Below are positions 1 through 64,000 of a stretch of DNA of 64,000 nt, piece after piece. The position numbers and the translations under genes are program-made. How positions within the stretch are numbered: position 1 is the stretch's first letter; each line of letters opens with the position of its first letter. The notes beneath the pieces were generated by a model, which saw only the letters and a program-made list of their open reading frames with translations, was not told the DNA's origin and ran no database searches. This DNA is from Octopus sinensis (Eukaryota), in the NCBI RefSeq assembly GCF_006345805.1, contig NC_043016.1, positions 372,001 through 436,000 of the forward strand, read 5' to 3'.

Positions 1-2813
1 TGATGGTGATAGTGGTGATGGTTGTTGTTGTTGTTGTTAACTGTACAGCCAAAGAGAATAAGAAATAAAAAAAAAGAAGTTTTTTAAAAGCACTCAAAAA
101 GAAACTAGTTAAACCTGACTAAATGGTTTGTAGAAGCTGTATTGTGATGAAAGCCTTCAGATCTTTTTAAGAATGACTCTGCATAGCTTCAAGGTTATGA
201 CTGCTGTTATTGCTTATGATCCTCTCTCTCTCTCTTTTTCTCTCTCTGTTACTTTTTTTCCTTGTTTCTTTGAAACGTATCTTTTCTTCTTTCATCTTTT
301 CTTTCTTTCTTTAGTTCTCCATCTTTCTTCCCTTTCATCAGTTTTATTTATTTCTCTTTTATTTCTTCCTCTCTGTCTGTCTCCTTTTCTATTACTTTCC
401 CCTTTTCTTTCACTTGTCTCTTCCCCACTTTCCTTTCTTCCTTTCATCATCCTTATTTTCTTCTGCTTTCATTAACTCATTTAATCCTTCATTTCCTTTT
501 ATCCTGTGTTTTCCTTCTTTTTTTATTTATTCATTCTCTCTTTCACCCCACTCCTTCTTCTTCTTCTTCTTCTTCTTCTTCTTCTTCTTCTTCTTCTTCT
601 TCTTCTCTTCTTCTTCTTCTTCTCTTCTTCTTCTTCTCCTCCTCTTTCTATTATCACTTATTGGGGCACCCATGTATCTACCCTACAACAAGACACCTAT
701 CCTTGCACCTCTATACCTTTAATCTCTCTACTAGCACAGAACCACCCCAGTCTCAATATTACTTCCTAACTCCCAGCTGAGGAGTTTGGTCTTGCAAGTT
801 TGCTTGGTGACCCTGCTGGTGTTAGTGCCATGTAAAAAGCATTTGTGATGGTGCCATGCAAAATGAACCCATTCCAGTGTCACACATAAAACACTCAGTA
901 CACTCTTTAAAGGGGTTGGCATTGGGAAGGGTATCCAGTTGCAGGAACCATGCCAAAACACACACAATGGGGCCTGGAGCAGTTCTCTGGCTTACCAGCA
1001 CCTGTTAAACCATCCAACCCATAACAGCATGGAAAATATTGTTTAAGTGATGATGATGATGATGGTGATGGTGATGGTGGTGGTGGTGGTGGTGGTGGTG
1101 GGAATGATTTTACTCTTTGTCTTAAACCTTTCTCTTCATCACATTTCTCCCCCCCCCTTTTATTCCTGTACCCCACTTTCCCTTTCTCAAATTCTTTCTT
1201 AGTGTCAACTTCTCCTTTCATCATCATCATCATCATCGTTTAACGTCTGTTTTCCACGCTAGCATGGGTTGGACAGTTCGACCAGGATCTGGGAAGCCAG
1301 GAGGCTGCGCCAGGCTCCAGTCTGATCTGGCAGTGTTTCTACAGCTGGATTCCATGAGTGTAGCGGGTGCTTTTTACATGCCACCAGCACAGGTGCCAGG
1401 GGAGGCTGGCAATGGCCATGATCGGTTGGTGCTTTTTACATGCCACCGGCACTGAAGCCAGTCAGGTGGCGCTGGCATTGGCCCCGTTTGGATGGTGCTT
1501 TCACAAATAAATAAACAGGTATTTAGAAGTTTGTTTCTCAATCTCATAGTTCCAGTTGGGAAAGAGGGCACAGATTTTTCTTCATTTGTGTGACAAAAAC
1601 AGTGCAGGAATCTTAAATGAATTTAGGCTTCTGCCAGATATGCAAGGAAAGTGAATACTTTACAGCATTTTTTGAGAATAAGATTGTAAATTTTCATAGA
1701 TTTTGTACTTATTTAAAGTGTATAGAAATATAAAAGTTACCCTTAAAAAGATCATTTTATATAAGGACCAGAAACTGGCCCTTATTAGTCAGCATGACGC
1801 AAAGGTAACTTACCTTTTATATCTCCCCTCTTCTTCTTACCCCTTAAACTTACAACTTATCCACCCACTCACTCTACCCTATCCCCAGTTTCACTTCACT
1901 TATATACCCCCCACCTGTAATTTTTAGTTTGTTCACATTTGGTACACACTTAGGCAGCCTTAACCTGTCATTTAAAGGTTAAATCAGGTGATACTTAAAG
2001 TCCAGCATACAGTCCATCTAATGAGATTTCTCCTCTAGTTTCTCTCAACAAGTAAAGCATCATTGATCTGCAACTCTAATAAAAGACACTTTCGGAAGAT
2101 ACCAAATCCTAGACCATGAGTTGTCAACAAAGTGTGTCAGAAGCAGCACCTTTGGCTGTTTTGTAATAGTAGAGAATGAAACCCTCAACTTGTTATCTTA
2201 TTCACCCGACTCCAGACCAGATCTGAGAATCTTCTGCAAGGTGGTCATATTAAATCAGGTGGTAGAAAGAAAGTGCCAAATCCTGAACTGTGAGTTGTGT
2301 ACAAATTGAACTTTTTAACCACTCAGTATATCTATTCAACATCCTTCAACTATCAGCACCGTATTCTAACAACCTCCTCTTCTAAAACACATTTAGATTT
2401 TGCAAGCTTCTCTTGCCAACAATATTAAAACATAAATAAATGTGGTCTCTTTGTTTTCTCTTGTTATTTCTTCTTTTGTTTCTCACCTCTTTCTCTGTCT
2501 CTCTTCCTGTTTCTTTCTTCCCCTTTCATTCTTTCTTCCTTCCTTTCTTTCTTTATTTATTTATTCTTCCATGTCTGATATCAAATTTCTAGTCAGATAT
2601 TAAATTATCCATTCTATCAGTGTTTCTCTCTGTTTCTCTATAAAGATGTCGAACTAAGTGTTGTGGCAAACAAGTAGTATTTACCACTGATTGACATTTT
2701 AAATGTAACCATTTGACCACTTAATTTATTTGTGACATTAACAACCAGAGTAATGTGTGTAGGTATACCACCTATCTATACACACATGCGTGCACACACA
2801 CACACATGCAAAT

Positions 2814-2844
<31 letters not shown>

Positions 2845-3022
2845 AATACATACATATATAATATATACACGTGTGTGTGTGAGTGTGTATAGATATATGT
2901 CTGTGTTTGTGTGAGTGAGTGTGTATGTGTATGTATTTGTGGGAGTGTGTATGAGTATATATATAGTTTAAATATGTACATACATATATAATATGTACAT
3001 GTGTGTGTGTATATATATGTGC

Positions 3023-3064
<42 letters not shown>

Positions 3065-3125
3065 ATATGTACATAGATATATGTCTGTGTGTATGTGTGA
3101 GTGAGTGTGTATGTGTATGTATGTG

Positions 3126-3990
3126 CAAGGTGCATTCCAGAAGTTTTCGTACTTTGTAAGGAGATGCAGTTATAACTGTCCTAGATTATTGTAATTTTGA
3201 TATATCATTACTCTACACTTAATAAGCTGACATGCCAACTTTTGGTATTCGAAACAGTTGGAGGCAGCTGTAACTTGCACCCTACTAAATACTGCTTGTC
3301 ATAGCTGACTAGTCTGAAGAATGATGTTAGGAAGCTGAGGCAATTTGGAAACTATCTATGAATTAATGTTTTTTATTAAACTGGGTAAAAACACTATAGG
3401 AACCTGTTAAATGCTCCAAAGTGCTTATGGATTAACTTGTATGGGCCAAGCATTGGTATTTCGCTGGCACAAGAAGCCAGGCATGAGGTCATCCAAGAAA
3501 CTCATGAGGATCTCCTTTTTTGACCACAAGAGACATCATCTACAACCACTGGGTTCCCTCTCTCCAGATACTCAACAAAGCATAATTCTTAGAGCTTCTG
3601 AAGGAATTCAGGAAAAGATTTGCTTGCAAAAGGCAGAGCTTTTCCACTCAGGTTGGTGGCATCTGCAACAGGACAATACAACATCCAAAATTCCATCTTG
3701 GTAACCAACTACTGGACAGAGATAGTCATCAAAACTGTGCCTCACCTGCTCTACAGTCCAGACCTTGTTTGCCATGACTTTTTAGGTGTTCCCCAGGCTG
3801 AAGGAAGCTGAGACAAGAGTTGTAGACACCTTCACTTAGGAGGGCTACAATGGGGTTGTGATAAATTTCATGGAGTGTTGCCTCTACAACAAATGCATTG
3901 AAGCCAGGGTATCCTACTTTGAAGCTAGATTAGGGTTTTGTGTTTCTCTGAAATTAAGAAATTCCTGCCTTGACAATTCTCAAAACTACA
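3126..3990 (+). mobile_element. Internally deleted mariner remnant
   Basis: FFIKLGKNT..MLQSAYGLTCMGQALVFRWHK, WHLQQDN, PHLLYSPDLVCHDF and KCIEARVSYFE match mariner transposase motifs; stops and frameshifts. Confidence 0.85.
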
Positions 3991-6849
3991 AACACACATA
4001 CACACGCACATATGTATGTGCCACTCACTGTATTTCCCTCTCTTGTATCTCTCCTCTGTGAAGGTGCATGGATTAGTGGTTAGGGTGTTGGACTCATGAT
4101 TGTAAAATTGTAGTTTCGATTACTGGACCAGGCAACGCATTGTATTCCTGAGCAAAACACTTCATTTCACGTTGCTGCAGTCCAATCAGCTGACAAAAAT
4201 GAGTAACCTTGCAAGGGCCTGGCATCCCATATATGCCATGGAAACTGAGAAACTGGCCCTTATTAGTCAGCAGGACGAAAAGGTAGCTTTACCTTATCTT
4301 ACCTTTTATATCTCTCCTCTTCTTCTTACCCCTTTAAACTTAGAACTTATCCACCCACTCACTCTATGCCATCCCCAGTTTCACTTCACTTATATACCCC
4401 CCACCTGTAATTTGAGTGGGCACCCTATCTCATCTTCATCTTATCTCTCTATTCTTTCTCTCCCTTCCTCCTTTCTCTGCCTTCCTCCTTTCTCTCCCTT
4501 CCTCTTTTCTATCCCTTCCTTCTTTCTCTCCTTTCATCCTTTCTCTCCCTTCCTCCTTTCTCTCCCTTCCCCCTCTCTCTCCAACTAAGGTAGCCATGTA
4601 TCACTTCTACTACTAGACACTTATTTCCAGTCTCTTTATTCATAATCTAACCTTCCTTACCTGGCTCAAAGCCACCTCCCTCAATACTACTCACCCCACT
4701 CAATGTAGGGGTCTACTCTTGCACGATACTTTATAGCCTTGATGGTGCTGGTACCTAATAAAAAAGCACCCAGTACATTCTGTAAAGTGATTGGCATTAG
4801 AAAGAACATCCAACCGTAGAAACCTTGCCGAATCAGACACAGTCTTCTGATTTTCCAGCTTCTGCCAAACCATTTAACCCATGCCAGAGGTCATTAAATG
4901 ATGATGATGATGACAGAGGTCATTAAATGATGATGATGATGACTTATCACCGTGATCACCATGACCGACCAGGCTATCTGATGTTGCTACACATCGCTGG
5001 TCACAATGCGCTTCGCATTGTTTTAGCCTTCAAATGACGCCACCCTGCTGGCGAAGCGAGCAGGCCAACAGAAGAAATAGTGAGAGAAAGTTGAGGTGAA
5101 AGAGTACAGCAGGGATCGCCACCACCCCCTGACGGTGCTTAGTGGAGCTTTTTAGGTGTTTTCACTCAATAAACACTCACAACGCCCGGTCTGGGAATCG
5201 AAACTGCGATCTAATGACCGCGAGTCCGCTGCCCTAACCACTGGGCCATTGTGCCTCATATATATATCTATATATTCACTATAATCTTTCCAAATGAGTA
5301 GCCATATATCTCCATCACAGGAATACACCCATTTCTGTCCTTCTAGTCATACTCTAACCTCTCACTACCTGGCACAAAGCAACCCACTTCAATACTATTC
5401 CCCACTCGGTTGAGTGGAGCGGGGGTCTTGTCTTGCTAGTTACTTGGTTACATACCCGGCACTGGTGTCAAGTTAAATAATACCCAGTACACTTTTAAAG
5501 TAGTTGATGCTCCAGCATGGCCACAGTTTTTTGGGCTGAAATGTATAAGAGAAAATAATACACACGCACACACACACTTACACACACGCGTGATGTGATG
5601 GGCCTCTTTCAGTTTCTGTCTGCCAAATCCACTCACAAGGCTTTTTTTGTTGTCCTGGTGCTAACAGAGTGCCATATATGAAGGCTGAACCCAAAACCAT
5701 GCGGTTGAAAAGCAAGCTGTTTGCCGCACAGCCACACACACGCTACCATATATATATTTGATTTTTTGATTTTCCATGCAAGCATGTGTATGGTGGGGGT
5801 GTGGTTGGGGTTGTAGGTGAGGTGGAATGTATGTTGGTCTTAAGGAAGTAATCTGCCCCCTTTTTTTTTTGTTTTTTTTTCTCTCTCTACCTGCATTTTG
5901 TTCGAGCTAGCCACATCCTGCTTCTTACACCCACCTTACAATGTCAGTCTGAAAAATAAAACAGTTACATTTTTGAAATGTCAAAGTTACGAAGATAATG
6001 CATGGTTATTTCAAAATAATTTGAATAAATAAGCGTACATGTTTGACAGAAAAACCTGAACGTTGTGAAGGGTTAATGTACGGATATTGGATTGTACATT
6101 TAGGACCAACGCACACACACACACACATACACAAATGCTTGTGCACACACACACACATACACACACGCACACAGAATGTGAGTGTGAATGTGTTGCGTGT
6201 TATGTGTGCGTATGCATTCGTATAAGTGCACTAATTTTTAAGAGTCTTGAGATAAACTGCCTTTGGTATTGATTAACCAGACTGCGTTTGTTGGCTGGAA
6301 AACCAGTTGATAAGATCCATTACCTTGGCAACCGAACCCACTAATGGGTATATGCGTGTGTGTGCATATGTATGTGTGTGTCTGTGTGTGTTAGGCTTGG
6401 GGAGGGGTTTGAACAAGTAATAGATAACACCAGTTTAGTGTGTATGGTGAGGGTATTACAGTGTTACAAGAGATGGAAGTGGAAAGCTTTTTTTTTTCTT
6501 TTAGCATACTGCTGTGATGGGATGTGTGTGTGTGTGTGTGTGTTCTGAAAAATAATAAGATAATTTCTGTTACCTAGGTGACCCAATTAGTGTTGAAGGA
6601 GGTCAGGTGTGTGGGGTGAGAAAAAAGGTGGAGCTACTCAAAACTGTTTGAAACGAGTTAAAGAAAATGTTTCCTTTCTGCTTTGTCGGACATTCCTTCT
6701 ATATGAAACATAGACCTAAGAATCTCTCTCTCTCTCACTATATATATATAGAGAGAGAGAAAGAGAGAGAGAGAGAGAAACAAAATAAACAAGATACACG
6801 GGTGTATATGTTATATTATATATATTATAAAAAAAAAAATTTTTTTAAA

Positions 6850-7080
6850 TGGCAGCGAACTGGCAGAATCGTTAGCACGCCGGGCGAAATGCATAGCCGC
6901 ATTTCGTCTGCCGCTACGTTCTGAGTTCAAATTCCACCGAGGTCGACTTTGCCTTTCATCCTTTCGGGGTCGATAAATTAAGTACCAGTTACACACTGGG
7001 GTCGATGTAATCGACTTAACCCCTTTGTCTGTCCTTGTTTGTCCTCTCTGTGTTTAGCCCCTTGTGGGTAGTAAAGAAAT
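6850..7080 (+). mobile_element. tRNA-derived SINE family A (Meta-domain-like body), representative copy
   Basis: A box tggcagaatcgtt, B box gagttcaaattc, body gactttgcctttcatcctttcggggtcgataaattaagtaccag; well-preserved copies at about 18882, 26436, 34222, 36374, 38379 and 43707; many older copies in 51465-61330. Meta-domain assignment is from memory. Confidence 0.9.
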
Positions 7081-8389
7081 ATATATATATATATATGTAT
7101 TTATATCTATACATACATGTATACATGTATATATATATATATGCAATATATATATATACAATTTATATATATATTTTATATATGTATATATATAAACACA
7201 CACATAGGCATATACATAATACAAGCATACATATACAGTAGAGGCTTCTTTAAGTTTCTGTTTACCAAATCCACACACAAGGCTTTGGTCAACTTGGCAC
7301 TGTAGTAGAAGACAAGATGCTGTACAATGTCCAGCAAACTGGACTGCAAACTGTTGGTTACAAACATTATCATCATCACTATTTTAATGTCCACTTTTCC
7401 ATGCTTGCTTGGGTTGGATGAAATTTTCTTTGGTCAGATGCTCTTTCTGTTCCTAACCCTCATCTGTTTCCATATAAGGTAATATTTACCCTTGGCTAAA
7501 TGTGTTTTCACAGAAGACTGCAACAGGTGCTTACAACTATCACTGCCTGCCCTTAAACTTCTAAGATGACACCTCAAACCTCTCTTTCTCTCATTGCACT
7601 CACTTCTATAAGCTTCTTCTTCTCTTCTTCTCTGTCTCTCACTTTCTCTCTCTTTCTCCATCTTTTCTACTGCCTCCTCATCTGGAATGCTTCTTCCACT
7701 CTCACAATGTGCCCTACCCCTTTGTTCTACCTCTGGAATGATCCACCATCTCTCTCCCTCACATCTTTCACTGCATTCAGTTTCTGGTCCTCATCCTTGG
7801 CTTCCTCTTCTCATTGCCTCACAACCATGACTTCTCCATCTCTTCAGCACTCCTCTGGTTGACCTCACACAACTTCCACAAACCTCTTTTGTCCTTCAAT
7901 GATTCCCTCAAAGATTTCTCTCCACTATGGCAAGTTCACTAGCAGCAGTGCCTCATAAAAAGCACCAGCAAAATCTATAAAGTGTTAACAAGAACATCCA
8001 GCTGTAGAACACATGCAAAAGTTATTGAAGCATCATGCAATGCTCTCACATGTCAGGGTTGTGTCAACTCATCCAACCTATTCCAGTATGGAGGTCAGGT
8101 AGTAAATGGCAAATAAATTTAGATTTAAATGTTGTGCTTATATGTGTATGTACACATACATATATGTATGTGTACATATATGTATGTGTACATATATGTA
8201 TGTGTACATATATGTGTGTACATACACACTCACACATATATGTATCAAAACAGGAGAGTGGAAAAAGATCTTGCTGTGATTTAATCACCATTACACATGT
8301 TTCACTTACTAATAGGGGTTGCAAAATTGTACATATAGGAAAGACATGTTAGATATCTATTAGAAATTCTTCAGAAAGAGAACCAAATA

Positions 8390-8443
<54 letters not shown>

Positions 8444-8557
8444 TTGTGTGTGTATGTGGGGAGAGAGAGAGAGAGAGACATTAAACATATATTTCTATAT
8501 GTATATTCATATATGTATACACATATATGTGTTTGTGTGTATGCATATGTGTGTGTC

Positions 8558-8605
<48 letters not shown>

Positions 8606-8740
8606 CTCATGTAGTACCCTTGTGTATATATGTACATATCTAATATTGTATGTATATATTTTGTTAATTTGTCTGAACGGCTGATAATTCGCTTACCACT
8701 TGTGATGGTATTTTAATAATACCATCCCTATATTTGTATG

Positions 8741-8776
<36 letters not shown>

Positions 8777-9143
8777 TGCATGCATGTATGCATGTAATAA
8801 TTATGATAGAGACTATGGAGAGTGATGCATCTTCAAAATTTATTTCCTTTTATTTTATGGCATGTCATGCAGCATATTTTTATGGTTACGACAACCCACA
8901 CGTGTTTCCGCTGCACAGAGTATGAGCAGCTGCATATGCAACTAGGGATAAATTTTCTGTGCAGCTTCGGGGGTGTCTTTCAACCAACTTGGCTCAAAGC
9001 GAATTGAATTAAACCATAACCTGAAACATAACTGAGTGCTATCACAGTATCCGTCCAGATAATATATCCCTCTAAGCTGGCATTAATATGTATGTATGTG
9101 TGTGTGTATATATAATATATATATTATATGTATATATATATAT

Positions 9144-9447
9144 GGAGGCACAATGGCCCAGTGGTTAGGGCAGTGGACACGCAGTTGTAGGATTGCAGTT
9201 TTGATTCCCAGACCGGGCGTTGTGAGTGTTTATTGAGTGAAAACACCTAAAAGCTCCACGAGGCTCCAGCAGGGGGTGGTGGTGATCCCTGCAGTTCTCT
9301 TTCGCCACAACTTTCTCTCACTCTTTCTTCTGTTGGCCAGCTTGCCTAGCCAGCAGGGTGGCGTCATTTGAAGGCTAAAACAATGCAAAGCACATTGTGA
9401 CCAGCGATGTGTAGCAACATCTGATAGCTCGGTCGGTCACGGTGACA

Positions 9448-9451
<4 letters not shown>
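9144..9451 (+). mobile_element. tRNA-derived SINE family C (resembles octopus OR-type)
   Basis: tggcccagtggttagggcag head with gattccc box; inverse copy at about 4946-5257. Confidence 0.85.
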
Positions 9452-9481
<30 letters not shown>

Positions 9482-10521
9482 TATGAGTGTGTGTGTGTGT
9501 GTGTATATATATATAGGTATGTGTGTGCGTGTGTGTATATATACATATATACACATACACACACATATGTACACACGCACATACATAATTAATTATGATT
9601 ATTTAATTATAATTAATTATGCTAATGACAGTATATGTGTTAGAAATTTTTAAATTTATTTGAATTTGCATGAGAAACTTGCAAAGTAGAAAGAAACTAA
9701 ACAAATTTTTTTTTTATTTCATCATATATTTATTTAGGGCATCCAGCCGTAGAAACACTGCCAGATTTGACTGGGCCTGATGAAGCCTTCTGGCTTCACA
9801 GACCCCAGTAGAACCGTCCAACCCATGCTAGCATGGAAAACGGACGCTAAATGATGATGATGATGATGATGATATATTTAATAGGGTTCCCTGTTTTAAG
9901 ATACTCCCATTCCTTCTTTCTTTATCTCTTACTCCCACTCTCACTCACTCCTCTCTCTCTCTCTCATATGTGCTTTGTACTATCTCATATGATACTTAAC
10001 AAGTTGAATCTCCTGATTTAGACTTGTTACTTAGTTTTACACTTTTATTTTACCAGCCATCATCATCATCATCATCATTTAACGTCTGCTTTCCATGCTA
10101 GCATGGGTTGGACGATTTGACTGAGGTCTGGCGAACCAAACTCCAATCTGATCTGGCAGAGTTTCTATAGCTGGATGCCCTTCCTAATGCCAACCACTCT
10201 GAGAGTGTAGGGCCAGTTTGGTGGAACTGGCAACAGCCATGCCCAAATGGTGCTTTTTATGTGCCACCTGCACAGGAGCCAGTCCAGTGGCACTGGCGAC
10301 GACCTCGCTTGAATATTTCACATGACACCAGCACAAGTGCTAGTAAGGCGGCACGGTAACGATCGCGCTTGAATGGTGTATATTTATCCATTATTCATTT
10401 TATCATAAAATTAAAAGTTTTACTGAGTAAATCCAATTTAACTTTGATGTCTTGTTTTGAATGCCTCAGATTGCAGTAAACTCCTGTGAAACCATCTGGT
10501 GTATACTTTACATACTGTAAA

Positions 10522-10690
10522 GGCGTAGGAGTGGGTGTGTGGTAAGTAGCTTGCTTACCAACCACATGGTTCCAGGTTCAGTCCCACTGAATGGCACCAT
10601 AGGCAAGTGTCTTCTACTATAGCCTCGGGCCGACCAAAGCCTTGTGAGTGGATTTGGAAGACGGAAACTGAAAGAAGCCCATCGTATATA

Positions 10691-10731
<41 letters not shown>

Positions 10732-10944
10732 ATATTTGTGTGTCTGTGTTTGTCTCCTCAACATTGCTTGACAACCGATGATGGTGTGTTTACGTCCCTG
10801 TAACTTAGCAGTTTGGCAAAACAGACCGATAGAATAAGTACTAAGCTTACAAAGAATAAGTCCTGGGGTCAATTTGCTTGACAAAAGGCAGTGCTCCAGC
10901 ATGGCCACAGTCATATGACTGAAACAAGTAAAAGAGTAAAGAGT
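10522..10944 (+). mobile_element. tRNA-derived SINE family B with internal (TA/TG)n, representative copy
   Basis: gtggctgtgtggtaag / ggttcagtccc boxes, ccttgggcaagtgtc, tail gactgaaacaagtaaaagag; other copies at about 12413-12826, 14060-14485, 16329-16732, 26278, 36646-37083 and 53575-53992 (+), fragments at about 5600, 7240, 28860 and 35425 (-). Confidence 0.9.
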
Positions 10945-11699
10945 ATAATATGCATATTACTGATGAGTCACAATTTACAATGAAATCATATGATTACCTG
11001 TGCAGACAAAAATTTCATCATCCAATACAACCTATGTTTGTCACGGCACCTAACATCTATATGAGATGATTTCTTGGGACTTTTATTGCAGCTTATGGTG
11101 TTTCTAAACGAAATCATCATCATCATCATCATCGTTTAATGTCCTCTTTCCATGCTAGCATGGGTTGGACAATTTGACTGAGGTCTGGCAAACCAGATGG
11201 CTGCACCAGGCTCCAATCTGATCTGGCAGAGTTTCTACAGCTGGATACCCTTCCTACACTCCGAGAGTGTAGTGGGTGCTTTTACATGCCACTGGCATGA
11301 GGGCCAGTCAGGCAGTACTGGCAATGGCCACACTCAAATGGTGCTTTTTATGTGCTACCTGCACAGGAGCCAGTCCAGCGGCACTGGCAACGACCTTGCA
11401 CAAATGTTTTTTTCACGTGCCACCAGCACAAGTGCCAGTAAGGTGACACAGGTAACGATCATGCTCAAATGGTGCTTTTTACGGGCCATTGGCATAGAGG
11501 CCAGCTTGTTGTTCTGGCAATGATCATGCTCATATGGTACTCTTAGCACTCCATTAGCATGGATGCCAGTCATCGCATTTGATTTCAATTTCAATTTCAC
11601 TTGCCTCAACAGGTCTTCACAAGCAGAGGTCTTCGCAAGCAGCATATGTATGTGTATATACTGTTCTAGTAATTGTGAGTAATAAAATAAAAAAATTAG

Positions 11700-12569
11700 T
11701 TGGAAATGTTTGGAATAAAAATGCAAAAAAGCGCATATCCAGAAAACAGCATTACTTCACGAAATGTTTGATGCTTAAAGTGAAAGCACTACCTCAGCTT
11801 ATGGAAAGTGAACAGATGCTATAGTAAAGGCATCTCCCAATAAGCTGAGTATGTTAGGTACAATAATAATTATAAAAAATTATGTTGTACTGTGTAAAGA
11901 AAAAATACTATTGATTGCTAAAGATTCCCAAAAAGTGACTGCATCAGTAGGAGAATTCAAAGAGAAAAGGAAAAAACAATAGAACAAACAAATTGAAAGA
12001 AATTGAATTACATGGCCAATTCATGCAACAAACTAAGAATGCTGGCTCTGGTTGACAAATGAGAACCCGAAGCAAGAAACAGAAATGCCAATTATAGTTG
12101 CTCTGGAATAAGCCATTAGAACAAATCTGATAAAGGTAAAGATCAACAAAACTCAGTCAGGCAGCAAAGTAAAATCTGCAGAAAAGGAGATGAAAGTATC
12201 AATCATCTCTTGAGTAAGAGCAGTATACGAGCACAATAAGAGTATAAGCTGCTGGCAACACTGTGTAGGCAAAAGAGTATATTGGGCTGTTAGTTGAGCA
12301 TGTGACTTCAAAATAACAGAAAAGTTGTATGAATACAAACCAGAGGCCTGTGATAGAAAACAAGAATTGCCTGATCTTATTGGACTTCCCCATACAGATT
12401 GACTATGCTGTAGGTGCAGACGTGTTGTGTGGTAAGAAGTTGGCTTCCCAATCTCATGGTTCTGGGTTCAGTCCCACTGCATGCCACCTTGGGCAAGTGC
12501 CTTCTACTATAGCATTGAGCCCACCAAAGCCTTGTGAGTGGATATGGTAGATGGAAACTGAAAGAAGCC

Positions 12570-12617
<48 letters not shown>

Positions 12618-13125
12618 GTGTCTGTCTTTGTCGCCCCATCACCACTTGACAACCAGTATTGGTGTGTTTACATCCCTGTAACTTAGTGGTTTGGCCTAAG
12701 AAACTGATAGAATAAGTATCAGGCTTAAAAAAGAAGTACTGAGGTCGATTCAGTTGACTAAAAATTGAAGGCAGTGCCCCAGCATGGCCACAATCTAATG
12801 ACTGAAACAGGTAAAAGATAAAAGATAATGTTATTGAAACAAGAAGACCGGATATGATTTTAGGGCACTAAAATAAATATACAGTGTATGATCATATTTT
12901 TGCAATTCCCTAAGATCCCAGAGCTGATACGTACCAAAGAAATTGAAAAAAATTGAGGAACATCAGGACTTCATCAGAGGGCAGAGGAATCTGTGGAAGT
13001 AGTAAATGGTATCCTATAGTTATTGGTGCACTTGGCTCAACACCAAAAATACTATTTAAAAGACTGAAAGAAATTAGAATTAAAACTTGTATTGCTGACC
13101 AGCAGAAAAGTACTGTCCTATCTTC
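11700..13125 (+). mobile_element. Decayed RLE-type non-LTR retrotransposon (R4/Dong-like) 3' region, split by a SINE
   Basis: LHGQF, AIRTNLIKVKINKTQ, KICRKGDESINHL (CCHC region), LDFPIQID / NVIETRRPDMI (PD endonuclease motif), PIVIGALGSTPK. Confidence 0.8.
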
Positions 13126-13520
13126 TTTCTTTCTCATCATCATTGTTCGACCGTGGTCGAGATAATGGAATTTACTATGTTACGCCAGACTTCACGGTCC
13201 ATCATAGCATTACGGAGATGCCTGATGAAAGATTCTTGAGATTTGAGGAGACTTGTCACCAAACCTCAAGATAGCATTTCTGCTAACTGAATTAGAAGGT
13301 AAAAATGAAAAGAAACAGTGTAGTTGTCAGCTAACACCTGGTACCATTAGGTATAAAATGAGATAATTTAATTATTTTATTTTTTATTCCTTTACTAATT
13401 TAAGTTGTCAGGCTGTGACCATGCTAGAGCACTACATTCTGGAGTTGTTGACTTGGTCATGTTGCCATTTTTAGTTGTTTTAATTTGCTATGCATTTTAC
13501 CAATGTCTGTTTGTTGAAAT

Positions 13521-13866
13521 GTGAAGGCGCATGGCTCAGTGGTTAGAGCGTTGAGCTTATACAATCGTGAGGTTGTGAGCTCGAATCCCGGACCGGGCTG
13601 TGTGTTGTGTTCTTGAGCAAGGCACTTTATTTCATGTTGCTCCAGTTCACTCAGCTGTAGAAATGAGTTGCGACGTCATGGGTGCCAAGCTGTATCGACC
13701 TTTGCCTTTCCCTTGGATAACACTGGTGGCGTGGAGAGGGGAGGCCGGTATGCATGGGCGACTGCTGGTCTTCCATAAACAACTTTGCCCAGACTTGTGC
13801 TTCGGAGGGTAACTTTCTAGGTGTAAGCCCATGGTCAGTATCATGAACGAAGGGGGTCACGGTCAC
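13521..13866 (+). mobile_element. tRNA-derived CORE-like SINE
   Basis: tggctcagtggttagagcg / gctcgaatcc boxes, then gtgttcttgagcaaggcactttatttcatgttgctccagttcactcagctg; relative at about 4058-4260. Confidence 0.85.
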
Positions 13867-15020
13867 AATTTGTTGAAATGCTAATTTACACATCTTGACA
13901 CAGCATTGGTTTTTAAATAAACAATATAATATATATAAATACACACTCTTAGATTGATCCATCCATGACCATCCATCTCTGAATGAGTTTATAAGTCCTC
14001 ATTATTCTGAAGATGTTACTGTGTAAGTTTCAGGGAGATTTAGCAGATATTTCTATAAGGGGCTGACATGGTAATATGGTAAGAAGATTGCTTCCCAACC
14101 ACATGGTTCTAGGCTCAATCCCACTTAGACACTTGTACCTTAGACCACATGTCTTTTACTAGGGCCTCAGGCCAGTCAATGCCTTGTGAGTGGATTTGGT
14201 AATGGGAAACCAAACGTAGTCTATCGTATATATGTGTATGTATATGTATTCATGTATGTAGGTATCCATGTGTGGGTGTCATTGTGTTTGTCCACACAAA
14301 TGCTTGACAACCAATGCTGGTTTGTTTACATCCCCATAACAGCAATTCAGCAAAAAAAAAATTTGATAGAATAAGTACCAGACTTAAACAAATAAATACT
14401 GCAGATGATTCGTTTGATAAAAATCTTTCAAAGTGATGCCCCAGCATGGCACAGTCCAATGACTGAAACAAGTAAAAGATGAAAGGTAACAGCAACAACA
14501 AGCCTAAAGAAATATTCATTTATTCTTAAAGATCTTTTTGGAAGTCTTAATATTAAAATTAAAAATTTTTTTAACAGGAATTAATTAGTTAGATTTACAA
14601 GTAATATTGGAAAAATTCTTGGAATTTGTTAAAAATCAATGAATTAATTAAGTAGATTACTATTATTTTAGATAATTTGTAATTTTTAAAAATAATTAGC
14701 AGAGCCATTGCCAACTCCTTTGGAAGATTGGCATTTGAAAATTTAAATATCTGCATTTGAAATCCATCCATCCACCCATCCATCTACCCCACCCACTATT
14801 CTCGGGAGAGTCAGGGTGGTAGAGTGCTCAGGTGCTTTCTCCTTAGAGTCCTATCAGAAGCAATTGATATTAGACTTTCTGGCTGCATTCCTAAGCATAA
14901 CCAACTGAGACTATGGGTATTATTCAACCATTTTGCCCTTGTTCTATTCCTATGTTTCTTGCTGATTGGCTCAGCTTCACAAATTGTTCTTGTGATTCTC
15001 TCCTATGACATTCTGACCAC

Positions 15021-15440
15021 GGATCTTTTCGGTTTGAATGCCAGTTTTTTTTCTAGCGGTGTCATATGAAATTTTCACCCATAATTATGACCCTAGTATC
15101 GATCTATTGCATTTCAATCTGTTTTAGGGTTAGGGTTAGTTAGGGTTAGGGGAAGGGTATCTTTTTTTCTTCACAAATGTAAATAAACCCAATCTTTCTT
15201 AGACTAGGGACATATTCATACAGCACAGAATGTTTTTTACCTCAATAGATATCAGTGATTGGTTGAAATTGCAGAAATTGAAGAAAAATTACAACAAATA
15301 TCTTACAAACTATAGAATTTTCTCAATAAAGCCAAGAGAAAAAGATGTTTTATAAACACATTCTACCAGTATACGAAGTTTAAAATTTTTTAGTTACCTA
15401 GAAATTATGTTAAAAACTGCCGTCCAAACCGAAAAGATCC
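15021..15440. mobile_element. MITE with ~29-bp TIRs and 8-bp TSD (Merlin- or hAT-like), containing TTAGGG repeats
   Basis: GGATCTTTTCGGTTTGAATGCCAGTTTTT / AAAAACTGCCGTCCAAACCGAAAAGATCC; flanks CTGACCAC / CTAACCAC. Confidence 0.85.
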
Positions 15441-17021
15441 CTAACCACATGTCTGTAGTATTGGAACTGTGACTTTTCAATGTGGAGAAGTAGTGGCTCA
15501 GTTTGGAGAAACTCCCCGAGTCCGTGAATATTATCCAATCATCTCATTCTTGGCCTCTCCTTTCATCTTCTGGGTCAACTTGAATCTGTTTTACAATTCT
15601 TTCTTGCAACATTTTGATCACATCGTTAATACCAGAGCTATGACCTTTCAATGCAGAGAAGTAATATATATGTATATATACACACACACACACTTATGTA
15701 CACATGTACATACATACATACATACATGCATATTCATATTTATATATTACATATATATCATCATCATCAACGTTTTTAAGATCCGTTTTCCTTGATGGCA
15801 TGGGTTGGACGGCTTAATAAGAGCTGACCAGCTGAAGGGTTGTTTTGGCTCCCTGTCTGTTTTGGCATGGTTTTTATAGCTCTTTCCAACACCATACACT
15901 TATAGAGTGTACTAGGTACTTTTTATGTGGCACCAACACCTATAAATATATATATATATTATATATATATATACATATATATATCTTGTCCCTTTGTTTT
16001 CTCTCTGTGTTGATATATGGACAATTAAGCTGGTTTTAGAGTCAGATCATGGTTGCTAATTTCAGCATGGTGGTAACTTGTAGATACCGTAATTTATAAT
16101 TTTAATAATTATTACCATTGAAGGTTATTTTTTCCATGCTGACCACTTGATTAAATCGTTATTTTATTTTTAAATTAACAATCTTATACATATATATATC
16201 CATACACACGTTTGTGTTTGCCTCCCACCACAGCTTGATAGCTTGTGTTAATTTGTTTACATCCTTGTAACCTAGCAGTTTAGCAAAAAGAGAATGATAG
16301 AATAAGTACCAAGCTTAAGAAAAAAAAAGGTGCAGGAGTGGCTGTGTGGTAAGTAGCTTGCTTACAAACCACATGGTTCTGGGTTCAGTCCCACTGCGTG
16401 GCACCTTGGGCAAGTGTCTTCTACTATAGCCTCGGGCCTACCAGTTTCAGATTTGGTAGACGGAAACTGAAAGAAGCCTGTCGTATATATGTATATATGT
16501 GTGTGTATGTGTGTATATATGTTTGTGTGTCTGTGTTTGTCCCCCTAGCATAGCTTGACAACCGATGCTGGTGTGTTTACGTCCCCATCACTTAGCAGTT
16601 CGGCAAAAGAGACCGATAGAATAAGTACTGGGCTTACAAAGAATAAGTCCCGGGGTTGATTTGCTCGACTAAAGGCAGTGCTCCAGCATGGCCGCAGTCA
16701 AATGACTGAAACAAGTAAAAGAGTAAAGAGAGTGTTGATGTTTTGGATTAAACCTTTCCAGGTGATGTCCCACCATGGCTGCAGTCTAGCAACTGAAACA
16801 AGTAAAAGTTTAAAAAATAAAAGATCAGCTATGCATACAATGAGAAGAGAGTGTGAGACAAAGAAAGAACTGAAGAGATGGAGAGAAAGAAGAAATAAGA
16901 ATGGGAAATTAAATTTTTCTTATATTCAAATTTTTTTTTTTATTCAATCTATTTTATTTTGTACTCTTACTTAATTCAGTATTTATGATTAATTATTAAA
17001 ATTTTAAAAATTTATTTCCAG

Positions 17022-17141
17022 GTGTTCGATTAGATCGCGTTAGAGGTGGTCGACAGAAATACAAACGGAGTCCTGACTCTCAACCTGGTACCCAATACCC
17101 TATCCATCCTCAGACAGTTGTTAAAAAACCTAGCATTGAAC
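17022..17141 (+). CDS. ERR: Estrogen-related receptor, exon encoding the DBD C-terminal extension (T/A box) and hinge
   Basis: tttccag acceptor, gtaagt donor; translates (G)VRLDRVRGGRQKYKRSPDSQPGTQYPIHPQTVVKKPSIE. GVRLDRVRGGRQKYKR is the ERR CTE signature. Phase 1-1, 120 nt. Not in the ORF track. Confidence 0.96.
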
Positions 17142-17374
17142 GTAAGTAACTGCAATGTTTTTTATTTTTTATGATTTTCAGATACAGGCTAAACATCATC
17201 ATCATCGTTTAACGTCCACTATCCATGCTAGCATGGGTTGGATGATTTTGATTGAGGGCTGGCAAACCAGATGGCTGTACCAGGCTCCAATCTTGATTTG
17301 GCAGAGTTTCTACAGTTGGATGCCCTTCCTAACGCCAACCACTCTGAGAGTTAAACATGTTAAAAATAATATAT

Positions 17375-17590
17375 GGTGATGCTGAACAGTTTCTCGTTCT
17401 AAGAGTATCGTAAAAGGCTTGGTTGGGGGTCGAACCTTCTGAGTTATTTTCCAGGACTTAGAAAAGCAGAAGAACCTCTGCAAAAAAGGGTTTGAATCTG
17501 AGAGGGGAATATTTTGAATAAAGTCATAATTCACTGATCCTCCTAAATTTTCTTTTACTAAAAGCCAGGAACTTTTCACACACCCCTTCA
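17375..17590 (+). mobile_element. Mariner 3' end remnant
   Basis: FFQDLEKQKNLCKKGLNLRGEYFE* followed by TIR-like ccaggaacttttcacacacccct. Confidence 0.6.
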
Positions 17591-17782
17591 TATTACTTTG
17601 TATTTCAGCACCCCTTTTGGGGTTGATAAATTAAGTACCAGTTGTGTACTGGGGTCGATATAATTGACTGTCCCCCTGCTTCCCCCAAAATTTCGGGCCT
17701 TATGCTTAGAGCAGAAAAGAATATTCATGGCTATTGGTGAGGAAAGGCATAGAAACCGAATTAAAGATAGAATTTGATTTTT

Positions 17783-17995
17783 TTTTTTACCAACAAATTG
17801 AATTTTAAAATTTTTACTAACAAATTAAATTTTTTAATTTTTAAATTTTTACCAACAAATTAAATTTTTTAATTTTTACCAAGAAATTAAATTTTATCAA
17901 CAAATTAAATTTTTACCAACAAATTTTACCAACAAATTTTTACCAACAAATTTTACCAACAAATTTTTACCAACAAATTTTCTTTTTTACCAACC
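17783..17995. repeat. Minisatellite built on ttttaccaacaaa units
   Basis: About 11 units, degenerate and longer at the 5' side, homogeneous 13-15-mers at the 3' side. Confidence 0.9.
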
Positions 17996-19168
17996 TCTTT
18001 TGTTCTGAAGATCAAATACTGGAATGGTTCATTACTGCATCAGCACCTGCAATTCTATCACTCAGTTCAGTCTCATGCCACCCCCTTATTCATGAATATG
18101 GCTCTAAACGTCTCCGCTTGTCTTAATGATATGGTCCACTAACATGCTGAATGCACTGGGAAGAATTTCTTGTGAGAGACAAACGTCTCAGTCTTCACAA
18201 CACAATTCTTGTACCTGCTTTACAGTATTTAGCAGCAAATCTATGTAGTGCTGTGTGTGTGGGGGCTATGTGAGATAAAATATTGTGGTTATGAAGAGAT
18301 ATTGTGAGACCTAGTCAACCCATGACAGCATAGAGAAGTAAAAGAAAAAAAAACATGTTAAATGGTGATGGCGATGATGATGATGATAATAGAAGAGGAA
18401 GAGGAAATGATAAGTGCGTGTGATTCTATTAATGCAACATTTTTGTTTTATATATTTTTATCAATTTTTTTTCTTATACTATTTTGGATTGGTTTAAAAG
18501 AAGTTTCAATCAATATTTATTCTGCAATGGAAAACTGGTGTGTAGTGTGTACATTTATATCTGTTTTATAGAATTTATAGCATTTTATATATCATCATCA
18601 TCATCATCCTCGTCATCTAATGTTGTCCTTCGATGCTGGCATGGGTTGGATGGTTTGACAGGAGCTGGCAAGTGAGAAGACTGCATCAAGCTCTACTGTC
18701 TTCTTTGGTATGGTTTCAACAGCTGAGTGTTCTTCTTAAAACCATCTATTTTTTACGTAGTGTGCTGAGTACTTTTTATGTGGCACAAACAGCAGTGAGG
18801 TAACCAAATAACGTGCAAGACAAGCCCCTCTCGACTGCAGAGGTTGTAGTTCTAAGGGAGGATGATCTGTGCCAGGTGTAAAGGCGGCGAGCTGGCAGAA
18901 ACGTTAGCACACCGGATGGAATGCTTAGCGGTATTTCGTCTTTCTTTACATTCTGAGTTCAATTTCCGCCTAGGTCGACTTTGCCTTTCATCCTTTTGGA
19001 GTCGATTAAATAAGTACCAGTTACGCACTGGGGTCGATATAATCGACTTAATCCATTTGTCCTCTCTGTGAGTAGTAAAGAAATAGGTGTAGAGCAGTTG
19101 GAGTATGATAGGAGGACAGGAACAAGAGTCTTGCAGTTGAGGAGGCACATGGCTACCTGAGTTAGAGG

Positions 19169-19199
<31 letters not shown>

Positions 19200-19329
19200 G
19201 ATAAAGCTGGTCGAGAGAGAGAGATGAGGAAGATGTAATGAGGGATACACTCAAGTTACAGTAAGGTCTATCTCTCTCTCCCTCTCTCTCTCTACCTCTC
19301 TTTCCCCCTCTCCCCCCTCTCTCTATATA

Positions 19330-20570
19330 AAAACTTGAGGACATCCAGCACACGCTTGATAGACTTGCTGTAGCAGCCAGATGTTTTGGCTTAACTAATC
19401 AGCATAAAAAAACAAAAGACTGAGCTACTGTGTCAGCTACATCCTGTTAACATTCTAGAAATCTTGCTCAGTATGTTTGTTAAAGGCAAAGCACTCAAAA
19501 CCTTTGATGCTTTCATGTATTTAGGTTCTTCAGTAACAAACAGTGCTAAACTCAATAGGGAAGTCCAAACTCATATTAGTAAGGCCAGTACAATTTTTGG
19601 GAAGCTTTATGATTGACATTAAAATGCCCATATCTCAGTAAGGGCAAAAATAGATGTGCATAAGTCAGTTGTCCTTACAGCTCTTTTATACGAAACAGAA
19701 ACTTGGGCACCTTATCATGAGCACATCAATCAACTGAACAGGTTTTATATGAAATGTCTTTGGCAAATATGTAAACTTAAGTGTAGTTATAGAAAAAGAA
19801 TAGCACTATATAGGTAATGTGTGGAATACCTGGTATAGAAGCATTCTTGGTCAAGTCTCAGATGTGATGTTTTGAACACATCTTCCGTATGAACAATGGT
19901 CAGTTTGTAAACTCATGACACAGTGCAGGTCAGACCCCCTCTATGGTACAAATTCAGAGATAGTTTGAAATGCCTGAATATTAGAAGAGAAAATTTTGAG
20001 AAACTATGTATACATCCAACCAAAGTACAAATATATGGGAAATTACCACCTTTGTCATCTCTTGTGAAAGGTAGAAGAGTCCATTTTGCTGGACATTGTT
20101 GTAGAGCTGAAAACGAGGTAATTTCTACTCTTCTCCTCTGGAAGCCATCTGCTCGCGATACCAGAGGGCGTACACTCTCCTACCCTGATGTAATCTCCAG
20201 GGATACAGGCATCCAGCAACAGGACCTCCGTAAAGGTATGATGGACCGTGAAGTCTGGCGTAACATAGTAAATTCCATTGTCTCGACCGTGGTCGAACAA
20301 TGATGATGAGAAAGAAAGAGTTTTTTTCCAATTTCAAAATTACGAAACTCAAAGGGTACTTCATCAAGGGCAGTTACAATGAAAATAGGAAAATAGACCA
20401 ACAGAGCAACAGGTTTTCCTGCAAACCAGCATTGTCCACATTGCGATTTCTCAGTTAGATCACATTCTGAATTAATAAGTCATGCTCATGCTCGTATCCA
20501 TGTTGCTTTTTGTGGCCTGAAAACTCACATGAAGAGCCACCAGGTGAAGAGTACAAATCATAGTCATTGG
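19330..20570 (+). mobile_element. Decayed RTE-clade LINE (RT C-terminal half), interrupted by a younger RTE
   Basis: FMYLGS, ISKASTIFGKL, VVLTALLYETETWAPY, LNRFYMKCLWQIC; C-terminal HCPHCD..SHAH zinc-finger-like segment. Confidence 0.8.
20010..20310 (+). mobile_element. 5'-truncated young RTE-like LINE 3' end
   Basis: Open frame HPTKVQIYGKLPPLSSLVKGRRVHFAGHCCR...MMDREVWRNIV ending in (TGA)n tail; near-identical 3' ends at about 13135-13220 (-) and 32383-32463 (-). Confidence 0.85.
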
Positions 20571-20760
20571 GGAATGGTAACAATAATAGTGTGTGTGTGT
20601 TGTTGATTGTCTATTTGATTGGATTTTCCTGCCTTTTCACTGAACATTCATAAGCTGTCTTTGACGGGAGAGTCCATCATATATATATGTATATATATAT
20701 ATCTATATCTATATCTATCAATCTGTCTGTCTGTCTGTCTGTCCATCCATCCATCCATCC

Positions 20761-20818
<58 letters not shown>

Positions 20819-20844
20819 ATTTGTCTATCTCTCTCTCCTCTCTC

Positions 20845-20887
<43 letters not shown>

Positions 20888-21371
20888 GTGTATGTATGAG
20901 TGAACTTTAGGTTGGTTAAAACATGTTTGTGACACATTTTCTAAACCAAAATCGCTGCAGTTACTATGGAGAAAAAATTCTCCCTTATGGTAAAAACATT
21001 ATATCTGTCCAGTACTGATATGTGTGTGTATGTGTATGTGTGTGTATACATATATTTTAGTTTGACTTGTTTATTTTTGTCATTGTCTTGTATGTTCGTT
21101 AGCTATTCCCAGTGGCTTTTTCTGCACTCTGTGCCTCCAAGAAGGAATTGTCTCAATGAAAGCAGCATGAAATTATTATGATCTCTTGGACATTGACTGA
21201 TGTTTGTTTTTGTTAAATTTGCTGGTTGTTATGATTTTTAAAACAAATCCTTGAAATATGTGTGTGTGTGTGTATGCATGTGTGTGTGTATATGTTTTAA
21301 ATATATTTTTAAAAAGCCAGTACAATGAATGTTAAAAAGTACTTGTTAGTGATTTAGTACTGTTACTTGGT

Positions 21372-21411
21372 ATTTTGATATTTCAGGGTTAGGAACCCTT
21401 CTTCAGGAAAT
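21372..21411 (-). ncRNA. Minimal type I hammerhead ribozyme motif (Penelope-type)
   Basis: Reverse strand reads atttc CTGAAGA agggtt-cct-aaccct GAAA TA TC aaaat: intact core, 6-bp stem II, palindromic AUAU helix III; first pair of stem I is a C-A mismatch. Confidence 0.75.
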
Positions 21412-22487
21412 TTACAGAGAAAAGCTGTTGATACTAACGGTTGATGCTTGATGCATATTATTAATTTTTGTATAAGTTGCCTCACGAAAAATATTTAAAA
21501 TATTTATATGAAATGATGTTTCATGAAAACTTATACTACAGTAATATGAGGATGACTCATCTCATCAGATGATTGCTATCGCATGCTCTGCGTGATTGTT
21601 CTGATTTACTTTCATCCTTACATATGCACAGATATCCATCACTGTAACACTGTAAGACATTATAAAATACAGAACGGAACAAGAAATGAAACGATAGTGA
21701 AACATCTGTGTGTCATGGGATTTAAATGACAAAAGCTTGTGCAACACTTTTGCCAGTCTCTCAATCACCATAGTAAGTTTCAGTGACAGGCATCGCATGA
21801 TGGACTGGGTACTATTTTGATTGTAAGTTTTATGCCAGAGTATCTTTTCTCCTAGAAGAGGTACCTTTCCTATGGTTTTGTCAAAAAGTAATAAGAGCCC
21901 CCTTCTACTCTTGGGAAAGCTATTTAACCCACCGATGGCACCTTGACAAGTTCTACCATTCTGGGTCTCACACACACACACACACACACACACACCTTTC
22001 TTTACTTTTATCTTTTACTTGCTTCAGTCATTAGACTGCAGCCATGCTGGAGCACTGCTTTGAAGGGTTTTAATCAAACAAACTGACCCCCAGTTCTTCT
22101 TTGTGTCTTTAATCTTTTATTCATTTCAGTTTATATATATGCTGTCATCATCATCATCTTCATCATTTATAGTCTGTTTCCCATGCTGTCATGGGTTAGA
22201 TGGTTTGACAGGAGCTGGAAAGGCTGGGGGTGGGGGTGGGAGCTGCACCAGTCTTCCATCATTTGTTTTGGCATGGTTACGTCAGTTGGACAACCTTCTA
22301 AATGCCAATCACTTTATGGAGTGTACTGGTACTTTTTATGTGACACCGGCACTGACAGGGTCACCAAGTAACTAGCAAGACAATTCATCTTAAAGGAGGG
22401 AGTTGTAGTGACAAAGTAGGCTTTGTGCCAGTGATGAGACATTAGAGGTATAGTCTATATACATATAACCTAAGCATATATACATAC

Positions 22488-22544
<57 letters not shown>

Positions 22545-22546
<2 letters not shown>

Positions 22547-22813
22547 CAAAGTAAGATAGGGGTTATGAAAGTAACCCGCTATGGTATATCAGTTATCCAA
22601 TATACTGCTGGTGAAGTACCTAAATACTAAATACATAAATGCTTTTAATTGCAATGCAATTAATTCATTTATTGTATTGAATGGGTGAAGGTAAAAAATA
22701 TTTTACTGTAAATTCATAATACAAATAAGAAAATGGAGGAACAAATTCATTTCAATCATCAACTTACGGATGATGATCGAAATGAATTTGATCCTCCATT
22801 TTCTTATTTGTAT

Positions 22814-22818
<5 letters not shown>
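22545..22818. mobile_element. Fold-back element inserted in (TA)n
   Basis: ~46-bp arms ataatacaaataagaaaatggagga.../...tcctccattttcttatttgtattat (about 22716-22817); element flanked by (TA)n on both sides. Confidence 0.55.
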
Positions 22819-22851
<33 letters not shown>

Positions 22852-23119
22852 ATATTGTTTACATATATATAAGAGAAATGTAAATATACATTACAAAGGA
22901 TATATTGTAAACAATAGAAAATTATTTACTAATATATCAATGGCTGGAACTTGCAATCAAAGAACTTTTTCATAAAAGAAGTATGTATGATTGTGAATAA
23001 ATCACAATTATAACAGAGAAGGTTTGGAAAATGCGTGGGATCCTCAGTACAGTTAAGTATATTTGAAAAAGTAAAAGAGTAACTTTACTAGTAGTTCTAA
23101 ACAATTTATATTTTGTTTT

Positions 23120-23395
23120 TTTGATTTGGTTTGCAAGATTCTTTATATGAGTTCGTGTGTTGAAGCATTTTCTGTTGTGTCTGGGGAGAGTCCTTCTCTT
23201 TTAGTGCCTTATAATATAACACACTCACCAGTAAAATTTCCACTTTTTTCTTATTTTTATTCTCCTAAAATTCTCATTGCGTCTTGCAACCTTTTCAATA
23301 GTTTTAGGAGAATAAAAATAAGAAAAAAGTGGAAATTTTACCGGTGAGTGTGTTATATTATAAGGCACTAAAAGAGAATGAGTCTCCCCAGACAC
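23120..23395. mobile_element. Fold-back element, 94-bp arms
   Basis: Arms 23177-23270 and 23302-23395 are near-perfect reverse complements around a 31-nt loop; adjacent to a Penelope-like coding remnant. Confidence 0.75.
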
Positions 23396-23429
23396 TAATC
23401 AATTTAGCTTTTTAATAAAATAATTTTAC

Positions 23430-23770
23430 AGTTTGGTTTGTAGATCTGGTTTTTTTTTAGGTTGGGTGCTTAGCATCTGTGATATATTATTTGTGAGTCT
23501 TTTATGAGTGCATTCATTTTGGGGGAATTGCTGGAGAATTGGGAGCTATTGTTTGGCGGCTTTCACAATATTGAAGTTTCTTGGGTTGTGAGTGATGACA
23601 AAAGGGATAACTGTTTTTCCCTTTTTATTTTGTTGGTTTGTTTTTCTCAGTGTTGTCATTGGAATGTTCTTGGTCTTAGAGATGGCCTTACTGATGTGGT
23701 TCCCCAAATATTCTTGTCTTTTAAGGAACCATTTTTGTTCATATAAATTTTTTTTTCCTGTAGTGTTGGG
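23430..23770 (-). pseudogene. Penelope-like retroelement ORF remnant
   Basis: Reverse strand translates LKRQEYLGNHISKAISKTKNIPMTTLRKTNQQNKKGKTVIPFVITHNPRNFNIVKAAKQ*LPILQQ, resembling the PLE RT-thumb/linker (IPFVxTxNP). Confidence 0.65.
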
Positions 23771-23807
23771 TGTGTTACTATGGTGCAGATGGGTCTAGCC
23801 ATGTTAA

Positions 23808-23849
<42 letters not shown>

Positions 23850-23855
23850 CTTCTT

Positions 23856-23946
<91 letters not shown>
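23808..23946. repeat. Compound (TTG)n(TTC)n(TTA)n microsatellite
   Basis: Three abutting pure triplet runs. Confidence 0.95.
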
Positions 23947-23947
<1 letters not shown>

Positions 23948-24878
23948 GCCAATGGGCTGTCGGAATCACTGGACAAAATTATCTATCTTCATTTTTCTGA
24001 GTTGAAAAATCTGCCTAGGTTGACTTCTCGTTCTTTTGGCATCATTGAAATAAGCATCATTTGATCACTGGGTCCAGTTTAATTGACTTCCCCTTTCCCC
24101 TCTAAAATTACTGGCCTTGTGCCAAAATTTGAAACCATATTCCACTGAGGTCAACTTTGCCTTTCATTCATTTCATTTGTGTTTGATGTAATAAGTACCA
24201 GTTGCATACTGGGGGTTAATGTAATCAATTATCTCCCTCACCACCAAATTCCTGGCCTTGTGTATAATAGAAAAGAATAGAATGGTGTTAGTTATGTTGG
24301 TATTGATGATGGTGGTAGGGATGCTGGTGCTGATGGTGGTGGTGGTGTTGATGTTGATGTTGAAGTCGATGATCTGATACCAAAGTTTAATACATGTCAA
24401 AATGAATTTACATTAGACTTGTTTATTGCACATGTTGTTGTTGTTGTTGTTGTGGTTGTGTTCTTGGTGGGCTTTTTTTTCCTATTCGATCAATGCTATA
24501 AGACAAAAAGGGAAAATTTAAGAGCAAAAAAGACCAAAAAAAAACTAAACAAAAACAAAAAAAGGGAAATTTTAAGAGCCCCCACCCCCTCAATACAAAC
24601 AAACAAACTAAAAAAAAAGAAGAGCCTTCAAAAACCTTTAAATATTGAAGAGAAATGGCTTAGGAATTGAAATAGCATTTCTACAGAAAAATGTTGAGAA
24701 GAAGGGGGAAAAAAGGGAGAATATTGATATCAGGTTTATTTTAGTCACAAAACAAACTGTAAAAAAAGACAAAAATATAAAAATAAACAAGTGAATCTTG
24801 TTTATTTTTCATTCAGATTTTACTTATTTCAACTATATTCAATATTCTAAAATGCAGCTTTGGAACCATGTTAAGTTG

Positions 24879-24917
<39 letters not shown>

Positions 24918-25538
24918 GTTATCATCATCATCATCATCATCAAGGTGAGCTGGCAGAACCGTTAGCAAAGAGGAGATGAATATGCTTAGTGGCATTTCAT
25001 CCCTTTGTGATCTGAGTTCAAATTCCGCGCCGAGATTGACTTTGTCTTTCATCCTTTCTCGATCATTTAAATACTCACCAGTTGAGCACCGGGAAAGGGG
25101 TGGGGGCTGATGCAATCAGCTATCCCCCTACTACTCCTCCAAAATTTCATATCTTGTGCCTTTAGCAGAAAAAAATCCTCCTCCTCCTCCTCCTCCTGTT
25201 TTTCTTTTTCTTATTATTTAGTTTTTAATCTACTTGTTTGGTACAATCACTTGCCGGAACAAAACCCAGCACCGTATGGCAAGTGAAGGTTAAGAGATGT
25301 TTAATGTTCAGATATGTTTGTTATTATTATTGTTGTTGTTATTAATATTTTTTATGTTATTGTCATCATCATCATTTCCTTCCTCTCTTAATTCAACTTT
25401 GCGGCTCATATCAATTTGGCAGCTTTCTGTGAAGATGTCTTTCTCCCAACGTGATAGTTTTACACATACACATATGTATGCGTGTCTCTCTATTCACATC
25501 CATCTATCTCTCTGTCTGTCCCTTTCTATCTATCTAGC

Positions 25539-25570
<32 letters not shown>

Positions 25571-25599
25571 TGTTTATATATATATATATGTTTATATAT

Positions 25600-25639
<40 letters not shown>

Positions 25640-27268
25640 GGACAGACACTACACACACATATATATATAAATAAAAATAAAATAATGATAATGAAATTAT
25701 TGTATACAGTGCTCAGGTGCACCATATATATATATACATGCATACACACATGCATGTGTATATACACACATGCATGTGTATATACACACACATGCAGACA
25801 TACACCCACTCACAAATAGTCTATAAAATATTCTATAAAACAATGAAAGCTGTGCACACCAACCTTTCATTCCAGAATAAATATTGATTATGAATTCCTT
25901 TAAACCAATCTAAGAAAAATACTAAATGGTTAAAAAAAAAGTAACAAAAAAGCAAAAACAAAACAAAACAAAAGAAGCAATGTTGCGTTAACAGAAATGC
26001 AAACGCCCTCTCATACATACACACACACACACACACATTCCTTGACATGCATTTATCTTTTATAAAACCTGTATCACAAGAATTGTGATGTTATGTGACA
26101 GTTACAAACGTCTTTAAGCAGAGATTTGTGCTATTGCTTGTGAGATACAGGCTTAGTGTGACCTCATAGAATGGGAGTGGAGATAATGAAATATGAGGAG
26201 AGCCAATGTTACTACTGCTTTGCTGTGGAACTAAATGCATTACTCTCGGCTGTTGAACTGTATTCTGTAATTACTATAGGAGTGGCTGTGTGGTTAGATG
26301 TTCATTTCTCAACTACATGGTTCCGAGTTCAGTCCCATTGCATGGTACACCTTGGCCAGTTGTCTTCTGCTATAGCCTTGGGCCAACCAAAGCCTCGTGA
26401 GTGAATCTGGTAGACAGAAACTGAAAGATGAAAAGTGGCGAGCTGGCAGAAACGTTAGCACGCCAGGCGAAATGCTTAGGGTATTTCGTCTGCCATTACG
26501 TTCTGAGTTCAAATTCTGCCGAGGTCGACTTTGTGGGTAGTAAAGAAATAGGTAGTTCGTCTGCCGTTACGTTGTGAGTTCAAATTCCGCCGAGGTCGAC
26601 TTTGTCTTTCATCCTTTCGGGGTTAATAAATTAAGTACCAGTTACGCACTGGGGTCAATGTAATCGAATTAATCCCTTTGTCTGTCCTTGTTTGTTCCCT
26701 CTATGTTTAGACCCTTGTGGGCAATAAAGAAATAAGAAACTGAAAGATGTCTGTTGTTAATATATCAGTACTTGACAGGTGCTGCTACCCTGGGTCAGTA
26801 GACCTGGGAACAATTCTACTTAAGAGATGTTTCTGACTCCACAAATCCCTGAAACTACCAAATGCAGTTTAAAGTCTTACCCAGGATAATATGTCTTTTA
26901 TTTTACTTGTTACCAGTCATCAGACTGCAGCCATGCTGGGGGCACCACCTTGAAAAATTTTTAGTCAAATGAATCAACTCAAGCACTTATTCTATCGATC
27001 TCACTGCCATACTACTAAGTTACAGGAACATAACCGCCACCAACATCAGCTGTCAAGTGGTTTGGTGGTGGGGGACAAACACAGACACAAAGACACACAT
27101 ACATATATATATATATATATTATATATATATATATATATTATATTATATACACTTGCGTCGGAAATTATTAGCACTTCTCAAATTTCTACATTTTCTTAC
27201 ATTTCTTAATTTAATTAACTTATTATCAGAAACGAACTCGTTTTTAATCAAAAATTTATTAAAACATA

Positions 27269-28275
27269 TCAGCACACCACATAATTGTTATTAATCGTGA
27301 AATTAGTCAATATCTTGTTGCTCCTCCTTTGGCAGCAATGACAGCTGCTACGCGGGTCGGCATGCTGTCTATGAGTGCCTGCAGGTACTGTGCAGGGATG
27401 GCCCCTCATGCAGCAAGAAGTGCCCAAACAGCTCGTGTCGGTTCCTGTATTGCTGCACATTCAAATCCCTACCCAATCGACTCCAGAGGTTCTCAATAGG
27501 GTCAGGTCAGGTGACTGGCGCCAGTCCATGACCGTCACCCCATGGTCCTTGAAGAAACCGGTTGTGAGCTTGGCTGTGTGGGAAGGCGCGTTGTCCTGCG
27601 GGAGCACGTACTCCTCGCCACCAAAGAGGTATCCCGTACTATCTCAACGTACTTTGCTGCGTTGATGTTGCCTTCGACGGCATAGAGCTGCCCAACACCA
27701 CTGTAGCTGTGCCCCTCACACCATCCACCACCCCACCATGTTCATGGTGGGAGCAATGCAGTCTTGTTGAAGCGCTCACCCCTGCGGCGTCGCACATGGA
27801 AAGGCTTGTCACTGAAGAGACTGAATCGCGACTCGTCAGTGAACATCACTGTTCGCCACTGCTGCACGGTCATGTCTTGTGGGCACGGGCCCAGAGCAGC
27901 CGCCTCTTCTGGTTTTGGGCTGTAAGGAGCGGGCTTACGGGCGGCCCTACAGGATTTTAGACCAGCTTCCAGTAAATCTGGTCTTGACGGTGGTTGTAGA
28001 CAACTGCTTCCCTGTCATCTTTTGCATCTCCTCCGCCAGTTTGCCGGCTCGTTGCCCTTCGGTGGTACAGTGACTTTCGGATCAGCATCCGGTCCTCCCG
28101 CTGGGTCGTCAGCCTCTTCCGTCTCCTACCCTTTTTGTCAGCTGCTGATCGGTTTCCTCGTATTCTTAAATAAGCACTGAATTGTGCGCCTGGCTACACC
28201 AAGTTTTCTGGCTATTGCAACCTCTGACAGCTTCCAAGCCCCAGAGAGAGCCTTGTACCGTCTCTCCAAGGTCAT
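27269..28275 (-). pseudogene. Tc1 transposase pseudogene
   Basis: HTH (IARKLGVARRTIQ), VMFTDESRF, QDNAPSHTAK and DWRQSPDL..IENLW motifs; stop at about 28138 and several frameshifts. Confidence 0.92.
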
Positions 28276-28450
28276 GCGAGGTCTGGGCCCATCTTGGAAT
28301 GAACGATAAAAACCAGTTATTTTATTAAAACTATTCATTTGAATAATGTTATGCTATAACAAAACTGCTATGAGTTATTATTCATTAAACAAAAAAGAAA
28401 GAAAGCAGAATTTCTCACCTTATTTGATGTATACCAGAAAGTTTTGTGAA

Positions 28451-28465
28451 CCGGAAGTGACGTCA
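28451..28465. promoter_or_regulatory. ETS-CRE composite motif upstream of the Tc1 transposase
   Basis: Exact CCGGAAGTGACGTCA, about 175 nt 5' of the transposase ATG (28275, - strand). Confidence 0.55.
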
Positions 28466-29449
28466 CCAAGCAGAGTGTAGGAGAATTGTGAGGGAAAAAA
28501 AATCTTGCAAATACACAAATCAATTAACCTACGAGGTTCAAAACGTCTTACGCGATGAGAAAACTTAGTACGGTGTGATTTCGGTCCTTGCGAGGCACTA
28601 CCTATGTCTATTAAACAAAGGAAGATTTGTCTGCATCCGCACTCCAAGTTGTTGTTGCACTGCTATGTCAACATCATTAGGCTGTAGGCTCTCAAACCGC
28701 TCTGCAAACAAAGTTACATCATCGTTCTGCGCAACAGTGAACTCGCAACAAAGCAATAGTTCGAGATATGGCCTCTAGGTGACAGCAAATACCTTGAGTG
28801 AAGAGCAAATCAAGGGTGCTAATTAATTTCTGACGGTAGTGTATATATCCAAAGGTCTTGTTTCAGTTTCTGTCTGTCAAATCCACTCACAAGGCTTTGA
28901 TAGGCCCAAGTCTACAGTAGAAGACACTTGCCCAAGGTTTCACACAGTGAACCAGGTGTTTGGGAAGCAAGCTTCTTACCTCACAGCCATACCTATCTAC
29001 TTATAACCTATATATTATATATATATATATATATTATATAGATATTATATATATATATAGAGTGTACTTTTAAACACGTAAGATTTATCCGTCATAGGAT
29101 TCCTTCATGCTAGAGGGAACAGTTAAAGTCCAAATCACTATTAGGATAAAAACTTGAAAGGAATGAAAAACAAAACTTTAAAATAAAACCATTGTTCATG
29201 CTTTTGTTATGCTATAGTTGCTTTTGTTTTTCTTGTACTCACCCTGTCCGGTCTTTGTTTTCATTTCACTTATATACACTTACTTTAACTTAAGTGTACA
29301 TCATGTCAAGGCTTCATTATCTCCCCCACCCTCTCTCTCATCAACTGTGGTAGCCATGTATCACTCCTACTGCAAGACACCTATTACTATCTCTGTTCAT
29401 ACTCTAACCTCTCACCACTTGGCTCAGTAGTGCTCCCTTCCTCAGTTAA

Positions 29450-29670
29450 CCCTTTCATTACCAACCCAGCTGAAACCAGCTCTGGCTCTTTAGTATAAAT
29501 GTCTTCCTTTCATAAATTTTGAATTAAGATCTCCCACCAAACCTTAGTCACAATTTATGTTCCTAACACTAGCTGAATGATAACTAAGTTATTTTACTAA
29601 ATTCTTTGTTACATTTAAAGTAACTGAAAGAAACACAGAGCATCTCAAAATAAATACTATAACGAAAGGG
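29450..29670. mobile_element. TTAA-flanked MITE (piggyBac-like)
   Basis: TTAA|CCCTTTCATTA...TAACGAAAGGG|TTAA; related copies at about 41160-41378 and 33707-34146. Confidence 0.75.
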
Positions 29671-29948
29671 TTAAGGGTGCCTTGTCTTGCAAGTTATTTG
29701 GTGACCTTAATAGTTATATGGTGCCACATAAAAAGCACCCAGCACACTGTAAAGCAGTTGGCAATTAAAAAGACATCCAGCCATAGAAACTAAGTCAAAG
29801 GAGACAGCAGATCTTGGCATAGTCTTCTGATTTGTCAGCTTCTGTCAAACTAAACCATCCAGCCTATGCCAGCATGAAAAGAGAACATTGATGATGCTGC
29901 TGCTGATGATGATGATCCTGTTACTGTTGTTCTTGCTGTTGTGGTTAC

Positions 29949-30291
29949 TGTTTGTTTGTTTGTTTGTTAGTTGGGCGAAGTGGTCTTCGTCCCAGAGCTC
30001 GCAAGATCGCGCCTCTGTAGTGGGAGAAGTCCGAAACGTGGTCCTTTGCTATTCGTAAGACCCGCAGAAGACCCGGTTGTGTAGGAAGTCGGGGACAAGA
30101 AACAGGAAGAAAGAGTGAGAGAAAGTTGGAGCGAAAGAGTACAACAGGGGTCACCACTACCCACTGCCAGAGCCTCATGGGGCTTTTGGTGTTTTCGCTC
30201 AATAAACACACACAACTCCTGCTCTGGGAATCGAAACCGCGATCCTCCATCCGCGAGTCTGCTGCCCTAACCACTGGGTCATTGCGCATCC
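29949..30291 (-). mobile_element. SINE with family C head and a different 3' tail ending in (AAAC)n
   Basis: Shares about 200 nt of 5' sequence with 9144-9451 up to ctctttcttc, then diverges. Confidence 0.85.
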
Positions 30292-30864
30292 ACTGCTGTT
30301 GTTGTGGTTTGCTGTATAGTTGTTGTTGTTGTTCTTCTGCTACAGGTGTTTTTTACTGTTGTCACTGTTATCGCTGCCAATGCTGCTACTGCTACGTCCT
30401 CTTATGCTTGTTGTTGTTTTTTGTTTTAATACTCTATCATGTTAAAAAGATCTTCATAATTATTATCAGTTATATTTTCATCTTGGTATTTAAGGAATAA
30501 TCTCCTTAATTACTAGTGCTGCTACTACTTGTACTTATAATCAACACCAATCATCCTCTCTCTCTCTCTCTTCTAGGAGGAGATTTATTTTTCACTCTCA
30601 TCTGCTTAACACCACCAGACTCTCTTTAACACCTTCTACCCTTTAAATCTTCTCATGGGGCTTTAGACAAGAGTCACATATGTTTTTTTTTTCCTTTCTC
30701 TTTTTGTTTTAATTTTTTTTTTACATAATCCACAATGTCTATGATTTAACGCACACACACAGATGCACTTTGAGGCAGGCCATGCAACGGATTCGCAAAG
30801 CTACGACACTTGTAATCATAATGCGCTTGTTACCAACCATCATTATTAACACAACAAGCGGGGC

Positions 30865-30887
30865 AACTGCTGCTGCTGCTGCTACTA

Positions 30888-30919
<32 letters not shown>

Positions 30920-31090
30920 ACTACTACTACTGCTACTGCTGCTGCTTTTACTACTACTACTACTACTGCTACTACTACTGCTGCTACTACTACTGCTGCT
31001 ACTACTACTGCTGCTACTACTACTACTGCTACTACTACTGCTGCTATTACTACTACTGCTACTACCACTGCTACTGCCGCTATTACTGCC
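30865..31090. repeat. Compound (CTA/CTG)n microsatellite
   Basis: Alternating actactact/gctgct units. Confidence 0.95.
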
Positions 31091-31239
31091 ACCTTTAACT
31101 GCATCAATCTTATCAACACTGCCAAATGTATACGATTGGTGATGATGGGGCATCACTCACTGTAGCAACACTAAACAATTGTTTTTTTGTAACGTGTGTG
31201 TGTGTGCATATATGTAAATAAATATCTTGAAGTATATAT

Positions 31240-31575
31240 CATCATCATCATCGTTTAACATCCACTTTCCATGCTAGCATGGGTTGGACGAATGACTGAG
31301 GGTTGGCAAACCAGATGGCTGTGCCAGGCTTCAATCTTGATCTGGCAGAGTTTCTACAGCTGGACGCCCTTCCTAATGCCAACCACTCCGAGAGTGTAGT
31401 GGCTGCTTTTACATGCCACCGGCACGAGGGCCAGTTAGGTGGTACTGGCAATGACCTCGCACGAATCTTTTACACATGCCACTGGCACAGGTACCAGTAA
31501 GGCGATGCTGGTAACGATCATGCTCAAATGGTGTCTTTTACGTGCCACCTGCATGGAGGCCAGTGCCCCCGGCAC
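31240..31575 (-). mobile_element. Non-autonomous retroelement family D with (GAT)n tail, representative copy
   Basis: 3' end ccaacccatgctagcatggaaag...gttaaacgatgatgat and internal ggcattaggaagggc.tccagc; copies at about 1220, 10060, 11114, 15760, 17192, 18590, 22146 and 31580 (-), and 780-1060, 4710-4915, 9735-9872 and 29690-29915 (+). Confidence 0.85.
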
Positions 31576-33204
31576 GGATCATCATCATCATTATTTAATG
31601 TCCTCCTTCCATGTGTTTGACTTTTTGACAGGAACTTGCCAGGCAGAAGCCTGCACCAAGCTAGGCTTCTGTGTCTGTTTTGGCATGGGTTTTTTACAGC
31701 TGGATGCTCTTCCTAACACCACCCATTCTGCAGATTCATGCATACACACACAAACACACACACACACACATATAGACATATACGTACTTGAATCAGAAAG
31801 TGAAAAATGAGTGCCCAACGCTGCATTGGCGGATAGATCTTATTTACTAGTGGATTAATGAGGCAATCAGTGATTCATGTGAAAGGCATTTCCACTATTG
31901 TTCAAATGAACCACAGAGGGAATGTTGGTACTTATTTCTATTATCTATGCTTTTTTTAACTCACCAATAAAGTATATTTATCCACCAATGCAGTGTTAAG
32001 CACACATTGTCACTGTTCCATGTAGTAGTGTATAGTAGTGCTTCTGGTATTCTTAAGCACCAGACAAGCACTAGACACAAACAAGGAATAAAAACAAACC
32101 ATGTGGGTCCTGGGGTTGATTTCCTTGACTAAAGGTGGCACTCCAGCATGGCTGCAGTCAAGTGACTGAAACAAGTAAAAGAGTAGAAGAGTAAAGAGGA
32201 AAGAGAGTAGTCTGAATGCTAAAGCGTTATACATACACATATGTATATCCTTTCAGCCTTTAACCTGGCTAGATCTGGCCTCTCTCACCAAGCATACAAT
32301 GCCATTCTAAGAAATAAACAATCACATCATTGAAATATAGAAGCTGCGAGATAATGCAAAATTAATTGAAAACAATGTGAATCATCATCATCATTCATCA
32401 TTGTTCGACTGTGGTCCAGACAATGGAATTTACCATGCTACACCAGACTTCACAGTCCATCATAACAATGTGAATAAAGAAGTATAACATTTGAGAGAGT
32501 TATTTCCATGTTGGGTAGGGTTAAAAGCAGAGACTCATCTTCACCAGCTGGGAATTTAGAGAAAGTAAGAATACACATTTTAAGGATAAGAATGTCATGA
32601 AAAGATAAACCTTATCAGTTTACTATCCTGCCCACTTACCCTGTCCAATCCTTTGTAACACTTCACTTACCAACTCTACCTTAAGTGTATGCCTCCCAAC
32701 CATAAACACCACTACCTCTCTTTGTTTTTCTCCTTTCTTTTTCCAACTGGGTTAGCCAGCCATATATTTCCTCTATCTCTATCTTTCTGTTATACTTTTT
32801 AACCTCTCTTCAGTTGGCAGGGAGCCACCCTTCACTACTACTCCCTCTCCCTCGGTTGAGAGGTCTTGTTTCCTTGTTCTGCAGGCCCCAGTACTGTCAG
32901 TCATTAAGGCCACCAAATCATGGACAGATTTATGACCTTAAAGCACCATTCTGTTATCTCTCTGTCTCTCTCTCTGTCTTTTTATTTATTTTTCCCTTTC
33001 TCTCTTTAGAGTTTCTCTCTGTCCATATCTAAGATTTATTTTGTCTCTTCAGTTGGCTAGGGGTTCTTTTGATGCAGGGGTGAAGGGGTTCTTGTGTTCA
33101 TTCATATATGCAACATTAAATGTATGTCAGACAAACATATTCTGTGCATTTTTTGTATGCTTATGAATAGTTATTTACATAGTGTCTCATTAATAGCTTG
33201 TGTG

Positions 33205-33450
33205 TATACATACACACATACATACATACATACACACATACACACATACATACATACATACATACATGCATACTACATACATACATACATACATACATAC
33301 ATACATACATGCACACATGCACACATACATACATACATACACACACATGCACACATGCATGCATACATACATACATACATACATACATACACACACACAT
33401 ACATACATACATACATACACACATGCACACATGCATACATATGTACATAA
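33205..33450. repeat. (TACA)n/(CA)n microsatellite
   Basis: Direct reading; source of several spurious ORFs. Confidence 0.95.
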
Positions 33451-34554
33451 TATGAACATATGTATGTAATATGCATGTACATATGTAATACTATAAAATG
33501 TTCAGGGTCTGATAGAACCCCATCTGTGTTATCGTTTATGTATGTACATGTGTGTGCGTGTGGGCATGCGTGTATGTGTGTGTGGGGTGGGTGGGGGTGG
33601 GGTGGAATCATGTGTTTGGGGTTCAGGTGCAATGCATGTGTTTGGGTTCAACATGCAAGCTGCAATGTAAACAAAGGAAAGCTTGAAATGGTGTACTGCT
33701 GTGGTTTTAACCTTTTTGATGCCAACCCATTTAAGACCACCCTTGGGTCTTTGATAGAAGCTTCGTGTTTTGAAGTGATTTTAATAAAAATACTTCATTG
33801 AAAATTTCATGTTATTACATTTGATGGCATAAATGATACACGGGTATATTAAATGCACCCAGTTTTCTGAAGCATATATTCAGGAAAAATTGAGCACCAA
33901 GGACAGAATGGAAAGCCCAAAATATGGGAAGTCCTCTCATGTAGGATCCAGAAAGATTTCTTGTGATATATTTTTGGAAACAAAAAAATTGTATCTTATA
34001 TGCCATCAAATGCAATAATTTATATTCCAAACCCCAGCTTAACACTGAGAAGGTTATTTTGGTAAATTCTTCATTATTTTCAATTTATTTGAAACAGTGG
34101 TGGCAGTATATTCCAAGAGAAATATGCTGCCTAATAGAAGGGTTAATAACGAGATTGGTTTGAAAGTTCCAAAACGTAATCCATACAGAAGCCACTTGAA
34201 GAAGCCAAAATGTTGAGACTGTAGAGCTGGCAGAATCGTTAGCATGCCGGGCAAAATGCGTAGCCGTATTTTGTCTGCTGTTATGTTCTGAGTTCAAATT
34301 TCACCGAGGTCGACTTTGCCTTTTATCCTTTCGGGGTCAATAAATAAAGTACCAGTTACACACTGGGGTCGATGTAATCGACTTAATCCCTTTGTCTGTC
34401 CCCTCTATGTTTAGCCCCTTGTGGGCAATAAAGAAATATATACTGGTGCATTATAATGGTAATTTTTTATCTCAGAAATTCTGGTGGAAATATCTTTTAT
34501 TATTTAATTTTTCTGTATTTCAACTAATTTTAATTTTTTAATTTTTTAACCCAG

Positions 34555-34728
34555 GCTCAGATAACAAAATCATGGAATCACTACTCGCAATAGAAGCACA
34601 GCTTGATAAACTATATGCAACACCAGATCCTGAAGTACCTGAAAATGAGGTGAAGTTTATGTCCATTGTATCAGATCTAGCTGATAGAGAATTAGTCGTT
34701 ACAATTAGCTGGGCAAAACAAGTACCTG
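34555..34728 (+). CDS. ERR: ERR exon, LBD helices 1-3
   Basis: Long T-rich tract + ccag acceptor (second in-frame cag at 34558-34560), gtaagt donor; (R)SDNKIMESLLAIEAQLDKLYATPDPEVPENEVKFMSIVSDLADRELVVTISWAKQVP(G) contains the ERR motif DLADRELVVxIxWAKxxPG; phase matches both neighbours. Confidence 0.96.
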
Positions 34729-37132
34729 GTAAGTGATTGTTTTGGGTATTAATAATTTCATATTAATTATTCTATATAATGAACACTAACAACACAAAAT
34801 AATAACGACAAAAGAAAAAAAGCTAAGGTGAAGGAACCTCTATGTGGTTATGCTTCCTGCTGTTGTATATAATAGCCAAATCATTTTCACTGACATGATT
34901 GGCAATTTGCAGTGCTTAAGAAAACCTGCTTAGCTAAGTAAAAATTGAGGCCATCATGTCATGTCCACACCCGCTGCAAACAATCTGTCCCTGAGAAATT
35001 TCTCTCCCCAACAAACCCACCTTCTTAACATCTTCCTCTCTTCCCTCCACCCATATTCACCACTTGCTGCACTCTTCTCCTTTCCATCCCTTATTCTGTC
35101 TTTGTATCCTTGCAAACCTACCAACACATTATTTGTCCCTTTTTTTACCTCTTCTGCACAACATAACCTCCTAACATCTCTCTCTTTGTGTCCACTCACT
35201 ACATTCTTCCTCTCCTCCACCTCCCACTTACCTTCACAGTCTTACAAACTCACCCACCCACTCATCCAATCCCATCCCTGGTTCTGCTTCACTTATATAC
35301 ACCTCCCTCTAACTTGAGTGTAACATCTTCACCATCATCTCACTCCCTTCACTGTCACTCCTCCACTTTAAGACACTTATTTCTTACCCTCTCTTCAACT
35401 GGCGCGCACACACACACACACCTAACGGGTTTCCTACAGTTTCCATCTAGCAAGTCAACTCATGGTTTTGCTCAGCCTGGGGCTATCATAGAAGACACTT
35501 GCTCAAGATTGCACACACTGTGGGACTGAACCCGAAACCATGTGTTTTGGAAGCAAGCCTCTTATCAAGCACCCATGCCTGTGCCTATGCAAAAAAAGTT
35601 TAGGAAAAGAAAAAAAGAAAAAAAAGCTTGAAAAAAACTGTGATGTTGATATTATATTATCTATGTTGTTTATCCTTCAGCTCCTCATAATAATCCTGTT
35701 TGCTTTTAATCTTCTTCCATTTATCATAATTCTGAACATCTGGATTGCATTGTATTGGTTTCAGGAACCCCATTTTGGCTATTCATATTTGCCATCATAA
35801 TCTTTTGGTCATTGCCCACTATCCATTGCCATATGTAAGGTTAGGCAGGGAATCTGAATTGAAGATAGTGATTTTGCCATTAGAAAAATTTTTTTTTTAC
35901 GAACCCTTCCTTTTGTAAAGATCAAATGCTGGTAAAGTACTGAAATAAAAGATGTAATCAACTGGATATGTGATGTCTGAGATGGATTTTAGCTTTTCTG
36001 CTATTAAACAAATATTTTGAATTGAACATTTAATAGGTATTTAATGGAAAAGGGAGAAAGTGGGAGAAGAAATCATTAATTAAATGAATTGATTAATTAG
36101 TTTGAGATTGAACTGTATTTGACAGTTAAGTAGTAAAGATAGAGAAAGAGAGAGAGAAAGAAAGAGAATTAGAGTGAGAGGGGATGCAAAAGAGAGAGAG
36201 TGTGTCTTGGAGGTTCTGAATGTGTTTGATGTAATGACTGTCTTGTACTGAATAAACTATTTTAAAATATGGTGTTCCTCATAACTAGTAGAACTACATC
36301 TGAAAGATTCAAATGTGGTAGTACTTTTGGCTGTATCAAAATATATAGCCGTGTATATCAAAAATAATATATAGGCGGTGAGCTGGCAGAAATGTTAGCA
36401 CGCTGGGCGAAATGCATAGCTGTATTTCATCTGCCTTTACGTTCTGGGTTCAAATTCCGCCAAGGTCGACTTTGCCTTTCATCCTTTCGGGGGTCGATAA
36501 ATTAAGTACCAGTTATGCACTGGGGTCGATGTAATCGACTTAATCCGTTTGTCTGTCCTTGTTTGTCCCCTCTGTGTTTAGCTCCTTGTGGGCAGTAAAG
36601 AAATATATATCAAAATATATAGCCATCTATATAAAATATATAGATGGCTCAGACGTGGCTGTGTGGTAAAGAAGTTTGCTTCCCAACTACATGGTCCTGG
36701 GTTCAGTCCCATTGCGTGGCACTTTCTACTCTAGCCTTCGGCTGACCAAGTCTTTGTGAGCAGATTTGATTGATGGAAACTGAAAGAAGCCCGTCATATA
36801 TAATTTCCAGCATGGAAGACGGATGTTACTTGAGGATGATGAGATATATAAATATGTATGTACGTGTGTCTTTGCATCTGTGTTTGTCCCCCACTAACCG
36901 ATTGACAACCAGTGATGGTGTGTTTACATCCCCATAACTTGGCAGTTCAACAAAAGAATCCAATAGAATATGTACCAAACTTGAAAATAAGTACTGGGGT
37001 CCTTTGGTTTAACTAAAACCCTTTAAAGCAGTGCTCCAACATGGGTGCTGTCTAATGACTGAAACAAGTAAAAGAATGAAAGACTATATATATATATATA
37101 TACATATATATCATTATCATATCATCATCATT

Positions 37133-37163
<31 letters not shown>

Positions 37164-37262
37164 ATAGTGAAAATTTTATTTTCATGTGTAGAATATAAAC
37201 ATGTACATCTTTTAGAACATTGTGATTTTGTAAGATTTTGCTGGCAAATTTTTGAATTAACG

Positions 37263-37820
37263 TAATAATATAATAATGAAATTATTGTATACAGTGCTCA
37301 GGTGCACCACAATTTGTCAAAAGTGCATATAAAGCACATGCAGTAATGTAGAAATGCCTGGAAAGTGAATAGTGTATGAGTCAGATACATGCTTGCGTGT
37401 GTATGGAGGGGAGAAAATCAGGTGTAGTGTTGGCGAATCTCAGAAAGCATGGAAGTTTTGAAGGATGCAGTGCTCCGACAACTAACAACTGATGCCGGCA
37501 GTTTGTTCCATGCTTCAGCATTTCTAACGTGAAAAAATGTTTCCGAAAGTCATGGGAGCTGTGCTGTTTTTCTGACTTTGTAAACATGTCCACGGGTGTT
37601 AGACAGGTGGAGTTTGAAAAGGTGCTCAGAGTTATTGTTTGTAAGATGGTGAATAATTTTATGGGTGTCTGCCAAGTCAGCTGCCAGACATTGGAGTTTC
37701 AATGTATCCATGCCCAGGGAATTAAGGCGTTCAGAATATGGCAAATGCCTAATGGAGGGTATTCTCTTGGCTGCATGTCGCTGAACAACTTCCAGACAAT
37801 TAATATCCTGGGTAAATAAG
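37263..37820 (-). mobile_element. CR1-clade LINE 3' fragment
   Basis: PYSERLNSLGMDTL, NTRGHVYKV, RKHFFTL..AEAWNKLPASVV; (ATT)n tail; the same 3' terminus recurs at about 25681-25724. Confidence 0.85.
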
Positions 37821-37924
37821 CATTTACATGAAAGAAAATTACCAGAGAAATTTCATCTAATTCTTCCAAATTTTTCTGTTAAAACTGTATTGAAATCATT
37901 TGTGGGTGATTTTTTTATTTATCC

Positions 37925-39240
37925 CAGCAACTGGTCACACACCACAAGGTTTAATGGAACCTACTGAAGCAAGCTAGCATTCTTGCAGCACTACCACAGG
38001 TGATGTTGAGGCTAAGGTTTTAGGAAGGCCAAGCACCCTCACGGGCATTACCTGACACCTTGGTGTGGTGAGCTGCCAACATTGAGAAGAACTTCATGGT
38101 TAGTGGCACTGTCCCTCCGAACATCTCAAACATCACTGGTTGGAAGAGATAGTTCACCGTCAGGTCCGATACTTTAGGGTTTTCTTCTGTTTGGCTATGG
38201 AAGCAGTGACTCTTCCATTAACTGCAGCATCCATGATGTGAGAGGGAGCAAAGAAGCTGCAGACTGTGGTGTCCCAAATGAGGCACCTCCCTCTAACCCA
38301 GGGACAGAGAGTAGGACCATCTGGTCTCTTTCCATCACTTCTGTATAACCCCAATGGCGCCTGAACTGATGGGATTTAAGGCGGCGAGCTGGCAGAAACG
38401 TTAGCACGCCGGGCAAAATGCGTAGCTGTATTTCGTCTGCCATTACGTTCTGAGTTCAAATTTCACCGAGGTCGACTTTGCCTTTCATCCCTTTGGGATT
38501 GATAAATTAAGTAGCAGTTATTCGCACTGGGGTCAATATAATCGACTTAATCCATTTGTCTGTCCTTGTTTGTCCTCTCTGTGTTTAGCCCCTATTTCTT
38601 TACTACCCACAAGGGGCTAAACACAGAAAGAAATAAGGATATTAATCTGAGTCAGGGTCTGCTTAATGATTAGGTTTAGCAGCGTGTGACAAGCGAAGTG
38701 ACCAGCATTTAGGTGGCTATAGGCAGACTGTGAAAACTTGTGGAGTCGAGGGACCTAGCACAGCAGCATCTCAGTCCCTTACAGACGTCAGCTCCCACTC
38801 TGAGTGCAGTGGAGATGTGGGATTCATCAAGACTGACTAGACTCCAATGATGGCCTCAGGCAAGGCATCAATCCAGTCCCCTGAGAATTTTACACTAGCT
38901 GAAAGTTGGCGACACCTTGAAAATTGATCGGATTCATAAAGGAGAGAGTTGAAAGTGGGACCTGAATGCAGATTGACCCCATAATCTCTATTTCTCTTTC
39001 TATCCTCCACTGTAACTGGAACTGACAAACCCACTGTGATATAAAGCTTCATTCATCTCCCTGTTGGAATTAGTCCATGCTGGAGAGGAGAGGATGTTGC
39101 CTGCCAAAGGGGAGCAAGTGTGGATGGAGAAAAGAAGACAGCAAAGAGATAAAGACAAGCACTTGCGCAGACCTTGACCCTAAACTGTTTGGGCAAAGCA
39201 GGTTGGTCGTGGGAGTCTGGGGAGAGTCTGACATTGACCT
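37925..39240 (-). mobile_element. CRE-like RLE non-LTR retrotransposon remnant, split by a SINE
   Basis: GLYRSDGKRPDGPTLCPWVRGRCLIWDTT...KKTLKY (PD..D..K restriction-like endonuclease) and SGDWIDALP. Confidence 0.8.
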
Positions 39241-39306
39241 AGCATTCACGTTTCTTATGTATATATACAGAGAGTGAGAGAGAAAGATACGTATATACAC
39301 GCATGC

Positions 39307-39348
<42 letters not shown>

Positions 39349-39669
39349 TATATATATAGCTACTGTTAAGAGCAAAGTTTATCAACAATGGAATGGCGAA
39401 AGGCAGTAAACGAAACACAAAAATAGATTAAAGATTGTGTACCTGCTCTTTTTCATGTTCATGTGTGGGCGTGTGCTTACATATATGCGTTATTGTGACA
39501 GCACAGAGAGAGAGAGAAGAAAGAGAGAGAGAGAGAGAGGGGCTCAATAATGTTATCTTAGATCGCAATGATAGGGGAGCTAACTCTCCGCTGTGTTATG
39601 ATATTGATGTTTCTCCTGTTGATTTTGAGATAGTTTTTCCATAACAGCTTATGAAACTATTCACACACG

Positions 39670-39714
<45 letters not shown>

Positions 39715-41855
39715 ACACACACACACACAACACACACACCCCACTCACACACGCACACACACACCACACCACACACATATATATGTAATATATGTGTGTG
39801 TATGTATTTTATTGTAGTACATACAAATGCAAGAATATATATATATATTTATATATATATATATATATATAATGTACATATAAGATGTGGGAGAGAGGGG
39901 GGAAGCAACAGAACCTGTGTACGCCTGTTTGGGGAAGAATTCGTTTGCAGCTGTGTATTCAAAAGTCTGCAAGGAGGTTTAAAGAATTGTCTAGACAGTG
40001 GCTGTTATCCTTGAAAAGCAAGAATAGATTCATTCCTGTTCTTGAAATGACAACTTTGGAAGTGAATACATGCTGTTCATAGTTCATCTGTAATTTAATC
40101 ATTCAACCGTATATTGTATGGTTCAGCGATTAAATTGTTGCAATCTTAATTAGAATATAACATTTAAAAAAAAATGTCTATTATATTCTAGTTAAGAAAA
40201 ATAAAAAATGATCTGTTTTACTATTTTGTGACAATATTTTAAACGAAATACACAGCTTACATTTCAATTAAGTTTGGTCAAGAATTTGAAGGGATTTTTG
40301 CAAAATAACTAACTTTATTCATGTAATGATATATTAAGATAGTATTAGAATCACAGCCTAGTAGAAAACTTTATTTAAATATGAAACACTTCAAAGCAGG
40401 TGGCTTTATGTGAAGGGAAGCAAAGAGTAGTGACTGGCTGTTAAGTATCAATAGGTTAATTTTTTTTGTTTTTGTTTTTCATTTCCTTCTTAAACATAAT
40501 TAAGAGGTTAAGTAGCCAGGTTTCTAGAATTGAATTTGTTGAGTTGATATTTTATTCATTGTATCTCCTTTTCCATATTCTGATCAGTCTGAAGAATTTT
40601 AACCAACTTACTGAGAGGAGATAGTATTGTGAAAATGAATATAAAAATTGCCAATAAAAATAAATAGTTAATTATAAATATATTATTATACTTTGGAACA
40701 GCCATATTGCCAATAAGAATCACACACACACACACACAGACACACACACACACACAACAGTTGTCATTCACTTCAATGTTAATTTACATTGTCAGAAATA
40801 CCCTAATAATATAATAAAATGTCTAGTGAGTATGTTTGTTGAAAGTATGACCCTCCCAAAATATAATAATATTGGCCTCAACATTGTTTCAGATCAAGAT
40901 TCTAGCAAAATAAATTCACAAATGAAATATTAGAAATACAATTTTCAAGTAGAAAGGGAATAATATTGTCTTAATATCTTTCGTGTTGATTTTGTCTTTG
41001 TTTATCTACCTCTAGGACAATTTAGAGAAACCTATAATTAAAGGTGTCCCAACTGTTTCTTTTTTCTTTACAAAAAAAATTTTTAGACATAGAATATCAG
41101 GGGGCTACAATATTATCTACTATCTTTTGTTTTATTTTTTCTTTTCTTTTTTGTTAACTTTAACTCTTTTGATACCAACCTGCCTGAAACCACTTCTGGC
41201 TCTGTAGTACAAATGACTTGTTTTCAAACATCCTGAATTAAAATCTTCCACCAAACCTTAGTACACAAATTTATGTTCCTAGCATTAGGTTAGTTATTTT
41301 ACTAAATTCTGTTATATTTAAAATTAATTGAATGAAACACAGAGCATCTCAACAGAAATATGGTAATAAAACGGTTAAGACAGTAAGGTGTAATTCAAAG
41401 GTGATTAGAGACACTTATTTCTTGCAAGCGAAGCAACTGCATGCGGATTCAGAGAGTTTGCAGAAAAGGTGGTGAGCTGGCAGAGTTATTACCATGCAAA
41501 GAGATATGTTTAGAGGTATTTTGTCCATCTTCTTAACCTGAGTTCAAATCCTGATGAGGTCAATTTTACCTTTCATCCTTTTAGGGTCAATAAAATGAGT
41601 AACAGTTGAGCACTTGAGTTGAATTAATTAACTTACATTTCCCCAGATCTTGCTGGGCTTGTGCCAAAATTTGAAATCAATATTTGCCATTTTGTAATAG
41701 CAAATATTTTTGTGTACACACACACACACATTCTTTTTATTCTGAATATATAATTAAAAAAAAAAATACTTTAATACTTCTAGAATATTTAATTTTCTTT
41801 TTATTCTGTAAAGCGGTAGCTCTGTCACTCCAATAACACACACACACACACACTA

Positions 41856-42083
41856 TTAAAAAGCGGCAAAAATATCACAAAAACTGTTACTCAGAGTTTC
41901 ATGTTTTCATTCATCGACAGTTTTGTTTAGAATCTAAACAAAACTGTCTGACGAATGGGAACGTGAAACTCTAAGTAACAGTTTTTTGTGATATTTTTGC
42001 TGCTTTTTAAAGCATATTACTCTACCTCTGGTATTTGAGTACCATTTTTTCCACCTTGTTTCGCATTTTTATGTGCTTACTCT

Positions 42084-42085
<2 letters not shown>
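41856..42085. mobile_element. Fold-back element with hammerheads, Penelope-like terminal fragment
   Basis: Inverted repeat 41856-42010 centred near 41932, plus ~75-nt unpaired tail ending in a (TA)n tract. Confidence 0.75.
41940..41985 (+). ncRNA. Minimal type I hammerhead ribozyme motif (Penelope-type)
   Basis: Stem I aaaactgt(41940-47)/acagtttt(41978-85); core CTGACGA 41948-54; stem II ATG-ggaa-CGT; GAAAC-tctaa-GTA with predicted cleavage after 41977. Confidence 0.8.
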
Positions 42086-42129
<44 letters not shown>

Positions 42130-42234
42130 ATATATAATTATATATATTACTTTATATAATAAATATATATATATATAAAGGAATGTATAATTTTTTTCAA
42201 TGCATATGTAATTTTTATCATTTTTACCCATCAG

Positions 42235-42510
42235 GTTTTGCCAGTCTCCCACTTGTTGACCAGATGAATCTCTTACAACATTCATGGCTAGAGATTCTAT
42301 GCCTCAATCTTGCACATCGATCCTGCCCTTACAACCACTTCTTAAAATTTGCCGAGGACTTCAAAATCGACCAAGAGCAAGCTGCAAACACATATGGTTG
42401 CTCACCCAAAATGGACAACCTTAGTAGAAAATTGGCCAGCAAAATAACGAGTCTTGGAGTGACTAAAGAAGAGTATATATTATTGAAAGCCTTAATTCTT
42501 TGCAATCCTG
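42235..42510 (+). CDS. ERR: ERR exon, central LBD
   Basis: catcag acceptor, gttagt donor; FASLPLVDQMNLLQHSWLEILCLNLAHRS...KEEYILLKALILCNP (within ORF 42183-42515); 276 nt, phase 1-1. Confidence 0.96.
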
Positions 42511-42766
42511 GTTAGTTTTAAATCTTTGATTTGAATGATAAAACTTTGAAACTTGATAGTTTATTTTTTGAGTTCCATTTTTAATAATAATATTAACCCT
42601 TTAGCTTTCAGATTAATCTGTCAAAGGTAATGCTTCATAGCTTTGAAATTTTTATGATGTGAATGCTTATTTTTAGAATGACATTGTAGGGTTGTTAAGA
42701 GAGGCCAAATCAAGCCAGGTTAAAGGCTAAAAGGATATATTTATGCTATGCATATGCATATGCAAA

Positions 42767-42810
<44 letters not shown>

Positions 42811-42821
42811 CACACACAAAC

Positions 42822-43143
42822 ACAATTGCAGCAAGGAAGGTGGTTATAAGCCATTTAAAACACGGAAAAACCGTTCAACATTTAAATTTAATGTGTCAAA
42901 ATATTTTCGTCGCTTTGAGACCACTGACAAAATTCTGTGATGCAGCATGGCATTTTGTCAGTGAACAGGTCATTATCTCAAAGCGATGAAAATATTTTAG
43001 CAAATTAAATTAAATGTTGAAGTGAATCTAATGGTTTTTGTGTTTTCTTAAATGGCTTACAAACACCTTCCATGCTGCAATTGTTTTTCTATCAGCACAT
43101 GGTCTCAGATCAGGTTACTTGCTGTGCAAGTACATCTCCGTAA
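42822..43143. mobile_element. Fold-back element with variant hammerhead, Penelope-like terminal fragment
   Basis: Imperfect inverted repeat acaattgcagcaaggaagg(42822)...ccttccatgctgcaattgt(43084), centre near 42942, plus ~60-nt tail; flanked by TA/CA microsatellite. Confidence 0.7.
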
Positions 43144-43198
43144 TATATACGTGTGTGTATGTGCTTATGCTTGTTTGTATGTATGTTATAAATATGTT

Positions 43199-43386
43199 TA
43201 ACTCTTTAGCATTTAGATTTGTTTGTCAAATGTGATGCTTATTTATTCATGTTATTTTGAATTAATCATGCATTATTTCATAGCTTTGGGATATCAGTAA
43301 TGTGATTGTATATTTTTACAATGACTTTGTAGGATAGGTTTGAGAGACCAGATCTGGCCAGTTGGAACATAAATCAGATGGATTAT
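43199..43386. mobile_element. Second TTAA-flanked MITE family
   Basis: ttaactctttagcatttagat...ctaaatggttaa; related copies at about 5890-6075, 32260-32524, 42593-42730 and 61493-61719. Confidence 0.65.
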
Positions 43387-43993
43387 TTTGGCTACTAAAT
43401 GGTTAAATATATGGAACCATTAGTCTTTTAGTAATGATTTATATGCTACTTCAGAGAATAGTTAAAAACATTTTGTATCTCAGTTTGAGCATAGTCATAT
43501 AGTTAAGTGGTCTGCTTTGTGACCACATACTTCTAGGTTCAATCTCACTGTTTGTATATTTTAAAATTTATTGAAACCTAGTCTGTTTAACTGAAAATGC
43601 TTGATACAAAATACTCGAGTCTCTCATTCTAATTGTTTTATTGTTTCTTTATCTATCCCAACTCTTAACAAATAATTTTTGCTTCTTTTAAACCCAATAT
43701 TATTTTGGTGGTGAGCTAGCAGAATCGTTAGCATGCCAGGCGAAATGTTTAGCGGTATTTCGTCTAGCGTTACGTTCTGAGTTCAAATTCTGTTGAGGTT
43801 GACTTTGCCTTTCATCCTTTCAGGATCGATAAAAATAAGTACCAGTTATGCGCAGGGGTTGATGCAACCGACTTAAACCCTTTGTCTGTCCTTGTTTGTT
43901 CCCTCTGTGTTTAGCCCCTTGTGGGCAATAAAGGAATAAATATTATTTATCTGCTTTCTTACATGTTTACTTTTTTTTCTTTGTGATTTCTAG

Positions 43994-44235
43994 ATGTGAC
44001 TTCTGACAGTAATGGCTCAGTGAAACAACTTCAAGACAAATTCCATGATACTCTCATTGAATATGTAAAAACAAAGCACACTGGTAACATGCGTCGGTTG
44101 GGTCATCTCCTTATGCTTTTACCACACTTAACACATGTAAAACTGCTGGCAAGACAGTATTGGTTTGATGTAAAAAAGGACGGCCGCGTCATCATGCACA
44201 AGCTGTTTTTAGAGATGCTGGAAGCTGATTCTTGA
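43994..44235 (+). CDS. ERR: ERR last coding exon, LBD C-terminus with AF-2 helix
   Basis: ttctag acceptor; (D)VTSDSNGSVKQLQDKFHDTL...RRLGHLLMLLPHL...MHKLFLEMLEADS*; MHKLFLEMLEA is the ERR AF-2 signature; TGA at 44233-44235. Confidence 0.97.
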
Positions 44236-44293
44236 TGTTGCGTAGCTTATTAATGTAGCCAAGTTCACCATGAATAGTAATATACATATATAT

Positions 44294-44332
<39 letters not shown>

Positions 44333-46042
44333 TATATATACAATATATATTATATATATAGATAGAAAAGAGAAAGAGATGTTATGTAGAACTTTTTAAA
44401 TTAACAGGCTGATGGTTTGGTTGGCTCACATTTGACAAATGCCTAGCCGGACATCTTTTAAACTGTTTAACTGTGGTTATGGTTAAAACTTACGAGCCAT
44501 CATCAGTCTTGCCTAATCTGAAAAAAATATAAATAAGAATGAGACATTTTTTTATATAGTTACCTTTACTCCTAAATCTATTAAACATTTGGAGGAAAAA
44601 AAGTAATGATAATAGTAATATTATATTACTAGTTTTTGACTTTCAGACAACACAAAAACAAAAACGAAAAAAAAAAAAAGGAGTTTAGTTGTGGCTTTAT
44701 AAAATCAAACTTCTGCCTTTCTTGGTTTTCAGATGGGTGTTGGACAACTGCTTTCCCTTTATTTATAAGGAGAGTTTTTCTTTGGTGTAGGCTTTAGACA
44801 TCAGCCAAAAACCCTGGGCCACGTTACACATATTGGTTTAAAAAAAAAAAATTGATCTTAGTACCACAACCACTTCGAAAAATATTCATTACTCCCGATA
44901 TTTGTATAAAATAAAAAATTTTCATTACAGACTTTGTGATATGTTTGACTAGCCTTAACTTGCTTAAACTCTCAGTCGACGTTCTTGAGAATTAATAGTA
45001 GTTTTTTTTTGTTTTGTTTTCCTTTTTTTTTCTGGTATGATAAACTTGTGGTGATATAGATAGATAGATAGAAGAAGAAAAGAAACAAAAAAAAAAGACT
45101 GAGTTTTGGAAGGTTGGTGACTGCATTATATTGTTATATTTACCCAATGTCATTTTTTTTTAACTTTGGGTAATCTTCAGATGCAAAACAAAAAAAATCA
45201 AACAAAACAACAGCAAAAAAACTTCAAAAATTTATCATTTTTTTTAAAAAAAGAATCTGGTAAGCTTATTATATCATTTGTTTACATCACTGACAAAAAA
45301 AAATAAAATAATTAAAGTCAAAACTCCCCAAAATTCCCTGAACCCCTTCAGAACTCCAGACAACACTGGCTAACTCAGTGGACCCTAATTGAAACATTAT
45401 TAGGTGACATTTTCATTGTTTTTTTTTTCTTTTTTAATATTTTTTTTCCCTCCATGGTTGACTGGGCAATGTTGGCTGAGTGATTTAAGTTGTGTGCATT
45501 TTTTTTTTTCTATTTTTAGAAATTTGTAGCATGTTAACAATGGTTTCAAACGTGACCTCTGACATTCATCATTTTAGTCTTGAGGAGAAAAGCTCTGAAG
45601 TAATTTTGTAGTATTTTTTTGGTGTGTTTTATATTACATGTTCCATGTTTCTGTAGATAGCAAGAAGAAGAAAAAAAATAATAATATGAACTCATATTTA
45701 TGGACATGCATTGTTGTTATATCAGTAAAGGGTGGAAGGTAGAAAATGGTAAATAATTTCAAAGTTTCAAGCCAAAACAAAAGAAAAGAAAAGAAAAACA
45801 GCCAAATGTGTGTTAGAGATATATGAATATGTATGTGTGTATATTTATATATATATATATATATAATATATATATATATATAATATATATTTGTATGTAT
45901 ACACCACATTCACACATACAAACATATATACAATCATACATTTATATGCAAGTATATATGAATGTATGTGTAAGTATTGTTGTAAGTCCATTTTCATTCA
46001 TATTTTTTATAGTGTTTTATATTATGGGTGTGTGTATGTGCG

Positions 46043-46074
<32 letters not shown>

Positions 46075-46150
46075 TATGCACATATTAAAACATACATACA
46101 CACATACTGCTGTGTGTCTGTATGTATAATTTAACGAATAAATTTTTTGC
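44236..46150 (+). other. Probable ERR 3' UTR
   Basis: Follows the stop codon; free of recognisable SINEs/LINEs, rich in U and A tracts; AATAAA near 44909, 45302 and 46137. The end is not determinable from sequence. Confidence 0.5.
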
Positions 46151-47692
46151 CTCTTATGTGATATTTGACTGAAAAAGAAATTCATCAAAATGAGAGATTT
46201 CACATCATCTTTGTCAACTAATGTCTATTTACCATTTTAAAAAGAATTCAAAATACTTCAAAGGTAAACACCATTTACCTTGTTCTTCTAAGATAAACAC
46301 AGACAATAAGAGAAAAGAAGCATTATTAAAGTTATTAAATATATAAAAAAAACCTCATAAAAACATACACATTTTCATACATTCTCATTCTTTCTCAAAC
46401 TCTCTCAACATCTCTCTTACTTTCACTTTTTCCCTTTTCTCTGTCTTTCTCAGGCACATATACATACACACACACACACACACACATGCAAATACAGAGA
46501 ACAAAGAAAAACAACATAGCCAAGAAATATGTCATTTCATTTTTTTCTTTTAGTTAAGTTTGAATACAATCCAAATTAAAAATATTAATTAAATCGTTTC
46601 ATTAACATTGAAAAGAGTATGAGTGAGTTTCATTTTCACACATGTGTGTGCACGCACACACACACACACACACACACAAGTATACACATACACACACACA
46701 CACACAACTTATGAGTGTGTATTTATATCTGTAAATCATACATACACACATATATATATAATTTTATATATATATATATATTGAATAACAAAAAGTGGAT
46801 GTAAATATTTAAGCAAATAATTGGCTTCGGGTCAAATTATGACATTTATGTATTTCGATACTGGCACAAAATGAGGGTACAGGAATTTAGATCACAAGAG
46901 TTAAATTCAAGAACAGTTGAGGAATGTTTGTGCTGGTTGTGGTAAATTCTGGTATTCTCTTGGAACAATTATTACAGTAAGACTGAATTATTGGTATTGG
47001 ATAAAGGAATCTGTAGAAGGAATCTGAAGCTGGGTGAGAAGAAATGTCGCCTCTGTATACCTTCCATCACTTCCTGCTAAGGCTCTCTCTCATTCCTCCT
47101 CTCTGATGATGGAATAAATTACAACTGTGTTGTTGGCTGCTGACTGATTGTTTGCAGGGAAATGCGCCATATGCGCATCTCTCATGGAACAGCTGTAGGA
47201 GACTATCTGTATACTTTCCTTTATTCCTTTTTCTCATCCAGTTTTGGATTCTATATATGATGACTAGCTTTATCAAATGTCAATAATTTCGGTTTGCCAT
47301 AAAACTATACCAGAATGCTTGCATATGTCATAACCATTATGAGACCCTTGTGATTTATATTCCTGTAAAAACTCGACCCTTATGTTTAAAACTATGCAAG
47401 TGTCATCACCAGATCTGATACCAGTTATTTGCCTGTTTATATACTATTATTCTAATATACACATACCTGTTCGATTGATAGACCACCTATAACCAATTGT
47501 CGTTAGGCAGCTATAATATCCTCGTCTTTTTAGTTGCAGTTCAAGTTGGAATTTAGGTAGCACGTCAACCTGAGCACTAATAGTGTATATACCTAACTTA
47601 ATACCTGAATTTTATAAATATATATGTGTGTGTGTATATATATGCCTTTGTATATATATATATATGCACATGTATTTGCATGTGTGTGTATG

Positions 47693-47727
<35 letters not shown>

Positions 47728-48327
47728 ATATATTTGTTATAATATATAATATGTGTGTATATATATATATACATGTGTAACATATATATGTAATATATAT
47801 ATATATGTGTATATAATATATATGTATATGTATATATGTGTATATAATATTATATATATATATTTATATAATATATATATTCTATATTTATATATATACC
47901 GACAGAATGCTAGAGAATACTAGAATGAAAGAATGTGAGAGTGAAAAGAAGCAGAGGGAATGAACCACATAGAATTGGTTTTAACACTGCTGCTTCTGCT
48001 TTTACACAAACTTACAATCCTACACAGACACACATTCTTATACACACACGCGTGCACACACACACACATGCATGCATACTTGCATGCACACACACACAAA
48101 TTCGTACACAAGCATATTTATGTATATTCATCGATGTGTGTATGTGTGTGTACATAAGTATGTGTTTGTGTGCATGTGTGAATACATATATGTATAATAA
48201 TATGTATGCATACTATATAAACACATGCATTTATATATATATATATATATGCATAGAATTTATGTGTGTGTATATACATACTTATATATATGTGTGTGTA
48301 CATATGTATTTATATATATATATATAT

Positions 48328-48359
<32 letters not shown>

Positions 48360-49277
48360 ATATATATATATTATATCATATTTATGTAAAATATGTGTAT
48401 GTATGTATAAATGAATTTATTCATACCTTTACTGAGTTAGCAACCTTCCATCATGAATGTCTGATGAGAAGCAACTTGAGGCTATGTCTAAACAAAACTC
48501 TATATTGCCCGAATTACTAAAATATTTAAAATAAATAAATAAATAAATAAACTATTGGTTGAAAGGATGAAAGAAGAAAAAAGAATAAAACAAAACAAAA
48601 ATATATAATAAAGCAGCTGAATATTGACTTTAATATATGCACACAGTTTTATTACATTATATATATACATATATATAATATATATATATATGTATGTATG
48701 AATGATGTATATATGTGTGCATGTGTGTATGTATATAGACACTCAGTAGTATTTTTTCTTTTTTTTCTCTCTCTCTTTTCAACATTTAGTTTTTGGATGA
48801 GAAACTATTTGATAATTTTTACCAGTATTTTATGACAAATATCTGTGTGTAAATATATATATATATATGTGTGTGTGTCAATGTTTTATGTGTGCATAAT
48901 TTGTTTTTTTTTCATGTGTATCATGGGGCATGTGTGTTTGTGTGTGTGTGTGTATATTTATACATGTATAAACATATGTATATATATGTTTGTACATGTA
49001 TATATATTCACACGCACCAACATATGTATGTATATAAGTGTGTGATTATATATATTTGTATATATATATATATGTATATGTTTTTATGTTTGTTTTAAAA
49101 ATTAAATAGGATTCATTGTTTTAAATTTAGTATGTGTGTGTATGTATATATATATATATATATAAATATATATATATACACACACACATGTATGTATATA
49201 CACATATATATAATTATACAAACATACAGATATATATATATATGTATACACACAGACAATGCACAACACACACACCT

Positions 49278-49310
<33 letters not shown>

Positions 49311-49899
49311 GGTAGCTATTTAGATAGATAGTTACATTTCATACAATAACTTTGTGATTCTATGTATCGTACACACTGTTCCTATTAGCAGATGTTTTCT
49401 TGCAGCAGTTTGTATATTCTGTAGGCAAATGTTATTTTCCAGGGGGATTTTTTTTTCTTGTTTTGTTTGTTTGTTTTTTCCTGTATAATCATATGTATAG
49501 GCATATGTGTAGGCGAATGTATAAATGTATGATCATAAAGAGGAGCTGACAAGCGATATATGGACAGCTTGGCTAAAGCTGTTCTACAGACCCGTCCAAA
49601 AACCCATGTCGTCATGGAATTGAAGGACGTTAAATAAAACAAAAAAAAAAACAGGTAAAAAAGAAAAGAAAATACACCATTCAAGAATGGTATTGGTGAA
49701 GGTAGTGGCAGAGATGGTGGTGATTTAGTTGTTGTTGTTGCTGTTGTAACAGTAGTTGAGGTGATGGTGTTGGTGGCATTGACGACAATAATAATGATAG
49801 TGATGATGATGATTGGTGATGATGGTAATGAAGAGGAAGATGACGATGATGATATGATGATGGTGGTGGTGGTGGTGGTGGTGGATTGTTGTTTAATGA

Positions 49900-50065
49900 A
49901 ATATATTTATAATATATATATATATATATACACATATATATATATACATATATATATACATATATATAATATAGATATACATATATATATACCTATATAT
50001 ATATATATATATTACATATATATTATATATATATCATACCTATATATATATATATATATATATAC

Positions 50066-50115
<50 letters not shown>

Positions 50116-50227
50116 TATATATAATATATATATATTATATATATATACATATATAATACATATATATATACATATATATATATACATATATATACCTATA
50201 TATATACAATATAGATATATACATATA

Positions 50228-50276
<49 letters not shown>

Positions 50277-50470
50277 GATATATATATATATATTTTTATA
50301 TATATACATTATATGTAATGTATATATATTACATATAATGTATATGTAATATATATATATATATGTATATGTATAGATATATATATATATATATATAATA
50401 TTATAATATATATTATATATATATATGTATAATATGTATATATATAATATGTATATATATGTATATATAT
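49900..50470. repeat. Long imperfect (TA)n tract
   Basis: About 570 nt almost entirely TA/CA dinucleotide. Confidence 0.95.
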
Positions 50471-51267
50471 AAGAAGATAGATATTGATATTTAGATGAAT
50501 TATTTAGCACTCATAACGAACAAAATTCATACACATGCACACAGACACACACACAGAATTAATATACTTCTTTGTATGTATGTATTGACGTAAATTAATC
50601 CTAGAGAAGAAAAGAAAAGTTATCTTCATAGATTTATAATATGAGAAAATAGAATTGAGTCATGTTTTAAATAATTTCGTATCACACTTTACTAAATGTT
50701 TTAACACTTTGCATCAGCATTTTCATCATTGCTTACAATCATCACCACCATCATCCTCATCACCATCATCATCATTGTCATTGTCTTCTTCCTCCTTCTC
50801 ATCATCATCATCATCATCATCGACATCGTCATCGTTACAATTATTATTTTTTTCTCGCCATTATCTTCATTGTCGTTATCATCATCAACATCGTTATCAT
50901 CATCATAGTCATATTTTTAAAATAAAAGTTTGTTGAATGTTGGAGACTAGAGTGACAATCAGCTTTAGGGTTTCCTTTTTTAATAACCCCTGCCCTGCTC
51001 CTTATTATCTCTTATAATAATAATAATAATAATAATAATCATAATAATAATAATAAAAAATATTGTTGCTGTTGTTGTTATTGTTACATATAACAATTGT
51101 TGACATAAAAATTACATTGATTATCAAATATCATTGTTATTACTATTATTAAAAGCTGAATTAATTATGTCTTACTTAAATGTCACTTTTTTTTTTTCAT
51201 TTTCTCTTTTTTATTATTTTACTTTTTTACACATTTTATACTTTTCAGTAGTGTCAAATTATTGTTG

Positions 51268-51325
<58 letters not shown>

Positions 51326-51617
51326 ATGTTTTCACTGCACATCTCAATCTCATGTATGTGCACCCTGGGTATGTGCAGTGTTTTGGCTTGGTTTTCTATT
51401 TTTTATTGTATTTCAATATTATCCATATCACAGACAGATCTTGTACATCGTTATTATTGTCATTATTCAAATTATGCCGAGGTCAACTTTACCTTTCATC
51501 CTTTTGGAGGTCGATGAAATAAGTACCAGTTACGCACTGGGGTCGATTACATCAACTTATCCCCCAGCCCCGAAATTGCTGGCCTTGTGCCAAAGTTTGA
51601 AACCATTTTCATTATTA

Positions 51618-51648
<31 letters not shown>

Positions 51649-52149
51649 TGTCTTTTTGTTATCATCATTATCATCATTGTTATCATCAACTCCATCACCA
51701 CCACAATCATCATTTACTCCTCTTCATTCTTCTTCTTATTATTATTATCATTATTATTATTATTGTCATCATCGTCTTCATCATTATCATTGCAGTCTTG
51801 CCCTTGGCTACTTGCTGGTCTTAAAATAGAGTCCTAAGTCTATTTGCTCGCTGCCTTAGCATATCTTTAAACCCTTCCTCAGAATTGTTGCAATTTCATA
51901 TTTAAAAAAGAAAAAAAAAATCCTCCCACCCCCCAACCAATCAAAAAGAAAAAAAAGAAGAAAAAACATTGCATTTTTTGCAGTAGTCCAAATATTGTTG
52001 TTATTATTGCTATTGCTGTTATTGTTGTTGTTATTCCATTATTGGACACCCATTTTTATATGCCATAAATAAATAAATATATATATATGTATGTATATAT
52101 ATATATATATATATATAGCCGATTATTATTTTTAAACAATTATTATTAC

Positions 52150-52218
<69 letters not shown>

Positions 52219-52565
52219 TACTACTACTTCTACTATTACTACTTTAATAATCGTTAAAGCATTTTTACAATCATGCTCCTTGTCATCACTTTCATCTCTA
52301 CCATTGCTAAAAACTAGTGTTTATTTCACTAATATAGTGCTTTTTGAAATAGTTTTATCATTGCTTATCCCTCTCTACCTTTCATTATCTCCATCCCTTA
52401 CATTTTATTCTTGCCCCTTTCTCTCTCTCTCTCTCTCTCTCACTCTCATGTTCTATTTCTCACTTTCTTAATCTCTTCTTATAAATGTTAGAAGCTATTA
52501 TTAAAATTTAACCACATTCTAGAAATTCATCACTGTATGCATACATAAGTGTGTGTGTATATGTA

Positions 52566-52613
<48 letters not shown>

Positions 52614-55577
52614 TGCATGTGCACATGCATATACACACACACACACTTACATGTTATAGAAATGAGTAGCCCACAGAAACATCCTGATGTCCTGGAAGGG
52701 CTATATTAAGTAGATATATACATATTTTGTTTCTATGAGTATATCTGAAATTCATTTGACCCATTTCATTATTATACCTTGACAATGGTCATAGCTCCAA
52801 GTAATTTCTACATGATTGTAGAGCACTCTCAGTGAGTAAAAGCTTTGATTAGATGAATATTAAGATGTGCCTTGTGAGGTTCATGGGTGTCTAGTTAACA
52901 CACACACACACACACAACCACACTCTTTCCATTCTAACTGGTGACAAACATAATCATTCACAAAGAACTACTAAATGAATTGGTGATGATGATGATGATG
53001 ATGGTAATGATGATAATGATGATGATGATGATGATGACAGTGAAGGGTAGAAGAAAGAAGGAATATCTCAACTCCTTTATAATTTTTTCTTTTTCTTTTC
53101 AAAATACAACAAATAGGGAAACAACAAATGGATACCATCACCAAGTAATTACGAGAAAAATTGGAATCCCCTTCAATTAAATCCTTCTCACCCCCTTTTT
53201 AATTTTCTTTTAATAATGTAATATAATTTATATCCATGCTAGCAAAATATTTTCTTTTTCCTTGTTGGAATCAGTTGATTCTTTGATTTTTTTAAAAATG
53301 TTTGTAGTCTATGATGATGGCATTCATCATCATAATCATTATGCAGATGATAATGATGATGATAGTGATGATGATAGTGATGATCATGATGAATTATAGT
53401 TGAGCAAAATTATACTACTTCATAAGGGTAATTTTTGGCTGTTTTTACTGATGGTGTATTTGTCATTGTTATTGGTGATGGTAGTGGTGGTGTTTAATGC
53501 TAGATTGAGCAAGCATTTGTTCAAGGCCATTCTTTTCATCATTCACCATCCTTTCAGCATATTATATGTATGTATGCAGGAGTGGCTGTGTGGTAAGTAG
53601 CTTGCTTACCAACCACATGGTTTTGGATTCAATCCCACTGTGTGGCACCTTGGGCAAGTGTCTTCTACTATAGCCTCAGGCCAACCAATGCCTTGTGAGT
53701 GGATCTGGTAGACGGAAACTGAAAGCCTGTCGTATATATGTATATATATACATATATATGTATGTGTGTGTGTGTTTGTGTGTCTGTGTTTGTCCCCCTA
53801 GCATTGATTGACAACCGATGCTGGTGTGTTTACATCGCCACCACTTAGCGGTTCGGCAAAAGAGACCGATAGAATAAGTACTGGGCTTACAAAGAATAAG
53901 TCCCGGGGTTGATTTGTTCGACTAAAGGCGATGCTCCAGCATGGCCACAGTCAAATGACTGAAACAAGTAAAAGAGTAAAGAGTAAAAGAGTATATATAT
54001 ATATGCATGTGTAAAATCAGGGACTAAATTGACCAATGTATACCTTTGTCTACCCCACACTTTTTCTTCTTTCTATTTTAATTGATCCGCAAGATATATT
54101 TGGCTGCTATTTCTAGCTGTTCAAGGTACCACATGAGGGTTCCTTTCAGAAATATATCTATCATCTTTTGGAGGTTTGAGGGTAGGGTACCAGAAAGAAA
54201 GAGAGAGTGGGTGGGGGGAGGTATTGTGTCTGTATTTGAACACAAGAGGACAAAGCTTTAATGCTTGTTTCTCAAAGAAATCTTAAAAGAAATCAGCCGT
54301 TATTGTTGTTATTAAGATAATTAAGTGAATGATTCAAGTGAATTTTGAAAAGAGATACATGCGTATTTGAGCATCCTGTTGAAACTTTACTTTAATCAAA
54401 GACCTCGTCCCCCTTCTCCTTCTTCTACAAATGTTGATAAATTTGGGATATTTTAATCTTTGGCTCTTGAGTTCAAAGTTCTTACTGGAACTAAAAAATA
54501 ATTTTTTAAAAATAACAAAGAATTAGAACAAACATTACACACATTTTCTAATGTTGTTTTGTTGTTGATGTTATTATTGGTATCATTGTTGTTATTATTT
54601 GGAGAGTTGAGGCAGCAAACTGACGGAATCATTATCATGCTGGGCAAAATGCTTAGCGGCATTTCGTCTGTTCAAATTCTGTCGAGGTTGACTTTTGTTT
54701 TTCATCCTTTTCGGGGTCAATGAAATAAGTAGCAGTTAACGAGTATTGGTGTTGATATAATTGACTTAGCCACCATCCTGAAATTGTTGGCTTTGTTCCA
54801 AAATTTGAAACCATTATTATTTGGAGAGTTGGCAGGAATAGCACAGTACCAGATTAAATACTTTTACAATATTTAGTTTTGTCCCTCCACTTCATGAGTT
54901 AAAATCCTGTGTATAGGTGTGGAGGTTTTTATTATTTACAAAGGCTAATATAATAAAATCGCAGGTAATATAATAAAATATACACTAGTGGATAAGAGGG
55001 ACTTTAGCTCAATCAGCCATACCCACCACATATTCTAATAACTTAATGAAGAAAAGAAATGCTCATGAAATTACTGAGTTGGTAGAACGATTCTTAGACT
55101 AAAATTGCCTTACCATTTAAAAATTTTTTTTTTGTCCACCACTTCCTACATTCTTGGTTCAATTCTTGCCACCAGAGATAAACTTTGCCTTTCTATTGTT
55201 CAAGTTGATATAATTAGTATCAGTTATCTACTGAGGGAGTAGCCTTGGTTGTAAGAGAAAGCAATTCAATCAGCAATTTGCTTCTAGCAAAAAAAAAAAA
55301 AAAGAAAGAAAGAAAATAAAAATAAAAATCATTGTTAATGTCATTACTGAGGACAGTATGCTGACGGAATTGTTAATGTATCGGATAAAATGTGTTATTT
55401 ATTATTAGTTAGTTATAGTATTCTACATTCTGAGTCAAATCCCATCAAGGTTAATTTTGGTTTTTAATACTTTTGAGGTCTATAAAATAAAGAACCAGCC
55501 AAGTACTGGACTTGATATGTTTTATTATACTGCTCCTTCAAATTTGGGACCTTGTGCCTATGTTAGAAATTACTATT

Positions 55578-55610
<33 letters not shown>

Positions 55611-58068
55611 GCTGTTGTTGTTGTTGTTATAATAATTCTCATCATCATCATGATCGTCATCAGCAATCATCTTACTCCAACACCACCATCATCACCACAA
55701 TCTGGTCTTTGGGTACCTGTATCAGAATCTACTCTGTTGCAGCCATTCGTCAGATCTTTGGTTTGAGAATAATTTCTTCCCTCTCTTCTTCTTACCATTC
55801 TTGGAGCTCTTACATTTAATAAAGACACGGCATTCTATCAATTGCAATCATTCTTCATTCATTTTCATTCAAAGACAGTAATCTGCCACCATTGTTGTTA
55901 GTGCCAGGTCAACCCTGTCAAGTACTACACAATGATCAAAGACTTTCCAGCTATGGCCACCCTGTCATTTTTTTTTTTTTATATCAGGGACTACATTATT
56001 CTATATATCTTTATTTAAGACAGTAGGCTGTGATTTGACAGCAATTTAGCTGTTATTTCAAACAGGTCTAATGACCACGTAAGTTTTGCTCCCTTGTTGA
56101 TTTGTATGGTATAATTTCCTTGTCTTTCTCTGGTGAAGTTTAGGGAGCTTTCAGGGTCACCTTTTTGTTTATTGATGTTAATGTTATAACACCTGTATAA
56201 AGACCATCATCTATCAGCAACAACATTTACTGACTAAAGAATTACCAATCAATAAGTTTAAGAATTATTTCCTCATCTCTTAAACCTGACAGCATCACTC
56301 ATATTTACATTATATATGAAGTAATTCTCTCTGTCTTTGCCACTTAATATCTCTCTTACCATTTATGGCACCTCTTAACACAAGCAGATACAGTTTGGGT
56401 AAATCTAGTGACAACTCAATATCTCTCACGTTTTACAGCACCACTCACACTCGATCAAGTGCAGTTTGAATAAATCTAGTCTTATATTAGTATCTCTCAC
56501 ACTTAACAGCACCACTCACACTTAACACTAGCACTCACACTTGACAGCGCTACTATACTCATCCATCAGCTGATATTAGTGTAGGTGTATGTAGCAGTAG
56601 CTCCAGTAGTCTTGTTGAATACTCCTGGAATGTAGCAAAATAAAATAATTTGAAAGAGTATCCTATCAGGCAGTGAATTGGCAGAATCATTAGAGAGTAT
56701 TTGTTTCTGTTCTCTGCTCTCTGAATTCAAATCCCACCAAGGTCAACTTTGCTTTTCATTCTTTCAGGGTCAATAAAAGAACCTGTTCAGGGCATTGATT
56801 TGATGAAATTGTTAATGCATTGGATGAAATACCTTGTGCTATCAGTTTTAGCTTTTTACATCCTGAATTCTTTGATGGCAAATTTAATCCATCACCCAGT
56901 CTAACACCACCATCTGACATCTTGGGGTGCCTTTAGCTGTGACCAGTGTGTTACAAGCATCTGGGTCACATCTCTGGTTTAACGATAACTTCCCCCTTTT
57001 TTTTCCTACTAATGTCATAGACCGTGATAATATAAAGGGCCATAGGCACTGATCTTCAATCTCCAAGTGGTAAAAGCTAAAAATTGGGTTTGGACTTGTT
57101 GATAGTGTGAGGAGAGATGCCAGGATTTATCAATGGATACTAATCAACCCTAAACACGGAAAGACAAAATCATTTAAGTTTCTCAGTTGTCACCATTACC
57201 AACATAACTATCATCATTGTTATCATAATTAGTATGATGAGTGCCAGTTGAATGTAGTTAATTAACTATGATAGATGTTTATAATAATTAGATTTGGTGC
57301 TTGAAATTTTCTGAACTCATTTCAGTATGGGCTTGACTTTACAGTTCCAAAGTCAGACAAATACACCAGTTATACACTGGGGTTAAATCATTTGATTAAA
57401 CAACTGTTTCTCCGTTACTAAGTAAAAATTCTTTCTATGAAATCCTTCTCCTCCTCCTCATCCTCTTTCATTTAAAAAAAAAATTTTTTTTTTCATTTAT
57501 TTATTTTCATTGGAACCGCAGGAATGGTATTTTATTGTCAGCATTGCAGCAGTGCTAAATTAAATACCTTACATTATTTTACTTTTGTCCCTCTATGTTC
57601 TGAGTTCAAATCCTGCCATTGGCAACTTGTTATCTTTCATGCCTCTTATGAACATCAAAATAAACTACAAATCAAATACTGGGATCAAATGGATCAGTTC
57701 AACCAATCATTGCCGTTTCCCTATTAATTTCTTGTCTTGTGGCAATGTACAATACCAGTATCACCACCACCACCACCACCATCATTATCATCATCATCAT
57801 CATCATCATTGTCGTTGTTGTCATCATCATTGCTTGTTGTAGTTGTTAAGGGTGGTGGATTGGCAGAATCGTTAGAATGCTGGACAAAATGCCTTGCTAC
57901 ATTTTGTTCCGATACCTTACATTCTAAGATCAAATCCTGACAAGGTCAGTTTTGCCTTTCATCTTTTTTGGGGGCTAATAACATAAAGTACCAGACAAGC
58001 ACTGGGGCTGATGATATCAACTAACCACAGTTCCCAAATTTCAGGTTTTCTGCCTGTATTAGAAACAA

Positions 58069-58110
<42 letters not shown>

Positions 58111-59124
58111 GTTTCTGTTGGTTTTTTTTTAATGAATTACAACACTTAAGCAAGAGTCCCAAGAGTCTTGCTTTTATGAAAGTGTCTCTGGTATTTTCAT
58201 TTTGAATAAATGGTATGAATTTTATTTATTTATTTATTTATTTTTTATTTATTTACTGCAATTTCTCCAGTAAACAAAAACTTTTTTTTTTTAAACCTGG
58301 GTTTAAAAAATTTTTAATCGAAGTAATCGTTACCATGACTACAATCATCATTATCATCTCCATCAAAATCATCATCATGATTTATAATAATAATAATGAT
58401 AATAATGATAATAGTAATATAATAATAATGATGATAATGATAATGATGACGATGATGATTATAATAATAATAATAATAATAAATATTATTCATTCATTGT
58501 TATCATGAACACTTATCACAGCAATCATCTTTTACATCATCAAAATCCTCTTCATTGTTATTAGCATCCTCATCATTATTGTTAATATAATAATTATATT
58601 TTGTTGTTATTGTTGTTATTGTTGTTGTTAATTGATAATTTCAACAATATATGGTTTGCCTATTTATGGTCTGGGAAAAGGTAAACTTTATGCAAAAATA
58701 AATAAATAAATAAATAAATATAAAAATTTTTAAAAATAACAAAAATATATATAAAATTTTAAAATAATAATAATAAAAAAAAACACCGAATGGAGAAAGA
58801 AAAGAATAAATAAATGATTAAATAATTGTTTTTTCTCAAAAAAAGAAAAAAACAAAAGCAACAAACGATAGAGAGAAAAAAAAGACATTGAAACTTATTA
58901 ACAAATGGTTTAAGTTTTTCCCTAATTGTTATTCACTATTTTGCTATTCCGTCCTCTCTTTCTCTTCCTCTTCTTTCTCCTCCTCCTCTCTTTTTCTTTT
59001 CTTCCTCATCTTTATCATCTTCATCATCACTATCATCATCTTCTTCTTCTTCTTCTTCTTCTTCTTCTTCTTCTTCTTCTTCTTCTCCTCATTATTATTA
59101 TTATTATTGTTATTATTATTACTA

Positions 59125-60505
59125 AGGTGGTGAGCTGGCAGAATCGCTAGCATGCTGGGTGAAATTGCTTAGTGGTATTTCGCCCATCGTTACATTCTGG
59201 GGTTCAAATTCTGCCGAGGTCAACTTCGCCTTTCATCCTTTCAGAATCAATAAATTAAGTACCAGTGAAACACTGGGGGTTTGATGTAATAGACTGGTCC
59301 CATCCCATTAAATTTCAGGCATTGTACCTTTAGTAGAAAGGATCATTGTTATTACTATAAGGCAAACTGGCAGGGCCGTTAGCATGCTGTGCAAAATGCT
59401 TGGTGGTATTTTGTCCATCCTTACATTTTGAATTCAAATTCTGCTAAGGTTGACTTTTCCTTTCAGGTTAATAAAATAAGTACCTGTTAAACACTGGAGT
59501 CAATGTAATTGACTTAACTTTCCCCCCAAAATTGCTGGCCTTGTGCAAAAATTTGAAACCGTTATTATAATAATTATTATTATTGAAGTGGCAAGCTGGC
59601 AAAATTGTTAGCATAGAGGAAAAAACACCAAGTGACATTTCTTCTAATTTGTGTTTAAGGCGGAGAGCTGGCAGAATTGTTACTGTGGCAGACAAAACGC
59701 TTAGCAGTATTTTACCGATTTTTACATTCTGAGTTCAAATCCTGCTGCGGTAGACATTGCCTTCCATCATTTTGGGGTTGATTTAATTGACTAGTGCCCT
59801 CCCCTAAATTTCAGGCTTTGTGCCTATAGTAGAAAAGATTATTATTATTATTATTAAGGTGGCAACGTGGCAGAGTCGTTAGCATGCTGGAAAAAATGCT
59901 TAGCAGCATTTCATGTCTTTATGTTCTGAGTTTCAAATGCTACCAAAGTTGACTTTGCTTTTCATTCTTTTGGGGTCAATGGGGTCGATGTAGACAACTT
60001 ACCCCCCCTCTTGCTATATACTGGCTGTGTGCCAAAATTTATTATTAATATTGTTGTTGTTATTATTATTATTATTAATATTATTATTATTATTGAGGTA
60101 GCAAGCTAGTAGAAAAGTTAGACCATTAGGAAAATGCCTAGGGTTTTTCTTCTGGCTTTCTATGTTCTGAGTTCAAATCTGATTGAGGTCAACTTTGCTT
60201 GGGGTCAGTGTAATGGACCTGCCCACTCACCTCTGATTTACTGACATTGTGTCAAAGTTTGAAAGAATTCTTCTTCTTCTCAATTTATTATTATTATTAA
60301 ATAATATGGTAAGCCTGCAGAATCATTAGCATGCCAGGCAAAATACTTAGCATTTTGCTTGTCAGAGTTCAAATTGTACCGAGGTTGACTTTGCCTTTCA
60401 TCCTTTCGGGGTCGATAAATTAAGTACCAGTTGAGTACTGGGGTCAGTATAATCGACTTACCCATTCCCCACAACTTGCTGGCCTTGTGCTAAAATTTTA
60501 AGTCA

Positions 60506-60552
<47 letters not shown>

Positions 60553-61330
60553 GTTATTATTATTATTATTATTATTATTGTTATTATTATTACTATCATT
60601 CTCCTTCTTCTTTTCTTCCTCTTCTCTCTTTTCTTCCTCTTCTTTCTTCTCCACTGACACGTTTAGCAAACATAGCAAATTCTACAAATTCATTCACTTC
60701 ACCAAGACAACCCTCCCACCCCAACGAACCTACCTCCATGCAGGTGAGTTAATCAAAATGATCTCCATTAGCTGCTGCTGTTGCTGCTGCTACTACTATA
60801 CTCCTATTACAACCACCACTCTTATAACCAATACCACCACTACTACCACTATTATTACTGTTATTATCATTATTATTATTGTAATAGAGGATGGTAAGCT
60901 GGCAGTATTGTTAACACACCGAGCAGAATGCTTGGCGGCATTCCATCCCTGTTTACATTCTGATTTCATATCCCACCAAGTTTGTCTTTACCTTTAATCC
61001 TTTCAGGGTAGTAAAATAGTACCAGTCAACCACTGGGGTTGATGTAATTGACTTAAACCCCTCCCCTCAAATTGCTGACCTTGTGTCAAAATTTGTAGCC
61101 ATAATTATTATATAAGATGGTGAGCTGGTAGAACTATTTGAGCATCAGACAAAATGTAAGCATTGAGGCATTTCCCATTATGCTCTGAGTTCAAATCCCA
61201 CCAAGTGAACTTTGGCTTTCATCCATCTGGAGCTGATAAAAATAAAGCACCAGTCATATACTGGGGTTGATTATATTGACTAACCTTAACCCCCTCAAGA
61301 TTGGTTGCCTTGTCTTTAAATTAGAAACAG
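59125..61330 (+). mobile_element. Head-to-tail cluster of about 9 SINE family A copies separated by (ATT)n
   Basis: Repeated gagctggcagaa...gagttcaaat...ctttcatcct...ggggtc units at about 59125, 59360, 59587, 59658, 59857, 60096, 60307, 60889 and 61117. Confidence 0.85.
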
Positions 61331-62541
61331 TTGTTATTATGAACTAAGTATGATAAATTATTAGAATTAAGAGAGAGAGAGAGAGAAAGAGAACATAGTG
61401 TTGCTTCATTTAGTGAACTATGCTCCTTTATATTCTATGTCCATATCTTGCTTAGATCTCAACTTTACTTTTGATGAAATGAGTGTGAAAAATTAACCCT
61501 TAAGCATTTAAATTGGCCATATCAAGTTCAAATATTCTACTAGTTTTATATTCAAACTGGCCAGATTCATCCTTTCACACATACCTTACAATATCGCTCT
61601 AAAAATAAAGTCACATCATCAAAATCTCAAAGCTATGACATAATACATAATTAATTCAAAACAATGTGAATAAGCAAGCATTTACATTTGACAGTGTCAT
61701 CTAAATACTGAACAGTTAAACACAATGATTTATTTTAATTGCTGTTATTTAATTACTATTATGCCTTCTTCTAAGATTGTTCGCAACTATCGAGTGATAT
61801 CAAATCACAAACATTCATATACGATAGGTTTTTGTAGTTTCTTTCAACCAAACCCACTCACTTGCCAGACATGCCTTGCATTGAGATTGAACTTGGAACC
61901 ATGTGGTTGCAAGGAAACTTCTCAACAGCAATGCTATGTATAGCCATTCAAAATCATTGCACTTTCAATTAAGATAGTAAAAAAGGAATTGAGAATAAAA
62001 AAAACAATTTCATGTGAAGGGTGTCAGTGTTGCATCTTCATTTAAACTATTTTTTCCTAAATTAAAGTTATTTTCTATCTATTTGGTGAAAAAACTTAAT
62101 AATGTAAGCAACATTAATTTCTATAATTTAGTGGTGAATGTGGTAGTGGTGGTGATGGTGGTGGTGGTGGTATGTTCTCGTTAAACCATGTCAAGAACCT
62201 GGTTTCAATTTACAGTCAAAAACACCAAATATTACGTTGCTAAATAATTCTTGGGAAATACTTGAACATCAAAAACTCTCCTCCCGCACACATACACATA
62301 TTCTCTTTCCCTTTGTCTTTATCCCTCACACACACACACACACACAGACATTCTGTCTTTCTCTACCACGAACCCACAACTTCACATCTGGTTAAGTAAA
62401 AGAAATCACCATCGTAACCATTACATCGTTGTTATGATTATTCTAACTAAAAATCACGCTATCGTCATCATCATCATCATTGCCATCATTATTATTATTA
62501 TTGTCATCACCTCATCATTTTCATTAATTTATTTATTTATA

Positions 62542-62579
<38 letters not shown>

Positions 62580-62800
62580 GAAAATTCCAAATCATTCATG
62601 TGTGTGATAGCTTATTTTATATATTATTTTATAATATATTATTTATGTTATTCCTCAATGATATATGTAGTAGCAGGTAAACACACTTTTATATCTTGGA
62701 ACCATCTGTTTTATTTATATGTGTATGTATATATATAATATATATATATCCACACATACATATATATATATACACACATATATATATGTATATATATATG

Positions 62801-62854
<54 letters not shown>

Positions 62855-63488
62855 TATACGTATGCATACATGCACATACACTCACAATATATTGAAGAGC
62901 AAACATTTTCCCAAAATAAAACAAAAATGCAATCTTATACTGGGGTTTTCTATTGGTTTTAGTTTCTTAAACCAGGCTATCAGACACTATAATATATATA
63001 TGTGTATATAATATATATATATATATATATGTGTCCCCGCTACCGAAACGGTAATTATTTCTACGCCAGCTATGTTGTTGTTGTTGTTTTTGTCTCATTT
63101 GGTCTAAAGTCGTATGACAACCACCGTTATATATATTTTGTTTATTCATTACTGTTTTCAATTTCGTTTTCGTCTCTTGTATTCACATCCGTCTTGTGCG
63201 TTCACATTCCTGTCTTCTACCAAGAAATCTAATGCTTACAGCTTAGTTTTTTTTCTTGGGGCTGGCCGAGTTGGAGCAAATAATTTGTCTGTGTTCCGTG
63301 TTCGTCCCTTCCTGTATTTCACGTTCATTATATATAAAAACATTCATTCTTATATATATATATATGTATATCTTTTATATATATATAAAATCACCAGAAG
63401 TTACAAAGTGATGTCTGCTGATTAATTAAGAAGTACAAAAATATATATACACTCATGTTTTGAGTTCTATGTTTCTGTTTGCTTTACC

Positions 63489-63524
<36 letters not shown>

Positions 63525-64000
63525 ATATATATATATATACATGCATGTTTGTGTGTAGCTATATGCATGTATATTCCCCAGGTGATGTATTGCCATCATC
63601 TGTAGAGAATGTTTTGGTTCCGTTACCGTTTCTCCTCTTCCTCTTTCAACTTTTCCTCCTCACTCTAACTCTATACCTTTGCAGTTATCTTTTCTTGTGT
63701 ATGTGCATACATTCATATATATTAGTATATATATATATATATAAATGTGTGTGTGTGTGAAACCCAAAATAGGCAACAGGTTTTCTTTATAAATATAGAT
63801 ACATCTTATGTTCAAGTTTGAACCTTTCGTTTATAAGGATTTACCATATTCCCTCATTTACACCTTTTAGTTTGGAGCAATAACATTCCTAAATCCATTA
63901 ACATTTCAACTGGAATGTCTTTGACCAAAGGTCTGCAGAATCAAGCCTTGCTCTGAGTTAGGTAGGCTGTGTGCTTGTGTGGGCATACTAGATAACAGAT

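Follow-up and report, generated by a model that had tools for sequence, protein, structure and literature searches.

Minimal hammerhead motifs with three forms of the Watson-Crick 3-8 pair in high-copy mobile families of Octopus sinensis

The four hammerhead-like elements identified in a 64,000-nucleotide stretch of the Octopus sinensis genome (NC_043016.1, positions 372,001 to 436,000; hereafter the window) are, with a probability that we put at roughly 0.78, decayed and 5′-truncated terminal pieces (foldbacks in three cases) of four high-copy mobile families, which are Penelope-like in the case of family D and, judging from one copy, of family A, and likely so in the case of families B and C. 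At the family level a minimal type I hammerhead is retained in which core positions 3 and 8 form a Watson-Crick pair (C-G in A, C-G together with a U4C change in B, G-C in C and U-A in D); cleavage of this hammerhead is predicted to require a dimer, and the copies in the window are likely inert. The observation of an earlier note on this DNA, namely that unrelated elements share one hammerhead architecture with different 3-8 pairs, was partly confirmed, being real for the families and weaker for the window copies.

Elements in the window and their host gene

The four core heptamers named in the earlier note were all present at the coordinates and on the strands reported, and the full architecture ascribed to all four window copies was found in B and, with a mismatch, in A, and was absent from C and D. 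The family A element (21305..21445, minus strand, ends approximate) is a single arm without a foldback in the window and represents a probable Penelope-like 3′ end; its minimal C3-G8 hammerhead (21372..21411, minus strand, core CUGAAGA at 21406-21400) passes the hammerhead descriptor with a mismatch at the first stem I pair, which was lost by a change of G1.1 to A. The family B foldback (41862..42085, plus strand, ends approximate) consists of a hairpin at about 41862-42003 and a one-sided tail, and harbours a C3-G8 hammerhead (41940..41985, plus strand, window core CUGACGA at 41948-41954) that passes the descriptor with an 8-bp stem I and a 3-bp stem II carrying a GGAA loop, as well as an inverted second copy (41884..41925, minus strand) from which core position 4 is deleted. 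In the family C foldback (42823..43142, plus strand), composed of a hairpin at 42823-43086 and a one-sided tail reaching to about 43142, a deletion has removed most of the left-arm core, and the G3-C8 hammerhead (42954..43004, plus strand, core GUGAACA at 42961-42967) fails the descriptor, stem I and stem II both being broken. Similarly, the family D element (23105..23395, minus strand), with 94-bp foldback arms at 23177-23270 and 23302-23395 and a one-sided tail at about 23105-23176, carries a U3-A8 hammerhead (23265..23301, minus strand, core UUGAAAA at 23298-23292) that fails the descriptor; the claimed GAAA reads GAGAA in this copy (a GAAA to GAGA change), and C11.1 has become U.

The descriptor gave 2 matches in the window as compared to a mean of 0.37-0.53 in window shuffles, and with a stem I of at least 6 bp it gave 1 match as compared to 0.08. 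In 625 kb not picked for the motif, 9 matches with a Watson-Crick 3-8 pair were observed versus a shuffle mean of 1.25, and 4 matches with other 3-8 letters versus 2.4; descriptor singletons with non-pairing 3-8 letters (5/12 singletons) were read as chance, their number matching that of the shuffles, and a U3-G8 match at locus L123 belongs, as a decayed copy, to a family with C3-G8. Rfam hammerhead families were absent from the best 150 of 349 matches.

An exon at 42235..42510 (plus strand) encodes the ligand-binding domain of an estrogen-related-receptor-like nuclear receptor (Pfam PF00104, E 5e-12; ERR chains, E 6e-14), the last coding exon was assigned from sequence at 43994..44235 (plus strand), and nuclear receptor zinc-finger exons lie upstream of the window on the plus strand of the same contig. 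The zinc-finger and ERR-like ligand-domain exons on either side would place all four elements within introns of one nuclear-receptor gene, and it is in this qualified form that the term intronic, applied to them earlier, stands for each of the four. It is extremely improbable that the window copies have been recruited as functional ribozymes which act from within introns to process the pre-mRNA of the host receptor: B and C do lie in sense orientation to the gene, and the right arm of B passes the descriptor, but decay has affected C and D, A and D run antisense to it, 7-16% of columns in the copies depart from the majority of the respective family, and whole-element folding, which predicts long hairpins for B, C and D, buries the motif in B and C (predicted hairpin energies of -91 and -124 kcal/mol, respectively). 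The window copies are ordinary decayed insertions and, being decayed, antisense or locked in long hairpins, are likely inert.

The hammerhead and its 3-8 pair across families

Each of the four families comprises hundreds to thousands of copies, and the family majorities of A to D restore every hammerhead element (stem I, core, stem II, GAAA and UH, in type I order). In agreement with the earlier note, these high-copy families keep the Watson-Crick 3-8 pair in three forms, with C-G in 33/37 arms of family A and 39/44 arms of family B, G-C in 40/44 arms of family C, and U-A in 28 of the 29 family D arms. The GUGAACA and UUGAAAA cores proposed for C and D were retained in the family consensus when positions 3 and 8 were left free; genome-wide, G3-C8 was present in 88 of 100 listed copies of family C (1,994 matches) and U3-A8 in 95 of 100 listed copies of family D (2,222 matches), and reversed-pattern controls for both patterns gave 0 matches. 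The 52-nt G3-C8 motif occurs in 276 exact copies. A young intact family of this genome, with 784-aa frames in 4.4-kb tandems and a U3-A8 motif between the frames, has U3-A8 in all 100 of its 100 listed copies (1,824 matches). The reading of the B core as canonical CUGACGA had to be abandoned for the family, as its core is CCGACGA (U4C, in 84/100 listed copies) and the window form is a product of CpG decay. The CUGANGA core is carried by family A only among A to D, and a search for it would, as had been anticipated, overlook families C and D, the greater part of B and another two Penelope families. Because about 6,000 matches to motifs with a non-canonical family core come from exact short patterns alone, hammerhead descriptors should free positions 3, 4, 6 and 8.

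Hammerhead C has a bulged G, a family stem I of 7 bp, a family stem II of 5 bp and a palindromic AAUAUU helix III. A bulged base precedes G10.1-C11.1 in both C and D, and is missing from A and B, where the first pair of stem II is A-U. The helix III span (15.2-16.2) is self-complementary around A15.1-U16.1 in A, C and D, and near-palindromic in B. In intact copies of A, C and D the predicted fold comprises stems I and II and leaves the core open between them, monomer folding z-scores being weak (-2.9 to +0.75), and dimer cofolding yielded strand-swapped stems, not a paired helix III, for the same three families.

Watson-Crick 3-8 covariation across ten families gave p = 1/360 if the families are independent, a value in which kinship is uncontrolled, four of the ten families were first chosen for being paired, and two rest on 1-2 copies; the six families outside the chosen four gave p = 1/6. 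No compensated 3-8 change was found within families in 100 listed rows of C and 100 listed rows of D, where changes were single and uncompensated only, and the cores failed to align in a sequence-only alignment of seven families. G5, G12, A13, A14, A15.1-U16.1 and H17 are fixed in every family examined, and A6U was found in 26/26 motifs among 30 Neptune-like loci. Catalysis may be weakly selected, because U4C (family B) and A6U (Neptune-like) are fixed and both changes are expected to hurt catalysis.

Probable Penelope origin and proposed mechanism

The Penelope origin claimed in the earlier note was upheld directly for family D, where a Penelope RT-CxxC-GIY-YIG frame lies 500-600 nt upstream of the core on the same strand at loci L257, L258 and L259 (same strand in 3/7 loci, inverted in 2 more). 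For family A, in which 5′ truncation and inverted copies were seen, it is probable from one copy, with a GIY-YIG remnant (iE 2e-7) about 240 nt upstream of the core at locus L100 and no RT within the stretch reached. No Penelope reading frame was found across 6 long loci of family B, and no reading frame in 40 exact-motif loci of family C together with 4 regions with close pairs, samples that are small relative to copy number. These results, and the sharp 5′ limit of family C (40/40 copies at exact-motif loci begin at most 27 nt from G3), would suit MITE-like foldback DNA elements, or SINEs of another retroelement, that captured a hammerhead and are not Penelope-derived. Such an origin of B and C is nevertheless quite improbable, as the arms are unequal and variable in length, an inverted arm is present in 19/40 family C loci and lacking in the other 21/40, the inverted copies of B have a long upstream region, and the tail is one-sided with ends that often abut (TA)n, as in D, which is a Penelope pattern (PMC8557442). 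Families B and C are likely Penelope-like; B, C and D display the Penelope insertion pattern of 5′ truncation, an inverted truncated 5′ copy, a one-sided tail and an A+T-rich or microsatellite target. Family C is probably non-autonomous, a short element dependent on the enzyme of another family, and the close same-strand C pairs examined are duplications that take in flanking DNA.

The 5′ ends of family D lie 35-54 nt upstream of the predicted cut site in 21/40 copies and within -3 to +5 of it in 3/40, and most D copies were reverse-transcribed from uncut RNA. The idea that cleavage leaves a footprint in the form of arms that stop at the cut site came from D matches picked for likeness to the window copy and was rejected because, among 40 loci with an anchor on the downstream side of that site, 3/40 sense arms and 4/17 inverted arms ended within -3 to +5, an inverted arm being present in 17/40 loci. 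The helix III palindrome can account for some D arm ends near the cut site.

The window copies are monomers, and foldback copies place their two motifs on opposite strands. In a tandem parent the motif would lie in the interval that separates two successive reading frames, as is the case in the young family, and two motifs in one read-through RNA may pair via the palindromic helix III and be cut occasionally, as suggested by PMC4209133; this occasional need for cutting would keep the 3-8 pair selected and allow compensated swaps. Reverse transcription would have two start sites, located 30-150 nt downstream of the motif, whose use would generate the one-sided tail (extrapolated from PMC11167929), and would usually pass the uncut motif and stop just upstream of stem I, at the likely RNA 5′ end. 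Head-to-head joining of two short cDNAs would give rise to foldbacks, and inserted copies then decay without selection, as the single, uncompensated changes described above show.

It is also conceivable, but in our estimation unlikely, that the motifs are former hammerheads which no longer cut, the fold having been retained because the Penelope protein binds or pauses there, or because it contributes to a promoter, with a 3-8 pair that is structural only. Whole families fixed for U4C and A6U would be accommodated in this manner, as would the uncut motif in most D copies and in all 40 pattern-anchored C copies (a sample picked for an intact motif) and the finding that ribozyme mutants leave in vitro insertion unaffected (PMC11167929). 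The positions fixed in every family examined argue against it, as does the 3-8 pair being an active-site contact at which an engineered G3-C8 partly rescues Penelope hammerhead cleavage (PMC11167929). We favour end fragments of families whose hammerhead is predicted to cut as a dimer, and advance only tentatively, at somewhat less than even odds, the bolder proposal that family C is a non-autonomous mini-Penelope of about 215 nt and thousands of copies with a natural, selected and working G3-C8 hammerhead, the first in an animal, that the U3-A8, U4C and A6U families make up with it a natural allelic series, and that much of the hammerhead content of such genomes escapes CUGANGA searches. If true, the G3-C8, U3-A8, U4C and A6U families together could show whether Penelope needs ribozyme cleavage at all.

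Relation to known hammerhead systems

About 150,000 hammerhead variants are reportedly covered by Lunse et al. In the portions of the literature examined, which leave out that work, natural G3-C8 was not found, the pair occurring there solely as an engineered change that partly rescues activity (PMC11167929). The element concerned, the Poseidon element PAc of Anolis (Frangieh et al. 2024, PMC11167929), resembles the present families in that its hammerhead lies a short way upstream of where the RT starts, that the use of two such sites yields a one-sided tail, and that uncut RNA is the main template; it differs in that its G3-C8 is an engineered double mutant, which partly restores protein-assisted cleavage, whereas that of family C is natural. 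Cleavage was unnecessary for in vitro insertion and no reads ended at the cut site (PMC11167929), and it is a question in the literature whether Penelope hammerheads must cut (PMC8557442, PMC11167929). That successful families have become fixed for compensated swaps argues for selection on the active-site pair, and the U4C and A6U families, with insertion from mostly uncut RNA, argue for a weak or occasional need to cut; as both kinds coexist in the octopus genome, where one of the U3-A8 families is young and intact, the question becomes testable with natural sequences.

Penelope-like elements of metazoans carry minimal type I hammerheads, or min-HHR (Cervera and de la Pena 2014, PMC4209133), which are like the present families in their short stem I, NUGANNA core, palindromic 15.2-16.2 and terminal-repeat location, like C and D only in having G10.1-C11.1 after a bulged base, and like the copies studied here in being mostly single, with pairs on opposite strands. 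U3-A8 has been published for Penelope min-HHR (PMC4209133), the supplement of that paper listing the same UUGAAAA core for Schistosoma mansoni, and the novelty of this pair is below what the earlier note implied. G3-C8 and U4C were not seen in the parts of the min-HHR text and alignment considered here (PMC4209133), in contrast to their status here as family majorities in hundreds to thousands of copies. Natural U3-A8 covariation is also described in the consulted sections on natural hammerhead core variants by Perreault et al. (2011, PMC3088659), as is U4C in a viroid, at lower activity; natural G3-C8 is not named in those sections, and the ribozymes described differ in that tertiary contacts can offset weak cores, minimal hammerheads being without such contacts. 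Animal non-LTR retrozymes (PMC7229834; bioRxiv 10.64898/2026.07.22.740005) are comparable in being short, non-coding, hammerhead-bearing and thought to be mobilised by Penelope enzymes, but are organised as head-to-tail tandem arrays, whereas the elements described here occur scattered through the genome as monomers and foldbacks that have tails and a minimal motif.

Motif and core pair in the repeat families

The four repeat elements of the window (A, B, C and D) belong to families for which a first look at the 2.72-Gb genome gave 172 (A), 2,948 (B), 3,485 (C) and 2,656 (D) candidates, totals of which 40 per family were scored and which are not copy numbers. Alignments of distinct loci (n = 29, 21, 22 and 29, respectively) restored a clean motif in all four, in keeping with the earlier note, which had read the elements as minimal Penelope hammerheads with covariant cores. 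The family A motif comprises a 5-bp stem I, CUGAAGA, a 4-bp stem II and GAAA-UA-UU, and that of B an 8-bp stem I, a 3-bp stem II with GGAA loop and a near-palindromic helix III. Family C has a 7-bp stem I, GUGAACA, a bulged G, a 5-bp stem II opening with G-C and the palindrome AAUAUU, while D has a 3-bp stem I, UUGAAAA, a bulged G, a 5-bp stem II and the palindrome AAUU. Among core-covering arms, taken mostly from loci picked for their likeness to the window, the 3-8 pair was C-G in 33/37 (A) and 39/44 (B), G-C in 40/44 (C) and U-A in 28/29 (D). Genome-wide patterns with positions 3 and 8 left free matched 1,994 times for C and 2,222 times for D, with G3-C8 in 88 and U3-A8 in 95 of the 100 matches listed for each (rows counted by hand; reversed-pattern controls gave 0), and the intact 52-nt C motif occurs exactly 276 times. 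No compensated 3-8 change was present in the 100 C and 100 D matches listed, as is expected of decay following insertion.

The CUGACGA core in the window copy of B proved not to be the family state, which is CCGACGA (U4C) in 84/100 matches listed of 322. U occupied position 4 in 15 listed rows, a frequency similar to decay at two adjacent CpG sites (9 and 17 rows), which makes a CpG transition in a U4C parent the likely origin of the window core. CCGACGA or CCGAUGA cores were also seen at L006:1883, L138:664 and L104:712, representing two more families or copies, so the occurrence of U4C is not confined to B.

Further families widen this range. An apparently intact young Penelope family (L190:3230-6900, minus strand; L211:1-2401) has 784-aa frames in 4.4-kb tandems with a second frame upstream and endonucleases 97-99% identical; its U3-A8 hammerhead lies between units, ~750 nt past the frame end and ~120 nt ahead of the next start codon, and the family pattern gave 1,824 matches, with U3-A8 in 100/100 listed. 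A family presumed Neptune-like from its linker carries the A6U core CUGUUGA in 26/26 motifs found across 30 loci (L141-L170), some 650 nt past the GIY-YIG frame. At L180:8065 and L025:2768, C3-G8 hammerheads have an extended helix III with a palindromic loop and come nearer to the canonical type. The word GGUCUCAAA is common to stem or loop II of the G3-C8 family (window 42961-42990) and the young U3-A8 family (L211:951-992); judged from sequence, the two families may have a common origin or share a protein contact.

A descriptor that placed no constraint on positions 3 and 8 was run on 625 kb not picked for the motif and found 9 Watson-Crick and 4 other matches, as against means of 1.25 and 2.4 in 12 shuffles. 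All ten families are 3-8 paired (7 C-G, 2 U-A, 1 G-C), giving p = 1/360 if independent, a value that is inflated since four of the ten were chosen for pairing, two are known from 1-2 copies and kinship is uncontrolled; the six remaining families alone give 1/6.

Probable Penelope origin and the possible role of cutting

The Penelope reading is largely correct. For D, of which 6/40 loci reach at least 69 nt upstream of the cut site, walking upstream led in 3/7 loci to an RT end, CxxC linker and GIY-YIG domain that share the strand of the core and precede it by 500-600 nt; in 2 more the frame was inverted. One A copy (L100) retains a GIY-YIG remnant ~240 nt upstream (iE 1e-4, improving to 2e-7 when a larger profile was used). 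The proposed origin did not extend by this route to B, where ~700 nt of upstream sequence is common to long copies and no frame was reached in 6 long loci, or to C, where no parent frame was found in 40 exact-motif loci, all starting no more than 27 nt from G3, and 4 further regions. The insertion pattern of B, C and D nevertheless matches that of Penelope, namely 5′ truncation, an inverted truncated copy (19/40 C and 17/40 D loci) and a one-sided tail (PMC8557442).

A cut-site footprint in D copies was rejected, with only 3/40 5′ ends within -3 to +5 of the cut site. Since 21/40 ends cluster 35-54 nt upstream of it, just before stem I, most D copies were made from uncut RNA. Measured from the core, the 5′ ends at L212-L251 (D) and at L191-L210 and L263-L282 (C) cluster between a few nt and 27 nt upstream, and possibly mark the transcription start of a terminal-repeat promoter. 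The sharp 5′ limits would then represent the start of the RNA, and the foldbacks may have arisen by head-to-head joining of two short cDNAs. Inserted copies decay neutrally, and in tandems of the young family the motif is positioned between frames; cutting of the parent from time to time, as a dimer or with help from protein, could keep the 3-8 pair under selection. Given that U4C and A6U are fixed in their families, cutting may hardly matter to the elements.

The window copies and their host gene

The core heptamers lie where the earlier note had placed them, CUGAAGA at 21400-21406 (-), UUGAAAA at 23292-23298 (-), CUGACGA at 41948-41954 (+) and GUGAACA at 42961-42967 (+). The full architecture it had described holds for B and, apart from a mismatched first stem-I pair, for A, the only window matches of a descriptor with 3-8 restricted to Watson-Crick (0.37-0.53 matches in shuffles), and not for C, whose stems are broken, or D, which has GAGAA in place of GAAA. 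No Rfam hammerhead was among the best 150 of 349 window matches.

All four copies appear to sit inside a gene for an estrogen-related-receptor-like nuclear receptor (exon segments at window 42235-42510 and 43994-44235), which exceeds 160 kb if both zinc-finger exons (C20:251117 and C20:360784 of the contig carrying the window) belong to it. The copies are likely inert, as A and D are antisense to the gene, C and D are decayed, and folding buries the B and C motifs within long hairpins. The foldbacks of D (23177-23395), B (41862-42003) and C (42823-43086), with arms of 60-130 bp, would form presumably intronic duplexes suited to A-to-I editing; octopus hyper-editing has been tied to plentiful perfect duplexes, and lizard Penelope is heavily edited (PMC5625713). 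Elsewhere in the window, a further long hairpin (19160-19320) with weak miRNA-model matches may be another foldback, CUGAUGA with a 5-bp hairpin without GAAA (21540-21570, minus strand), 150 nt upstream of A, is perhaps a decayed motif, and an abundant SINE-like repeat lies at 6857-7034 and about 18 further places.

Comparison with published hammerheads

Swapped-core hammerheads are borne out as a real phenomenon at family level, by alignments and genome-wide patterns. The U3-A8 swap is already known: PMC4209133, which defined minimal Penelope hammerhead motifs, gives ~1,300 U3-A8 matches in Schistosoma, lists the same UUGAAAA core and notes motif pairs on opposite strands and only low dimer activity, and PMC3088659 reports natural U3-A8 and viroid U4C. 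In contrast to families C and B, the accessible parts of PMC4209133 contained no G3-C8 or U4C core. Our literature search found no natural G3-C8, though the alignments of Lunse et al. may contain some, and, judged on listings, no publication on octopus Penelope hammerheads. As far as the text available goes, PMC3884650 mentions G3-C8 solely as a laboratory variant, and in PMC11167929 an engineered C3G/G8C double mutant partly regained cleavage. In the Penelope of the latter study, RT has two internal start sites, both lying downstream of the hammerhead, cleavage requires protein, and uncut RNA is the main template, in agreement with the D copy ends. As a core fixed in an animal family of high copy number, G3-C8 seems not to have been described before; it is a predicted and previously engineered swap for which cleavage is likewise predicted.
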